Assembly (NCBI GenBank): GCA_963792895.1
Contig: CAWBYA010000007.1
Span: 986,305 to 1,050,304 of the forward strand
Source: an uncultured Acidimicrobiia bacterium
GTDB lineage: Bacteria; Actinomycetota; Acidimicrobiia; Spongiisociales; UBA5794
Reading direction: 5' to 3'
Length of the DNA stretch: 64,000 nt
Shown piece by piece: positions 1 through 64,000 of the stretch. A program made the position numbers and the translations under genes. Every line of letters starts with the position of its first letter. Within the stretch, counting starts at the first letter, position 1. The notes below the pieces were generated by a model. The model saw nothing but the letters and a program-made list of their open reading frames with translations, searched no databases and had not been told where the DNA came from.

Positions 1-297
1 GATGCCGCGGCGAGCACCATTGCGTTCGTCCGATATGCGGATGGCGCCCGGCCGGTGCTGGCGGTCTCGAACTTCACGCCTCAGGTCTGGCATGGCTACC
101 GCCTCGGGGTGCCGGAGCCGGGGCAGTGGTCCGAGCTGCTCAACAGCGACGCCACCACCTACGGTGGGAGCGGGGTTGGCAACCTCGGCGGGGTGGCCGC
201 CGAACCGGTGGCGGCTCATGGGTACGATCACTCCGTCGTGATCGAGGTGCCACCGCTCGCCACCGTCGTCCTCGCCCCGGACGTGGATGCGGCATGA
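1..297 (+). CDS. glgB: 1,4-alpha-glucan branching enzyme GlgB, C-terminal fragment (gene continues upstream of window)
   Basis: Frame-1 translation ...[44 protein letters not shown]... matches the conserved GlgB C-terminal region. The stop overlaps the glgC ATG (ATGA). Confidence 0.8.
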
Positions 298-1542
298 TCA
301 GTCGGGTGCGGCCCCGGGTGCTCTCGATGGTCCTGGCCGGGGGCGAGGGCAAGCGGCTCATGCCGCTCACCGCAGACCGGGCCAAACCGGCCGTGCCGTT
401 CGGTGGCCACTACCGGCTCATCGACTTTGCCCTCTCCAACCTCGCCAATGGGGGCTATCGCCACATCGTGGTGCTCACCCAGTACAAGAGCCACAGCCTC
501 GACGTTCACCTGTCCCGCACGTGGCGGCTCTCGACGCTGCTTGGCAACTACGTAGCGACGGCGCCGGCGCAGATGCGGGCAGGAAAGCGGTGGTTCCTCG
601 GCTCGGCGGATGCCGTGTTCCAGAATCTCAACCTGGTCGCCGATGAGCGGCCCGACTACATCTTCGTGTTCGGTGCCGATCACATCTACCGGATGGACCC
701 CAGCCAGATGCTCGAACACCACATCGACACGGGAGCAGGCGCCACAGTTGCAGCTCACCGTGTGCCCGCTGGCTGAAGCGGATCAGTTCGGGGTGATCGA
801 GCGCGGCACCACCACCAAGATCGAAACCTTCCGGGAGAAGCCGGCGGATCCGCAGCCGCTGCCGGATGATCCCGACCACGCCTTCGTGTCGATGGGCAAC
901 TACCTCTTCGACACCGACGTGCTCATCGATCTGGTGCAGGAGGATGCGTTCGACGAGGAATCGCGGCACGACATGGGCGGCGACCTGATCCCGAAGCTCG
1001 TCGCAGCGGGGGAGGCCCACGTGTACGACTTCACGCTCAACGACGTGCCCGGAGTTGCCGAACGGGCCGTCGGATACTGGCGAGACGTCGGGACGCTCGA
1101 CTCGTATTTCGATGCCCACATGGATCTCGTCGACATCGAGCCCATGTTCAACCTCTACAACCAGGATTGGCCGATCTACACCGATATGCGCTCGATGCCA
1201 CCCGCGAAAGTCGTTGCGGCCGGTGCAGCTGGCGCCGGCGAGATCCGCGACAGCATCCTGTCGAACGGGGTCATCGTCTCCGGCTCTTACGTTCGCCGCT
1301 CGGTGGTCTCGCCGTCTGTGCGGGTGGAGGGCGGCGCGATCGTGGAAGGTGCCGTCCTGCTGAACGGGGTCACCGTCGGTCCCGGCTCCGTCGTACGCAA
1401 TGCGATCATCGACAAGAACGTGACCATTCCGGCGGGCGCGCAGATCGGGGTCGACAGGGCGAGGGACGAGGCCAGGTTCACGGTGTCCGAGCGGGGTACG
1501 GTGGCCGTCGCCAAGGGAACGACCATCACCGAGCCGGTGTAG
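294..1542 (+). CDS. glgC: glucose-1-phosphate adenylyltransferase GlgC, interrupted by an apparent +1 frameshift at a CCC run (~765-767)
   Basis: N-terminal [26 protein letters not shown]...[16 protein letters not shown] in frame 3 to 776. GlgC homology continues in frame 1 from ~770 ([14 protein letters not shown]...[17 protein letters not shown]) to 1542. Deleting one C in gtgcccgct restores VPLAEA. Confidence 0.85.
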
Positions 1543-1705
1543 CCGCTCGGCTGCGCCGCCGTGCCCAAACGTCAGCTGCGTCCCGCGGAAGATCCCCCGC
1601 GCGCAGGGATCGCACAGCGGGGCCATACGAGAGGGTGAGGCTCGCCCAGGTCACTGCGAGGAAGACCCTCAGGCGACCCTCGAGTGGGTTCGCCGAGGGA
1701 GCGAT

Positions 1706-1747
1706 TCAGGTCTGCGGTCTCAGGTCTGCGGTCTGATGTCTGCGGTC
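1706..1747. repeat. 3 x 14-bp tandem repeat (tcaggtctgcggtc, third unit degenerate) in the glgC/glgA convergent region; encodes the last ~13 aa of GlgA
   Basis: Direct reading: caggtctgcggtct caggtctgcggtct gatgtctgcggtct. Confidence 0.6.
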
Positions 1748-3115
1748 TGAGAGCGACTCGTAGATCTCGATCTGGCGAGCTGCGGGGGCTCTCCACGACC
1801 AATCGTGGCGCATACCGCGCAGCTGGATCGACTTGCGACGCTGTGGCGAGCGCCACGCCCGTGCAGCACGATGGACTGCGTCGAGGAGCGCCGTCGGTAC
1901 GGGCTGCGAGGCGACGAACCCCGTGCCGCTGCGCGGGTGCGCGTCGTCATCGATGACGGTGTCGTGCAACCCGCCGACGTCGGTGACGATCGGGATGGTC
2001 CCGTACACCATGGCCTGCATCTCCGCGAGCCCGCATGGCTCGAATCGGCTCGGCATCAGCAGCAGGTCGGCGCCCGCAAACATGCGATGGGCCAGCGCCT
2101 CGTCGAAACCCTCGATGAAGTGGAACCGTCGCGGATGGGCCCCTGCTACCCACCGCGCCCTGTCGGCCAGGCCACGGTCGCCCGAGCCGAGCACCACCAG
2201 CCGCGCCGGGATTCGATCGAGGTACTCGATGAGATCGAGGGCCAGGTCGACCCCTTTCTGCCATGTCAGTCGAGTGACCATCGCGATCAGCGGGCTCCGT
2301 TCGGACGCCCATCCGACCTCGGCGAGGAGGTTGCGGCGAGCCTGCGCCTTGGGGCCGAGGTCGCGCGCCGAGTAGTGCACGGGCAAGTGGCGGTCGGTGC
2401 TTGGGTCCCACGTGGGATCGATGCCGTTGCGGATGCCGACGAGGCGGTTGCCCCTCGACCGGAGCGCCTCGTGGAGTCCCGCGCCATTCTCCGGATGCTG
2501 GATCTCCTCGGCGTAGTGTGGGCTCACCGCCACGACGTAGTCGGCCAGGGCGATGGCTCCCGAGAGGGGGTTGGTCGAGCCGTGCCATTCGTACGCCGAG
2601 GTCCGGTAGGACATCAACTCGAGCCAGCCGGCGTGGCTCGTGCCCTGATAGGCGAGGTTGTGGATGGTCAACACGGAAGGCACAGGACCGCCGAGGAAGC
2701 CGAGCGCGGCGCCTGTGTGCCAGTCGTTCAAGTGCAGCACATCCGGCGCCAGCTGTTTCGCCAGCTCGGCGACGGCGGCTGAGAACGCCATGAATCGGAA
2801 GTCGTTGTCGTGCCACCCGTGGCCGGATGCGTCGTTGTACGGATGGGGCCGCTCGATGGCGGGAGTGCGCACGCTGATGAGCGGCACGCCACCGAACACC
2901 CGCCCGCGTCGATACGTTGTGATGCCCACCCACGGCGGCATGTCGAGAGCATGCGGGGGGCCGTCGCCCGCGTCGTAGGTGCCGTAGTCGGGCAGCGCAA
3001 CGGTGACTTCGACGCCTGCGTCGTGGAGCGCCTCGATGAGACCCGCGGCGGCATAGGCGAGGCCGCCGACCCTCACCAACGGGGCGAGCTCCGAGGTCGC
3101 AAAGAGGACCTTCAC
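1706..3115 (-). CDS. glgA: glycogen synthase GlgA (ADP-glucose type), C-terminal half of a continuous 1182-aa ORF
   Basis: VKVLFATSELAPLVRVGGLAYAAAGLIEALHDAGVEVTVALPDYG... is a typical GlgA N-terminus, with a GTG start at 3115..3113. There is no in-frame stop separating it from the upstream GlgX. Confidence 0.8.
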   Translation of the reverse strand: MKVLFATSELAPLVRVGGLAYAAAGLIEALHDAGVEVTVALPDYGTYDAGDGPPHALDMPPWVGITTYRRGRVFGGVPLISVRTPAIERPHPYNDASGHGWHDNDFRFMAFSAAVAELAKQLAPDVLHLNDWHTGAALGFLGGPVPSVLTIHNLAYQGTSHAGWLELMSYRTSAYEWHGSTNPLSGAIALADYVVAVSPHYAEEIQHPENGAGLHEALRSRGNRLVGIRNGIDPTWDPSTDRHLPVHYSARDLGPKAQARRNLLAEVGWASERSPLIAMVTRLTWQKGVDLALDLIEYLDRIPARLVVLGSGDRGLADRARWVAGAHPRRFHFIEGFDEALAHRMFAGADLLLMPSRFEPCGLAEMQAMVYGTIPIVTDVGGLHDTVIDDDAHPRSGTGFVASQPVPTALLDAVHRAARAWRSPQRRKSIQLRGMRHDWSWRAPAARQIEIYESLSDRRHQTADLRPQT

Positions 3116-5254
3116 TCGGCCCGCTCCTGGCAGCAGCACCACGAGTCCAAACGCGGCGACCGGAAGCGTGGCGCCCTCTCCGAGAGCATGACGGGGCGGC
3201 TCCCCTTCGAGCCCCGTGTCGACCAGGGGCGTCCACGGCGTTCGCCCCAGCCCTCGCGGGATCGTGAAGGTGCGACTGCGATGGGCCGGATGCAACATGA
3301 GGAGGAAGCTGTCGTCGACGGGGGCGGAGCCTGCGGCGTCTGGCACGACCAAGCCGTCGCCGTTGAGGTAGATGGAGACGGACGTCGGTGTGGCGGCGTC
3401 CCAATCGTGCTGCGACATGCTGGTTCCTTCCGGCGTGAACCAGCGCACGTCGTCGAGGCTGGACCCGTTCGCCGGTGTACCACGAAGCCACGTGCGCCTG
3501 CGGAAGACGGGATGGCGACGGCGGAGATCGATCATGCGGCGAACGAAACCGAGGAAGGTGGCGTCCACATGCTCCCAGTCATACCACGAGATTTCGTTGT
3601 CCTGTGCGTAGGCGTTGTTGTTCCCATGCTGCGTACGGCCGAGCTCATCGCCTCCGAGCAACATGGGCACGCCCTGGGACACGAGGAGGGTTGCCAGGAT
3701 GCTCCTCTTGCGCCGATTCCGGAGCTCGCTGATCGCCGGATCGTCTGTGGGGCCTTCGACGCCTGTGTTCCATGATCGGTTGTCGTCGTGGCCGTCCTGG
3801 TTGGATTGCCCGTTCGCCTCGTTGTGCTTGCGCTCGTAACCGACGAGGTCGGAGAGCGTGTAACCGTCGTGGCTCGTGACGAAGTTGATCGAGGACGTGG
3901 GCGGGCGGCGCCCGGCGTGGGCGAAGACGTCCGAGCTTCCGGTGAGCCGGTATGCGAGGTCGGCGCGAGTGCCGGGTGTGGCCCGCCAGTAGTCGCGTAC
4001 CGTGTCGCGGTACCGATCGTTCCACTCTCGCCACACCGCGGGGAACGACCCGAGCCGATAGCCGCCTGGCCCGACATCCCATGGTTCCGCAATCAGCTTG
4101 ACGCTGTTGAGCACCGGATCCTGGAACATGAGATGGAGGAATGGGCCCGCTGCGTCGAACGCCAAGCCGCTGCGGGCCAGCGTCGTGGCGAGATCGAATC
4201 GAAAGCCGTCGACGTGGTACTCCTCGACCCACAGCCTGAGGCTGTCCGCGATCATCCGCAGCACCGCCGGGTGGTCGGTGTTGATCGTGTTGCCGACGCC
4301 GGAGAAGTCGAGATAGTGGCGGGGATCCTCGTCACTGAGGCGGTAGTACGCAGGGTTGTCGATGCCGCGAAAGCTCAGGTTCGGCCCCAGGTCGTGTGAT
4401 TCGCCGGTGTGGTTGTACACCACGTCGAGGATGACCTCGATTCCTGCGTCGTGGAGCGTCTTCACCATCCGCTTGAACTCCGCCACCTGACCACCCGGCT
4501 CTCGAGAGGCTGCATACCCGTGGTAGGGGGCGAAGAACCCGATCGGCTGGTAACCCCACAAGTTGCGCAGACCGTGGCGGACGAGCGCATGGTCGTGGAC
4601 GAAGTGCTGGACCGGCAGCAGTTCCACGGCCGTCACTCCGAGGGAGCGCAGGTGCTCCACGACGGGAGGGGAGGCGAGGCCCGCGTACGTGCCGCGCATC
4701 TCGGGCGGAACGGCAGGGTGACGTTGCGTGAGGCATTTGACGTGGGTCTCGTAGATCACGGTGTCGTGCCACGCGGTTCGAGGCCTGGCGTCGTCTCCCC
4801 ACGCGAAGGTGTGGTCGACGACGAGCGACTTCGGTATGAATGGGGCACTGTCGTGAGGTTCGCGCTGGTTCGGATCCTGGATGTCGAACCCGTAGACGGC
4901 GCGGTCCCAAGCGATATCCCCGTCGATCGCAGCCGCGTACGGGTCGATGAGGAGTTTCGCCGGGTTGCACCAGAGGCCGTGTTTGGGCGCCCACGGTCCC
5001 TCGACGCGGAGCCCGTAGCGGGTGCCCGGGCCGATGTCTGTTACATAGCCATGATGTACCGGACCGTCTGTTGCCGACAGCCAGTACGTGGATTCCATTC
5101 CGTCCTCGGCGAACACGCAGACGGCGATCGACTCTGCGATGTCCGAGTGAACCGCGAAGTTCGTGCCGCGTCCGTCGTACGTCGCGCCGAGTGGATTCGG
5201 TCGGCCGGGGAGCAGGTGCGTCATGGCTCGGCGAGGGTACCAACCCGTGGGCAA
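3116..5254 (-). CDS. glgX: glycogen debranching enzyme GlgX (GH13 isoamylase), N-terminal part of the continuous 1182-aa ORF
   Basis: MTHLLPGRPNPLGATYDGRGTNFAVHS... plus GH13 catalytic motifs (GFRFDLA, EPWD). C-terminus ...FLLMLHPAHRSRTFTIP...LVVLLPGAGR is typical of the GlgX end. Confidence 0.85.
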
Positions 5255-5267
5255 CGCGCCGAAGGCT

Positions 5268-5702
5268 TCACGTGGCGCGCGGGGTGATGTGAACGGTGCC
5301 GGTGAAGAGACCTGCGATGCGCCCGTCGCTGCGGCTGAGGGTGATGCGGTAGGTGGCGAGCGTGCGGCCTCTCGTCACCTCCTCGGCGACCGCGGTCAGA
5401 GTGTCCGAGTGACGGGTGGCCGCAGTGAGCACGAGGTGGGTGTCGATGGCGACTGCCCTATCGCCGTGAGCGTTCGAAGCGAGACTGAACGCGCAGTCGG
5501 CGAGAGAGAACATCGCACCTCCGTGCGTGACGTCATAGAAGTTCTCGTGGTCGGGCCGGACCGGCATCGCAACCGTCACGGGCGCGACGTCCACGAGTTG
5601 GAGTCCGAGGAGCGCGGCGTAGCGGTCTCGCGTGAACAAATCCCGGATGCGCTCCGCCCGCTCGGTCGGGTTCGTCAACGCAAGCGGCTGGTCAGGCGCC
5701 AC
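5268..5702 (-). CDS. PaaI-type hotdog-fold thioesterase
   Basis: 144-aa ORF with HGGAMFSLADCAFSLASN... hotdog thioesterase signature. Confidence 0.7.
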   Translation of the reverse strand: MAPDQPLALTNPTERAERIRDLFTRDRYAALLGLQLVDVAPVTVAMPVRPDHENFYDVTHGGAMFSLADCAFSLASNAHGDRAVAIDTHLVLTAATRHSDTLTAVAEEVTRGRTLATYRITLSRSDGRIAGLFTGTVHITPRAT

Positions 5703-6235
5703 GCCGCAGGCAGCATCAGGCCCGCGATTCCGATCTTCACGAGGTCACCCGGCACGAAGGGTACGGAGCCGAGGCCGGCGGCTTCGGGCCAGCCGACGTC
5801 GAGGGTCGCCGCGAGCCAGGGAACTCCGAAGAGGTGGATCATGACACTGCCGAGCAGGAACGCGGGGATCGCAGTTGCCACCGTCCGGTCTTGCTTTCGC
5901 TCCGCAAGCGCTCCGACGATCCATGCCGCCGCGATGAATCCAACGAGGTAGCCACCCGTAGCGCCCGTTGCGTATGCCCACCCGGACGAACCGCCCGCAT
6001 AGAAGGGCAACCCCGCAGCACCGAGTAGCACATAGAGCGCCTGGCTGGCGGCGCCCGCAACGGAGCCGAGGGCGGCGCCGGCCAGCAAGACCGCAAACGT
6101 CTGGCCCGTGATGGGCACGGGTGTGAACGGGAGGGGGATGCGAATCTGGGCGGCCAGCGCGGTCAGGAGCGCGAAGCCGGCGACCAGGGAGAAGGTCGCC
6201 GCGGTCGAGCGGGGCAGGACGACCCCGGAGATCAC
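5675..6235 (-). CDS. bioY: BioY family biotin transporter (start uncertain)
   Basis: Multi-TM protein with ...IRIPLPFTPVPITGQTFAVLLAGAALG...GYLVGFIAAAWIVG. The N-terminal extension in the ORF track is probably not coding. Confidence 0.7.
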   Translation of the reverse strand: MISGVVLPRSTAATFSLVAGFALLTALAAQIRIPLPFTPVPITGQTFAVLLAGAALGSVAGAASQALYVLLGAAGLPFYAGGSSGWAYATGATGGYLVGFIAAAWIVGALAERKQDRTVATAIPAFLLGSVMIHLFGVPWLAATLDVGWPEAAGLGSVPFVPGDLVKIGIAGLMLPAAWRLTSRLR

Positions 6236-6303
6236 ACGTGACGGAATTGTCGCTTGCAAGGGCACCCCTTTTGGTTGCGGGAGCGAGATTCTATCGTGGC
6301 GCC

Positions 6304-6876
6304 ATGCACGTGACCCGGGCACACCGTTGGACAGTCGTCCTCGCGCTGGTTCTGGGCCTCGTCGTCGCCGTGGCACCAGCGTCCGCCATCGACGTCGTGG
6401 AAGGCCCTGCAGGCGATTGGGCGCCGGCGTCGAGCCGCCAGCCGGTGGGCGACGAGGATCAGGCCGCCGGCCACGTTGTCGGCACCGTCCGTATCCCGGC
6501 GATCGGAGTGGACGAAGTGGTCCGAGAGGGCATCGACCTCAGCGTCATCGACCAGGGCCCTGCCCACTGGGTTGGCACGGCGCTTCCCGGACGGGCGGGC
6601 AACGTAGTGCTCGCCGGGCATCGCACGACGCACACTCACCCCTTCACCGACCTCGACCGCCTCGCCCCCGGAGACCTCGTCTACCTGACCGATCCCATGG
6701 GCTTCGAAGTGCTCTACGCAGTGAGGGAGACCTTCATCGTCAACCCGGATGCGTTGTGGATCTCGTACGACAACGGTGAGCCGCTGCTCACCTTGTTCGC
6801 ATGTCACCCGAAGGGATCTTTCGCACAGCGCATCGTGGTGCGGGCCGAACTGGTTGCGGGCCGTCTCATCGCTTGA
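6304..6876 (+). CDS. class E/F sortase
   Basis: Signal/TM N-terminus and the sortase catalytic region LAGHRTTHTHPF...LLTLFACHPKGS (TLxTC-like with catalytic Cys). Confidence 0.7.
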   Translation: MHVTRAHRWTVVLALVLGLVVAVAPASAIDVVEGPAGDWAPASSRQPVGDEDQAAGHVVGTVRIPAIGVDEVVREGIDLSVIDQGPAHWVGTALPGRAGNVVLAGHRTTHTHPFTDLDRLAPGDLVYLTDPMGFEVLYAVRETFIVNPDALWISYDNGEPLLTLFACHPKGSFAQRIVVRAELVAGRLIA

Positions 6877-6965
6877 GGCGTGCTCGTGTCGCGTGCGGCG
6901 CTCGTGTCACATCGAATCCGGAACTTCCGCCGAGTTTGACCCATGCGCCCGGTACCATCTCCGCA

Positions 6966-8117
6966 ATGGATGTGACCGACCTCGAGAGTGGACCGCCTCA
7001 CCCGTCGACCCCTGGCGTCGACCTCTGGACCGACGTGCCGCAAGCGCCGGCTGCGGCGCCCAAGATCCCAAAATGGCCCTTCATCGTGGCCGGGATCCTC
7101 CTACTGATCGGGTCGCTCGTTGCTGTCTCATGGCCGATCAACGTTCCGTACTACGCGCTGTCGCCCGGCCCCGTCAACGACACCAGTGACTACGTGTCCG
7201 TCCCCGAGAGAGAGGGGACTGAAGCCGGAGACTTCTACTTCTTGACGGTTTCGCTGCGTGAGATCAACGCTCTGGAGTACGTCGGAGCCATCCTCAACCA
7301 AGAGGTGGATCTCAGCCCGCGGGAGAACATCCGGCCCGCAGGCGTGTCGCAGGACGATCTGCGAAGGCAGAACCTCGACCTGATGGAGATGTCGCAGACC
7401 AATGCGAAGTACGTGGCGCTCACGCAACTCGGGTACGACGTCACCTTCGAAGGGTCGGGAGCCCTTGTGACGTCGACAGTCGAGGGGTCGGCAGCCGAGG
7501 GCATCGTGGAGCCGAACGATGTGATCGTCGCCGTCGACGGCGCTCCGGTCGAATTCTCACAAGATGCGGTCGACCTCATCAGTGGTTTGGCTCCGGGAGA
7601 CGTCGTCGAGCTCGAGGTGCAGCGCACCGGTGACGACGGCGCCGTCGAAGACCTCATCCTCACGCTGACCCTCGGTCCCTATCGGTTCGTCGATGACGAT
7701 GGGGTGGTACAGGACGAGCCAAGCCGCGGGATGGTCGGCGTGCTCCTCGTGAACGCGCCCACCAACATCTCGTTCCCTGTCGACGTGGAAATCGATGCAC
7801 AGAACATCGGCGGCCCGTCCGCAGGGCTGATGTTCACGCTCGAGATCATGAATCAGCTCACTCCTGACGACCTGACGAAGGGGTACCGCATCGCAGGCAC
7901 GGGAACCATCGACGCCGAGGGCAACGTCGGCGCCATCGGTGGGGTGCGGCAAAAGGTGTTCGGCGCCATCGATGTCGGCGCCGACTATGTCCTGGTGCCG
8001 GCGGGCAACTACGACGATGCGGTTGACGCAGCAGGTGATGCCATCACCGTTGTTCGGGCTGCGACGATCGACGACGCCCTCACGTTCCTCGAAAGGCTGC
8101 CGGAGAGAACCTCGTAG
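6966..8117 (+). CDS. PDZ domain protein with Lon-type (S16) C-terminal protease domain
   Basis: TM anchor, PDZ region, and NIGGPSAGLMFTLEIMNQLT (Lon catalytic-Ser motif). Syntenic with the downstream UPF0182 gene as in mycobacteria. Confidence 0.8.
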   Translation: MDVTDLESGPPHPSTPGVDLWTDVPQAPAAAPKIPKWPFIVAGILLLIGSLVAVSWPINVPYYALSPGPVNDTSDYVSVPEREGTEAGDFYFLTVSLREINALEYVGAILNQEVDLSPRENIRPAGVSQDDLRRQNLDLMEMSQTNAKYVALTQLGYDVTFEGSGALVTSTVEGSAAEGIVEPNDVIVAVDGAPVEFSQDAVDLISGLAPGDVVELEVQRTGDDGAVEDLILTLTLGPYRFVDDDGVVQDEPSRGMVGVLLVNAPTNISFPVDVEIDAQNIGGPSAGLMFTLEIMNQLTPDDLTKGYRIAGTGTIDAEGNVGAIGGVRQKVFGAIDVGADYVLVPAGNYDDAVDAAGDAITVVRAATIDDALTFLERLPERTS

Positions 8118-8204
8118 CTGCGTGCGTCGAATCGGCGCCGGCTCGATGAGCGATACGTCGGAGGAATGCAGGGCGCAGGCCCACGCCTCGGGTATCGTCG
8201 CGAG

Positions 8205-10446
8205 ATGTCCCCGGATCCCCCTGCCAACGACCTACGGAGCGTGACCTTCGCATCGGCATTGCGCGGCTACGACCGCGATGCCGTCGATCGTTTCAAGATC
8301 GAAGTGGCCGACAAGGTTGCCGACCTGGAGGGCCAGGTCGCTCGGCTCCGGAGCAAGGTCGATCAGATGGGGATCGATGCGGTTCCCGATCTTGCCGCGG
8401 AGATCACGAAGGTGGGCGCCGACGTCACGGCTGTCCTCGATGAAGCGCGCCGGGCAGCCGTGGAAATGCGTCATCGGGCTGCTGCAGACGCAGCGAGGTG
8501 GCGTGGCGAGGCGGAAGCCGACGCTTCGGCAGTCACGGCGGCGGCTGATGCCGAGGCGGCTGCGCTGCGCGGCGCCGCATGGGAAGCCGCGACCACCATG
8601 CTCGACCAGAGTCGAACGACCGTCGCTCAGCTGGTGAACGCCGACGCGCCAGGATGCCTTGTTCATACGCGCCGAGGCCGAGCGCGAAGAGCTGCGAATG
8701 GTTGCGGAGTCGCGGCGCGCTGCCGAAGACGCACTGCGTGCCGCACGGGCCGAGGCGACCCAGATCACGGAGGATGCCAGAGACGAGTCTGAGCGCATGC
8801 TCGACTCGGCACGGCGCTCTGCCGAGGCGGCGCAGGAGCGAGCGAGAGCCCTCGAGGCGCGGCGGTCGGAGCTGATGCGGGAGCTCGAAGCCACCAGACG
8901 ATCCATCGACGAGCTCGGCACACAGATCGACGAGGGCCGAGCCGGCACGCAGGTGGCCGCGATGCGGGTCGCACATCCCGCCGACGAGCCGGACGCTGGG
9001 CCGCCGTGGAGCGAGAGCGATGCCACCGTCAAGATCGTCCCGGCCCACAACGCAATGCTCGCCGAGCGAGTGGACGCCGACGAGCTCGCCGCCGAGGTCG
9101 AACGTATGCGCAGCGCGCCGCCCGCGCCAGAGCCGGAGCCGGAAGCCGAGGTGACGGTGCCTGAGCCGGAACCCGAGCCGGAACCCGAGCCGGCGCCGGA
9201 AGCCGAGGCGGCGGAGCCTGAGCCGGACCGGGAACCTGAAGCAATGCCAAGGCGCGAGCCTGAGGTCGAGCCGGAAGCCGAGGTGACGGTGCCTGAGCCG
9301 GAACCCGAGCCGGAACCCGAGCCGGAACCCGAGCCGGCGCTGGAAGCCGAGGTGACGGTGCTTGAGCCGGAACCCGAGCCGGAACCGATGCCAGGGCGCG
9401 AGCCGGAGCCGGAGATGGAAGCCGGGGCGGCGGAGCCTGAGCGCGAGCGCGCAGCGCCTCGGCGTGAGCGTGCAGAGGTCGAGCCGGCGCCGGAGCTCTC
9501 CGCAGCATCTCACGAGCCGGAACCGGACGCGGGAGTGGCTGCGCCGATCGGCGACGAGACCCGGGAACTCGAACCGACGGGGGGGCCATCGGCTTCACCT
9601 CCTGGCGACAGCCCGAGGGCGGCTCCCATCGGCGACCTGTTTGCGAGCCTGCGCTCCCCAGACGACGTTGCGCCGTCATCCGCTGAGCGCTCCAGCGACC
9701 CAGGGCCGGAGAGCTTCGACGCAGACCCCACGGCGTCCGCGTCGGCGCAGAGCCTGCCTCAACGTGCGCTGGGATCGTCATTGACGCCGCGAGCTGCCTT
9801 CGACATGCGGGAGCGCCTGCTGCTGCCCGCAGAGAACGAATCGCTGCGCGAGACCAAGCGGGCGATCCTCGAATTGCAGAACCGGAGCCTCGAGGCTCTG
9901 CGGATCGGCGGTGGGGAGTGGAAGCCCGAGCCGGCCGCATTCACGGCAGCCCTCGCCGCCGGTATCTCTCGACTCGAGACGGCCTCGTTCAGAGCCGGCA
10001 TCACGGCATCGGGAGAACTGACGGGTAGACCCGCACCCGCCTCAACAGCGGCGACCACACTGGATGGAGCCGCCCACGTTGCCGGCGCGCTGGTTGCGGC
10101 CCTGCGCGAGGCTCACGACCGTGCCGCCGATTCTGGCAAGGGCCCGAGGGAGTCGTCTGCGGCCGTGTCCCGAGTTTTTCGCGCCTGGCGCACCGACGAG
10201 GCGGAGCGGCGGCTGCGTGCGCTGGCCTACAGGGCGTATCACGAGGGCGTTCTCGCTGGGCTTGCCGCGCTCGGAGTCAAGGCAGTGACAGCGGTTACCG
10301 AGGGTCGGTTGTGTGCCGAGTGCCCGGCGGCTTCGGGCGCAGTCTGGGACCCGACGCGCCCACTACCGGCGGGCGTCATGCTGCCACCGGCGCATCCCGA
10401 GTGCGTCACCACCATCGTGCCGGTAGCGCCGATCGGCAGCGAGTGA
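8205..10446 (+). CDS. DivIVA-domain protein with long Pro-Glu repeat and Cys-rich C-terminal domain; apparent +1 frameshift near 8645
   Basis: [30 protein letters not shown] is a DivIVA N-terminus. Frame switches (frame 3 to frame 1) at gcgcca, where removing one C gives ...[19 protein letters not shown]. Coiled coil, (PEPE)n region and a C-terminal CAECP...HPEC domain follow. Confidence 0.7.
9117..9440 (+). repeat. Tandem gagccggaacccgagccg-type repeats encoding the [22 protein letters not shown] acidic linker
   Basis: Directly visible nucleotide tandem repeats; they generate spurious antisense ORFs (8533..9513, 9029..9940). Confidence 0.7.
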
Positions 10447-10593
10447 TGACGTGATCCGGCGACGCAGCTCCCACAGCAAGCAGCGGCGTTTGTTCACCGA
10501 CCCGGCGCGGCAGGATGCCCAACGACCGGGCCAGGCGGGGCCATTCGGGCCGGCGCGGACGATAGGCCGTGAGCCTGCAATAGAATCCCGCTC

Positions 10594-13455
10594 GTGATCA
10601 ACCGGGAGCCCGTCCCCCTTCGCCCCCGCAGCCGCTCTCGACGTCTCCTGACCGTCGTGGTGCTGGGGCTGCTCGTCCTGCTCTTCACGTTGCGTTCGAT
10701 CGCTACGTTCTGGACCGACTTCTTGTGGTTCGACGCACTCGACCTGACCGGGGTCTGGAGCACGCTCGTCTTCACGAAGGTGTGGCTCGTAGCCGGCGCA
10801 ACGGTGGTTGCGGCGGCGGTTCTCTGGCTGAACCTGTGGATAGCCGACAGGCTGTCTCCTCGCGATCTCATGGTCGTCGAGGGTCCAGACGAGGAGCTGC
10901 TCGAGCGATGGCAGGACTGGATCGGACCACGCGAGGGAAGGGTTCGCCTCCTCGTTGCGGCAGGTCTCGGGCTCATGCTCGGTCTTGGCGCTTCGCTGTG
11001 GTGGGAGGACTTCCTGCTCTTCCGATATGGCGGCGACTTCGGCCTCGCCGATCCGATCTTCAACAACGACGTCGGCCTCTACGTCTTCGATCTGCCTTTC
11101 TACAGAGCCCTCTTCGGCTGGGTCTTCCAGTTGTTCGTGGTGGTTGCGCTCGTATCTGCAGTCGTTCACTACCTGAACGGTGGGATTCAGGTCCAGACGC
11201 CGCGCCGCAGCGTGAGCCCCGGGTTCAAGCGGCATCTCTCGGCGATCCTCGCCCTGCTGGCCGGCCTCAAGGCGGTGGGCTACTGGCTCGACACCTACGA
11301 CCTGCTCTACTCGCCGCGGGGCCGGGTGACGGGTGCGTCCTACACGGACGTCAATGCCCAACTCCCGGCTTTGCGCCTCCTCATCCTGATCTCCATCGTC
11401 GCCGCCATCATCCTGCTCGTGAACCTGTGGTTCCGCGGGTGGACGCTTCCGCTGGTCGCGCTCGGCCTGTGGCTCTTCACGTCCGTCGTCATCGGCGGGC
11501 TGTACCCGGCGTTCGTGCAGCGGTTCCAGGTCGTCCCAGACGAGCAGAACAAGGAGGTCGAGTACGTCGGCCACAACATCGAGTTCACCAGGGAGGCATT
11601 TGGGCTGGGTGACATCGAGGTTCGTGGCTTCGCCGCTTCGGGAGAGCTCGATGTGGAAGCCATCGAAGCCAACCGCTCGACCATCGACAACATCCGGCTC
11701 TGGGATCCCTCCGTGCTGCAGACCACCTACAGGCAGCTCCAGGAGATCCGCACGTTCTATGGCATCGAGGATGTCGACGTCGATCGCTATGAGATCGATG
11801 GCGAGCTGACCCAGGTGATGGTTTCGGCTCGGGAGCTCGACGAGCAGAACATACCCGGTGGCGGATGGGTCAACGAGAAGCTGGTGTATACCCATGGATT
11901 CGGTGCGGTGCTGTCACCTGCCAATGACGTCACCTTGGCCGGGCAGCCGGATTTCCTCATCAAGGACATCCCGCCGGTGTCGTCTGTCCCCAGCCTGACC
12001 ATCGAGCAGCCGCGCATCTACTTCTCCGACAGCGCAGACGCCGACTATCTGATCGTCGCCACCAACGAGCAGGAGGTCGACTTTCCCATCGGCGAGAGCG
12101 AGGTCGCCCGGATCAACTACGACGGCACCGGTGGCGTCGAGCTCGGTGGGGTCGTCCGCAGGGCGGCATGGGCGCTGCGGTTCGGGGATGTCGACGTGCT
12201 CATCTCCGGACAGCCAAGGAGTGACAGCCGGGTGATGATCGAGCGCAACATCCGCGATCGGGTGGAGAAGGTTGCGCCTTTCCTCTACCCAGACGCCGAT
12301 CCCTACCTCGTTTTGGTGGACGGCAAGTTGGTGTGGGTGCTCGACCTCTACACCGTATCCGACAACTTTCCGTACGCGACGAGTGCGCTGACCGGAAGGC
12401 TCGACCGCACCCGCGGTCTCCCTGCCTCGTTCAACTACGTGCGCAACCCGGTGAAGGCCACGGTGGACGCCTTCACGGGCGAGCTGACGTTCTACGTGGT
12501 GGACGAGAGCGATCCGCTGATCAGGGCTCAGCAGCGGATCTTCCCCGATCTCTTCACGACCGACGTGATCCCCGAAGAGCTACGCGACCACCTCCGGTAC
12601 CCGGAAGACCTCTTCCGGATCCAATCCGACATGTACCTGCTCTATCACATGACCCGGCCGCAGGACTTCTTCAACAACGTCGATCCGTGGCAGATCGCCA
12701 GCGACCCGTCCACCTCCGACCGCACCGAGCTTCGTGGCGTCTTCATCGACGACGAGGGCAACCAGCTCAGGCCGATGCTGCCGTACTACCTCCTGATGCG
12801 GCTCCCGGGGGAGGAGCAACTGTCGTTCCTCATCATGCAACCGTTCACCCCGCAGAACCGCCCCAACATGGTGTCGTTCATGGTGGCGAAGAGCGGCCCT
12901 GAGTCGTACGGGCAGATCATCGACTATCGACTTCCGGCAGCTTCCGCGCAGCAGGGCCCCGGCCAGGTCGGCAACTTCATCAACCAGGACCCGGAGATCT
13001 CTGCCGAGTTCACCTTGCTTGGGCAGGGTGGGTCTGAAGTCATCCAGGGCAACATGCTGGTTGTACCGGTCGAAGAGTCGTTGCTGTACGTACAGCCCAT
13101 CTACATCCGGGCCAATCCCGAGGGCAGCGGCGACTCTTCAGGCATCCCCGAGTTCAAGCGCGTCGTCGTATCGTTCGACGGCGACATCCAAATGCGGAAC
13201 TCGCTCGATGAAGCGCTCGCTGCTGTGTTCGGGGGAGCGGCGTCGCCGCCGCCGGATGGGGAGACCCCGCCGCCTCCAAGCGGTGGCGAGGTGCCCGAAG
13301 AAGTTGCCGCCTTGCTCGATGCAGCCGCCGGCTCTCTGGCAGAAGCCGAGGTGGCGCTCCGCAACGGCGATCTCGCCGCCTATCAGGCCAGCGTCGACGA
13401 GGCCAGGGACTTCATCGCTCGCGCCGTGGCTCTCTCCACGACTCCGACCCCGTAA
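10594..13455 (+). CDS. UPF0182 family membrane protein
   Basis: 953-aa protein with an N-terminal multi-TM region and a large extracytoplasmic domain, matching the actinobacterial UPF0182 family (Rv3193c-like). Confidence 0.8.
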   Translation: MINREPVPLRPRSRSRRLLTVVVLGLLVLLFTLRSIATFWTDFLWFDALDLTGVWSTLVFTKVWLVAGATVVAAAVLWLNLWIADRLSPRDLMVVEGPDEELLERWQDWIGPREGRVRLLVAAGLGLMLGLGASLWWEDFLLFRYGGDFGLADPIFNNDVGLYVFDLPFYRALFGWVFQLFVVVALVSAVVHYLNGGIQVQTPRRSVSPGFKRHLSAILALLAGLKAVGYWLDTYDLLYSPRGRVTGASYTDVNAQLPALRLLILISIVAAIILLVNLWFRGWTLPLVALGLWLFTSVVIGGLYPAFVQRFQVVPDEQNKEVEYVGHNIEFTREAFGLGDIEVRGFAASGELDVEAIEANRSTIDNIRLWDPSVLQTTYRQLQEIRTFYGIEDVDVDRYEIDGELTQVMVSARELDEQNIPGGGWVNEKLVYTHGFGAVLSPANDVTLAGQPDFLIKDIPPVSSVPSLTIEQPRIYFSDSADADYLIVATNEQEVDFPIGESEVARINYDGTGGVELGGVVRRAAWALRFGDVDVLISGQPRSDSRVMIERNIRDRVEKVAPFLYPDADPYLVLVDGKLVWVLDLYTVSDNFPYATSALTGRLDRTRGLPASFNYVRNPVKATVDAFTGELTFYVVDESDPLIRAQQRIFPDLFTTDVIPEELRDHLRYPEDLFRIQSDMYLLYHMTRPQDFFNNVDPWQIASDPSTSDRTELRGVFIDDEGNQLRPMLPYYLLMRLPGEEQLSFLIMQPFTPQNRPNMVSFMVAKSGPESYGQIIDYRLPAASAQQGPGQVGNFINQDPEISAEFTLLGQGGSEVIQGNMLVVPVEESLLYVQPIYIRANPEGSGDSSGIPEFKRVVVSFDGDIQMRNSLDEALAAVFGGAASPPPDGETPPPPSGGEVPEEVAALLDAAAGSLAEAEVALRNGDLAAYQASVDEARDFIARAVALSTTPTP

Positions 13456-13473
13456 AGTCCGGGGACAATCGCG

Positions 13474-14157
13474 CTATTTCTTGGGCGCCGGTGGTGTGGT
13501 GCCCGGCGGCCGGTACAGCGCACTCAAGCGCTCGACCTGCTCCACGCCCTTGTGCACGGAGATCATCTCCGACACCATGGCTGTGTCGTCTGGGTCGACG
13601 GCGATGACGAGCAGGCATTGCTGCCCTTCGAGCCGCTTGAAGTCGACCTGAACGATCGACTCGTCGATCCTGCGGGCGAACTTGAGGACACTCGACAGGT
13701 GGTGGCTGTCCGCCAGATGGACGCGCAACGTCTCGCGCGCCCTGGCTGTGCGGCGGGCAACGGCCTGATCGGCCGCCCGCAGGGTGAAGAGCACGCCGAG
13801 CACAACCACGGTTCCAATGAGCGCCAGTGGATACGAGCCGGACCCCGCCGCCAGACCCAATGCGGCCACGGCCCACAACCCTGCCGCGGTGGTGAGGCCC
13901 TTGACGAAAGCGCCCTCCCGGAAGATCGCGCCTGCGCCGAGGAACCCGATACCGGTCACCACCTGGGCTGCGATCCGAGCTTGGTCTCCGCCCTCGAACC
14001 CGATGATGGAAACGATGGCGAACATGGCCGAGCCGACTCCGACAAGCGTGTGGGTGCGCAGGCCGGCAGCCTTCTGCGACGTCTCGCGCTCGAAACCGAC
14101 TGCCGCGCTGCACGCCGCCGCCAGCATCAGTCGCGCAACGATCTCCAAGATGGACAA
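13474..14157 (-). CDS. mgtC: MgtC/SapB family protein
   Basis: MSILEIVARLMLAAACSAAVGFERE...GLRTHTLVGVGSAMF is the MgtC signature. Confidence 0.85.
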   Translation of the reverse strand: MSILEIVARLMLAAACSAAVGFERETSQKAAGLRTHTLVGVGSAMFAIVSIIGFEGGDQARIAAQVVTGIGFLGAGAIFREGAFVKGLTTAAGLWAVAALGLAAGSGSYPLALIGTVVVLGVLFTLRAADQAVARRTARARETLRVHLADSHHLSSVLKFARRIDESIVQVDFKRLEGQQCLLVIAVDPDDTAMVSEMISVHKGVEQVERLSALYRPPGTTPPAPKK

Positions 14158-14355
14158 GCCGCACTCCTCGGACTGGGCGATCCCAATCTACGCCGATCCT
14201 TTGCGTGACGCTGATGGCTGCGCCCTCGTCCCTGCCCTGCGGTGCCCGCCAACACCGGTTGCGCATGCCGAGGAGCGCGATGCGACACACGGGCCGGGAA
14301 CCTGGGCGGCGGTGTCGCCCGTCGGAGGTGAAACGGCCAACCAGGGGGACCGCGC

Positions 14356-16377
14356 ATGCAGAGGATCACACTCACACTCGCAGCTTTCGTGCTGCTCGTC
14401 ACCGGCTGCTCGGCCACGGCAGAACAGCCTGGCATCCATGGGCAGCCGCTCGGGGGCTCCACGGGAGTCATCGGCGGAACTGGCACAGTTGCCGGCGGGG
14501 CGACCAACCCAGGGCCAACTGCGACGGATGTGGCGCTGCGGAGGTTCGCCCTGTGCGACGACGTGCTGGACTTCTATGTCACCCATGCGCTCGAGTTGGT
14601 TGGACCGTACGGGCTCTTCGAGGAGGGGTGGCCCGTCATGGAAGACGGTGCGTTCGCACCCACCACCGTCGCAGCCGAGGACGGCGGAGCGGCCCCGGGC
14701 CCGTCGCGTGGCGAAGCCGATTACTCGACGACGAACGTGCAGGAGCAGGGAGTTGACGAGCCAGATCTGGTCAAGACCGACGGCCGGCGCATCTTCTCGC
14801 TCGTCGACAACGCGCTGCATGTCTCGATGGTGCGGGGCGACGGCGTTGCGCACGTTGGCAGCCTGCGGTTCTCAGGCGACGAGTGGTTCACCGACATGCT
14901 GCTGGACGGTGATCGCCTGCTGCTCGCCGGTCAATCGTGGACCGGTCGCTCGTCCGTCGTCGTTCTCCTCGAGGTCGACGTCGCCGACTCCGCCGACCCG
15001 CAACTGGTGCGCCGGCTCGAGCTCGACGGCGCGTACGTATCGGCCAGGATGAGCGGCGGTACCGTGCGCGTGGTCACTCGATCCACGCCGGTCGGCTTCG
15101 ACTGGGTGACACCCGAGGGCGGCGGGCTTCGGGCCGAGAACGCGGCGCTGGAGCACAACAAGGAGATCATCCGCTCGTCCACCTTCGCCAATTGGCTTCC
15201 CTATGCCGTGCTCACCGACGAGGTGACGGGGCAGAGTTCGGGACGCACCCTCCTGCGATGCGAAGACGTGTTCGCCCCACCGGTCTTCTCCGGTCTGGCC
15301 ACGGTTTCCGTGCTCTCGATCGACCTCGACGGCGCCGGCCTCTCCGATGTCCATGCGGACGGCCTGGCAGCCGAGGGTGAGACGATCTACGCCTCCGGCG
15401 ACAACCTCTACGTCGCAACCCAGCGCTGGATGGACTGGCCGCGCCTCCTCGAATCGGCGCGCCCGGAAGCGATCGTCGATGACTTCCGCACCGACATCCA
15501 TCGCTTCAGCTTCGACGCTGCATCAGTGCGCTACGAGGACTCGGGTGAGGTGCCCGGCTTCATCATCGGCCAGTGGGCGCTGAGCGAGTACGACGGCGAT
15601 CTCCGGGTGGCATCCACCACGAATCCGTGGGGATGGTGGGGCAGCGGTGAATCTGAGAGTGCCGTTACCGTGCTGCGGCCCGATGGCCGTGGCACGCTCG
15701 AGACCCTCGGTTCTGTCGGCGGCCTCGGTGTGACCGAGCAGATTCGCGCAGTTCGCTTCATGGGTCCAGTGGGCTACGTGGTCACCTTCCGCCAGACCGA
15801 TCCGTTGTATGTAGTCGATCTCTCGGATCCGGCCGAGCCGCGTGTCGCCGGCGAGCTGAAGATCCCCGGCTTCTCTGCGTATCTCCATCCCGTGGGCGAA
15901 GGGCGACTGCTCGGTATCGGTCAGGACGCCGACGAGTGGGGCGCGACCAAGGGCACGCAGATCTCACTGTTCGACGTCACCGACCCGACCGACCCGCAGC
16001 GTATCGACCAGGTGACCTTCGCGGGCGGCTCCTCCGCTGCCGAGTGGGACTCTAGGGCCTTCCTCTGGTGGCAGCCCGAGCAGTTGATGCTCGCTCCCTA
16101 CCAACGTTGGGATTGGGACGAGCAGACGGGGCGGGAGTGGTTCGACTCCGGGGCTCTGGCCATCGAGGTCGACGGCAACGAGCTGGTCGTGCGCGGCACG
16201 CTGCACAGCGGACCCGATGTGGGGAAGGATCCGCAGAGCATCGCACCCGAGTTCTGGAACGTCGCCGTGCTGCGCACTCTCATCGTGGGCGACCAGGTGT
16301 TCACGGTGACGCCCCAGGGCATCGGCGTCCACGACCTGCGGACACTCGATGCGGTCGGTTTTCAGCCGTGGGTGTGA
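14356..16377 (+). CDS. lipoprotein, beta-propeller domain-containing
   Basis: Signal peptide with lipobox LLVTGCS; 673-aa secreted protein resembling the actinobacterial beta-propeller (Beta_propel) family. Confidence 0.65.
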   Translation: MQRITLTLAAFVLLVTGCSATAEQPGIHGQPLGGSTGVIGGTGTVAGGATNPGPTATDVALRRFALCDDVLDFYVTHALELVGPYGLFEEGWPVMEDGAFAPTTVAAEDGGAAPGPSRGEADYSTTNVQEQGVDEPDLVKTDGRRIFSLVDNALHVSMVRGDGVAHVGSLRFSGDEWFTDMLLDGDRLLLAGQSWTGRSSVVVLLEVDVADSADPQLVRRLELDGAYVSARMSGGTVRVVTRSTPVGFDWVTPEGGGLRAENAALEHNKEIIRSSTFANWLPYAVLTDEVTGQSSGRTLLRCEDVFAPPVFSGLATVSVLSIDLDGAGLSDVHADGLAAEGETIYASGDNLYVATQRWMDWPRLLESARPEAIVDDFRTDIHRFSFDAASVRYEDSGEVPGFIIGQWALSEYDGDLRVASTTNPWGWWGSGESESAVTVLRPDGRGTLETLGSVGGLGVTEQIRAVRFMGPVGYVVTFRQTDPLYVVDLSDPAEPRVAGELKIPGFSAYLHPVGEGRLLGIGQDADEWGATKGTQISLFDVTDPTDPQRIDQVTFAGGSSAAEWDSRAFLWWQPEQLMLAPYQRWDWDEQTGREWFDSGALAIEVDGNELVVRGTLHSGPDVGKDPQSIAPEFWNVAVLRTLIVGDQVFTVTPQGIGVHDLRTLDAVGFQPWV

Positions 16378-16418
16378 ACGGCGATTGGTCGGCACCCCGA
16401 CTCGATCACGACCTGAGC

Positions 16419-16907
16419 TCACCGCATGCGCTGGAACGTGACGAGCGGGAGATAGGCCCAGGTCCACAGGGCAAGGCCGGCCACTGCAGCGGCTGCGATG
16501 GAAGCGCTGACATCGTCGATGACGAGGCTCGAAACCATGAACACGGTTGCGACGTGGGCGATCACGAAAGCCGCCGTTCCGCCGATCGCGAGCCAGTTGG
16601 CGATGTGGACGTGGCGTGCGGAGCGGCGGGGAAGACCGCTGATGGGCGCCCGCACCCGTTGATGGACGGCCGGGGCGATGAGGAGTACGGAGGCCACCGC
16701 GCTCGAGATGAACGCGATGTAATACACGGAGCGATTCGATCTCGAGATCTCGGCGAAACCCGACTGCAGGGGCAACACGAGCAAGAAGGCAAAGAGGACC
16801 TGGACGCCGGGGAGCGTTGTTCGCAGGCCCTCCAGCAGCGAACGGAACTGGTCATCGGTCGCGCCGGACTGCTCGAGAGAGGGTTGCTCGTCTGCGGAGA
16901 TGCTCAT
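16419..16907 (-). CDS. DUF6328-like small membrane protein
   Basis: MSISADEQPSLEQSGATDDQFRSLLEGLRTTLPGVQVLFAFLLVLPL... with 3-4 TM helices. The upstream extension in the track is not coding. Confidence 0.5.
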   Translation of the reverse strand: MSISADEQPSLEQSGATDDQFRSLLEGLRTTLPGVQVLFAFLLVLPLQSGFAEISRSNRSVYYIAFISSAVASVLLIAPAVHQRVRAPISGLPRRSARHVHIANWLAIGGTAAFVIAHVATVFMVSSLVIDDVSASIAAAAVAGLALWTWAYLPLVTFQRMR

Positions 16908-16977
16908 GCCCACCCCTACCCGGTGCGAGGCACAGCCAAACCGGGTTGCCCCGGCGTGGGCCGGCCTACTGTTGTCC

Positions 16978-17373
16978 ATGTGGAACGATGGGGAACGAGC
17001 GTTGCGCGAGGTTGAAAGAGGGCCAAGCGGTGCGCGGGTCTCCGCGCTGGTTGCGCACGTGCCGCCCGCCCGGCCGTCGCTTCGCCTTGCCGTTGGTGAC
17101 GACGTTGTTGTCGAGAGCCGTGATTCGGATTGGCCGGCATTCGTCTTCGTGCGCACGGGGGCAGGCGGAGGCTGGGTACCGGCTCGCTACCTCTCGGCGA
17201 ACCGTGGCCTGGCGAGGGTGCTGACACCGTACGACACCACAGAGCTCGCCGTCGCCGCCGGTCAAGAGCTCACGGTTGTCGTACGAGACGACGAAAGCGG
17301 CTGGCTGTGGTGCCGAAACGAAGCCGGCGAGGAGGGATGGGTCCCCGAGCGGTCACTCCGCCGGGCCGAGTGA
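16978..17373 (+). CDS. bacterial SH3-like domain protein
   Basis: ...VGDDVVVESRDSDWPAFVFVRTGAGGGWVPARYL...GQELTVVVRDDESGWLWCRNEAGEEGWVPERSL: two SH3-like beta repeats. Start uncertain. Confidence 0.45.
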   Translation: MWNDGERALREVERGPSGARVSALVAHVPPARPSLRLAVGDDVVVESRDSDWPAFVFVRTGAGGGWVPARYLSANRGLARVLTPYDTTELAVAAGQELTVVVRDDESGWLWCRNEAGEEGWVPERSLRRAE

Positions 17374-17380
17374 CCGGCCG

Positions 17381-17914
17381 TCAGCGAGCCAGGACTGCGA
17401 GTACCTCGTCGATGTCGGCGTGGTCCCCGGCAAACGCCTCGCGGTCCTCGTAGAGGATTTCGTCGCTTGGACCGAGCACGACGGTGGCACCGAGCTGAAG
17501 CGGGCGCCGACCCGTCTTCTGCTGTCTGTGCCCTCTGGCAAACGAGCGAACCCCTGCGACCACTGCATCGGGGCGCAGCAACGACGCCGCACCCAGCTTG
17601 CCGGTGCCGACGATCTCGGCGGCCCGGCCGTCCTCATCGAGCAAAACCGGAAACGGCACCTTCTCGTCTTCGATGAAGGCTGCGGCGTAGCGTTTTCCGC
17701 CCGTGCCGATGGCGGTGACGTGTGCACCCGCGGCGAGGATCTCGTCGTATCGATCGCGGACCTGACCGGCCCGCTCGCGGCAGGTCAGTCAGCCAAAATG
17801 CCGCAAGAAGAGCAGCACGTGGGGTTGCTCTGCCCAGAGATCACCGAGACGATGGTCGGTCCCGTCGGAATCGACGAGGACCTCTTCGGCGAGCTGAACG
17901 GCGTCGAAAGGCAT
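17381..17914 (-). CDS. candidate selenoprotein: PRXL2/AhpC-TSA-like thioredoxin-fold oxidoreductase with in-frame TGA (Sec) at 17789..17791
   Basis: ATG at 17914. MPFDAVQLAEEVLVDSDGTDHRLGDLWAEQPHVLLFLRHFG-[TGA]-LTCRERAGQVRDRYDEILAAGAHVTAIG... continues in the same frame to 17381. The TGA sits exactly where the family has the first Cys of its CxxC motif (FGCxxCRE). A stable hairpin follows the TGA. Confidence 0.6.
17762..17788 (-). promoter_or_regulatory. SECIS-like hairpin immediately 3' of the in-frame UGA
   Basis: mRNA CUGACC-UGCCGCGAGCGGGCC-GGUCAG: perfect 6-bp outer stem, inner GCC/GGC pairing, apical loop containing G. Confidence 0.35.
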
Positions 17915-18004
17915 GTTGCTCCAGACGGTGCGAGACACTGATCGTAGACCTGGCCCCACATGCAGCCGGAAAGCCGCTCGCCTGCCCGGTAGTAGCTTGA
18001 TCGT

Positions 18005-18544
18005 ATGGAGCGTCCCGACGTCACGATTCGACCGGAGAGGCCGGACGACCACCCGGCGATTCACAGTGTGGTGACGGCGGCGTTCGGCTCTACGGCGGAA
18101 GCGGAGTTGGTTCGCGCCATCCGGCGCTCCCGCCACTACGTCGCCGAGATGAGCCTGGTCGCCGAGTCGGATGGGGCCGTCGTCGGTCACGTCATGATCA
18201 GCGGCGCGACGCTGCGCTCCGACCGAGGGGACGCCCCCATCGTGATGCTCGCACCGCTTGCGGTGGCGCCGGATCGCCAGCGTGCCGGGGTCGGATCGGC
18301 GTTGGTGCGCGCAGCCTGTGCTGCAGCAGAGGACCGTGGCGAGCCATTGGTCGTGCTCGAGGGAGACCCTGCGTACTACGGCCGGTTCGGTTTTGAGCCG
18401 TCCTACGAGCACGGCATCGAGCTTCCGTTGCCCGACTGGGCCCCCCACGAAGCTGGCCAGGTCCTTCGCTTGAATGCCTTCGATCCGTCGTTGACCGGCA
18501 CCGTCGCCTATCCGGAAGCGTTCGACGCCCTCACCGATGGGTAG
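18005..18544 (+). CDS. GNAT family N-acetyltransferase
   Basis: ...LAVAPDRQRAGVGSALVRAACAAAEDRGEPLVVLEGDPAYYGRFGF matches GNAT motifs A/B. Confidence 0.8.
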   Translation: MERPDVTIRPERPDDHPAIHSVVTAAFGSTAEAELVRAIRRSRHYVAEMSLVAESDGAVVGHVMISGATLRSDRGDAPIVMLAPLAVAPDRQRAGVGSALVRAACAAAEDRGEPLVVLEGDPAYYGRFGFEPSYEHGIELPLPDWAPHEAGQVLRLNAFDPSLTGTVAYPEAFDALTDG

Positions 18545-18619
18545 TGGCGCGACGCAGTAGCGTGCGGGCGGAGCGCATCGCAGTCGACTGATCCAGGCTT
18601 CGCGCTCTACCCTGCCGCT

Positions 18620-20560
18620 ATGCGTAGGACCCCCCTGTTTGTCATTGGCCTTCTCGTCGGGTTTGGTGCCCTGATATCGGCATGTGGTGGAGACGACACC
18701 GCCGAGATACGGATGCTGGACAACTCGTTCGCTCCGCGCGTTCTGGAGGTGGCCCCCGGCGAGGCCGTTCGGTTTGTCAACGCCGGCCGCGTCGAGCACA
18801 ACGCCATTGCAGCCGATGGAGCGTTCAACACTCTCGAGGCTGCGGGAGGGAACCAGCAACCCGGTGCCTCGTGGACGGTCACCATCGACGAGCCGGGTGT
18901 GTACGACTACTTCTGCTCGCTGCACGCAACGCAGAACGATGCCGGCGACTGGGAGGGCATGGTTGGCACCCTCATCGTTGGTGACGTCGCCGACGCTGCG
19001 GACGTGGCCGCAGCCGAGTCGACGGCGCCTGCGAGGTGGACCGAGGTCACCCGAACAGTGCCCGAGGACTACCCCACCGTTCAGTCGGCCGTCGACGCAG
19101 CCGATCCCGGCGATCTCGTGCTCGTCGGCCCGGGGGTCTACAAGGAGTCCGTCTCGGTGACGACGCCGGGGCTGACCATCCGGGGGACCGACCGCAACGA
19201 GGTGATTCTCGACGGTGAGTTCACCAGAGAGAACGGCATCGCCATCACTGCAGACGGGGTGGCCGTTGAGAACCTGACGGCGCGCAACTACACGGTCAAC
19301 GGCTTCTTCTGGAATGGGGTCACCGGGTATCGGGGCTCGTATCTGACGGCGATCGACGACTGGGTGTACGGGATCTATGCCTTCGACTCGGTGGATGGGG
19401 TGTTCGATCACTCCTATGCGTCCGGCTCCTACGACGCCGGGTTCTACATCGGCCAGTGTGATCCATGCAATGCGGTGGTCACCGACGTGGTCGCCGAGTT
19501 CAACGGTCTCGGCTACTCGGGAACGAACAGCTCCGGCAACATATGGATCGTCAACTCCGAATGGCGCTACAACATCGCAGGCATCGTTCCCAACACGCTC
19601 GACTCCGAGCTGCTCCCTCCGGTCAACAACGTCGTGGTCGCCGGCAACTACATCCACGACAACGGTGAGGACGAGCGCGCCCCATCCGGCACCATCGAGT
19701 GGGCGGCGTACGGCAACGGCGTGGTGCTCGCAGGTGCCCGCGATTCGGTGGTGCGCAACAACCTGATCGTGAACAACAAGACGTCTGGGGTGCACATCAT
19801 CTCCATGATCGACGCCAACTTGTGGCCATCGGGCGGGAACGAAGTGCGTGACAACGTGATCGTCGGCTCCGGCCGAGCCGACCTGGCGCTCGGCGGGCCG
19901 CTCGAGCAAGGATCCTGTTTTGCCGACAACAGCGTACGGACAACGGTTCCGTTCTGGCTGCGCCAGCTCCACAGTTGCGACGGCATCAACATCCCGTTGT
20001 TCTACGGGATGGCGGCGACGTCGGAGACCCTCGGGCGCCTCGCCCAGGCGGAGAACGGACAAGTTTCCGAGCTCGAGCACGGAGACGCTCCCAAGCCGGC
20101 ACAAGAGTTCGATCTCATGCCGGGTGGCGCCAACGCACCGGTGTCGCCGGCGGTGAACGTGTTCGCCTCCTTGGACTTCGACCCGGCCGCAGTCGAGACG
20201 CCGCTCATCCGCGCCGGGATCGACATCGACACCCGACGTCCTGCTGCCTTCGGCATCGCACTCGACGGCGGGTTCTGGCCCGTTGCCATGGGTGCCCTCC
20301 TGTGGTGGGCGCCGCTCCTCACCTGGATGCTCGGCGGCGTGTGGGCCGTGGTGCGCATCTGGAACAGCCCCCGCACCACTACCGCAAAGGTGGTCTGGTT
20401 CCTCGCGGTGGTCGGTCTCCCCGTGTTCGGCGTGCTCGCCTTTGTCGTGTTCGGCTACAAACGGATGGGCATCTGGTACCGGATCGGGTACGGGATCGGC
20501 GGCCCTGTCGTATGGCTGATCGCAGTGGTAGGCGCGTTGGCGATCGGCGGCGTCGTGTGA
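18620..20560 (+). CDS. lipoprotein with N-terminal cupredoxin-like domain, central right-handed beta-helix (NosD-like) and C-terminal PLDc_N-type 2-TM domain
   Basis: Lipobox LISACGG. Cupredoxin-like YDYFCSLHATQNDAGDWEGMVGTLIV. Repeated NG/NN beta-helix turns. C-terminal WWAPLLTWMLGGVWAVVRIWNSP...VWFLAVVGLPVFGVLAFVVFGYK. Confidence 0.65.
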   Translation: MRRTPLFVIGLLVGFGALISACGGDDTAEIRMLDNSFAPRVLEVAPGEAVRFVNAGRVEHNAIAADGAFNTLEAAGGNQQPGASWTVTIDEPGVYDYFCSLHATQNDAGDWEGMVGTLIVGDVADAADVAAAESTAPARWTEVTRTVPEDYPTVQSAVDAADPGDLVLVGPGVYKESVSVTTPGLTIRGTDRNEVILDGEFTRENGIAITADGVAVENLTARNYTVNGFFWNGVTGYRGSYLTAIDDWVYGIYAFDSVDGVFDHSYASGSYDAGFYIGQCDPCNAVVTDVVAEFNGLGYSGTNSSGNIWIVNSEWRYNIAGIVPNTLDSELLPPVNNVVVAGNYIHDNGEDERAPSGTIEWAAYGNGVVLAGARDSVVRNNLIVNNKTSGVHIISMIDANLWPSGGNEVRDNVIVGSGRADLALGGPLEQGSCFADNSVRTTVPFWLRQLHSCDGINIPLFYGMAATSETLGRLAQAENGQVSELEHGDAPKPAQEFDLMPGGANAPVSPAVNVFASLDFDPAAVETPLIRAGIDIDTRRPAAFGIALDGGFWPVAMGALLWWAPLLTWMLGGVWAVVRIWNSPRTTTAKVVWFLAVVGLPVFGVLAFVVFGYKRMGIWYRIGYGIGGPVVWLIAVVGALAIGGVV

Positions 20561-21633
20561 GCGAGCCGGGCGAGTCGGCTGCACCCCGCATCAGCCGGCG
20601 CGAGGCGCTGAAGAGGGTCGGTGGTGGCAGCTTGACGGTGCTCGGTGCTGGCGTCGTCGTCGGTGCGGTGGGCACCCATGCCGCAGCACACGCCGCAGGC
20701 GCAGCAGGCGCTCCGGCGGCAGATACGCACGGTGACGGCGCAGCGCACTACGGGGACGGCCGGGTTTCGGCCGAGCTGCCGACCGGCGCCGCTGCGGGAC
20801 CGTATGGCGGCGACTACTCACCACCCGATGGGCTCGGCTTGGGCGACCTGGACGCGCTCACCTTTCCTCCACGGCCGACGTCAGGCACGGTCGAGGTGGA
20901 GATGACCGTCGTCGAGCGGTCGCTCCAAGTGAGCCGGGCGCACACAGTCGACGCCTGGACCTACAACGGCACCGCGCCGGGACCGACCATCCGTGCGACC
21001 GAGGGCGAGTTGATCCGGGTGCGCTTTCGCAATGCCACAGGCCGCGACCACAACCTGCACTTCCACGGCAGGCATTCGCCGCTCCACGACGGCTGGGAGC
21101 CGGTGCCGCCCGGCGCCGAGACCGTGTACGAGATCGAGGCCGGGCCCGCCGGGGTCCATCCCTATCACTGCCACACGATGCCCATCGATCGGCACATCGC
21201 CAGGGGCCTGTACGGCACGCTGATCGTCGATCCGCCGGGTGGCCGCCCTGATGCCCACGAGGTGGTGCTCGCGCTGTCCGGGTGGGACGTCGACGACGAT
21301 GGGCGCAACGAGGTGTATGCGTGGAACGGTGTTGCGGGCTTCTACGAGAAGTACCCGATCAAGCTGCCTGCCGGCGAGCCGGTGCGTGCGTATGTGCTCA
21401 ACATGACCGAGTTCGACCCGGTGGCGAGCTTCCACCTCCACGCCGAGACGTTCGCCGTGTACCCGGCGGGGATGGGCGAGCGCCCGGCCTTCACGACCGA
21501 CATCGTCACGTTCGGCCAGATGGACCGGGCGATCGTCGAGTTCACGCTGTCCGAGATCGGCCGCTATATGTTCCATCCCCACCAGCACACGGTCATGAGC
21601 CGCGGTGCGATGGGCTGGTTCGCCGCGATCTGA
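20557..21633 (+). CDS. Tat-secreted multicopper oxidase (two-domain laccase/NirK-like)
   Basis: GTGA overlap with the upstream gene. Tat motif SRREALKRVGGGSLTVLGAG. Copper ligand motifs HNLHFHG, HPYHCH, HLHAETF, HPHQH. Confidence 0.8.
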   Translation: MSEPGESAAPRISRREALKRVGGGSLTVLGAGVVVGAVGTHAAAHAAGAAGAPAADTHGDGAAHYGDGRVSAELPTGAAAGPYGGDYSPPDGLGLGDLDALTFPPRPTSGTVEVEMTVVERSLQVSRAHTVDAWTYNGTAPGPTIRATEGELIRVRFRNATGRDHNLHFHGRHSPLHDGWEPVPPGAETVYEIEAGPAGVHPYHCHTMPIDRHIARGLYGTLIVDPPGGRPDAHEVVLALSGWDVDDDGRNEVYAWNGVAGFYEKYPIKLPAGEPVRAYVLNMTEFDPVASFHLHAETFAVYPAGMGERPAFTTDIVTFGQMDRAIVEFTLSEIGRYMFHPHQHTVMSRGAMGWFAAI

Positions 21634-21773
21634 TCCGGGTGAATGTCGAGCCGCTCACTCGGCAAGGTGTCCAGCCGGCGACGAACGGCGAGTCACGCCG
21701 GCTTTCGCCGCTCCCCTGGGAAGCGACAACACATCGATGCACTCCCGAGGCGGCGTCACGTAGTGTTTGTCGC

Positions 21774-22112
21774 ATGTGGATCCTGTTTGAGGTGCCGTGT
21801 CCGACCCCCGACGGCCGCACTGCGCGTGACCTCTACCAGTATCGGGTGGATCGAATCAGCCCCGAGATGCAAGCCAGCGCCAAGGCGCACGGCTGCCGAT
21901 TCCATCGCGCGTGGTACACACCCGACGGTTCGGCGTTCTATGCGGTCGCCTGCTGGGACACTCGAGAAAGTGCGCAAGCGTTCTTCGATGAGTGGAACAT
22001 CGAGGACGAACCAGGGGAGGTTGCGCATGTCCTCGAGGGCGACGTCGGCCTCATCCCCCTGCCGTATGGGGGTGCTGAAAAGGCGCAGCGAGGGCTCGGA
22101 ACGCCTTCCTGA
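21774..22112 (+). CDS. DUF4242-like small protein
   Basis: MWILFEVPCPTPDGRTARDLYQYRVDRISPEMQASAKAHGCRFHRAWYTPDGSAFYAVACWDTRESAQAFFDEWN resembles the DUF4242 pattern. Coordinates are taken from the ORF track. Confidence 0.45.
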   Translation: MWILFEVPCPTPDGRTARDLYQYRVDRISPEMQASAKAHGCRFHRAWYTPDGSAFYAVACWDTRESAQAFFDEWNIEDEPGEVAHVLEGDVGLIPLPYGGAEKAQRGLGTPS

Positions 22113-22249
22113 GTGATGTTGATCAGCTCCAAATCCTGTCGTTCCGAGTCCGCCGAACCATCCTTCAGCACCCTCCCTAACCCTACGGTCGATCGCAGCG
22201 CCCCGACCGGACGTTCGCCCGGCCGGGGCGGTGGTGCGTCCTTGGTGCG

Positions 22250-23038
22250 TCAATACGGCGAAGGGAGCGCCTCGCCGGTCTCGAGCAGGCTCTTGAGCCC
22301 CGACACGATGTAGGGGAACCCGTTGACGAAGTCCTCGTAGGTGGCGCCACCGACGGCGACGTCGTACAGCTCGATCGTGAGCTCCGCCATGCCGTTCACT
22401 TCGCGAATCTCCCAGACCTCCCTGGCCGGCCCTTCCGCCACCAGCTTCTCGTCCCAGAGCGCCTGGAAGGTGAACTCGAGGCGCTTTGGCTGGTCGATGG
22501 CGATGATCTCGCCCTCGCTGACGAGGCCGCCATTTGCGTCGTAGTAGTTCATCGAGCTGCCGACCTCCCAGTCGGACTCCACTCGTGTGCCGTAGAAGTA
22601 CTGGACGGTCTTGTCGCCGTTGACGATCGCATCCCACACGTCTTCGATCGCAGCTCGGATGTAGGCCTTGTAGATGTGAGCGGGTTTGTCCATGGCTGAT
22701 CCTCTCTCGAGATGAGCCTTGAGTCCGGCGATCGCTCCGATCCGTGGCTCTGCGTATTTGCTGATCCAGCGATCGTGGATCAGCCGGATGGGGACGGGGT
22801 TCAGGTAGTGGTACTTGGAGCGGCCCAGCTTGCGGGTCGTCACCAATGCCGCCTCCTCGAGGATCCGGAGATGGTTCATGACGCCATACCGGGTCATCTC
22901 GGGAAGGAGCAGGCACAGCTCGCCCAGCGTCTGCCCGTCCTGCTCGAACAACGCATCGAGCAAACAGCGCCGACTGGGGTCGTTGACTGCTTTGAACACC
23001 TCGTCCACGCCGGGGACAATAGGTGAGTAATCACTCAC
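22250..23038 (-). CDS. ArsR-family HTH regulator fused to SRPBCC/AHSA1-like domain
   Basis: N-terminal ArsR wHTH (RRCLLDALFEQDGQTLGELCLLLPEMTRYGVMNHLRILEEAALV) plus a C-terminal Aha1/SRPBCC-like domain. Confidence 0.7.
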   Translation of the reverse strand: MSDYSPIVPGVDEVFKAVNDPSRRCLLDALFEQDGQTLGELCLLLPEMTRYGVMNHLRILEEAALVTTRKLGRSKYHYLNPVPIRLIHDRWISKYAEPRIGAIAGLKAHLERGSAMDKPAHIYKAYIRAAIEDVWDAIVNGDKTVQYFYGTRVESDWEVGSSMNYYDANGGLVSEGEIIAIDQPKRLEFTFQALWDEKLVAEGPAREVWEIREVNGMAELTIELYDVAVGGATYEDFVNGFPYIVSGLKSLLETGEALPSPY

Positions 23039-23425
23039 ATGTCAAGAAGCGAGGGAGGGCCGACCACACCGATGACCGGTCTGGTCGCCGGCGGCGCGAG
23101 CATGGGACCCGTTGGGCGATTGCGGTACCGGAGCGCTGATGCGAGCATCCGGCGACTCTTGCGGAGGGAGGTCTGGTGAACGCTCTATGTCGATGGAGCC
23201 GTGGACACGGTGGAGAGCACGGTGCCGTCACCGATGTCGGAGCGGTTCCGGCCGGCTCGCAGGTGACCGTGACGCGGCCCTACGAGGGCGCGACGAGTTG
23301 AGGAAGACTCCGCCGGCTCGGAGTCCTTCATCAAGGAGCCCGAAAAGGCGTTCCATGAGCGCAGCCGGCGGCGTTGTCGCTCTGGCCGTGACGGTACCGC
23401 ATTGACGAGAAGGGATGCCGGAGCG

Positions 23426-25304
23426 ATGACGGAGGAATGGACGGTCACCTCGCCGGACGGGCGAGTGGTCTTGACCCTGAGAGAGACCGCCGATCCAATC
23501 GGCGGTACCCGGTTCGAGTATGCCGTGGCCCGGGACGGGCAACCCGTGCTCGATCGATCCCGGCTCGGGATTCAGACGGAGACGGCGGACTTCTCTGCGG
23601 GTCTCCAACTCGAATCCGCGGGCGCCGAGGTGCGGGTTGAGGATGCGTACACGCTGGTGCACGGGAAGCAGCGTGTGGTCGAGTCTGTGGGTACCGAGCG
23701 GAGGTTCGTGCTGCGGTCGAGCACGGGTGAGGTGATGACGCTGATCCTGCGTGCGTACGACACGGGGGTGGCGTTCCGTTATCGCTTCTCTGAGGGGCGC
23801 AAAGACGTTGTGCGCGCCACCGACGAATTGACGGAGTTCAGCTTCGCTGCGGGAGGTCGGGCCTGGTTGTTGCCGCACCAACTCCCCGACGTCTCCGGTC
23901 CGGCGTACGAGAATGCCTATGTCAACGGTGTCGACATCGGCCACGGCTCCCCGATACCGGGATGGCTGTTCCCCGCGCTGTTCCAGACCGCCGACACGTG
24001 GGTGTTGTTGACGGAGGCGGACCTCGACGCCACCTATTCGGCGGGCCATCTCCGCCCCAACCCGGTTGGGTTCACGTATCGCATGGCGTTCCCGCAGCCG
24101 TCGGAGGCGCTTGGGCTCGGCTCCCGGCTCCCCGAGAACCATGGACCGTGGCAGACCCCGTGGCGGGTCGCCATGGTCGGGGATCTCACGACGATCTTCG
24201 GAAGCACCTTGGTGCACGACCTCTCCCGGCCGTCCCAGGTCGAAGACACGACTTGGATTCGCCCCGGTCGAGTGTCGTGGAGTTGGTGGTCCAATCACGA
24301 GAGCCCACGAGATGTTGCAGCTCTCGAGTCATTCGTGGATCTCGCCGCCGACATGGGCTGGGAGCACACGCTGATCGATGCAAACTGGAACCTCATGCCG
24401 GTGGAGGATCTCGAGAAGGTCATCGCGCACCGTGCGAAGCCGGGGGGTCGGCGTGTTTCTCTGGTACAACTCGGGTGGGCCGAACAACCGGGTGACCGAG
24501 GAGCCGCGCGACCGTATGTTCGACCGTTCGGTCCGGCAGGAAGAGATGGCATGGCTCGCCGAGGCAGGCGTCTCCGGCATCAAGGTCGACTTCTTCCACT
24601 CCGACAAGCAGGCCGGCATCAAGCTGTATCTCGACATCCTCGCCGACGCCGCGGAGGCCGGGTTGATGGTGAACTTCCATGGTTCGACCATCCCGCGGGG
24701 GTGGGAGCGAACGTGGCCGAACCTGATGTCGATGGAAGGGGTGCGGGGCGCCGAGCAATACGAATTCCGGCCGACGTACCCGGAAGAGGCGCCGTGGCAC
24801 AACACCGTATTGGCCTTCACGCGCAACGTCGTCGGCCCCATGGATTACACGCCCGTGACATTCTCAGATGCGATGTACCCCCACGTCACGACGAATGCGC
24901 ACGAGCTGGCGCTTGCCGTCGTATTCGAGTCGTCGCTCCAGCACTTCGCCGACAGCGTCGAGTCCTACCGCGCGCAGCCGCCCGAGGTTGTTGACTACCT
25001 GCGGACAGTGCCAACCGTTTGGGACGAGACGAGGCTCCTCGCCGGCGAGCCTGGGCGCTATGCCGTTGTGGCGAGGCGGAGTGGTGCACAGTGGTTCGTA
25101 GCCGGCATCAACGGTGTCGACGAGCCGCGGTCGATCAGTCTCTCGCCGAGCGACCTCGGTATCGACGGCAGAGTCCGCGTCATCTCGGATGGTGCCGATG
25201 CGCGTTCATTCGCCATCGTCGATGGAGAGCTCGGCCCGGATGCGACCCTCGACGTCACGATGGCGCCGTTCGGCGGATTCTCCGCGCTGGTCCCCGCAAG
25301 CTAG
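23426..25304 (+). CDS. glycoside hydrolase family 97-like protein; apparent frameshift at G6 run 24442-24447
   Basis: GH97-like N-terminal domain in frame 2, then GVGVFLWYNSGG...GIKVDFFHSDKQ...MVNFHGSTIPRGWERTWPNLMSMEGVRGAE in frame 3. Removing one G gives VIAHRAKPGVGVFLWYN. Confidence 0.7.
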
Positions 25305-25498
25305 CGCCTACACATGCGCCCGGCTCGGGCGAGACCTTCGGTTGGTCCCGCCCGAACCGTTCCCCGGCTGCGAAGCCGGCTCTCGACCGGCTCGCCCATT
25401 CGTGCCCGGCATTCGTCCTCCGCGGACACTCGACGGAGATCTTCCCTGTCACGTAGTCGTCTGTCCGGACGTGTCCAGGTCCGGGCATATAGGTTTGA

Positions 25499-26068
25499 GT
25501 GAACGGGAGCACCATGGCGAGAGACGAGGATTGGTTCGACCGCCTCTACACGAGGCATCGAGCAGCCCTGCTCGCATATTGCGCACGCAGGGTAGGCCCC
25601 GTCGACGCCCACGACGCAGTATCGGAAGTGTTCTCCGTTGCGTGGCGACGGCGGGACGACATCCCGACCGCCAAACGCGAGTTGCCTTGGTTGTACGGGG
25701 TTGCCCGCAATGTGGTGTCGCACCACTGGCGGAGCGACCGCAGGTCGCGCCGGCTCGTCGAGAAGGTGGGTGCGATGCACGCTCCTTCCGAGCCCGGCCC
25801 CGACGCTCTGGTGGTGGAGCGCTCCGAGCATGCAGCGGTGCGCGAAGCCGTTGCGGCGCTCAAGCGGACGGACCGCGAAGTGCTGTTGCTCTCGGCATGG
25901 GAGGGCATGACCCACGGCGAGATCGCCTCAGTGGTCGGCTGCTCGCAGGCTGCGGTCGACAAGAGGCTGGCGAGGGCCAAGACCCGTCTCGCCAAGCAAT
26001 ACGAGAGGGTGAACGAATCTCATGCGCTCTCCCCGGCGCGGAAATCGGAAGGAGGTGGCGGGAGATGA
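25499..26068 (+). CDS. ECF (sigma-70 family) RNA polymerase sigma factor
   Basis: Regions 2 and 4 are recognisable (FDRLYTRHRAALLAYCARRVG...; LSAWEGMTHGEIASVVGCSQAAVDKRLARAK). Confidence 0.85.
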   Translation: MNGSTMARDEDWFDRLYTRHRAALLAYCARRVGPVDAHDAVSEVFSVAWRRRDDIPTAKRELPWLYGVARNVVSHHWRSDRRSRRLVEKVGAMHAPSEPGPDALVVERSEHAAVREAVAALKRTDREVLLLSAWEGMTHGEIASVVGCSQAAVDKRLARAKTRLAKQYERVNESHALSPARKSEGGGGR

Positions 26069-27462
26069 CGTCTGAGCGTGTGTATGCCCTCTTGGTCGAG
26101 GCGAATCCGGTGCCCGATCCGGACGCCTATCTCGAGGCGGCGGACGCCGATCGATCCCCGCTCCACCTCGTCGAGTCGAGGAGAGCAAAGATGAAGACAG
26201 AGGAAGACATTCGCCGCATCAGTGCCGAACCGTCGACGCGCCCGCCATGGCTGGCGGCAGTGGCGGCTGCGATCCTCATTCTGATCGCAGTCGGGGCGGT
26301 GGCGTGGTTTGCAGGCGGCGACGAAGCGCCGGTCGTGGACGAGCCGCCACCGGCGACGGTGGCCGAAACGAACGCAAGCACAGATGCCACCGCGGCAACG
26401 GAGGCGTTCCTTACAGCGTTGTCGATAGGCGACATCGACGAGGTGGAGCGGATCACAAACCCGGGCGGAGAGCTGTCGGTCGCCGAGCGGCGGCTGTGGG
26501 AGTTCCATGCCGCGCTGTCGGCTGCCGGCTACGGCGATCGGTTCGGGTCGTGCACTGCCACTCCGGCGACGGATGGTCGCACGGTTCCTGTCGCCTGCCC
26601 GGCCGTCACTGGTGACCCTGTGATGATCGCGTTTGGAATCACAGAGTTGGTGTGGCCATTCGAGTACTTCCCGGAGAGCGGGAGGCTGGCGTGGAGGCCC
26701 TTTGAGGGCGTGGACATCAGTGCCGTCAATCGGGCGACTGCCGACTATCTCGCGACGTTCCATGCAGACGAGTATTCGGCGGTCTGTGACCCTGCGGCCT
26801 ACAACTTCCAGGGGGTCGTGATGGACCGGGGTCTCGCCATAACGGGAGAGTGCGGCGAGGTGCTCGTTCCGCTCCTGGAGGACATCGCCACCTGGATCGA
26901 GGCCGGTCAACCCGTGCCGGAGGATGCGCTGGGTTCGGTTGAGGCGTTCTTCGCAGCGTTGACCGCCGGCGACATCGACGAGGTGGAGCAACTCGCGGCA
27001 CCACAAGGCGAGATGTCGGAGTCCGACCGGCGGATGTGGGGCTTCAATGCCGCCATGTACGCCGCCGGCTACGGGATGCAGCCGGGCGAGTGCTCGGCAA
27101 TCAGGGATGCCGCCGACGGCCGGATTGCGGTGCGCTGCCCGGTTGAGGTGGTGGATCCCGTGTTCAATGCCGTCGGGATAACCGAGCTCGTGATGCCATT
27201 CGACTACTTCCCGGCTACGGGACAGCTGGCGTGGCGGCCGTTCGAGGGCGGGGATTTCTCGCTCGCCAACGCAGCGATGGCCGAGTATCTGCGGGCGTTC
27301 CGTACCGCGGAATACGACGCCGCGTGTGACCCTGCGGCGTACGGCTTCGTGGGGATCGTGTTCGACCGCGGACTGGCGTTGTCGCCGGAGTGCGGCGAGT
27401 TGGTGGCCCCCTTGCTCGACGAGATTGCGACCTGGGTCGAGGCGGGCCGGCCCACGGGCTGA
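26065..27462 (+). CDS. membrane-anchored anti-sigma factor with tandemly duplicated extracytoplasmic domain
   Basis: ATGA overlap with the sigma factor; single TM (WLAAVAAAILILIAVGAVAWFAG); two ~170-aa repeats beginning AFLTALSIGDIDEVE / AFFAALTAGDIDEVE, each with four conserved Cys. Confidence 0.6.
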   Translation: MTSERVYALLVEANPVPDPDAYLEAADADRSPLHLVESRRAKMKTEEDIRRISAEPSTRPPWLAAVAAAILILIAVGAVAWFAGGDEAPVVDEPPPATVAETNASTDATAATEAFLTALSIGDIDEVERITNPGGELSVAERRLWEFHAALSAAGYGDRFGSCTATPATDGRTVPVACPAVTGDPVMIAFGITELVWPFEYFPESGRLAWRPFEGVDISAVNRATADYLATFHADEYSAVCDPAAYNFQGVVMDRGLAITGECGEVLVPLLEDIATWIEAGQPVPEDALGSVEAFFAALTAGDIDEVEQLAAPQGEMSESDRRMWGFNAAMYAAGYGMQPGECSAIRDAADGRIAVRCPVEVVDPVFNAVGITELVMPFDYFPATGQLAWRPFEGGDFSLANAAMAEYLRAFRTAEYDAACDPAAYGFVGIVFDRGLALSPECGELVAPLLDEIATWVEAGRPTG

Positions 27463-27582
27463 CGGGCTGAATCGACGAGTGCCCGGCTGGGTAATGAGGC
27501 GAGGCTCCAGCCGGGCGGTGTAGGTGACAGATGCGGCGCACGCGGCAGCGCTCCGGCCGTGTGGTACCATCTTGGCTAGCGA

Positions 27583-27662
<80 letters not shown>

Positions 27663-27663
27663 G

Positions 27664-27689
27664 AACCCCCTGCACCGCAAGGGGTTTCG
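27664..27689 (+). terminator. hairpin + T-run after the tRNA
   Basis: aacccc...ggggtt stem followed by ttt. Confidence 0.4.
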
Positions 27690-27988
27690 GCGTATCTGGA
27701 GTCAGGCTCGGAGGCGGATCAGGCCCGACTTCTAACGGATCTTCTAACGGACCGATGGCAGGGTCACTCATCGTGAACCACATGCTGCGCGAGGAAGAGG
27801 CTCCGACCCCAGACGTGTGCCCCATCGTCGACGGCTACTGGGGAGGTCGTTGTGCACTTCGAGGACGGATGGTGCGCGTCTGAGCGTCGCATCGGCTCGT
27901 CCGCGCATCGATGACGTCCCGCGGGCGCACGAGACGCACAGCTCCGCTCCGAGAGGCTGCGGTACGCGGCGGTCTGAATCCCACGGAG

Positions 27989-28861
27989 TCATCGGTACTG
28001 GCCCAGTACCCTCTCCCAATAGCCCCAGCCCTCGTTCCAGTCTGGGGGCCAGCCGGGTATGGGGAGCCGATCTCCAACCAGGTTTGCGATCCGCCAGGCT
28101 CGATCGATCTCGCGGACCAGGAAGGAGACCCCGGAGACCGGGGTCGGTTCAAAGGCGATCGCCCCGTCAGGGTGGTGTGATAGGTCGACGAGCAGCACGA
28201 TCTCGCCGGCGTCCACCTTTCTGGATGCACTCGCAGCACCGAAGGTTCTCAAATCCTGCTGCGACCACGCCTCCCGGAACTGGTCCAGCTCCGTCTGCGC
28301 AAAGCTGGGCCAGAGTTCGTGCGTCGAGTGCTCCTCTGCCAGCGCCTGGGCTGCGAGGTCGCGGTCGAACCGCGCGACTGAAGGGTGACTCCGGTTGTTC
28401 CAGATCCAGGCCTGCGCGCGACACAGCCTCCAGTTGCTGTCAGCTTCTCGCCAGGCAAGTTCGTAGTCGCCGCCGTCGAGTATTGCGTGCACGAATCTAT
28501 TGACCGCCGCAACCGGCCCTGCAAAGTGGGCGGCCAGCTCGCCGGCGTTCTGACCCGTCCTCGCTGCCTGCTCCTCCAAGGCCGAGACCCAGATCACGCT
28601 TGTGCGCCGCACGACTCTCCTTTCGGCGATGAACAAGAGAGCGAAGAGCATCGCGCCTACACCGACCCTGAGACAGGCGCTCGGGAGGATGTTGTCGATG
28701 CTCCAGACCAGATTCATCAGAAGTCCCAGGACGATGAGCGACGCGCCGGCACCGCCGACGAGCCACAGCCAGATGACGTTGATCTCCTCGTCCAGTCGAA
28801 AGCCGCCGTAGACCGGGGCAACGCTCGACAGCCCGGGCTGCGCCTTCTTTCGCAATCTCAT
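27989..28861 (-). CDS. hypothetical membrane-anchored protein
   Basis: 290-aa ORF with good codon usage and an N-terminal TM segment; no recognisable family. Confidence 0.45.
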   Translation of the reverse strand: MRLRKKAQPGLSSVAPVYGGFRLDEEINVIWLWLVGGAGASLIVLGLLMNLVWSIDNILPSACLRVGVGAMLFALLFIAERRVVRRTSVIWVSALEEQAARTGQNAGELAAHFAGPVAAVNRFVHAILDGGDYELAWREADSNWRLCRAQAWIWNNRSHPSVARFDRDLAAQALAEEHSTHELWPSFAQTELDQFREAWSQQDLRTFGAASASRKVDAGEIVLLVDLSHHPDGAIAFEPTPVSGVSFLVREIDRAWRIANLVGDRLPIPGWPPDWNEGWGYWERVLGQYR

Positions 28862-28878
28862 GGCTCGGAGCCTCCAAC

Positions 28879-30105
28879 TCAGCCGGGCTCGAACACAAGC
28901 TTCCCGAACATCGCCGCAGCGTCAGCCTGCATCCCGGGGAGAACGTGTTGGTAGACCTGCATGGTGAAGGCGACGCTCGAGTGGCCGAGGCGTTCGCTGA
29001 CAACCTTGGGCGGGACACCTTCCTTGAGGAGAAGCGTGGCGTGCGTGTGCCGCAAGTCGTGCAGCCTGATACGGGGAAGGTCCATCTTGGCGATGAGGCG
29101 CTCGAAGGCCTGCGAGAAGTAGTCGGGGTGGAGCGGGTCGCCGTTGTGCTTGGCGAAGACGAAGCCTGATTCGTCGGTCCTTGCGCCGGTCTCCATGTCG
29201 TGTTCGAGCTGGTGTCGTCGCCACGATCGCAACACGGCGATCGTTCTCTGGTCGAGGTCGATGGTCCGCAGGCTGTGGGCGCTCTTCACGTCGGAGACGG
29301 TGACGTGGTAGTTGGGGGCTGTGACGTTCTGGGTGACCGCCAGGCGGCCGTTGTCGAAGTCGATCACTCGCCAGGTGAGCCCGAGCACTTCGCCGCGTCG
29401 CATTCCCGTGTTGGCCTTGACGTAGAACGCGTCGTACAGGTGGTGGCCCTCGATCAGCTCGAGGAAGCGCCGGAGCTCGTCCGCCGTCCAGACTCTCATC
29501 TTGGGTCGGGCTCGGGTCGTGAGCTTGGGCGGGTCGGCGAGCCCGGCGACGTTGCGGGTCACGGAACCCTTGCGGGTGGCGTCGGCGAGCGCTTTGTGGA
29601 TCACCGCGTGAACCAGTCGGACCGTCTTGGCGCTCAGCGGCCCACCGCCCTTGTTGTGCCGTCCATCGGCGAGCAGCGTGGCATAGAGCCCGTCGAGGTC
29701 CTCACGTATGAGGCGCTGCAGCGGGATCGAGCCGATGTAGGGCAGGACGTGAAGTCGGATGTTCGCCTGATAGGACGAGAAGGTCGACGGTGCCAGCGGT
29801 TGCCGCTGGGTGGGCAGCCAGCGTTCCAGGTACTCGCCGAGGGTGATCCGCTCGGGCGGCCGGTAGTCCCCGTCGTGGTGACGCTTGACCAGATCGGTCA
29901 GGACCCGTTCGGCTTCCTTGCGGGTCGAGCCGGCGGCATGCCAGCGGTGCCTCTCCTTGCCGGTGGTCGTCTCGGTATCGACGAGGAGATGGCGGCGTCG
30001 ATCGTGGATGAGGCGGTGGCAGGCGCTGGCGCAGCGGCAGTCGACGTGGCGTCCCGCCGAACTGGTCCGCGAGCTCGCCACCCACGTCCCCACCAACGTC
30101 ACCGT
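28879..30105 (-). CDS. int: tyrosine-type site-specific integrase (start uncertain)
   Basis: C-terminal catalytic box LHDLRHTHATLLLKEGVPPKVVSERLGHSSVAFTMQVYQHV (R...HxxR...Y), plus an N-terminal arm/SAM-like region (TGKERHRWHAAGSTRKEAERVL). Confidence 0.75.
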   Translation of the reverse strand, partial: TVTLVGTWVASSRTSSAGRHVDCRCASACHRLIHDRRRHLLVDTETTTGKERHRWHAAGSTRKEAERVLTDLVKRHHDGDYRPPERITLGEYLERWLPTQRQPLAPSTFSSYQANIRLHVLPYIGSIPLQRLIREDLDGLYATLLADGRHNKGGGPLSAKTVRLVHAVIHKALADATRKGSVTRNVAGLADPPKLTTRARPKMRVWTADELRRFLELIEGHHLYDAFYVKANTGMRRGEVLGLTWRVIDFDNGRLAVTQNVTAPNYHVTVSDVKSAHSLRTIDLDQRTIAVLRSWRRHQLEHDMETGARTDESGFVFAKHNGDPLHPDYFSQAFERLIAKMDLPRIRLHDLRHTHATLLLKEGVPPKVVSERLGHSSVAFTMQVYQHVLPGMQADAAAMFGKLVFEPG

Positions 30106-31817
30106 CGACCCGGACCAGCTGGTCGGGTTTCTGCAGCGGCTCGCCGACCACACCGCCATGACACGCTGTGTCGACCTGTCCCCGCCGGTTCCCGCCGGGG
30201 TGGCGGTGCGGCGGGATGGGCGACCGATCACCGAACCGGCCACCACCCGGCTGCTCACCACCCAAACCATCCTCGACCAAGAAGACGGGCCTGCTGGAGT
30301 GGGCCGAGCAGCGACGGCGTCTCAGCAACAGCCTGCCGCCACGACCCGTCGCCGTCCCTGAGGGGTTGAGTGGGGGGCAGGTGGAGGTGTGTGCGGCGGT
30401 GGCCGGGTCGGGACCGTTGGAGTTGATCGTGGGTCCCGCCGGCACCGGGAAGACCACCGCCCTCACCCCCGCCGTCACCGCACTGAAACGTCAAGGCCGG
30501 GCTGTGTTCGGGGTGGCGCCCACGGCAGCCGCAGCGGAGGTCCTCGCTTCGGAAACCGGGATGGAGGCGGACACGGTGGACAAGTTCCTCTACGAACACA
30601 CCCGCCCCGACCGGCCCCCGGCTGCGCAGCTCGGGTTGGGGGTGGGGGCGACGGTGATCGTCGACGAGGCCGGCACCCTCTCCACCCCGAACCTCGCCGA
30701 GTTGGCGCGGCTCGCCGACCACCACCACTGGCGCATCGTCCTGGTGGGGGACCCGCGGCAGTTCTCCGCCGTGGGGCGGGGTGGCATGTTCAGCCACCTC
30801 ACCACCACCTACGGCGCCATCGAACTCGACCAAGTCCACCGCTTCACCCACCAGTGGGAGGGGGAGGCGTCGCTGCGGCTCCGCACCGGCGACCCGTCGG
30901 TGCTGGTCGAGTACGACCGCAGGGGACGTCTCCACGACGGCACCGCCCACGACATGGAGCGTGAGCTCGTGGAGGCGTGGCGGCAAGCCAGGGTCCGGGG
31001 CGAGTCGGTGGCGGTGATGGCCAACCGCACCGCCACCGTCACCCACCTCAACCGCCTCGCCCAATCCACACGCATCACGGACGGTGAACTCGACCCGCAC
31101 GGCCCGAGCCTCACCGTCGGCGACTACGAGTTGTTGGTGGGGGATGAGGTGGTGACCCGCCACAACCAACGCCGGCTACGCACCGACCGGGGGGTGATGG
31201 TCAAGAACCGCGACCACTTCACCATCACCACCATCCACGACGACCGCAGCCTTACCGTCACGGGCCGGAGCGGCACGGTGCGTCTCCCCGCCGGGTACGT
31301 GGCTCAACATGTGGAGTTGGGGTATGCCCAGACCAGTCACGCCACCCAAGGCCGCACCGTCGACACCGCCCTCCTCTACCTCGATGCTCCCACCGACACC
31401 CGCGGCGTCTACACCCCCATGACCCGAGGCCGACACGCCAATCACGCCTACGTCGTCACCGACGCCACCACGACCGCCGTCGACGTGCTCACCCAGAGCC
31501 TGGCACGGGACTGGATCGACCACCCCGCCCTGGCTCGCAGACAGCAGCTAGCGGTCGAGCCGGCGGCGGTGCCGGTGTGGTCGTCGCTGCAGACGGCCCG
31601 GCTCGACAGGACCCAGCAGCCGTCGCCGTACCGCACGGGACAGCAACCCGGTCCGGCCGAGCCTGGACCGGCTGAACGAGCCGGAGCACGAGCAGCGAGT
31701 CTGGCGGCGGCTCACCGAGATCCAACACCGAGCCGCAGAGCAGACTGCGGGCCGAGAAACCCTCGGCCTGGAACGCTGACCCAGCGCTCTGTCCGATTCC
31801 ACATATTGGTGTGGTAG
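30020..31817 (+). pseudogene. 5'-truncated, frameshifted MobF/TraA-type relaxase-helicase remnant
   Basis: Only the C-terminal helicase part is present (GPAGTGKTT; VLVGDPRQFSAVGRGGMF; GYAQTSHATQGRTVDT). Frame switches near 30290 (TILDQED/KKTGLLEWAEQRR). The relaxase N-domain is absent and the 5' end abuts the integrase. Confidence 0.65.
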
Positions 31818-32103
31818 TGCAGATTGCCGGTTCCCGCGCTGTCAAGGGCGCTCGATAACGTGCGCGGTGGTGGGTGTTATGGGCGCCCAGGTCGATAGCC
31901 GCGTCGCCAACCCCCCAAGGCTTCCAGATAGCCTGTGACGGTTGGCAGCCATCACCGGCGGCACCAGTCGACAAGCGGGGCAGCTAGCCAGTCAGGGGGA
32001 CTTCCACCGACTCAAAGGGCTGACGTCTGCCGACCCGAGGCGGGCGGTCGCTATCTTGCCTGGGTAGCTGCTGCTGCCAAGACCAAGTTGAGGTGACCGC
32101 GGG

Positions 32104-33201
32104 ATGTCCATGCGGCTTCCGCAGGATGTTGGTTCTCCGTCAAGGGGAGACCGGCGTGGTGTGCCAGACGCTCGGGATCTCAGTGGATCTGCTCGCGACT
32201 ACACGCTGGCGTACAGGGCGTTCCAGGAGAGCGGTGGCTTTGCGCTGAGGGCGGAGGCCCTGTGGGGCCTGATCGCGCGATGGCCAGAATCGCGCCCGGC
32301 TGTTGAGGATCTACTTCACTCGAACGACCATACGAGCATCGAGGATGCGGCTGGGATCCTGACTTGGGTGGGTTGTCCGGATGACCTGGTTGACGATCTG
32401 GTTGCGCTGCTTGGATCGTTGCCTGACAGTTCTGCCCTCGATTCGGTTCATGCTGCACTTCCCAGCGAGGTCACCGACACGCTGAACCTGGACGAGGATG
32501 GCCCAACCCAGCGTCTGACTATGGACGCGCTCCCTCTGGGCGGGGCGAAGGACCCATTCACGCAGCGAATCTGCTTCCTCGAGACGGACTTCGTGGCCGC
32601 CACCGCTGCGTTGAGCAAGTGGTTCGGTGAGGGACACGCAAGACCGCCCCGCCTCAAACGCGTACGCGGGTCTTTGGAGAAACTGCTAGATCGGTTGGAA
32701 CCATGGGAAATGCCGAACAGGCGGGACCTTGTCACAGAAACCGACGGCTCATGGACAGCGTTCTTTGACAAGGGTGGTTACGCCGCTCAGGTGCTTGCGC
32801 GACGGCTTGGCATCCGGTCTGTGGAGACAGTGTTTGCTCCCAATGTGACTTCTCAGGGCAGCATCATTCGCTATGGAGCGACGGTGTTCATCATCGAGGA
32901 CGGAGCGCGGGGAGGATACCCAGCGTCCGTGGTGCGCACCGTGCACGTTTCTCGCCAGCCCAGCCGATGGCAGGCAGACATCCGCGGCGAGGTCCAGCCA
33001 TTTGAGGACGTATCACGCTACGACCGACGTCTTGTCCGAGAGCGTTTCGACATAGAAGCCCTCAATGAGTATTGCGAAGCCATCGGAATCCGCCGCGCTG
33101 ACGCCAGCTTCTACGGGCCCCGCGGACTCCTACTGACCAAGCCGGCGATCGCACCAACAAAATCAATGCCGAGTGCGCAGTGGCGGGCGGAGCATTCGTG
33201 A
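32104..33201 (+). CDS. hypothetical protein (island cargo)
   Basis: 365-aa ORF; N-terminal region with HEAT/PBS-like alpha repeats by eye; no confident family. Confidence 0.4.
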   Translation: MSMRLPQDVGSPSRGDRRGVPDARDLSGSARDYTLAYRAFQESGGFALRAEALWGLIARWPESRPAVEDLLHSNDHTSIEDAAGILTWVGCPDDLVDDLVALLGSLPDSSALDSVHAALPSEVTDTLNLDEDGPTQRLTMDALPLGGAKDPFTQRICFLETDFVAATAALSKWFGEGHARPPRLKRVRGSLEKLLDRLEPWEMPNRRDLVTETDGSWTAFFDKGGYAAQVLARRLGIRSVETVFAPNVTSQGSIIRYGATVFIIEDGARGGYPASVVRTVHVSRQPSRWQADIRGEVQPFEDVSRYDRRLVRERFDIEALNEYCEAIGIRRADASFYGPRGLLLTKPAIAPTKSMPSAQWRAEHS

Positions 33202-33317
33202 GCTCGGGAGGAGCTTGCTTCTCCGGTCAGCACCCCTGGCCTTCCGCCCAGATCACCGAATCCCGGGCAAGAAAGAACCTCACTTCGATTATCCGGGATC
33301 GGCACCTCGAGGATCGG

Positions 33318-33827
33318 CTATTCGGTGCTGGTGTCGAGGGCGCTGGCAATGTCGCTCATCTTCTGGACAAGGCGGTTCGGGTTCTCTGGGATGGGAGTGA
33401 AGCCGTGGTGTTCGTAGAAGGCGGCCGCGATTGCGCTGATGGCGTCGACCACGACGAGTCGCGCTGCGGCGATATCGGAGGCGGCTCGTGCTCGTGTGAG
33501 CGCATCCCATAGGAGCTCACCTCCCAGTCCCTCGCCGTGGAGTCCAACGTCGAGGGCGAGCCGGGCCAGCATCACCGCCGGTATCGAGGTGGGTGATCCC
33601 CGCCCGAGGTTCTTGGGAAGTTCGCCGCGGACCACCAGGTGTGCGGCGAGGCTGAAGTACCCAACAACGCGGTCATCACCGCGCTGCCACACGAAGGTCT
33701 GGGCGGTGCGCATCGCCTGAGCGTGGGTGGCGTGGTCGATCAGCCACCGGTCGAGGGCCTCGACCCCGCAGCGAAAATCATCGAGTTGGTGATGCGGGGC
33801 AAGCCGCTCGGAGACGTATCGCGTCAC
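33318..33827 (-). CDS. GNAT-family acetyltransferase toxin (TacT/KacT/AtaT-like)
   Basis: GNAT fold (VVGYFSLAAHLV...LARLALDVGLHGEGLGGELLWDAL) immediately downstream of a DUF1778 gene with a 3-nt gap. Confidence 0.7.
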   Translation of the reverse strand: MTRYVSERLAPHHQLDDFRCGVEALDRWLIDHATHAQAMRTAQTFVWQRGDDRVVGYFSLAAHLVVRGELPKNLGRGSPTSIPAVMLARLALDVGLHGEGLGGELLWDALTRARAASDIAAARLVVVDAISAIAAAFYEHHGFTPIPENPNRLVQKMSDIASALDTSTE

Positions 33828-33830
33828 CGG

Positions 33831-34106
33831 TCAGCGCTGATCGACTCGCCGTCGGGCCTGGGCTCGCCGTTGCAGGGCCGCGCTCGGCACAGCCGGCGCA
33901 TCGAGAGCGTCCCAGAGTTGGTCGAAGAAGTCGGACGGCACCACCGTGGCCGAAGCCGACGCAATGACCTCCTCGGCGCGTTCCGCTGCGGCGCCGAGCA
34001 CGAAGGCGCTCACCGATTGGTGCTCCAGCTCGGCGGCGTAACGAATACGTCGCTCACGTTCGGGGTCGGCGCGTAGTTCGATTCGAGAGGTACGTGTTCC
34101 TGCCAT
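33831..34106 (-). CDS. DUF1778 (RHH) antitoxin of the GNAT toxin-antitoxin pair
   Basis: RIELRADPERERRIRYAAELEHQSVSAFVLGAAAERAEEVI is the canonical DUF1778/TacA pattern. Confidence 0.7.
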   Translation of the reverse strand: MAGTRTSRIELRADPERERRIRYAAELEHQSVSAFVLGAAAERAEEVIASASATVVPSDFFDQLWDALDAPAVPSAALQRRAQARRRVDQR

Positions 34107-34261
34107 CTGTACGGCGATTGTACGGTACGACGAGGAGGAATGGAACCCCCTTCGGCCAAGCCGATCACCCCATCCCGGACGAGAACACCCGCAACGCGGA
34201 ATAGCGCCGATCGAGGCACGTCGGCGTGCGCGCTGTCGAGCCTGTGGGATGATGGTGCGAG

Positions 34262-34606
34262 ATGAACTCAGCCGAGGAGCTCAGGGGATATCACGTCGTC
34301 GAGGTCGGCGTTCGGCAAGCGTGGCCGTTTCTCACGTTCTGCAGTCAGAGCGGTGATCGGGAAATCCGGCTCTACTTGGACTCTGATATGCGGGTCTCGC
34401 CGGTTCAGTCAGCTTGGGTGTCTCAGTCATCGGCCGCTGCGATCTCGGCACTGCACTACCTGAACATGCAGACCGTAGACAAGCTGCACGTGGGATCGGA
34501 TGGGTCTCTCCGGATTTCCTTCCTGGATGAACACAGACTCGAGGTGCGGGGGGAAGCCAACGCTGAGACATCCGGCGACGTGTGGTGGCTAGGCGCTGAG
34601 AACTAG
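34262..34606 (+). CDS. hypothetical protein
   Basis: 114-aa ORF, no family recognised; followed by ~640 bp of lower-GC non-coding DNA. Confidence 0.3.
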   Translation: MNSAEELRGYHVVEVGVRQAWPFLTFCSQSGDREIRLYLDSDMRVSPVQSAWVSQSSAAAISALHYLNMQTVDKLHVGSDGSLRISFLDEHRLEVRGEANAETSGDVWWLGAEN

Positions 34607-35252
34607 CGCCGATCACCAGATCCCGGTCGATATCACGCCGAGCGCCAAACCACGCCGAACGGCACTTCGAGGAGCGCCTGCCTCTCGTCGGGTCGTCACT
34701 GAGCGTGGTGCTCACCCATCGCCACGTTCTGTAGCCAGCGAAGTGCAACAACATGCCGGTTCCCGGACGCCGGCGGGTGCGCGATATCGTCCCCGGCTGC
34801 GATTGGTCTGCGCTCGTATCGGAAGCATGACGTCACGAACGTGTGAGAGGATGTTCGCTCGGTGACATATGACGGCTGGCCGACCTCCTGGCAGCCCCCG
34901 AGCGAAGCGTCGCATTGCGAATGGTAGGCGATCCGGACCATCTTGGCCCTTCGTGTCTTGTCGGCTTACGGCCGTTCCCCGAGGTAACTGCTTCCGTCGA
35001 ACTTCGATGTCTGCCACCACGCCGATCACAGATACGTTCCGACAGACCTACTCGGCGCAAGATCCGTTGATCCGATGCTGGAACTGACGGTGGTTACCGA
35101 CGTGGCAACGATTGTGGACCTTGCGGGTCCGGGCCGGTATGGGTCTGCTTTCACCCCTCGATCTGCGACCGTTGTGATACTCCATCGTCCGTCCGGCTTG
35201 GCGTCACAACGCCCTACGCTTGGCAAGCGGGAAGAAGACGGATGAGCGGCTC

Positions 35253-36323
35253 ATGACCAAAGCGGAGAAGTGGCGCATTGTCATACGTATCGGTGCTTTC
35301 ACTGCGCCGCCGGGTGCGCTGATCGGTGTCGTTCTTGGCTACCTTCTCGGCGGCGGTGACGTGCGCTCGATGGCGTCGGGAGCGCTCATCGGGTTTCTTA
35401 TCTCGATCGGGATGGTCGCCTTCGAAGTGAGTTGGGCGGTCGGGCTCATACCCCGCCGGTGGAGGGAAGCGCCGTTCCTTGTCGTGCTGTTCACGAGGAG
35501 TCTCGTGTGGCTGGGGATCATCGTGGTCGGGATCAGCCTGCCGCTGCTCACGGTGGCGAACGTGCCGTTGGACGAGCTCGTCGATCCGACCTTCACAGCG
35601 ACGGTGCTCGTCACCTTCGTGGCGGCACTGGTCGGCAACTTCGTCGGGCAGGTAAATCGCCTGCTGGGCCGCGGCGTGCTGGTGCGGCTGATCCTCGGCC
35701 GGTACCACCGGCCCCGTGAGGAGAACCGAATCTTCCTCCTCGTCGACTTGAAGGGCTCCACCCAGATCGCCGAACGGCTCGGCAACCTCCGCTATCACAC
35801 CTTTCTCAAGCGGTTCATCGACGACGCCACTCACAGCGCCGAACGCCACGGCGCCGAGGTGCACCGCTACGTGGGCGACGAGGTGATCTTTACGTGGATC
35901 GAGCGCAGAGGCGTCGCCGATGCTGCGTGCGTGCGGGCGGTCTTCGCGATCGTCGACGCATTCGATGCGGTAGCCGACGAGTACATCGATGCGTTCGGTG
36001 TCGTCCCCTCCATCTGGGCGGGCCTCCATCTCGGCACCGTCGTGACCGGCGACATCGGCTCGGTCAAGCACGAGATCGCCTACCTCGGTGACACGCTCAA
36101 CACAGCGGCGCGGATCGAGCAAGCGTGTAGAGAGTTCCAGCGGCCGTTCCTCGCCTCGGCAGACGTCATCGACGCCGTCGAGCTTCCACCCGACGTGCAG
36201 GCGGAGAGCCTTGGCCCCATCGATCTGCGCGGCAAACGCACATCTGTCGAGCTGCTGGCCGTGGCCCGTGTGACTGCGTCCTGGCGCGACGCCTCGGCGA
36301 AGCAGAAGACTGAATCGCCCTAG
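35253..36323 (+). CDS. membrane-anchored class III adenylate/guanylate cyclase
   Basis: About 4-5 N-terminal TM helices, then a CHD domain: FLLVDLKGSTQIAERLG...RYVGDEVIFTW...HLGTVVTGDIGSVKHEIAYLGDTLNTAARIEQ. Confidence 0.8.
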   Translation: MTKAEKWRIVIRIGAFTAPPGALIGVVLGYLLGGGDVRSMASGALIGFLISIGMVAFEVSWAVGLIPRRWREAPFLVVLFTRSLVWLGIIVVGISLPLLTVANVPLDELVDPTFTATVLVTFVAALVGNFVGQVNRLLGRGVLVRLILGRYHRPREENRIFLLVDLKGSTQIAERLGNLRYHTFLKRFIDDATHSAERHGAEVHRYVGDEVIFTWIERRGVADAACVRAVFAIVDAFDAVADEYIDAFGVVPSIWAGLHLGTVVTGDIGSVKHEIAYLGDTLNTAARIEQACREFQRPFLASADVIDAVELPPDVQAESLGPIDLRGKRTSVELLAVARVTASWRDASAKQKTESP

Positions 36324-36536
36324 CTGTTATCGCGACCAAGCGCCCGCACAAGGGCGACGAACACCAAACGAGCCCGCCCGAGATCACCAAATCGGGTACA
36401 CGAACGAGCAGTTCACCGAGTGTCCGAGATCGGCACCTCGGCGTGCGGTGATGACTCGGTACCGCGGGGACTGCGTCGCCTCGCCATTCCCGCTGGTCAG
36501 AGCGACGGGTGTCGACCTCTGCACTACGATCGCCAT

Positions 36537-37091
36537 GTGGCTAGCGCCTCCACGGGTTCGTTCAGTCTTGGGGATATCGCGGCTCTGGTCATCGCCGTCC
36601 TGGCACTGTTGTTCACAGTCGGATCGTTCTGGTGGCTAAACGCGAGGGCGGGGAGGCTGACACTGGCCACTCCACGGACGTATGCCTACGCGGGTCCGGC
36701 AGGGACGTTGCGACTCCGGTTCCCGCTCACGTTCTACAACACAGGTGCTCGGGATCTGATCGTCGAGGACTTGCGTGTCACATCCGCCGACTTCCCGGCG
36801 GATCTCCGCTGGATCACAACACGGACAAGCATCAAACCTCAGACAGAGGACGGGCATGAGTTCGCTAGGCCTTTTGCGGTCCGCGGGCGTTCCACCACCG
36901 AAGTCATCGCTGAGTTCGGAGACGACAGGTGGGAATGGAGGCCAGAGCCAGGCGCCGAGCATCGCGTCACAATCGAAGGCCGCCTCGCTCAAGCCGCGGA
37001 CTGGAAACAGATCATGTCGTTCTCGTGGTGGGCTCCCGCTGAGAATCGGGATGTCTACATCGCGCATCGAAACGAGCCGAAGGTCGGATGA
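36537..37091 (+). CDS. hypothetical single-TM protein
   Basis: TM segment IAALVIAVLALLFTVGSFWWL followed by a ~160-aa domain; no family recognised; start uncertain. Confidence 0.4.
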   Translation: MASASTGSFSLGDIAALVIAVLALLFTVGSFWWLNARAGRLTLATPRTYAYAGPAGTLRLRFPLTFYNTGARDLIVEDLRVTSADFPADLRWITTRTSIKPQTEDGHEFARPFAVRGRSTTEVIAEFGDDRWEWRPEPGAEHRVTIEGRLAQAADWKQIMSFSWWAPAENRDVYIAHRNEPKVG

Positions 37092-37607
37092 AGACGGCTG
37101 CGGCCGTTGGTGCGAAGCGCGCTTGCCATTCACGCACCGCACATAGCAACAATCCGGGCGGATAGCGATAGTCTCGGCAGTCAATCGGTATCGGCATCAA
37201 GTAGGCGCTTGCTACGCCGGTCGCTCGCTCGGCCGTTATTGCAGCCACCCCCTTGACTGTGAGTATTCGGTGAGCAGCCGAGCCCAACGTGTGCTGGGCT
37301 GGTGCAGGTCCGGGTTGTCCACCGCTCCGACGCCGGGCCAGACAACGCCGCCATACTCGGCGGGCCCGTCCAGCCTGCTGTAAGCGCGAAGTGACTCCCA
37401 GCACTCCGGTACCCCGGACATCGACGGGCAGCTCAACCCGGAGATCACGCACGGCTCCGTCTGTGCGGTCTGTCTCGAGCGGGCGGTCCGCAACGCCAAC
37501 TTCCTAACTCGGTGGCGATTACGGCGAGCGCTGTGTGGCAGAATCGAGCCGTGGCCACTCACGACGTAGACACGGCACCGACCAAGGATCGAGACTCTGT
37601 GCCCAGC

Positions 37608-37883
37608 ATGGCGATGCTTCGCAGTCAGCGGGCTGAGATCCTCGCGGCGGCTGCCAAGTACGGTGCGTCGAATGTCCGGGTCTTCGGGTCGGTCGTCCGT
37701 GGCGAGGCACATCTCGGAAGCGATGTCGACGTGCTGGTCGACCTTGAGGAGGGGCGCAGCCTCCTCGACCTCGCCGGGCTCCATCTGGAGCTCGAGGCGC
37801 TCCTCGGCGTGCCGGTCGAGATCGGCACCGACGTGAAGCCTCGGTTCCGGGAGCGGGTCGCGACAGAGGCGATCAGGTTGTGA
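37608..37883 (+). CDS. mnt: nucleotidyltransferase (MNT) antitoxin
   Basis: ...VRVFGSVVRGEAHLGSDVDVLVDL is the Pol-beta-type NTase motif (GS...DxD). GTGA overlap with the downstream HepT. Confidence 0.7.
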   Translation: MAMLRSQRAEILAAAAKYGASNVRVFGSVVRGEAHLGSDVDVLVDLEEGRSLLDLAGLHLELEALLGVPVEIGTDVKPRFRERVATEAIRL

Positions 37884-38215
37884 ATCGAGACCGGGACTTC
37901 CTGCTCGACGTCGTTGAACTGATCGAGACCATTTAGCGATACCGTCCGATGACCGAAGATGAGTTCGTCAGCGACGAGGTGCTGTTCACCGCCGTGGTTC
38001 ATTGGGTGCAGACGATCGGCGAGGCTGCCAACGGGGTTTCCGAGGAGGTTCGCCGGCGCCACCCCGATGTGCCGTGGCGTGAGATCGTGGACATGAGGAA
38101 TCTCCTGGCACATGGCTATCGATACGTCGATCCGGCGATCGTGTGGCAGGTTGTCGTGCGCGATCTTCCCCCGCTCGAGGAGCAGCTGCGGCAGATCCTC
38201 GACGGCCTCGAGTAG
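37880..38215 (+). pseudogene. hepT: HepT (DUF86) toxin with in-frame TAG at codon 18 (37934..37936)
   Basis: GTG-NRDRDFLLDVVELIETI-TAG-RYRP-MTEDEFVSDEVLFTAVVHWVQTIGEAANGVSEEVRRRHPDVPWREIVDMRNLLAHGY... is one frame with a single amber codon. The R(x)4HxY motif is intact. Confidence 0.6.
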
Positions 38216-38383
38216 CTGTCACGAGCCCATGCGACTCGCCGTTCTTCTAGCGGGTCTTCTAACGGACGGGGCGTCACGAGGCGATATTCACGGGCACCGG
38301 CCATCACGCCGATCCGGTCGAAACCTTTGGTGCTAAACGCTATTGGGCAATGACGCGAGACGACGCGAAACCCCGGGGAGCAA

Positions 38384-38431
38384 CTCATAACCCGAAGGTC
38401 GCGGGTTCAAATCCCGCCCCCGCTACGAACG
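38384..38431 (+). repeat. attR: partial tRNA-fMet 3' copy (48 bp) followed by its own hairpin
   Basis: Identical 48 bp to 27615..27662; followed by aaacccgttgcactgcaacgggttt. Confidence 0.75.
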
Positions 38432-38770
38432 AAACCCGTTGCACTGCAACGGGTTTCGGCGTTTCCGGGCCCTAGACGCTCTGAGCGCGCTCCCAGCTGA
38501 CGCTACCGCGGCATCGGCGGCTCATGCGCCACGACGCAAGGCTTTGGCCCAATCCCGATAACGTCTTGCTAGCGCCGAATGCGGGATTGCATTCGCCAGG
38601 CGGGCATCGGTGTCATCGGTGTCGTCGCGGTGTCGTCGCGGCATCGCAATGACCGGACCACGCTTCCTCGGTCTTCTTGTTTCTGCGCTTGTCGTCCCTC
38701 ATCCAATCCGATCAAGACCGAATGCTGGTCCAGCTCTCTGCTATCGACCACTGCGCTCACCGGCCCTGCG

Positions 38771-39562
38771 TCACAGCTCCGTCCGGTTCCACTTCCAGAA
38801 GGCAACGCCGGTGAACACCACACATGCGAGGAGTGTGGAGACGATCGCGCCTGGCGCCGGATTCGGCTCTGCTCCGATTAGGGCTCCAATGACCGAATTG
38901 TCGGCTTCACCGGCGGCGGCAACCAGACGCCAGGGGAGGATCTCTCCGAGCCCGGGCAGGGCGGCGAAGAGCTGTTGCCCGAAGGCGAACGCCAGGGGTA
39001 TGGCGATGACGGTACCGGCGTTGTCGAAGACTGTGCCGAGCATCAGGGTCAGCGTCAGGTAGAACAGCAGGTTCAGGCCCGCGACGGACGAACCCAAAGC
39101 GAACCTCGACACGGAAACGTCTATTCCTCCCGCCTGCATCTGGACGAAGAGCACGACCGAGGGGATGGCGATCATCGTGGCGAGCACTCCCACGGCGTTC
39201 GGGACCAGCCTGGAAAGGATGAACGCCGGTCGTGACACCGGCTTGGAGTGGATCCATGCCGCGGTCCCGCTTCGCTTCTCGCCGACGATTGACTCCTGCA
39301 TGAGAATCGCCACCGCGATCGCGGCGAACATTGTCATCACCCCGAAGAGGTCGAATACGCTCACGTCATCGGGGGCCTCGCCCCAAATGACCACGGCAAC
39401 AGAGCCGTTTATGACCGCCGTCCACAGCAGTGCCTGAATCCACCAGGCACTGGTCTTCCACCAGGACCCGAATCCGACGCCAATCAGACTGGAGAGGCCG
39501 GAACGCCAGCCCCTCTCGTCCAGCCTTCGAAGCCGCGCCGCCATGCTGTCACTCGTCGTCAT
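38771..39562 (-). CDS. ABC-2 type transporter permease
   Basis: 6-TM ABC-2 permease topology; overlaps the upstream ATPase by 14 nt. Confidence 0.65.
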   Translation of the reverse strand: MTTSDSMAARLRRLDERGWRSGLSSLIGVGFGSWWKTSAWWIQALLWTAVINGSVAVVIWGEAPDDVSVFDLFGVMTMFAAIAVAILMQESIVGEKRSGTAAWIHSKPVSRPAFILSRLVPNAVGVLATMIAIPSVVLFVQMQAGGIDVSVSRFALGSSVAGLNLLFYLTLTLMLGTVFDNAGTVIAIPLAFAFGQQLFAALPGLGEILPWRLVAAAGEADNSVIGALIGAEPNPAPGAIVSTLLACVVFTGVAFWKWNRTEL

Positions 39563-40496
39563 GAGCGTCTCCTTCCACCAGCTCGACGAATACGTCCTCG
39601 AGGTTTGCCGAGATTGGTGCGAACTCCTTGACGATCATGTCCTCGTCGGAGAGGAGCAGACGTTGAAGTCTCGCCTGGGCGACATCAGAGTCGGTGACCG
39701 TCACACTGAGCTTGGTCCCGCCGTCGGACACAACCACTTCGGACACCCAGGGCTGTTCCAGCAGCATCGACCTTGCCGACTGGGCGTCGCCGTCGATCAT
39801 CACGGAATAGACGATGTCCGTTCCACCTCTGAGGATCTCGCCAATCGGTCCTTGGGCAACAACCCGTCCCTTCCTGAGAATGCACACCGTGTCCGAGACC
39901 CGCTGGACGTCGTCGAGGATGTGGGTCGAGTAGAAGACCGTCGACTTCTCCGTGAACCTCCCGAGAACCTCGAGAACGTCACGGCGACCGAGCGGGTCAA
40001 GAGCAGCTGCCGGCTCATCGAGAATGAGCAGGTCTGGCTCATGGATCTGAGCCTGAGCTATCCCGAGACGCTGCACCTCGCCACCTGAGAAGGACTTGAT
40101 CGGTCGATCGGCTTTGTCTGCGATGCCAACGAGCTCGAGCATCTCACCGACCCGGACGGCGATGCCTGACTTCGGACCCGAGTAGAAGAACCCAGCCGCA
40201 AATGTGAGGGTCTCACGGGCAGTCATGTGCGGATAGAAGCGAGGCTCCTGAGGCAGATATCCGACTCTCCGTCTTACCTCCGCGCTGTCAGCAACTATGT
40301 CCAACCCGAAGGCAGATCCTGACCCCGAGCTCGGCCGGATCAGGCCGAGAACCATCTTCATGGTCGTCGTCTTCCCAGCCCCGTTCGGGCCGAGAAAGCC
40401 GTAGACCGAACACTCTGGGACCATCAGATCGATGCCATCGACTACCGGGACGCCGTCGTATTCCTTTGTGAGCCCTTGCGTACGTAAGGCGAACAT
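39549..40496 (-). CDS. ABC transporter ATP-binding protein
   Basis: Walker A GPNGAGKTT, signature FSGGEVQRLGIA, Walker B LLILDEP. Confidence 0.85.
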   Translation of the reverse strand: MFALRTQGLTKEYDGVPVVDGIDLMVPECSVYGFLGPNGAGKTTTMKMVLGLIRPSSGSGSAFGLDIVADSAEVRRRVGYLPQEPRFYPHMTARETLTFAAGFFYSGPKSGIAVRVGEMLELVGIADKADRPIKSFSGGEVQRLGIAQAQIHEPDLLILDEPAAALDPLGRRDVLEVLGRFTEKSTVFYSTHILDDVQRVSDTVCILRKGRVVAQGPIGEILRGGTDIVYSVMIDGDAQSARSMLLEQPWVSEVVVSDGGTKLSVTVTDSDVAQARLQRLLLSDEDMIVKEFAPISANLEDVFVELVEGDAHDDE

Positions 40497-40670
40497 TCAC
40501 TTGTCTCCTGCATCGTCGAGGGAGCCTCCACCGGCCCGGCCGGCAAGATCCGGGGCGACAACGAAGACCGCTGCGATTCCCCAGGTGAGGGCGCAGGTCA
40601 GCGTGGAGAAGGTTCCGAACCTACGCTCGCGGGTTGTGGTCTCGGCTGGTGCCATCTCTGTGACGGCCAT
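40497..40670 (-). CDS. 57-aa small membrane peptide translationally coupled (TGA-ATG adjacent) to the ABC ATPase
   Basis: MAVTEMAPAETTTRERRFGTFSTLTCALTWGIAAVFVVAPDLAGRAGGGSLDDAGDK: one TM. Existence as a gene is uncertain. Confidence 0.3.
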   Translation of the reverse strand: MAVTEMAPAETTTRERRFGTFSTLTCALTWGIAAVFVVAPDLAGRAGGGSLDDAGDK

Positions 40671-40918
40671 TGGCTCGCCTTTCGTCGGGTGGTACGAAGC
40701 TATGGCGACTCGAGCGGTGCGTCGTCGGAGCGTGGGCTGGTTCTGCTCTCCCACCCAGGGTTGAGTCGGAGACAGCCCACGATCAGTAGCCCAACGTCCT
40801 GGTCGCCGGTTTCGAGGCCGGTGCCGGTCATGGGTGCGTCCCAACTGCATGGCAAGGTCGCGACCCTGCCATGCAATTGAGAACACACGCGACAGGTGAG
40901 ATCGTCCCTACCCAGGTT

Positions 40919-41665
40919 TCAGACGACATCCCGACGGGTGACGGCGACGAGACCGATGGCTGCAGGCACGAGGGCCCACATCGCGATAGCCGCGATCGCC
41001 GCTCCCATGCTCACTCCGTTGTCCACTCCGGAGACCACGTTGGCGAGGGTGCTGGGCACCCAGGAGGCTGTCTCGCGGACCATCTGCACGGCGAGCGGCG
41101 GCAGAATGAGCAGCAGCAGGATCGCACCGGTGACCGCACCGCCCGTGTTGCGGACAAGGGCGCCAATCCCGGCACCGAGCACGGCACCGGCACCTCCGGC
41201 GATAGTTGATGCTGCGAGGACCTGCCCCAGATCGGCGCCAGAGACCATGAACCCGTAGTCAGTCGCCGTCAGCCCACCGATTACCGAAGCGGCGCTCATC
41301 CCAGCGCCGATGAGTCCGAGCAAGCTGCCGGCGACGAAGGCCGCCGAGAGCTGCGCGAGGACTGCTTGGGGTCGACGGGGTGTGGTCAGGAAGGTGAGAA
41401 CGACTGTGCCGTGACCGTATTCGCGGGCGACGGCGATGGCGCCGAACAGCCCTGCAATCAGGAGGGCGTTCCCAGCAAAGGCCATCAGCGACTGCTGGTC
41501 TTCCGCGGTGGAGATGAAGGTCTTGCTGCCATCCATATCGGTGCCAAACGCCACGGCGATAGCGGTCGCCGCACCGATCGCGACGAGCACGGCGAGAAAG
41601 GCCAACGGCATCCTCGTGCTGGTCAGTTTGCGGAGTTCGGCCCGCACGGTTCGGAGCCAGTTCAT
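40919..41665 (-). CDS. ABC-2 type transporter permease
   Basis: MNWLRTVRAELRKL... with 6 TM helices; ATGA overlap with the upstream ATPase. Confidence 0.65.
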   Translation of the reverse strand: MNWLRTVRAELRKLTSTRMPLAFLAVLVAIGAATAIAVAFGTDMDGSKTFISTAEDQQSLMAFAGNALLIAGLFGAIAVAREYGHGTVVLTFLTTPRRPQAVLAQLSAAFVAGSLLGLIGAGMSAASVIGGLTATDYGFMVSGADLGQVLAASTIAGGAGAVLGAGIGALVRNTGGAVTGAILLLLILPPLAVQMVRETASWVPSTLANVVSGVDNGVSMGAAIAAIAMWALVPAAIGLVAVTRRDVV

Positions 41666-42621
41666 TGTTCCTCCTTTGTGTCGGACTGGGTTCCGCCACC
41701 AACCGCGTCTCCGGTCCAAGCGAAGAAGCGATCCTCTAGCGAGTCGGTGTGGCGTGACAGTTCATGCAGGGCAATGCCGGCGCGGAAGGCCTGCTCCCCG
41801 ATCTCGTCGAGGGAGAGGCCACGGACCACCAGGGTGCCGGGCTGCCCGGACTCAACGACGCCGCCTGCCCCTTCGAGAGCCACTCGCAGAGCCTCCGGCG
41901 AGGTAGCCCGGACGAGGGATGCGGTTTGGCGCAGCTCAGCCAGCGACCCTTGGGTCACCAATCGGCCCTTGTTGACGACGATGACATCGTCGGCGAGCTG
42001 CTCCACTTCGCCGAGCAGGTGGCTGGACACGAACACCGTGTTGCCTTCCGCTGCTCGCGACCGCAGCAGATTCCGCAAGAAACGAACTCCTTGCGGATCC
42101 AAGCCGTTGCCGGGCTCATCGAGAACGAGAACGGGTGGATCGCACAGAAGTGCGGTGGCGAGTCCCAGACGCTGTTTCATGCCGAGCGAGTAGGCGCCGG
42201 CGTGCCGGTTCGCAGCGTTACCGAGATCTACGAGTTCGAGGACCTCGTCCACCCGGTCCAAAGGCGTTCCAGTGGCGTCTGCCAGAATCCGGAGGTGGTT
42301 TCGCCCGCTTCGTCCAGGATGGAATGCATCGCTCTCGACGCTGGCGCCCACAGTTCCGGTGGGGTCGGACAGCTCGCCGTAGGCGAGACCGCCGATGGTC
42401 GCCTGTCCGCTGGTTGGAGAGGCCAGGCCGAGCAGGACCTTCATCGTTGTGGACTTCCCCGCACCGTTTGGGCCGAGAAAACCCGTCACCCGTCCGGGAT
42501 TGACAGCGAACGACAGGTCGTCGACGACGGCGGCCCCGCCGTAGCTCTTGGTGACGTGTTCGATGGAAATGGGGTACGACCGAGCTTTGGGCCTGGTTGT
42601 CTGGTCGGATATCTGCTTCAT
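41662..42621 (-). CDS. ABC transporter ATP-binding protein
   Basis: Walker A GPNGAGKST, signature motif, Walker B VLVLDEP. Confidence 0.85.
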   Translation of the reverse strand: MKQISDQTTRPKARSYPISIEHVTKSYGGAAVVDDLSFAVNPGRVTGFLGPNGAGKSTTMKVLLGLASPTSGQATIGGLAYGELSDPTGTVGASVESDAFHPGRSGRNHLRILADATGTPLDRVDEVLELVDLGNAANRHAGAYSLGMKQRLGLATALLCDPPVLVLDEPGNGLDPQGVRFLRNLLRSRAAEGNTVFVSSHLLGEVEQLADDVIVVNKGRLVTQGSLAELRQTASLVRATSPEALRVALEGAGGVVESGQPGTLVVRGLSLDEIGEQAFRAGIALHELSRHTDSLEDRFFAWTGDAVGGGTQSDTKEEQ

Positions 42622-42860
42622 GGCGCTCCTCCGTTGATCCTCGCCGTTGCCAGGCCGATAGGGGGTTGCAACGCCGTGGTCACTGTTCCCATCTGCGTGA
42701 CCGTGTCAACGTATGCGGTCGGCCTTGGGATGTCGCCAGCCCGGAGGGTGGATCAAGCATCAACCCGTGGGGGGAAAGCACCGAAGAATCGCCGGCCCAA
42801 GAGAGCGTTTCATGCCCGAGGGTCACCGGGCCCGGGTCGGCCGATCCTGGGGTGGTGCCG

Positions 42861-43538
42861 TCAGTAGCCGGCGTCTTGTTCGCCGGGTTCGACGAGCCCG
42901 CTCTCGTAGGAGAAGACCACTGCCTGAGCCCGGTCCCGCAGTCCGAGCTTGGTGAACACACTGTTGATGTGCGATTTGACGGTTGCAGCCCCGATGAAGA
43001 GATGTTCCGAGATCTCGCTGTTGTTGTAGCCGCGGCCGATTGCGGTGAGCACCTCACGTTCGCGATCCGTCAGTCGCTCGAGACGAGCAGCGGCTGCGGT
43101 ATCGCCGGCGAGACGCCGGGTGAACCGTCCGATGAGACGTTTGGTGATGGACGGAGCGAGCAAGGCCCCACCGTCGGCCACGGTGCGCACCGCGGATACC
43201 AGTTCGGCTCGAGGGATGTCCTTCAGCACAAAGGCGCTGGCACCGGCTTTCAAGGCTTCGTACACGTATTCGTCGGGGTCGAAGGTGGTCAGGATGACGA
43301 CCCTCGCCGGCCAATCTGCCTCGCCCAAGATACGCCGGGTCGCCTCCAGGCCGTCCATCTCCGGCATGCGAATGTCCATGAGGATCACATCGGGCCTGTG
43401 AGAGAGCGCCGCCTCGACCGCTTCCACGCCGGTGCCCGCCTCAGCGACCACCTCGATGTCGTCCTCGTGATCGAGGACCATGGCAAACCCGTCACGGACC
43501 AGAGCCTGATCGTCGACAACCAATACTCGAATGCTCAC
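42861..43538 (-). CDS. two-component response regulator, LuxR/NarL family
   Basis: MSIRVLVVDDQALVRDGF...DVILMDIRMPEMDG receiver domain plus a C-terminal LuxR HTH (REREVLTAIGRGYNNSEISEHLFIGAATVKSHI). Confidence 0.9.
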   Translation of the reverse strand: MSIRVLVVDDQALVRDGFAMVLDHEDDIEVVAEAGTGVEAVEAALSHRPDVILMDIRMPEMDGLEATRRILGEADWPARVVILTTFDPDEYVYEALKAGASAFVLKDIPRAELVSAVRTVADGGALLAPSITKRLIGRFTRRLAGDTAAAARLERLTDREREVLTAIGRGYNNSEISEHLFIGAATVKSHINSVFTKLGLRDRAQAVVFSYESGLVEPGEQDAGY

Positions 43539-44764
43539 GACGGACTGCGTTCGAGGGGCAGGCGAGCCATGATCCGAAACCCGCCACCGAGTCGGGGGCC
43601 CGCTTCGAAAGTACCTCCGAGGAGCGCTGCCCGTTCCCGCATCCCCACCAGGCCTTGACCCGAACCGGGCAGCGTCGTTGCTCCCTGGCCCCGATCGGTC
43701 ACCTCGATCGTGAGCATCTGGTCGTCGACGGACAGCCGCACTTCGGCTTCCGGGTCTCGTCCGGCATGTTTGAGCACGTTTGTGAGGGCCTCCTGGACGA
43801 TTCGGTACGAGGCAAGGTCCACCTTGGCCGGGAGGTCACCGGGAGCGCCATTCTTGGACAGCGACACGTCCATCCCGGCACCCCTCATCTCCTCTACGAG
43901 GCCGGGGACGTCCGAAAGACGGTGCATGGGTACGAGACCCTCCCGCTTATCGTCGCTGCGGAGAACGCCGAGTACCTGACGCAACTCGCGGAGAGCTTCA
44001 CGCCCCTCTTTCTCTACTGCCTCCATGGCTCGAACAGCCCTTTGGGGGTCGCTGGCGGCCACGGTTTGTGCGGCGCCGGCTTGAACCGTGATCATGCTCA
44101 CGCGATGTGCGACCAGGTCGTGCAGTTCGCGGGCGATCCGGCTTCGCTCCTCATCCACGGCTCGCCGCGCTTGCGCAACCCGCTCCCGTTCCAGGTACTC
44201 GGCTCGCTCCTCGAGAAGTGCCAGATACTCTCTCCGCCCCGCGATTCGCCGCCCCACATACCAAGGCACGAACACCAGTGCCAGTGACAATCCCATGACC
44301 GAGACCGGTTCGCTCTCGATCACGTCGTCGGCAAAGACGAGTGTCACCGCCCCAGCCAGCGCAAGGAGGCTGATGCGGTTCTCCTCTATGTAGCGGCCAA
44401 CCGAATACAGGGAAACGAAGATCGACAGCGACGGGCCACTCGCCAGGCCGATCACGTCCCACACCAGCGACGCGACCAGGGTTGCGGCGAGGACGATCAG
44501 CGGACGGCTTCTCCGCCACAGGAGAGCGATGCTGCTGGCGGCGAGCAGAAGGTAGGTGGCAGGAGGCACATCACCGAGCATCGAGATGGAGAAGTCGCCT
44601 GACTCGTTGGCCATCCGTCCGAGGATCCCGCCCACCTCGAGAACGAACACGACGACGGCAAGCGCCGTGTCAGACGAGCGAGGCCACCGAGTGACGAAAC
44701 CTCGGCGGGGACGAGTCGGTTCGCCCCGAGGAAACGCAGGGCCTGAAGAGGTGCCGGTCACCAT
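43535..44764 (-). CDS. sensor histidine kinase (HisKA_3/NarX-LiaS-like)
   Basis: Multi-TM sensor, H-box ERSRIARELHDLVAHRVSMI, HATPase_c G-boxes; 4-nt overlap with the response regulator. Confidence 0.85.
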   Translation of the reverse strand: MVTGTSSGPAFPRGEPTRPRRGFVTRWPRSSDTALAVVVFVLEVGGILGRMANESGDFSISMLGDVPPATYLLLAASSIALLWRRSRPLIVLAATLVASLVWDVIGLASGPSLSIFVSLYSVGRYIEENRISLLALAGAVTLVFADDVIESEPVSVMGLSLALVFVPWYVGRRIAGRREYLALLEERAEYLERERVAQARRAVDEERSRIARELHDLVAHRVSMITVQAGAAQTVAASDPQRAVRAMEAVEKEGREALRELRQVLGVLRSDDKREGLVPMHRLSDVPGLVEEMRGAGMDVSLSKNGAPGDLPAKVDLASYRIVQEALTNVLKHAGRDPEAEVRLSVDDQMLTIEVTDRGQGATTLPGSGQGLVGMRERAALLGGTFEAGPRLGGGFRIMARLPLERSPS

Positions 44765-44973
44765 CACCGCATGATGACACAGTCGCCGTGGACTCGAAGG
44801 CCTGGCATGCACATGGAGACCACGCTAGGTCGGCTTCTGGCTACCCGCACGGACTCCCTGGTGGATTGCATTCTCCAACCAAGGGTGGAGACCACGATGA
44901 CCCGTCGGGTTGGAGACGCAAGGTCCTCCGAACCATACGTTTGGCTCCACACCTCGGAATGAGAGGAGCCGAC

Positions 44974-46326
44974 GTGAATCGCAGCGATGTGGACGTGTCA
45001 AACCCTGAAACTCGGCGATCGGCCCCAGCCCGCGGGCGGGGTGGCCGGTCGCCTGGTGGACCCTTGCGGCGGGTGATGTTGCTGCGAGATTTCCGGCTTC
45101 TCTTCACCGGCACCGCGACATCCCTCCTAGGCGATCAGTTCGCTCTGATCGCAACGCCGTGGCTCGTATTGCAGTTGACAGGCGACCCGCTCGCTCTTGG
45201 CGTCGTGCTGGCGTTGGAGGGTATACCGCGGGCCGCCTTCATGCTGGTCGGCGGCGCCATCACCGACCGGTTCGACGCTCGGCGGGTCATGCTGATCTCC
45301 GACATCGTCCGTCTCGTACTGACTGCGGTGATGGCCGGGGTCGTGGTCACCGGGAACGTCGACATGTGGATGGTCTACTGCTTTGCGCTGGGGTTCGGCC
45401 TGGTGGCTGGGTTCGCCATACCCGCACAAAACAGCATCGTGCCCATGCTGGTCAGCGAGGACGACCTTCAGGCGGGCAACTCGATCACCATGGGCGTCAC
45501 CCAACTGGCGGGGTTCGTAGGACCGAGCATCGCTGGAGTGGCAATCGCCGGATTCTCCGAGTTGACACTCGGCATTGCGCTCGCCTTCCTGATCGACGCG
45601 GGAACATTCGCCGTGTCCACCGCATGCCTGTGGCTTATTCGCGGTGCGAGAAGAAACGTCGACGACCGCCCCGAGGAGAGCCTCTGGGCATCAATCGGCG
45701 AAGGTGTCAAGTACCTGTGGCGTGACGATGCGCTGCGTCTCATGTTCATGATTCTCATCGTCGTCAACTTCTTCGTCGTCGGGCCGCTCCTCGTTGGGAT
45801 CCCGGTTCTCTCCCACGAGCGCCTGTCGCAGGGCGCGATGGCGTTCGGTCTGCTGATGGGGGCGTTTTCCGTCGGGAATCTGATCGGCTACCTCGTCGCC
45901 GGCTCGCTCACCCGTCCGTCGGGTCGGACGATCCGAACGATCATCGTCGGCCTGCTGGCCGCCTTTGGGGCGGTGGTCGGATCGCTCGGCTTCATCAGCC
46001 AGATGTGGCTGGGGTTCGGCCTTCTCCTCTTGCTCGGATTGGGGAACGGCTACCTTGCCATCATCCTGTTCACCTGGATCCAAAGACGCGTCTCCCGGAG
46101 CATGTTGGGGCGGACGATGAGCCTTCTCACCTTCTCCAGCCTCGGTCTGGTGTCGGTGTCGCAGGCGATCTCCGGGGCCGTCGGCAAGTGGAATCTCGAC
46201 GTCCTGTTCGTCGCCGCCGGCGGTCTCGTCTTGACCTTGACCGTGTGGACCGCAGTTCACCCGAGTCTGGGCGTGCTCAGCGAGAACCTGGCCCGCTCCG
46301 CACCGGCAGGCGAGACGAATGACTGA
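44974..46326 (+). CDS. MFS transporter (start uncertain)
   Basis: 12-TM MFS topology, motif GAITDRFDARRVM. Confidence 0.7.
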   Translation: MNRSDVDVSNPETRRSAPARGRGGRSPGGPLRRVMLLRDFRLLFTGTATSLLGDQFALIATPWLVLQLTGDPLALGVVLALEGIPRAAFMLVGGAITDRFDARRVMLISDIVRLVLTAVMAGVVVTGNVDMWMVYCFALGFGLVAGFAIPAQNSIVPMLVSEDDLQAGNSITMGVTQLAGFVGPSIAGVAIAGFSELTLGIALAFLIDAGTFAVSTACLWLIRGARRNVDDRPEESLWASIGEGVKYLWRDDALRLMFMILIVVNFFVVGPLLVGIPVLSHERLSQGAMAFGLLMGAFSVGNLIGYLVAGSLTRPSGRTIRTIIVGLLAAFGAVVGSLGFISQMWLGFGLLLLLGLGNGYLAIILFTWIQRRVSRSMLGRTMSLLTFSSLGLVSVSQAISGAVGKWNLDVLFVAAGGLVLTLTVWTAVHPSLGVLSENLARSAPAGETND

Positions 46327-46504
46327 GGGCCGGGGTTGGGGCATCGGGACGTGGCTGAGGCTGCTCAGTGTTCTCGCACTTTGCGCCGAAACGCAGGGCG
46401 TCCGTTGCGCGAGAAGGTGCGATGGGATGGCCAACAACGCGAAATGCCGCGAAGCCAAAGGCGCCTGAGAGGCATTGCACGGACTTCGGCTTGTCTGCGC
46501 ACCG

Positions 46505-46765
46505 GCACGGTCTGTCTCCCCGCCGGCTATATGGCTGAGCATGTGGAGTTGGGGTATGCCCAGACCAGTCACGCCACCCAAGGGCGCACCGTCGACACCC
46601 GCCCTCCTCTACCTCGACGTCCCCACCGACACCCGCGGCACCTACACTCCCATGACCCGCGGACGCCTCGCCAACCACGCCTTCGTCGTCGTCGACGCCA
46701 ACCAGACCGCCCGCGACGTCCTCACCCAGGCGCTCACTCGCTACTGGATCGACCACCCCGCACCG
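46505..46765 (+). pseudogene. second copy of the relaxase 3'-end fragment (~85-90% identical to 31290-31560), frameshifted
   Basis: PAGYMAEHVELGYAQTSHATQGRTVDT...LLYLDVPTDTRGTYTPMTRGRLANHAFVVVDANQTARDVLTQALTRYWIDHP vs PAGYVAQHVELGYAQTSHATQGRTVDTALLYLDAPTDTRGVYTPMTRGRHANHAYVV... Carries an extra C (gacacccgcc vs gacaccgcc). Confidence 0.6.
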
Positions 46766-46829
46766 AGAGGGCGACCAACGTCGAAGGGCGGTCAGACTCA
46801 GGATCACGGATACGAAGGGAGATCACGCT

Positions 46830-47363
46830 ATGGGCGAGGAGAGCGTGGATGGAAGCGAGCCTGCCGGTCGGAGGAAGCTGCTAGTAGCGATGTTGCACAC
46901 GTTGGCCGGACCGACCGTCTTTGATCATCTGTACGGGCTCGCCGGGGAGTCACCGACGGAATTCCATTTGATGATGCCCGTCCTGCGTCCGGACTACGGC
47001 TTGACCTGGACCGAGGCCCAAGCCCGCAAGGATGCCAAAGATCGGCTGGCGATCATGCTCGAGTTCATGACCAGAGCCGGACTGTCTGCAACTGGTGAGA
47101 CCCGAACCGAGTCGCCACCTGAGGCCCTTGAAGCGGTCGCTTCGGGGCCGGCGGGGCCGTTCGATGGCGTGGTGGTGGTGTGGCGGCAGAGGAAGCATCG
47201 GTGGCTGTTCGGACGAGAGGGTGAGCGGTTCGAGGAGGTACTTGGAATCCCGGTCAAAGCGATCCGGGCTGATCCGCCCATTCGGGACAGCAACATCGAG
47301 GATCCCGGCCAACTTCGTGAGATCTTCGAGGAAAACGCCAAACGTCAGGGTTGGGGGCCGTAG
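46830..47363 (+). CDS. hypothetical protein
   Basis: 177-aa ORF adjacent to the relaxase fragment; no family recognised. Confidence 0.3.
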   Translation: MGEESVDGSEPAGRRKLLVAMLHTLAGPTVFDHLYGLAGESPTEFHLMMPVLRPDYGLTWTEAQARKDAKDRLAIMLEFMTRAGLSATGETRTESPPEALEAVASGPAGPFDGVVVVWRQRKHRWLFGREGERFEEVLGIPVKAIRADPPIRDSNIEDPGQLREIFEENAKRQGWGP

Positions 47364-47685
47364 AAGCACGCCACACCAGAGGTCGCGGTCGGCTCTCAGT
47401 CTCTCTTCTTCGGCGGCCGCGGTGGTCCAAGGCCGCGGTGCCACGACGTTGTAGTCGTGGGTCATCGTCCCCACCCGCCCTGGTCTCATCGGCAGAGTCG
47501 CGACACGTCTCGTACAAGCGACCAACAACTGTCTCGCATCGAGCGACTGCGGACCGTGCATGAGCGAGAGCTGGGTCGGTCACGTCGGGAGCGCCAACCG
47601 TCGGCTGCGGGTTCGAAACGCCGGTGCTCCACCAGCGAATCGTAGGATCGGATCGAAACCCGGCGCGCCGGCTCCTTGTTCGCAA

Positions 47686-48012
47686 TCAAAACCAACAATC
47701 GGGGCCGCGCGCGACCCTTCCGGTCTCATCGATGTCGACGCCGTCGGCTCTCAGCAGCGGTTCCTGGGTGCGTCGGTGGGTTCGATACAGGCGACCGGAC
47801 GAGGGGATCACGCGCCACCAGGGCAGATCGGGTACCTGGCGCATGACGTTGGCGACGGCCTGCGCCGATCCCGGATGGCCGGCCTCCTCCGCGACCTCGC
47901 CGTACGTCGCAACATCGCCGGGTCGGAGCGACGCAACGACTGCGATGACGGCGCGCTGAAACTCCGTGGGGTTCTCGGGCGGGTTCGGCAAACCACCGGG
48001 CGGCATCGTCAT
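47686..48012 (-). CDS. atl: alkyltransferase-like protein (MGMT family lacking the catalytic Cys; PWWRV)
   Basis: ...ATYGEVAEEAGHPGSAQAVANVMRQVPDLPWWRVIPSSGRL: Ogt DNA-binding fold with Trp in place of the PCHRV cysteine. Confidence 0.65.
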   Translation of the reverse strand: MTMPPGGLPNPPENPTEFQRAVIAVVASLRPGDVATYGEVAEEAGHPGSAQAVANVMRQVPDLPWWRVIPSSGRLYRTHRRTQEPLLRADGVDIDETGRVARGPDCWF

Positions 48013-48053
48013 GGGCCCGAGATGCTATCCGTAGCGAATCGGCCCCGATCGGC

Positions 48054-50398
<2,345 letters not shown>

Positions 50399-50399
<1 letters not shown>

Positions 50400-50635
50400 C
50401 AGTCTTCGGGAAGAGCGGCGAACGCCCGCTTGGTGTTCCGATACCACGACATTCCGGAGATGGGGTGCTTCCATCGACCCTTCATGTCCTTCAAAGCGTC
50501 GGCGTGCGCTTCATCGCCGGCCGCGACAACATCTTTGAGGTGCTGGTCTTGCGCCTTGATCACCTCATCAGCGGTATTCCCATGGAGCGGGAAATCGCAT
50601 GCTCCACCCAATTGCCTGCATGTCATTGTCTTCAT
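50399..50635 (-). CDS. DUF1059 family small protein
   Basis: MKTMTCRQLGGACDFPLHGNTADEVIKAQDQHLKDVVAAGDEAHADALKDMKG matches the DUF1059 pattern. Its stop overlaps the UvrA-like ATG (TGATG). Confidence 0.65.
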
Positions 50636-50940
50636 GTGTCTCTCTCTTCGGCTCGGAGTCTTCGATGTTCAGCCGGGTCAGGCTTGGTCGGTGTGCACCA
50701 TGTCGCCGGACAGGTCCCGTTCCGCGAAGTCTCGCGCGCCCCGGCTGATACTCCTGCCCTCAACCCTGCGGAATCGGCGCGCAGTGTGCTTCTTCGATCC
50801 TGCTGGTCGGCAGATACGGGGGACTTGCCTGGCAACGCAAACCGGCTCGGGACGAGCCCGCGTTGGTCACGGTCCCAGGCCCCTTGCGCTGAGTCGCGAG
50901 CTCACTCTCGGATTGCGCCCAGCGGTGTCGGTCGCAGGCA

Positions 50941-51370
50941 TCAGAGGAGCGAGAAGGCGACGAGGGCACAGGCCACACACAAGGTGGCCATGCCCGCGAT
51001 GAACAGGCGGTCGGCGTAGCTCTCGAGCCGCTTCGCTCGCTCTCGGACCGGCGCCCGCAGCGAGGTGTACGCCAGCAGGGACGGTGCCAGGAAGCACACG
51101 GAGTCAACAGCGAGGATTTCGTCGGCGATGGTATTGAAACCGGCTTCAGGTTGATGCCGATGCGAATGATGCCGACGACGGTCAGGCATACCCCGACCAA
51201 ACCGGCGGACACACCGAAGACATGGACGCTCATGTCCGCTTCAATGGTCGACCGGGAGCGCCCGTTGGCCTTGCGTCTCTCGGCCCCGGCCTCTTCTGTC
51301 GCGGGCAGGATGTCGTCGTGATTCAATGCCGCGTCACCTCCGAGTCGTCGTATGCGCAATGCTCGCACAG
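50941..51370 (-). CDS. possible small membrane protein split over two frames (very uncertain)
   Basis: Two overlapping minus-strand ORFs with hydrophobic segments (GVSAGLVGVCLTVVGIIRIGI / FIAGMATLCVACALVAFSLL) could be one gene broken near 51140. Confidence 0.25.
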
Positions 51371-51693
51371 TGTGGTCTCACACAGGCGACCGACGACGGT
51401 GACGGTGGCCACGGCGCAGCAGTGCCTTCGCCTGCTCGATCCGCCGCGTCGTCAGCTAGGGGTAGGGCGTCGCTTCGTACGTCGCCCGGAACCGGCGCGA
51501 GAAGTGTGCGGTCCGACATCAGGGCAGCTCGGACGAGCGCGGCGACGTTCAGTGGCTGCGCGTACTCCCATCCATCAGATCACGAGCGCGGCGCAGGTAG
51601 GCGAGGTTGGCGAGCTCCTCCGGCGTCGCCGTGTCGAAGTCGCGGGCCCCATCCGAGCCGGTCTCGAGCGCTGACGGCAATCCCCGCACCCCG

Positions 51694-52131
51694 CTAGCTG
51701 TTGAGCGCCCAGCGCTCGGCCCATGACGCCGGAAAGCGGTAGGGAAGCGCGTAGACATACCTGATGAGCTGACCCTGGTGCTGTGCCTCGTGCTCGAGCA
51801 GATCGAGCAGGAGGCCGTGCCGCGCAGAGTCCCACGCAACGCCGGCGATAGCCGCTTCGAACGTCCTGGCCGACGACTCGAGCGCAGCACGCACGACGGC
51901 CCTTCTGGCCGAATCTTCGTAGGCGAGCGAGTTGTCGTACCCGACCCATACTCCCTCGACGATTGCGCTCGTGAAGCTCTCGCGTGCCCCGTTGATGCAC
52001 CAGAGCTGTTGACCGATCGTGCTGGAAGGCACAGGCAACGCCTGGCCGAGAGCCTCCTCTGGAAGGTGTTCAACGAGTTCGCTGTGAGCGGCAAACATCG
52101 CCTGTACATGGGTGATGACTGCTTCTCGCAT
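51694..52131 (-). CDS. DinB/YfiT-like metal-dependent hydrolase family protein
   Basis: MREAVITHVQAMFAAHSELVEHL...HEAQHQGQLIRYVYAL is the DinB_2 four-helix pattern with His ligands. Confidence 0.6.
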   Translation of the reverse strand: MREAVITHVQAMFAAHSELVEHLPEEALGQALPVPSSTIGQQLWCINGARESFTSAIVEGVWVGYDNSLAYEDSARRAVVRAALESSARTFEAAIAGVAWDSARHGLLLDLLEHEAQHQGQLIRYVYALPYRFPASWAERWALNS

Positions 52132-52281
52132 CTGCGATGACCTCCTATTCGTGCCGCTCGGTCGAGTCTCGTCGTCTCGGTCCCAATCCGTGGTCTCGCT
52201 CGCTCCCTCTCGATCGGCCAAGTCGGTGAGGGCCTCAGTTTGCTGGTGCGGCTCGGCGTCCCGGGGGGTAGCCTTCCGCCG

Positions 52282-53244
52282 ATGGGTGTGATCGATTGGC
52301 TGCTCGAAGGTGACCCTGCCATTCGCTGGCAGGTGTTGCGCGATCTCACGGATGCCTCGCCGGACGAGGTCGGCGCCGAGCGAACCCGCGTGGAGCACGA
52401 GGGCTGGGGCGCCCGCCTCCTTGCCGCCGAAGGCGCTGATGGGCTCTGGGACGGTGGCGCTTGCTTCCCGGCGTCCTACACCGGCGGTGAACCGGGTCAG
52501 CCCTGGACGGCAACGATGCACACCCTGCAGACGCTGCAGCTCCTCGGGCTGGACCCGGCTTCGGAACCCGCCCGCCGGGCGATCGCGCTCGTTGCGGAGA
52601 ACGGACGCTGGGAGCATGCCGGGCAGCGCTATTTCGAGGGCGAGGTCGAGCCGTGCATCAACGGCCGGACGATCGAGACCGGGGCGCACTTCGGGGTAGA
52701 TGTGGCGGCGATCGTCGAGCGGATCCTGGGCGAGCGGCTGGAGGATGGTGGCTGGAACTGCGAGGTGGAGAACGGGTCCGTGCGCTCATCCTTCAACACC
52801 ACGATCAACGTGCTCGACGGGCTGGCAGAATTCGAGCGACAGACCGGCGGGTCGGCGGAAGTCGACGCCGCCCGGGTGAGTGGCGAGGAGTATCTGCTCG
52901 AGCGAGGCCTGTTTCGCCGCAAGAGCACGGGTGAGGTCGTCGATCCGGCGTATCTCGACTTCGCGTTCCCGTACTACTGGCATTACGACGTGCTCCGCGC
53001 GCTCGACTACTTCCGAGGTTCGGGGGCGGACCCTGATCGCCGGATGGCGGAGGCCATCGAGTTCGTGCGATCCAAGCGGCAGCCTGACGGCCGCTGGCTG
53101 CTCGACCGCATCCATCCTGGCCGTGTCCACTTCGACCTCGAGGCCGGCGTCGGCGCGCCGAGTCGCTGGAACACCCTCCGCGCGCTCCGCGTGCTCGACT
53201 GGTGGGACCCGGATGCGCGCGCGGCGGCGAACGGGATTCCTTGA
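52282..53244 (+). CDS. alpha/alpha-toroid (prenyltransferase/terpene-cyclase-like repeat) protein
   Basis: Repeated GxWxxG / DGGW-type turns (DGLWDGG, DGGWNCE, DGRWLLD). Weak family-level call. Confidence 0.45.
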   Translation: MGVIDWLLEGDPAIRWQVLRDLTDASPDEVGAERTRVEHEGWGARLLAAEGADGLWDGGACFPASYTGGEPGQPWTATMHTLQTLQLLGLDPASEPARRAIALVAENGRWEHAGQRYFEGEVEPCINGRTIETGAHFGVDVAAIVERILGERLEDGGWNCEVENGSVRSSFNTTINVLDGLAEFERQTGGSAEVDAARVSGEEYLLERGLFRRKSTGEVVDPAYLDFAFPYYWHYDVLRALDYFRGSGADPDRRMAEAIEFVRSKRQPDGRWLLDRIHPGRVHFDLEAGVGAPSRWNTLRALRVLDWWDPDARAAANGIP

Positions 53245-53552
53245 GCGGCGGGCGAGCACCTCGCTCACCCAGCGCCGTCGTGGTCAGCCCCTTGGCACGA
53301 AGCGCACGTTCCGTTCGGCAGCCACAGCGGCCCTGAAGCTGGGCACCTGTGACTTGCTCGCCGGCGCGGCCTCCAACCGTGGCGTTGCGCTTCCTGTTCG
53401 GCAGTGCAAACCGCGGAGGCTCTCTGGTGCGGAGGTTCTGTCCGAGGTCACGTCGGTGGCAGGTGCCGGTGCAACGTGTGCGCGCTCCGAGTGGTGTCAG
53501 AGGAGAGCGCGAGCGCGCAGCCGCGAGCCCTGGGCTGCCGGCGCCTGCATCG

Positions 53553-54212
53553 TCAAGGGTGGTTCATCGATCGAGCGTGGAGCCACGCCGGGTAACCAGC
53601 ATCGCGGCCGAGTCCGCCCAGCAACTCGTGGGGGAGCGGCGACGTGCTGACGAGCGCAGCCATTGCAGCCCGAAGCGTCGCACGGCGAAGGTCTTCCTTC
53701 CCCCAGGCTTCGAACGCAAAGGTCCACGCCTCGAGGTCGCCGACGGTCACTGCGGCGAGTTCGACCTCGCACCCGTTTGTCGACAGGTCCGGACGATCCG
53801 TCACGCTCAGTGGGCCTTCGGCGTACCGGTGATAGCTCCGGGTCCGGACGAGTTTCCCGACATCGACCCACGAGCCCCCTGATGGTGCGTGCTCCTCGGC
53901 GAGGGGCGAGATCTTGCACCACTCTTCGATCTGGCCGCGCAGGCCGACATCGAGCACGATCGTATCGCTTGCATCGCAGCGGACCTTCAACTCCAGCGGT
54001 CCGTTGCCGCGGCGTTTGAGGCCGAGGTCGGGCGGTCCGTCGACCCAGTACCGGTCGGAGCGAATCTCAACCGATGTCGGGCCGGCCGCAAACCAGGAGA
54101 CGAGTGAAGGCGGCAATGGGCCGTCCCCAAACCATCGCACCTCGCTCGTGGCGAAGCGGGCCTCGGGCGCCGACACGCGCAGCGCGTCCGTACAGGAGCC
54201 GATCTCGGCAAC
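53553..54212 (-). CDS. hypothetical protein
   Basis: About 219-aa ORF with good codon bias. The longer track ORF upstream looks non-coding. Confidence 0.35.
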   Translation of the reverse strand, partial: VAEIGSCTDALRVSAPEARFATSEVRWFGDGPLPPSLVSWFAAGPTSVEIRSDRYWVDGPPDLGLKRRGNGPLELKVRCDASDTIVLDVGLRGQIEEWCKISPLAEEHAPSGGSWVDVGKLVRTRSYHRYAEGPLSVTDRPDLSTNGCEVELAAVTVGDLEAWTFAFEAWGKEDLRRATLRAAMAALVSTSPLPHELLGGLGRDAGYPAWLHARSMNHP

Positions 54213-54553
54213 GTCAGGCGACGGCAGAGCGTGCGCATACATGGAACGTCGAGCGTAGGTCGCCCGGGTTGTTCCGCGCAATAGGACGCCAGGGTTTCGA
54301 CGATGCCGGCGCACACCGCCAACTGGAAGGCGACAAGGGGCCGCCCGGGTCACCGACGTGTGGGTTGTGTGAGGTCGGCGCAGCGGCGACATCGATGTCC
54401 GAGCGCCGCCGGGAGCGCTCGTCCATCTCGACGCCGCACGCATCTCCTGACGTCGCGAATCCACATGAAGCGGCAATCGCCTCTGGTCCGCTGCTTTGCG
54501 ATCGGCGATGATTGGCGGTGGCCGGCCAATGAGCTTTCGAAGAGGGGTCGCAG

Positions 54554-55366
54554 ATGAAGAAGCTCGCTGTTGTCCTGATCCACGGTATGGGCTCGCAAAC
54601 CACAGCATTCGCTGCACCAACGATTGCCGAGTTGACGCAACGTATCAGCGATGCCGGCCACGACGCCGACGACGTGGCATGGCAGTCGATCTACTGGGCG
54701 GACATCCTCCAACACCGGAAGGAGCAGTTCCTCGAAGACACCCTGGCCGTCAACGACCTCGACTATCTCGGTTTGCGCAAGTTCGTAGTGAAGTCGCTCG
54801 GCGACGCCGCCGCCTACCAGTACACCACAGGTCCCAGCGCGACGTACGCCACCATTCACGATCGGGTTCGCGGGCTCGTCCACCAGCTGTACGAGAACCA
54901 GCTCGGATCCCAACCCGTTCCCCTGGTCGTGCTGGCGCACTCGCTCGGTTCCCACGTCATGTCGAGCTACGTCTGGGACACGCAACACCAACTCCCGACA
55001 GGCGCCGACCCGGGTGCGCCGGGTTTCGAGAGGATGGAGTGGCTCGCCGGGATGGTCACCTTTGGGTCCAACATCCCCCTGTTCACCTTTGCCTACGACC
55101 CTGTTGTCGCGATCCGCTTCCCGGGCAACGACCTCCCCGCAGACGTCGCCGCCAAGGCGCGGTGGATCAACTACTACGACAAGGACGACGTCCTGGCCTA
55201 TCCACTGAAGCAGGTGAGTCCCAGCTACGGCGCCGTAGTGGACGAGGACCGGCAGATCAACGTCGGGGGATTCGGAGCTTCGGCCACGCCGCTGTCCCAC
55301 GGCGCCTACTGGACCGACAACGACTTCACGAAGCCCGTCGCGGCACTCTTGATGACCTTCCTGTAG
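54554..55366 (+). CDS. alpha/beta-hydrolase (lipase-like)
   Basis: MKKLAVVLIHGMGSQ (oxyanion region) and VLAHSLGSHV (GxSxG nucleophile elbow). Confidence 0.7.
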   Translation: MKKLAVVLIHGMGSQTTAFAAPTIAELTQRISDAGHDADDVAWQSIYWADILQHRKEQFLEDTLAVNDLDYLGLRKFVVKSLGDAAAYQYTTGPSATYATIHDRVRGLVHQLYENQLGSQPVPLVVLAHSLGSHVMSSYVWDTQHQLPTGADPGAPGFERMEWLAGMVTFGSNIPLFTFAYDPVVAIRFPGNDLPADVAAKARWINYYDKDDVLAYPLKQVSPSYGAVVDEDRQINVGGFGASATPLSHGAYWTDNDFTKPVAALLMTFL

Positions 55367-55392
55367 CCAGGAGCGGCACTTCGGAGTTCACG

Positions 55393-57381
55393 TCATGGCC
55401 GGTTGGTGAGGACGAGTGTGGTGGTCGGCGTGAGGTCGCGGATCTCGACGAAGGCGGTTCCCGACACGTCGTGACGGACGGGGAGGGTTGAGCCGACCGG
55501 ATGGGCGCCGGCGTTGGTCGTGCCCCCGATCGTCTCTGCGGTGTTGGCGACCACGAGGAACTCTGCGTTGGCGGCTCCGTTCAGGCTGTTGTCGACGACG
55601 AGGTCGCCGCCGCGTGGTGCTGTGCCATGAGGATTGGCGACGCACAACGCCTCCTCGTCGTCGAGGATCCGCGACCAGGCCACGATCTCGCCGGCGCCGT
55701 GGTGGGCGAAGGGCCGGTCGGGGAGGCGGAAGGGTCGAGGGTATTGCCTGCCGTAGCGCAGCACAGGGAAGTCGCGGCGCACCCCGGCAAGCGCGGCGAT
55801 GCTGCGATACACGTCGTGCGTCTCGTCGAAGACGTGGCGACCGGAAGTGCCGAATGGCCCGAACCCGGGCAGGTCGGGATCACGGCCCAGTTCGCCGTCG
55901 ATGAGCCCGCTGCGACCAGAGCGGCGGGGATGTTCGGGACCGAACATGGCTTCACGCAGGTAGCGGTCCGATCCTTTCCAGCTCGGCAGCCATTCGCGCT
56001 GTGCGGGCTCAGGTCCGGCGAGGGCCTGTTCGGTGCCGTAGTACATGCAGGGAATCCCGAGCGTGAAGAGCTGCAGTGCAACCGCGGGGATCACCTGCTC
56101 GGGCGACGTGGCCTCGGCGGCATACCGGATCTTGTCGCCGAACACGTGGTCGTGGTCGTCGAGGATCGAGATGTGCTTGTCTCCCAGGTTGCGGTGCGAG
56201 CCCATCTCGGTTCCAGGGTTGAAGCCGTCGAAGTAGGCGCTCGGGTCGGCGAGACCCTTGGCGACCAGGTTGAGGCTCGGCCGCATGCCGCCGATGTCGA
56301 GGGCGGCATCGAGGTTGCGGCCCAGAACATCGAGGTAGAAGCGTTGCGCGAGGTCGCCGCCGGCGATCTCGCCGATGAGGAGGAAGTTCGCCTTGCCGAG
56401 GTTGGCGGCGAACTCCTTGATGCTCCCGCAGAAGTTGCGGGCTTGTTCGAAGGAGACGTGCTTCACCGTATCGATGCGGAACCCGTCGCAGTCGGTGAGC
56501 GCGATCCAATACTTGTAACACGCGGCGAGATGCGTCAAGACGTCTGGCTCGGTGAGGTTGAAGTCGCGGAGCACCTCGAAATCGGTGCGCTTGTGCTCGG
56601 CCTCGGGTTCGGCGAGGTCGCCGGCGCCGAGGTTGCCACGCCCGGCCCGCGTGTAGTCGTCCGGGTCCTGCAGGTCGGCCGGCCACACGCCGTCCTCGCT
56701 GGTTGCGATTGCGGCGATCGGATCGCCGGAGCCGTCGCGCCAGGCACCGAAGCCGTAGCGACCCGACGTGTAGTGCGGCGCCATCTCCCCGCCCGGGGTC
56801 CCTGCGGGGTACAGCCAGTTGGGGCCGGAGTGGTTGAAGATCACGTCGAGGATGATGCGGAGCCCGGCGTCGTGTGCCACGGACACCAGGTCCACGAGTT
56901 CCCGCCGGTTGCCGAAGCGGGGGTCCACGTCGAGGAAGTCCTGGACGCCGTAGCCGTGGTACGAGTTCTCGTGTCCCCGCTGCTTGAACACCGGGCTCAG
57001 CCACAACGTGGTGACACCGAGGTCGCGCAGGTAGCCGATCTTCGACGCCACCCCCTCGAGCGTGCCTCCTTGCCACCGGTCGGCTCCCGACTCCGCCCAC
57101 CGGTCCCAGCGCCACTCTGCGGGGCGAGCGGCTGCCGGGTCGTGGCGGTCGAGCAGCGGCCGGGTGTGCTCCCGTCCGTCGCTGAAGCGATCGACCAGCA
57201 GGAAGTACAACACCTCGTCCCGCCAGTCGACGGGCGAGGGAAAGCGTGCCGTGCGGCGGGGGAGCGCCACCTCGTCGAGCCGTGACGGGCGGGGCCGACC
57301 CAGCGTCTCGTCGATGAACGTCACCGTGTCCTCCTCTGCCCGGGCACTGCCGCGATCACGTCGGCGACGATCGCCCAACAC
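55393..57381 (-). CDS. GH13 alpha-amylase family protein
   Basis: GH13 regions I-IV (ILDVIFNHSG; GFRIDTVKHV; GEIAGG; ILDDHD). Confidence 0.85.
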   Translation of the reverse strand: MLGDRRRRDRGSARAEEDTVTFIDETLGRPRPSRLDEVALPRRTARFPSPVDWRDEVLYFLLVDRFSDGREHTRPLLDRHDPAAARPAEWRWDRWAESGADRWQGGTLEGVASKIGYLRDLGVTTLWLSPVFKQRGHENSYHGYGVQDFLDVDPRFGNRRELVDLVSVAHDAGLRIILDVIFNHSGPNWLYPAGTPGGEMAPHYTSGRYGFGAWRDGSGDPIAAIATSEDGVWPADLQDPDDYTRAGRGNLGAGDLAEPEAEHKRTDFEVLRDFNLTEPDVLTHLAACYKYWIALTDCDGFRIDTVKHVSFEQARNFCGSIKEFAANLGKANFLLIGEIAGGDLAQRFYLDVLGRNLDAALDIGGMRPSLNLVAKGLADPSAYFDGFNPGTEMGSHRNLGDKHISILDDHDHVFGDKIRYAAEATSPEQVIPAVALQLFTLGIPCMYYGTEQALAGPEPAQREWLPSWKGSDRYLREAMFGPEHPRRSGRSGLIDGELGRDPDLPGFGPFGTSGRHVFDETHDVYRSIAALAGVRRDFPVLRYGRQYPRPFRLPDRPFAHHGAGEIVAWSRILDDEEALCVANPHGTAPRGGDLVVDNSLNGAANAEFLVVANTAETIGGTTNAGAHPVGSTLPVRHDVSGTAFVEIRDLTPTTTLVLTNRP

Positions 57382-57604
57382 CGGTCACACGCAGCGCTGT
57401 GCGTCAAGGTACTCGGCGTACTGGCTTCTCCCTTCCGTTCTGGCTTCCCCTCCCGTCGATTCGAGGGAAGGACGGAGGAGCCTCAAGGAGCGAAGGAAGA
57501 GTGGATGAGTCCGACGTCTCGCCCACCGCACCGCAACGGCGTTGTGGTGTTGCGCCTCACTTGGGGAACCGCCGTCACCAGCGGTGGTGGGCGACCGCTT
57601 GGCG

Positions 57605-58396
57605 TCAGCGCCGCTCGAGGCGGCGGACCCGCTTCGATGCCTTCTTCTTGATCTTGGCGTAGGAGGGTGGCGCACCGCGCTGGAGCCGCTTGCCGTCGAG
57701 GAAGACATCGTCGGCGTGGCCGTGTCGGCGCATGACGGCCGGATCGCTGGTGTCGATCGACACGAAAGCGACCGGCGGACCCAGTTCTTCGGCAACGCGC
57801 TTCGCCCGTTCGTAGACGAGGTTCATCGCCGGACACCAGCCGCTCATGAATGCGGTCATCGTCACCTGACCATCCGTCGTGGCGGGTTTCGGCCCGGGGG
57901 CGATCCACTTCGGAGCCTCGGCGTCGGGACTGAACGGTTTCCACACCAGTTCCCGGCCCCCCACTCGTTGGGCGGTCTCGTAGCCGTGCTTCTTGAACCA
58001 CGAGGCCTTCATCCAGAACGGGAGGGTGACGCCCCAGGCGGCCAGCCCCTTCGCGCCGAGTCGCTCCGCGTCCTGTTCGGCGGCGGCCAGCAGCGCAGAC
58101 CCGATGCCGTGGCCTTGCTGCTTGCCGACTCCTTGGCGGTACCCGTGGACCCAGATGCAGAGCACCATGTAGAGGTCGTGGCCATCGGCGATCGACACCT
58201 CGATGGGGAGGTAGTGGATCATGCCCACAGCGCGCCGCTCTTCGTCTACCGCCATCTTCACCCGGAGGCCCCGACCCTGCATCGTCTCGTACCACCGCGC
58301 CTTGTGGTCTCCTGCCTCTTGCATCTCGTCCGACCATTCCTCGAGGCAGTTGAGATAGCTCGAGAGGTGCTCGTCGGACAGATCGACGATCTCCAT
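57605..58396 (-). CDS. GNAT acetyltransferase with C-terminal uncharacterised domain
   Basis: MEIVDLSDEHLSSYLNCLEEW...MVLCIWVHGYRQGVGKQQGHGIGSALLAAAEQDAERLGAKGLAAWG. Confidence 0.6.
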   Translation of the reverse strand: MEIVDLSDEHLSSYLNCLEEWSDEMQEAGDHKARWYETMQGRGLRVKMAVDEERRAVGMIHYLPIEVSIADGHDLYMVLCIWVHGYRQGVGKQQGHGIGSALLAAAEQDAERLGAKGLAAWGVTLPFWMKASWFKKHGYETAQRVGGRELVWKPFSPDAEAPKWIAPGPKPATTDGQVTMTAFMSGWCPAMNLVYERAKRVAEELGPPVAFVSIDTSDPAVMRRHGHADDVFLDGKRLQRGAPPSYAKIKKKASKRVRRLERR

Positions 58397-58515
58397 GCTT
58401 CCTCCATCGGTGCCGTTTCCCGATTGTCCGGCCGCGAGCGGAGAGACGGCCAGGGCTGAAGGGCACATTCTCGAGCGGGTAGGGGCCGGCACCCTCTGTC
58501 GGCGCGAGCCGTCGC

Positions 58516-59274
58516 TCATGACACGGCGCGGGTCTCCTGCGTGCCGCCACGCAGGAGGAGCCACAGACCGAACCATCCTTCGGCGACGACCGACGGCACG
58601 GCAACGATCGCGGTGAACAGCGTCGCATGGTCGCTGTAGTTGCCGAGCATGGCGTGAGCGACGGTGTCGAAGACATAGGCGGCACCTGCGATCGCCAGCA
58701 CGAAGCCGAGCGCCCGCGGCATGTACCCGGAGGTGATCGCGAGGTAGCCGAGCAGGATCAGGTGGAGGCCGAAGCCTGCCAGTCCGATCAGCCACGTTGC
58801 GTTGAACGTGTCGAGAGCGACCAGCGCCTGGGCGTTCACTTGTTGTGCCTCGAATGCGTTGAGAAAGCCGGCGCCGCTGAGCAACTGAAGGGCTTGCAGG
58901 AAGAACACGATGGCGACACCGAGGAAGACCGTGTAGACGATCCTGAACCAGGCGGCCAGCAGTGAGAGGTCTCGGTTGACGCTCCTGAAGACGATGTACA
59001 GCGCCCAGGCGACCACGACATCCAACAAGAAGATGACGAGGAAGCTGACCAGACCCAGCCGGAACAGTCCCTCCGATTCGGCGATGTTCGCTGCGGTGGC
59101 TGTCGCGTCGCCGGCAACGACGAGGCCCTCACGGACGAAGAAGTTCGCAAAGATGGCGAGGGCGAAGAGGATCACGTAGCCGACACCGGCGACCAGCGCG
59201 GCTCGTCGTGGCGAGGTGTCGGCTGTCGTTGGCGCCTTGTCTGGTCTCGTGGCGGTGGGTGCGGTGGTGGTCAT
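58516..59274 (-). CDS. DUF4386 family membrane protein
   Basis: Multi-TM protein (ALVAGVGYVILFALAIFANFFV...) resembling DUF4386. Lies downstream of the TetR operator palindromes. Confidence 0.55.
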   Translation of the reverse strand: MTTTAPTATRPDKAPTTADTSPRRAALVAGVGYVILFALAIFANFFVREGLVVAGDATATAANIAESEGLFRLGLVSFLVIFLLDVVVAWALYIVFRSVNRDLSLLAAWFRIVYTVFLGVAIVFFLQALQLLSGAGFLNAFEAQQVNAQALVALDTFNATWLIGLAGFGLHLILLGYLAITSGYMPRALGFVLAIAGAAYVFDTVAHAMLGNYSDHATLFTAIVAVPSVVAEGWFGLWLLLRGGTQETRAVS

Positions 59275-59323
59275 GCCGTCTCCTTCTCGTATGGCCCCGG
59301 TTCGGTGTTCTCCGGCGCGCTGC

Positions 59324-59369
59324 CCGTACTTAGTACGGTTGACGGAGAACGTACCCGTACTAAGTACGG
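59324..59369. promoter_or_regulatory. two 15-bp palindromes CCGTACT(T/A)AGTACGG, putative TetR operators upstream of the DUF4386 gene
   Basis: Direct reading; the same core CGTACTAAGTACG recurs at 60098..60147. Confidence 0.5.
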
Positions 59370-59421
59370 TTGTCAAGGGTCGTCGAGTGCGAGGCGTCCG
59401 TGCGCCGCTAACTGCGTCGGC

Positions 59422-60078
59422 TCAGGAGCTGCTGCGCGTTGCCTCGTCCAGCCCGTCGATGATGAGGTCGAGCCCGAACTCGAAGGAGTTGCCGAAGTGG
59501 TACCCGGGCTTGAGGACGTGCTCGGTTGTGAACTCTGCCAGGTTGGGGTAGGCCTCGAAGAGCGCTGTCATCTCCTCGGCCAAACCGACGATCTCCTCGC
59601 CGCCGCCTCCCGGGAGATTGGCTTCCTCCAAGGCGAAGCCATAGACGTAGCTGTCGAGGATGGCGTATGCATGGGCGGTCAGGGCGATCGAGAGCCCACC
59701 GCGCCGGAAGCAACCCAGGACCGCGTCGTGATGGCGGAGCGTCGCCGGGCCTGGAGTAGTCCTCGACTCCATGAGGGGAGGAGCCCACGGGTGACGGGTG
59801 AGGACCTCTCTCGCCGACACGCATCGAGTGCGGATCGCCGACTTCCAATCGGTGTCCGGCGGTGGGAGCTCGATCTCGCTGAACACGATGTCGACCATGC
59901 CGTCGATGATCTGCTCTTTGGATGCCACATGGTGATAGATGGTCATCGGGCTGACATCCAGCGCTGCGGAGAGCTTTCGTATGGTGAATGCTTCAATCCC
60001 GATCTCGTCGGCGAGCTCTACGGCTCCCGCCAGCACGCGGTCGCGGGTGAGGGTCGATCGTTCCGTGTCGTTGGTCAT
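59422..60078 (-). CDS. TetR family transcriptional regulator
   Basis: N-terminal TetR HTH (RDRVLAGAVELADEIGIEAFTIRKLSAALDVSPMTIYHHVASKEQI). Confidence 0.85.
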   Translation of the reverse strand: MTNDTERSTLTRDRVLAGAVELADEIGIEAFTIRKLSAALDVSPMTIYHHVASKEQIIDGMVDIVFSEIELPPPDTDWKSAIRTRCVSAREVLTRHPWAPPLMESRTTPGPATLRHHDAVLGCFRRGGLSIALTAHAYAILDSYVYGFALEEANLPGGGGEEIVGLAEEMTALFEAYPNLAEFTTEHVLKPGYHFGNSFEFGLDLIIDGLDEATRSSS

Positions 60079-60097
60079 CGGTGCTCCTGTTGACAGG

Positions 60098-60147
60098 TCG
60101 TACTAAGTACGATACGGTTCCCACCCTACTACTCGTACTAAGTACGA
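60098..60147. promoter_or_regulatory. two identical 15-bp palindromes TCGTACTAAGTACGA in the divergent tetR/oxidoreductase intergenic region
   Basis: Direct reading: 60098-60112 and 60133-60147. Confidence 0.5.
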
Positions 60148-60173
60148 TCGTAATCATTCGAGAGGAGCCGGAG

Positions 60174-61208
60174 ATGAGTGAGAGAACCATGCAGCAGGCG
60201 ATGAGCGAACACGATCTGGGACGAGGAGCCGCGATGCGGGCGGTCGTGCAGCGTGCCTACGGGTCGAGCAGCACGCTCGAGGTGCGTGACATCGCCCGTC
60301 CAGACATCGGGCCCGAGGAGGTGTTGATCGAGGTCCATGCAGCCGGTGTCGACCGGGGCGTGTGGCACCTGATGACGGGGACGCCATACCTCGTGCGAGT
60401 GATGGGCTATGGAGTGAGACGACCCAAGAACCCGGTGCCCGGCGCAGACGTGGCGGGCCGGGTCGTGGCCGTTGGCGACTCGGTGCGGCGGTTCGCCGTT
60501 GGCGATGAGGTGTTCGGTATCGCCCGCGGGTCGTATGCGGAGTACGCCGTCGCCGAGCAGAGCAAGCTGGCCAAGAAGCCGGAGTCGATTCCTTTCGACC
60601 AGGCGGCGGTCGCCTCGGTCTCCGGTATCACGGCTCTTCAGGCGCTCACCGATGTCGGCAGGGTCGAGCCCGGTCAGCGCATGCTGGTGATCGGCGCGTC
60701 CGGCGGAGTGGGTGGCTACGCGGTCCAGCTCGGCAAAGCGCTCGGCGCCCGGATCACCGGCGTTGCCAGCGGCGCCAAGGCCGACCTGGTGCGTTCGCTC
60801 GGCGCCGACGACGTGATCGACTACGGCGCCACCGACTACCTGGACGGATCGGCTCGCTACGACCTGATCGTCGACACCGGCGGCCGCAACCCGCTCCGGA
60901 AGCTGCGCCGGGCCCTCACGAAGAACGGCACACTGGTCATCGTCGGTGGCGAGGGCGGAGGCCGCTGGACCGGCGGGATCGGCCGCCAACTCAGAGCGGC
61001 GCTGCTCTCACCGTTCGTCGCTCAACGGCTCACGATGTTCATCAGTGAGGAGCACTTCAGCCACATCGAACGCCTTGCCGGCTACATGGACCGTGGCGAT
61101 GTGGTCCCACCGGTGGGACGCACGTATCGCCTCGATCAGGTGCCGGCCGCCATCGACGATCTCGAGGCCGGACGGGCGCGAGGCAAGTCCGTCGTCGTGA
61201 TGCGCTGA
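60174..61208 (+). CDS. MDR-superfamily NAD(P)H quinone oxidoreductase (zinc-type ADH fold)
   Basis: MRAVVQRAYGSSSTLEV...GVWHLMTGTPYLVRVMGYG...GASGGVGGYAVQLGK (Rossmann GxGxxG). Confidence 0.8.
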   Translation: MSERTMQQAMSEHDLGRGAAMRAVVQRAYGSSSTLEVRDIARPDIGPEEVLIEVHAAGVDRGVWHLMTGTPYLVRVMGYGVRRPKNPVPGADVAGRVVAVGDSVRRFAVGDEVFGIARGSYAEYAVAEQSKLAKKPESIPFDQAAVASVSGITALQALTDVGRVEPGQRMLVIGASGGVGGYAVQLGKALGARITGVASGAKADLVRSLGADDVIDYGATDYLDGSARYDLIVDTGGRNPLRKLRRALTKNGTLVIVGGEGGGRWTGGIGRQLRAALLSPFVAQRLTMFISEEHFSHIERLAGYMDRGDVVPPVGRTYRLDQVPAAIDDLEAGRARGKSVVVMR

Positions 61209-61257
61209 AGGCCCCAATCTGCGAGCGTCGACGGCGCCTCGGCCGAGGTCATCGAGC

Positions 61258-61959
61258 TCACCCCTTGGTGCGGCGGCTCTCCAGGCCGTCGAGCATGAGA
61301 TCGAGGCCGAACTCGAACTCGGTCTGGTCGTCGCACCAGCCCAGCGTGGTGTCGGGCCCCTCGTGGACGACGTCTTCCAGCATCCCCACGATGTATGGGA
61401 TGTGCGCGGCCAGGTCTTCGAGCATGGCCACGCCCTCGTCCTCGTCGCTTCCCTCGTCCGGGGCGAACAGCTCCTGGCTGAACCCGAGCGCTCGGCTGCC
61501 CAGCGCATGCATGGCGTGGTGGCCGAGATCGTACGAGAACCCACCTTCGATGAGGATGCCGAGCAGCGTGTCCATGTACCGCAGGAGTGTTGGGGTCATC
61601 GTCGTCCGCGTCTCGATCACGGCGGGCGCCCACTTGTGGCGAAGCATCACCTTGCGAGCCGTGAGGATGCGGTTGCGGAGCACGGGGAGCCAGTCGGTCT
61701 CGCCCTTCACGACGTCCAAGCCACCGAGCTCCTGCTCGACCTCTCCGATGACCGTGTCGACGACGCCGTCGAGGAGGGCTTCCTTGTTGGCGACGTGGTA
61801 GTAGAGCGACATCGCCTCGACGCCGAGCTCGTGGGCGAGGTTGCGCATCGTGAGCGCCTCGATGCCCTTCTCGTCGGCGAGTGCGATGGCAGCGCGCAGC
61901 ACCCTGTCCTTGCTCAGGGGAATGCGGGGCTCTGTGCTTGGCTCGGCTTCTGAGACCAT
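61258..61959 (-). CDS. TetR family transcriptional regulator
   Basis: RIPLSKDRVLRAAIALADEKGIEALTMRNLAHELGVEAMSLYYHVANKEAL. Confidence 0.85.
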   Translation of the reverse strand: MVSEAEPSTEPRIPLSKDRVLRAAIALADEKGIEALTMRNLAHELGVEAMSLYYHVANKEALLDGVVDTVIGEVEQELGGLDVVKGETDWLPVLRNRILTARKVMLRHKWAPAVIETRTTMTPTLLRYMDTLLGILIEGGFSYDLGHHAMHALGSRALGFSQELFAPDEGSDEDEGVAMLEDLAAHIPYIVGMLEDVVHEGPDTTLGWCDDQTEFEFGLDLMLDGLESRRTKG

Positions 61960-62108
61960 CTGCACCTCGACGCTGTTGCCGCGCATCGTACCGTACGAGG
62001 TAAGGGTTGACAGTCTTACGCCGTATGATTACCTTACAACGTATGGAGAAGCCGATCGAGGGAGAGACATTCGTGAGCACGCGACCGACCGGAACCGAGG
62101 GGACGGAC

Positions 62109-63137
62109 ATGGGAGAGGCGCCGCTGCCGACCCCCGGCATCAGCGACGCTCCGCCGACGAGGATGCGAGCGATCGTGCAGGACACGTATGGCCGTCCCGA
62201 CGTCCTGGAGCTGAAGGGAGTGGATACGCCCACCCCGGACGACGACCAAGTGCTGATTCGCGTCGTCGCATCGTCGCTCAACGTCTACGACTGGCACATG
62301 ACCACCGGGACGCCCTACATGGCACGCGCCGTGGCCGGGCTCACCAAGCCCAAGCATCCGATACCCGGTGCGGATGTCGCCGGTGTCGTGGTGCGCATTG
62401 GCAAGAACGTCTCGGGCTTCCGGGTCGGTGACGAGGTGTTCGGCGACATCGGCTACGGCGCGTTTGCCGAATACGCGGTAGCCAACCCGAAGTCCATCAC
62501 CATCAAGCCGGGGAGTATCTCCTTCGAACAGGCCGCCGCCGTACCTCTCGCTGCGCTGACGGCACTGCAGGGGCTGCGCGACGTGGGAGGCATCGAGGCC
62601 GGACAGAAGGTTCTCGTCAACGGCGCATCCGGCGGGGTCGGCACCTTTGCCGTACAGATCGCCAAGTCCTTTGGGACGGAGGTGACGGCGGTGTGCAGCA
62701 CCACCAAGGTCGACATGGCCAGGTCGATCGGCGCCGACCACGTCATCGACTACACGGCGGCTGACTACGTCGCAACTGAGCGGGGGTACGACATCTTGTT
62801 CGACAACGCAGGGAACCGGCCGTGGTCGCAAACCAGTCGGGTTCTCGAGCCGGGCGGGATCAACGTGACGATCACCGGACCGAAGCACGCTTGGCTCGGC
62901 CCGTTCCGCAATCTCCTGGGGCGCAAGCTCGCTGCGATGTTCGGGAGCAAACGAATGACGTGGTTCACCGCACAGGTGAAGCGCGAGGACCTCGAGCTCG
63001 TGGCGAACCTGCTCGAGTCGGGAGCGGTGGCGCCCGTCATCGAGGCGACCTACCCGTTGGAGAAGCTCCCGGATGCCCTCCGCTACCTGGGCGAAGGGCA
63101 TGCGCACGGCAAGCTGGTCATCACGATCTCGACGTGA
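62109..63137 (+). CDS. MDR-superfamily NAD(P)H quinone oxidoreductase
   Basis: MRAIVQDTYGRPDVLELK...NVYDWHMTTGTPYMARAVAG...GASGGVGTFAVQIAK; paralogous to 60174..61208. Confidence 0.8.
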   Translation: MGEAPLPTPGISDAPPTRMRAIVQDTYGRPDVLELKGVDTPTPDDDQVLIRVVASSLNVYDWHMTTGTPYMARAVAGLTKPKHPIPGADVAGVVVRIGKNVSGFRVGDEVFGDIGYGAFAEYAVANPKSITIKPGSISFEQAAAVPLAALTALQGLRDVGGIEAGQKVLVNGASGGVGTFAVQIAKSFGTEVTAVCSTTKVDMARSIGADHVIDYTAADYVATERGYDILFDNAGNRPWSQTSRVLEPGGINVTITGPKHAWLGPFRNLLGRKLAAMFGSKRMTWFTAQVKREDLELVANLLESGAVAPVIEATYPLEKLPDALRYLGEGHAHGKLVITIST

Positions 63138-63290
63138 GCGCCCGCGTCCCATCGTGCGGCAGTCGGCGCGATCCGGTCCGGAGGTGGTCGGCGTCTGGCG
63201 TGCCCCGGTACCCCGAAGGCGCAACGGCGTGGCGGCTGGGGGGGGCGACTGAACCTGCGAGGATCCGTCCATTGGCACAAGGAGGTCGCC

Positions 63291-63932
63291 ATGGTCACGC
63301 AACAACAGCCCTACCCGGCCCGGCTGGAGGTCGACTATCCGGAGCAGCTCGACAGGGTCACGACGTTCTTTCGTCTCGTCTGGATCATCCCGATCGCCAT
63401 CATCTGGGGACTGCTCTCGGCGGTGGCGAGTTGGACGGTCGTCACGGAGACCGGAGAGGCCATCAGCAAGTCGAGCGGAGGAATCGCCGGCGGCCTCTTC
63501 GGGGCGACGCTGCTGATGATCCTGTTCAGGCGGCGGTATCCGCGTTGGTGGTTCGATTTCGCACGAGAGCTCGCACGCTTTGGGGCGAGGATCGCCGCCT
63601 ATTTCGCGCTGCTCACGGATCGATATCCCTCCACGGTGGAGGAGCAGTCGGTGCATCTCGAGATCGACTACCCGGACGTCGAGCGCGATCTCAACCGGTG
63701 GCTGCCGCTGGTGAAGTGGTTCCTGGCGATCCCGCACTACATCGTGCTGCTGGCCTTGATCGCCGGTGCGTTCTTTGCGTGGATCGGCGCGTGGTTCGCC
63801 ATCCTTCTCACGGGGCGGTACCCGCGGGCGCTCTTCGACTACATCGTCGGTGTCGGTCGATGGGGTCTCAGGGTGGAGGCGTATGCCTTCCTGCTGGTGA
63901 CCGACCGCTACCCGCCGTTCAGCCTCGAGTGA
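63291..63932 (+). CDS. DUF4389 domain membrane protein
   Basis: Duplicated RYP...W motif blocks (FRRRYPRWWFDF; LTGRYPRALFDY; VTDRYPPF) are typical of DUF4389. Confidence 0.6.
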   Translation: MVTQQQPYPARLEVDYPEQLDRVTTFFRLVWIIPIAIIWGLLSAVASWTVVTETGEAISKSSGGIAGGLFGATLLMILFRRRYPRWWFDFARELARFGARIAAYFALLTDRYPSTVEEQSVHLEIDYPDVERDLNRWLPLVKWFLAIPHYIVLLALIAGAFFAWIGAWFAILLTGRYPRALFDYIVGVGRWGLRVEAYAFLLVTDRYPPFSLE

Positions 63933-64000
63933 ACGCGAGCCGCGCTCGCCAGACACCTCGACGCGAGCCTCGTAACACCTCCCTGCGCGAGACGCGTTGT

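Follow-up and report, generated by a model that had tools for sequence, protein, structure and literature searches.

Prx-like selenoproteins with a UxxC motif (PF00578/PF08534) have been predicted since 2005-2008 and are among the commonest selenoprotein families of bacteria (PMC2398784, PMC13188914). The sources of the Prx-like thiol:disulfide oxidoreductase and of Prx-like 1-3 are the Sargasso Sea and GOS metagenomes and Deltaproteobacteria (PMC2398784, Table 2; PMC13188914). Selenocysteine (Sec) is also used within the Acidimicrobiia: Ilumatobacter coccineus and I. nonamiensis are positive for SelD, SelA and SelB and have 15 and 10 selenoproteins, respectively, Ca. Microthrix parvicella has 7, and Acidimicrobium ferrooxidans, of the same class, has none (Peng et al. 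2016). The genes selA, selB, selC and selD are present in 84 of 84 genomes of Actinomarina (Actinomarinales; 2026 preprint). Two further proteins serve as points of comparison: SelL, of vertebrate and aquatic occurrence, which has a UxxU diselenide motif, and human PRXL2B, a prostamide/prostaglandin F synthase of the PRXL2/PAMM type. For the RNA signal that directs Sec insertion, the reference is the SECIS element of E. coli fdhF, whose SelB-binding apical loop begins with GGUC.

In the window (the whole stretch of DNA that was analysed, 64 kb long, with a G+C content of 65.7%), a single 177-codon frame runs on the minus strand from an ATG at 17914-17912 to a terminator TGA at 17383-17381 and is interrupted by an in-frame TGA at 17791-17789, its codon 42 (Table 1). 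From the ATG the frame reads MPFDAVQLAEEVLVDSDGTDHRLGDLWAEQPHVLLFLRHFG, with FLRHFG directly preceding the in-frame TGA, and LTCRERAGQVRDRY follows directly after it and continues to …DEVLAVLAR. This translation matches exactly the one given in the original prediction, which had described one minus-strand frame split by a TGA. In all probability the interrupting UGA encodes Sec, and a single gene here specifies a thioredoxin-fold thiol-selenol oxidoreductase of 177 residues, related to PRXL2 and SelL. Like the described Prx-like selenoproteins of bacteria, the predicted product has an AhpC/TSA-type thioredoxin fold with Sec in the first position of UxxC, its Cys homologues are plentiful, and a SECIS-type hairpin lies in the coding sequence just past the UGA. 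Compared by description with those proteins (e.g., WP_010940744.1), the clade of the window protein is nearer to PF13911 AhpC-TSA_2/NF040769 than to classical Prx, and it is set apart by the signature FLRHFG-U-x-x-C-R-E and by its occurrence mainly in Acidimicrobiia/Actinomycetota.

Table 1. Features of the Sec-type locus, with window coordinates and the evidence for each.
Feature	Coordinates	Strand	Evidence or remark
Predicted selenoprotein CDS, 177 codons; Sec codon 42, Cys codon 45, terminator TGA 17381-17383	17381..17914	-	Sequence, translation, Pfam, orthologue architecture
Putative Shine-Dalgarno-like GGAG, 4 nt 5' of ATG 17914	17919..17922	-	Direct reading of CUGGAGCAACAUG
In-frame UGA, predicted U42, first position of the U-x-x-C redox motif	17789..17791	-	38 distinct TGA loci; alignment with the first Cys of the ResA CxxC
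TGC, Cys45, predicted partner of Sec in U-L-T-C	17780..17782	-	Invariant column; alignment with the peroxidatic Cys of 5epf
SECIS-type hairpin: arm GCGGGCC (17774-17768), loop GGUCA (17767-17763), arm GGUCCGC (17762-17756)	17756..17774	-	Starts 14 nt after the UGA
Alternative hairpin CUGACC…GGUCAG	17762..17788	-	Forms in the window MFE fold; not conserved; mutually exclusive with the conserved hairpin

The gene is poorly represented in public annotation. The public calls for the window DNA (L084) consist of a 41-aa stub and a 92-aa fragment, both of which had been foreseen as the output of automated callers. More broadly, the records for L084, L001 and L003 hold a 41-aa stub with a cut-down 'peroxiredoxin-like' fragment, and the record for L002 holds the fragment alone. 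On reading the sequence, a start signal comparable to the GGAG upstream of the ATG is not present 3' of the UGA. Owing to the G+C content, spurious long ORFs cover the locus on either strand, and two of them, the plus-strand ORF 17276-17941 (221 aa) and the minus-strand 931-aa ORF 17789-20584, were weighed as the real gene, with the Prx-like frame as an incidental one. Both are long and open, and the plus-strand ORF has a GC3 of 0.75; such frames are, however, usual at 66% G+C, the Pfam, NCBIfam and PDB matches, the hundreds of homologues and the pN/pS signal all fall on the minus-strand frame 17914->17381, and the 931-aa ORF is antisense to a called copper-binding/beta-helix gene. The probability left to this explanation is negligible.

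To place the split frame among its relatives, homologues were searched across 5.8 billion proteins and the best 120 clusters were examined. Of these, 104 are 110-144 aa long and do not start until the UGA position or later, 'MTCRERAG' being a frequent beginning, and 16 are full-length; every full-length one sequenced here has Cys (FLRHFG-C-x-x-C-R-E). The DNA of three shortened matches revealed the same layout as in the window, i.e., about 41 conserved codons, a TGA and the remainder of the gene. A scan of species representatives (one genome per species) gave 80 loci, to which the window and L001-L003 were added. In the resulting collection, 38 distinct loci have TGA in the variable column of FLRHFG-[U/C]-x-x-C-R-E and 42 others have TGC/TGT; the TGA loci number 39 before removal of L031, a duplicate of L003. 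The stop codon in this column is always TGA, and the sole alternatives among the homologues are Cys codons, so the check proposed with the original prediction, namely that homologues should have Cys or Sec in the column, gave a clear positive result; a conserved in-frame UGA with Cys homologues in the same column is the pattern expected of a selenoprotein. The TGA loci come from species-representative genomes and metagenome contigs, labelled mostly as Acidimicrobiia, Actinomycetota or Actinomycetes MAGs; Kiloniellales, Deltaproteobacteria and Spirochaetaceae each appear as the label of a single bin. The window protein shares 64-78% identity with its orthologues and has no frameshift or extra stop.

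These data bear directly on the possibility that the TGA arose by nonsense mutation or stands in place of TGC/TGT through a sequencing or assembly error (the latter raised as a refuting condition at the outset), the locus then being a pseudogene or an artefact. The MAGs do show at least one apparent frame disruption elsewhere, in a GH97 gene split around 24378-24994. The TGA of the present locus, however, is identical in two independent assemblies of the organism (contigs of 1,340,699 and 248,915 bp) and is therefore not a read error; it is shared by 38 distinct loci, which were sequenced in separate projects and on different platforms, up to saturated synonymous divergence, and selection downstream of it is maintained. 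An error or pseudogene is thus effectively refuted, with a vanishingly small probability.

Selection on the two halves of the gene was assessed in 24 distinct sequences of the subgroup to which the window belongs (subgroup A). The 30 codons 5' of the UGA gave a pS of 0.66 and a pN/pS of 0.34, the 37 codons 3' of it, with the hairpin left out, a pS of 0.65 and a pN/pS of 0.19, and the C-terminal block a pS of 0.66 and a pN/pS of 0.26. Purifying selection is therefore acting on both sides of the UGA, at near-saturated synonymous divergence. In 22 of the 24 orthologues the UGA is followed directly by a non-start codon, CTN or ATC, and the first in-frame start in the subgroup lies 18-70 codons 3' of the UGA, past invariant residues that include Cys45. 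As there is no early start after the UGA, the downstream part can be made only via read-through of this codon; purifying selection on both sides without an independent downstream start is a further property expected of selenoprotein genes. The terminator is TGA in 17 of the 24 orthologues, the window gene included, and its use as the usual terminator indicates that the codon is not reassigned.

The analysis further revealed that an RNA element 3' of the UGA is under selection. Codons +6 to +10 (CGG GCC GGT CAG GTC) show zero synonymous change across the 24 subgroup A sequences, and the flanking codons for conserved residues vary by 0.65-2.3 bits; accordingly, pS is 0.10 within the hairpin codons versus 0.65 in the flanks. 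The GCGGGCC/GGUCCGC stem is intact in 24 of 24 orthologues, and its 17-nt core, CGGGCC-GGUCA-GGUCCG, folds at -9.6 kcal/mol. A closing pair formed by the wobble bases of Glu+5 and Arg+11 lengthens the core stem; it covaries (GC 13, AU 4, GU 1, unpaired 5), with a score reached by 1 of 500 shuffles. Six of the seven stem pairs are invariant in subgroup A, and the support for them is synonymous-site invariance, not covariation. The element thus combines the position (about 10-40 nt 3' of the UGA), the G/U in the apical loop and the selective constraint of a bacterial SECIS. It resembles the SECIS of E. coli fdhF in being a stem-loop inside the ORF soon after the UGA with a loop starting GGUC, and differs from it in the spacer, which is 14 nt in the window and 11 nt in fdhF, and in its 7-bp stem, which is without the bulged U.

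A second, different hairpin was found in subgroup B, a more distant set of 14 sequences with the motif U-L-H/L-C-R-E-H-A-A-Q-L-R. Here the element has the form …CGC-AGUU-GCG…; its loop is AGUU and it follows the UGA at a distance of 18 nt, which also sets it apart from the fdhF SECIS. It is 89.8% paired, with slid controls pairing at no more than 58%; both partners have been replaced in 3 of its 7 pairs, and a covariation score as high as the observed one was obtained in 0 of 500 shuffles. Most of the nearest Cys forms are without this hairpin: the closest Cys relatives of subgroup B, L025, L026 and L042, have CAG CTC or CAG CTG at the position where 14 of 14 Sec forms have CAG TTG, and this difference indicates that the element tracks the UGA. 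An intact hairpin nevertheless persists in two Cys forms, L085 (of the subgroup A type, with TGT) and L028, which look like recent Sec-to-Cys switches with a retained hairpin. In an Rfam scan the window hairpin matched no family, either at the gathering threshold or at E <= 10; bacterial SECIS elements are sparsely represented in Rfam (Actinomarina preprint, 2026).

The conserved hairpin is not the one drawn originally. The RNA quoted with the original prediction, CUGACCUGCCGCGAGCGGGCCGGUCAG, is found right 3' of the UGA, and its CUGACC/GGUCAG stem belongs to the minimum-free-energy fold of the region. The energy of this fold is unremarkable (z = -0.99, with 30 of 200 shuffles folding equally well), and fold energy alone was therefore rejected as evidence. 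Among the subgroup A orthologues the CUGACC/GGUCAG stem is intact in 12 of 24, and the changes in it are solely pair-breaking, with none compensatory; on these grounds it was rejected as a functional SECIS. In addition, this stem starts at the codon adjoining the UGA and would probably be covered by a ribosome that has the UGA in its A site. The proposal of a SECIS-like hairpin just 3' of the UGA consequently holds as to the presence and selection of such an element, and fails as to its pairing, the conserved stem being GCGGGCC/GGUCCGC.

The Sec machinery itself was sought in the window and around the related loci. ARAGORN detected no tRNA-Sec in the 64-kb window or in the flanks of 37 Sec-type loci, the sole tRNA of the window being a tRNA-Met. 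No SelA, SelB-wing or AIRS/SelD domains were detected by Pfam in 30 ORFs of the window or in the L084 gene calls, and tblastn with E. coli SelA, SelB and SelD queries (approximate sequences) detected no selA, selB or selD in the window and 85 loci, about 1.4 Mb in total; the sole match of these queries was a BipA GTPase, an outcome consistent with the Pfam results for the window. Such a result is expected if the sel genes are unlinked to the selenoprotein gene. Two scans of the window yielded no credible candidate for a second selenoprotein gene. The split GH97 gene mentioned above was considered as a second recoding site and rejected, since it shows a frame change and not an in-frame stop. 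At L037, however, the Sec-type Prx-like gene has an independently recognised selenoprotein gene as a neighbour at a distance of 1.8 kb; this second gene, assigned to the UGSC family with a Pfam score of 111 bits, contains a UGA of its own and a perfect 7-bp hairpin 11 nt downstream. Along with the Sec machinery described for Ilumatobacter, Microthrix and Actinomarina, this gene lends indirect support to Sec decoding.

The failure to find sel machinery in the window or in the ~1.4 Mb of flanks would also suit a hairpin that drives UGA read-through by a near-cognate tRNA (Trp, Cys or Arg), or a switch between termination and continuation that yields a 41-aa peptide and some full-length protein, and a stimulator of this kind would likewise have a conserved downstream structure. 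The recoded site, however, coincides exactly with the column of the catalytic Cys in a CxxC motif, where the homologues offer solely Cys codons as alternatives, and alternation of Cys and Sec is the signature of selenoproteins; moreover, the GGUC-type loop lies at a SelB-compatible distance, and Acidimicrobiia are known to decode Sec. Read-through without Sec is therefore considered very unlikely. Slightly less credit still is given to a relic gene, in a lineage that recently lost its Sec machinery and in which the UGA merely terminates a decaying locus. Sec use is patchy in Actinomycetota, A. ferrooxidans being without it, and the machinery is absent from the 64-kb window; against decay, the ORF, the SECIS-type hairpin and all conserved residues are intact in the window, the sequence is identical in two assemblies, and the identity of 64-78% to orthologues comes with no disruption of the frame. 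Sec insertion at the UGA remains the preferred reading.

For the domain analysis, the UGA was modelled as Cys. Pfam AhpC-TSA (PF00578) matched residues 13-104 (46.4 bits; gathering threshold 26) and Redoxin (PF08534) residues 11-105 (39.8 bits; threshold 26.6), both spanning codon 42, and AhpC-TSA_2 (PF13911) matched residues 53-159 (46.5 bits; threshold 27). The best NCBIfam model was NF040769, 'SelL-related redox protein', aligned over positions 8-172 of 173 with 98.4 bits. This score falls short of the curated cutoff of 120 bits, which places the window protein in a peripheral or sister clade and makes it a non-member by the NCBI rule; the Cys relatives score 88-125 bits on the model, and P0057 is the only one to pass 120. 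The protein and NF040769/SelL thus align end to end with the redox motif at the same position, but the second motif position, Sec in SelL, is Cys here (TGC, Cys45). It is Cys in the window and in all 38 Sec-type loci, in place of the UxxU that defines SelL, and no diselenide is therefore possible.

The fold was examined on the AlphaFold (AF2) model of P0001, a 73%-identical Cys form used as a proxy (mean pLDDT 83, with low confidence at residues about 105-140). The model has a thioredoxin fold, with a strand at 32-36, an RHFG-C loop and a helix at 43-54 that opens at the motif. Its top matches among solved structures are those of human PRXL2B, 9usa and 9us9 (Foldseek E 2.7e-10; TM 0.73 by query and 0.81-0.87 by target), with ResA/DsbE and BCP/PrxQ proteins ranking after them. 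PRXL2B is also the sole full-length sequence match in the PDB (profile E 1.7e-7), at 22-23% identity. The features that define the PRXL2 family, i.e., a thioredoxin fold of the PRXL2 type, a CxxC motif where α1 begins and an extension at the C-terminus, are all present in this Cys-proxy model. The two proteins are alike in fold and in the place of the CxxC, so that residues 42/45 probably correspond to C44/C47 of PRXL2B, the bacterial protein having the predicted Sec where PRXL2B has Cys44. The original assignment to the PRXL2/AhpC-TSA thioredoxin-fold proteins with a U-x-x-C motif is supported by a Pfam domain that runs across the UGA and by PRXL2B as the closest structure.

The role of each motif residue can be read from alignments with better-known enzymes. 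In the ResA alignment, the UGA column coincides with the first, nucleophilic Cys of CxxC; of the two roles initially allowed for Sec, the alignment assigns it that of the attacking N-terminal Cys and not that of the resolving one. In the alignment with the peroxiredoxin 5epf, Cys45 falls on the peroxidatic Cys, Sec42 on the Thr of TxxC and Arg38 on the Pro position. The typical Prx/BCP motif PxxxTxxC is accordingly absent from the window protein, whose motif is of the CxxC (oxidoreductase) type. The likeness to ResA/TlpA/DsbE extends in sequence and fold over residues about 8-120, with the first Cys of their CxxC on the Sec column. Those proteins, however, are membrane-anchored or secreted and are without the C-terminal AhpC-TSA_2 extension, whereas the window protein, as judged from its sequence, has no N-terminal hydrophobic anchor.

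On the basis of these comparisons, we propose the following course of expression and catalysis. The ribosome would start at ATG 17914 and, on reaching the UGA at 17789-17791, would meet the GCGGGCC-GGUCA-GGUCCGC hairpin 14 nt downstream, just outside the ribosome. The hairpin would bind SelB·GTP·Sec-tRNA(Sec), Sec would be inserted in place of termination, and translation would run on to the true stop at 17381. In the folded protein, Sec42 would occupy the site that the nucleophilic Cys takes in a CxxC motif, at the N-terminal end of helix α1, where its selenolate may attack the substrate and Cys45 may resolve the intermediate as a selenenylsulfide. The Sec42/Cys45 pair would thus cycle between the selenolate/thiol and selenenylsulfide states and reduce a substrate that is probably a disulfide, a peroxide or of lipid type. 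SelB binding and incorporation of selenium at the UGA are predicted here from the sequence comparisons. The original reading as a whole, a Sec-containing oxidoreductase in an actinobacterium, is supported by the domain assignment, the Cys/UGA column, selection on both halves and on the RNA, the match to PRXL2B and the UPF0182 marker.

With respect to described families, the locus adds a misannotated new member, or perhaps a subfamily, to a kind of selenoprotein already known, and its mechanism is not new; knowledge of how Sec is encoded is unchanged by it. In the literature, with the BSepDB family lists outside the comparison, no report was found of a PRXL2/SelL-related Sec form in Actinomycetota. 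We tentatively raise the possibility, although it is the less probable view, that the FLRHFG-U-x-x-C-R-E clade is a distinct, uncatalogued SelL-related/PRXL2-type subfamily, predominant in an uncultured radiation of Acidimicrobiia/Actinomycetota, with the GGUCA and AGUU hairpins as lineage-specific SECIS designs and with recent Sec-to-Cys switches that left a 'fossil' SECIS in L085 and L028. If so, the clade would offer a natural series for studies of Sec/Cys exchange and of SelB-SECIS co-evolution in Actinomycetota. The chief value of the locus is practical, as misannotation hides selenoprotein genes in public records: with 104 of the best 120 clusters cut down, counts of redox enzymes and selenoproteomes are understated for soil, sediment and saline Acidimicrobiia. 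The gene may in addition serve as a marker of Sec decoding by this uncultured lineage and would be a bacterial Sec counterpart to the human PRXL2 enzymes, and the two well-defined actinobacterial variants of the hairpin could sharpen SECIS models.

The genomic surroundings were also inspected. The UPF0182 gene in the window, used as an independent marker, places the organism in the Acidimicrobiia, as the named relatives of this marker, with identities of up to 83%, belong to Acidimicrobiia/Actinomycetota. A search for conserved neighbours of the Sec-type gene gave none for the family as a whole, the sole exception being one sub-clade of close relatives. In the window, the Sec-type gene is situated between a divergent gene for a GNAT acetyltransferase on one side and a convergent ORF with an SH3 domain on the other.

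In the window, an ORF carrying an SH3 domain at its C-terminal end lies convergent with the selenoprotein gene, and 7 nt separate their stops. The ORF is missing from the public gene calls on the same DNA in contig_3667, which belongs to a second assembly of the organism. Across the junction of the two genes runs an inverted repeat, GGTCACTC…GAGTGACC (17375-17351), which may act as a bidirectional terminator without a U-tract.

Among the homologous loci from other genomes, two Cys-type genes, both with TGT at the motif column, retain the full SECIS hairpin that is found in their Sec-type relatives. The two genes (L085 and L028) appear to be recent Sec-to-Cys conversions in which the SECIS was left as a "fossil". 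On one contig labelled Spirochaetaceae (L045), both types of the family occur within 20 kb: the Sec-type copy reads FLRHFG-U-LFCRE, and its Cys-type paralogue reads CIFCRETVADLRE. Another homologous locus, L037, carries a UGSC-family selenoprotein gene 1.8 kb from its Sec-type Prx-like gene. The in-frame UGA of this UGSC-family gene, at 8477, has the context AD-U-GSC and is followed 11 nt downstream by the perfect hairpin GUCGUGC-AGUGU-GCACGAC.

Coordinates of the annotated features
Feature	Sequence	Position	Strand	Pfam match
ORF with C-terminal SH3 domain	window	16900-17373	+	SH3_2, E 1.2e-10
Cys-type gene (TGT), full SECIS hairpin	L085	2-544		
Cys-type gene (TGT), full SECIS hairpin	L028	around 10001-10531		
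UGSC-family selenoprotein gene	L037	about 8345-8722	+	PF24696, 111 bits
CBM48/alpha-amylase–GT5/GT1 ORF	window	1709-5374	-	
tRNA-Met gene	window	27583-27657	+	
Phage-type integrase	window	28882-30321	-	
AAA_30/TraI-like helicase	window	30162-31814	+	

Elsewhere in the window, the succession of tRNA-Met, phage-type integrase and AAA_30/TraI-like helicase looks like an integrative element with its insertion site at tRNA-Met. Contig_3667 stops at window position ~27666, right by the tRNA-Met/island junction, which suggests that the island is variable or assembly-breaking.

A 1,222-aa ORF of the window, adjoined by a GlgC-like nucleotidyltransferase gene (556-1539), joins N-terminal CBM48 and alpha-amylase catalytic domains to C-terminal starch-synthase GT5/GT1 domains, an unusual one-polypeptide layout for glycogen-metabolism enzymes. 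A GH97 glycoside hydrolase (23402-25304, plus strand) is in two pieces, called as GH97_N and Glyco_hydro_97/GH97_C, respectively. Its two ORFs (23402-24994 and 24378-25304) overlap in different frames, which indicates a frameshift, either in a pseudogene or by an indel error, rather than a recoded stop. Finally, blastn of the window against contig_3667 returned additional pieces that mark short internal self-similar stretches at 9120-9442 and 26401-27446, probably tandem or dispersed repeats within coding regions.
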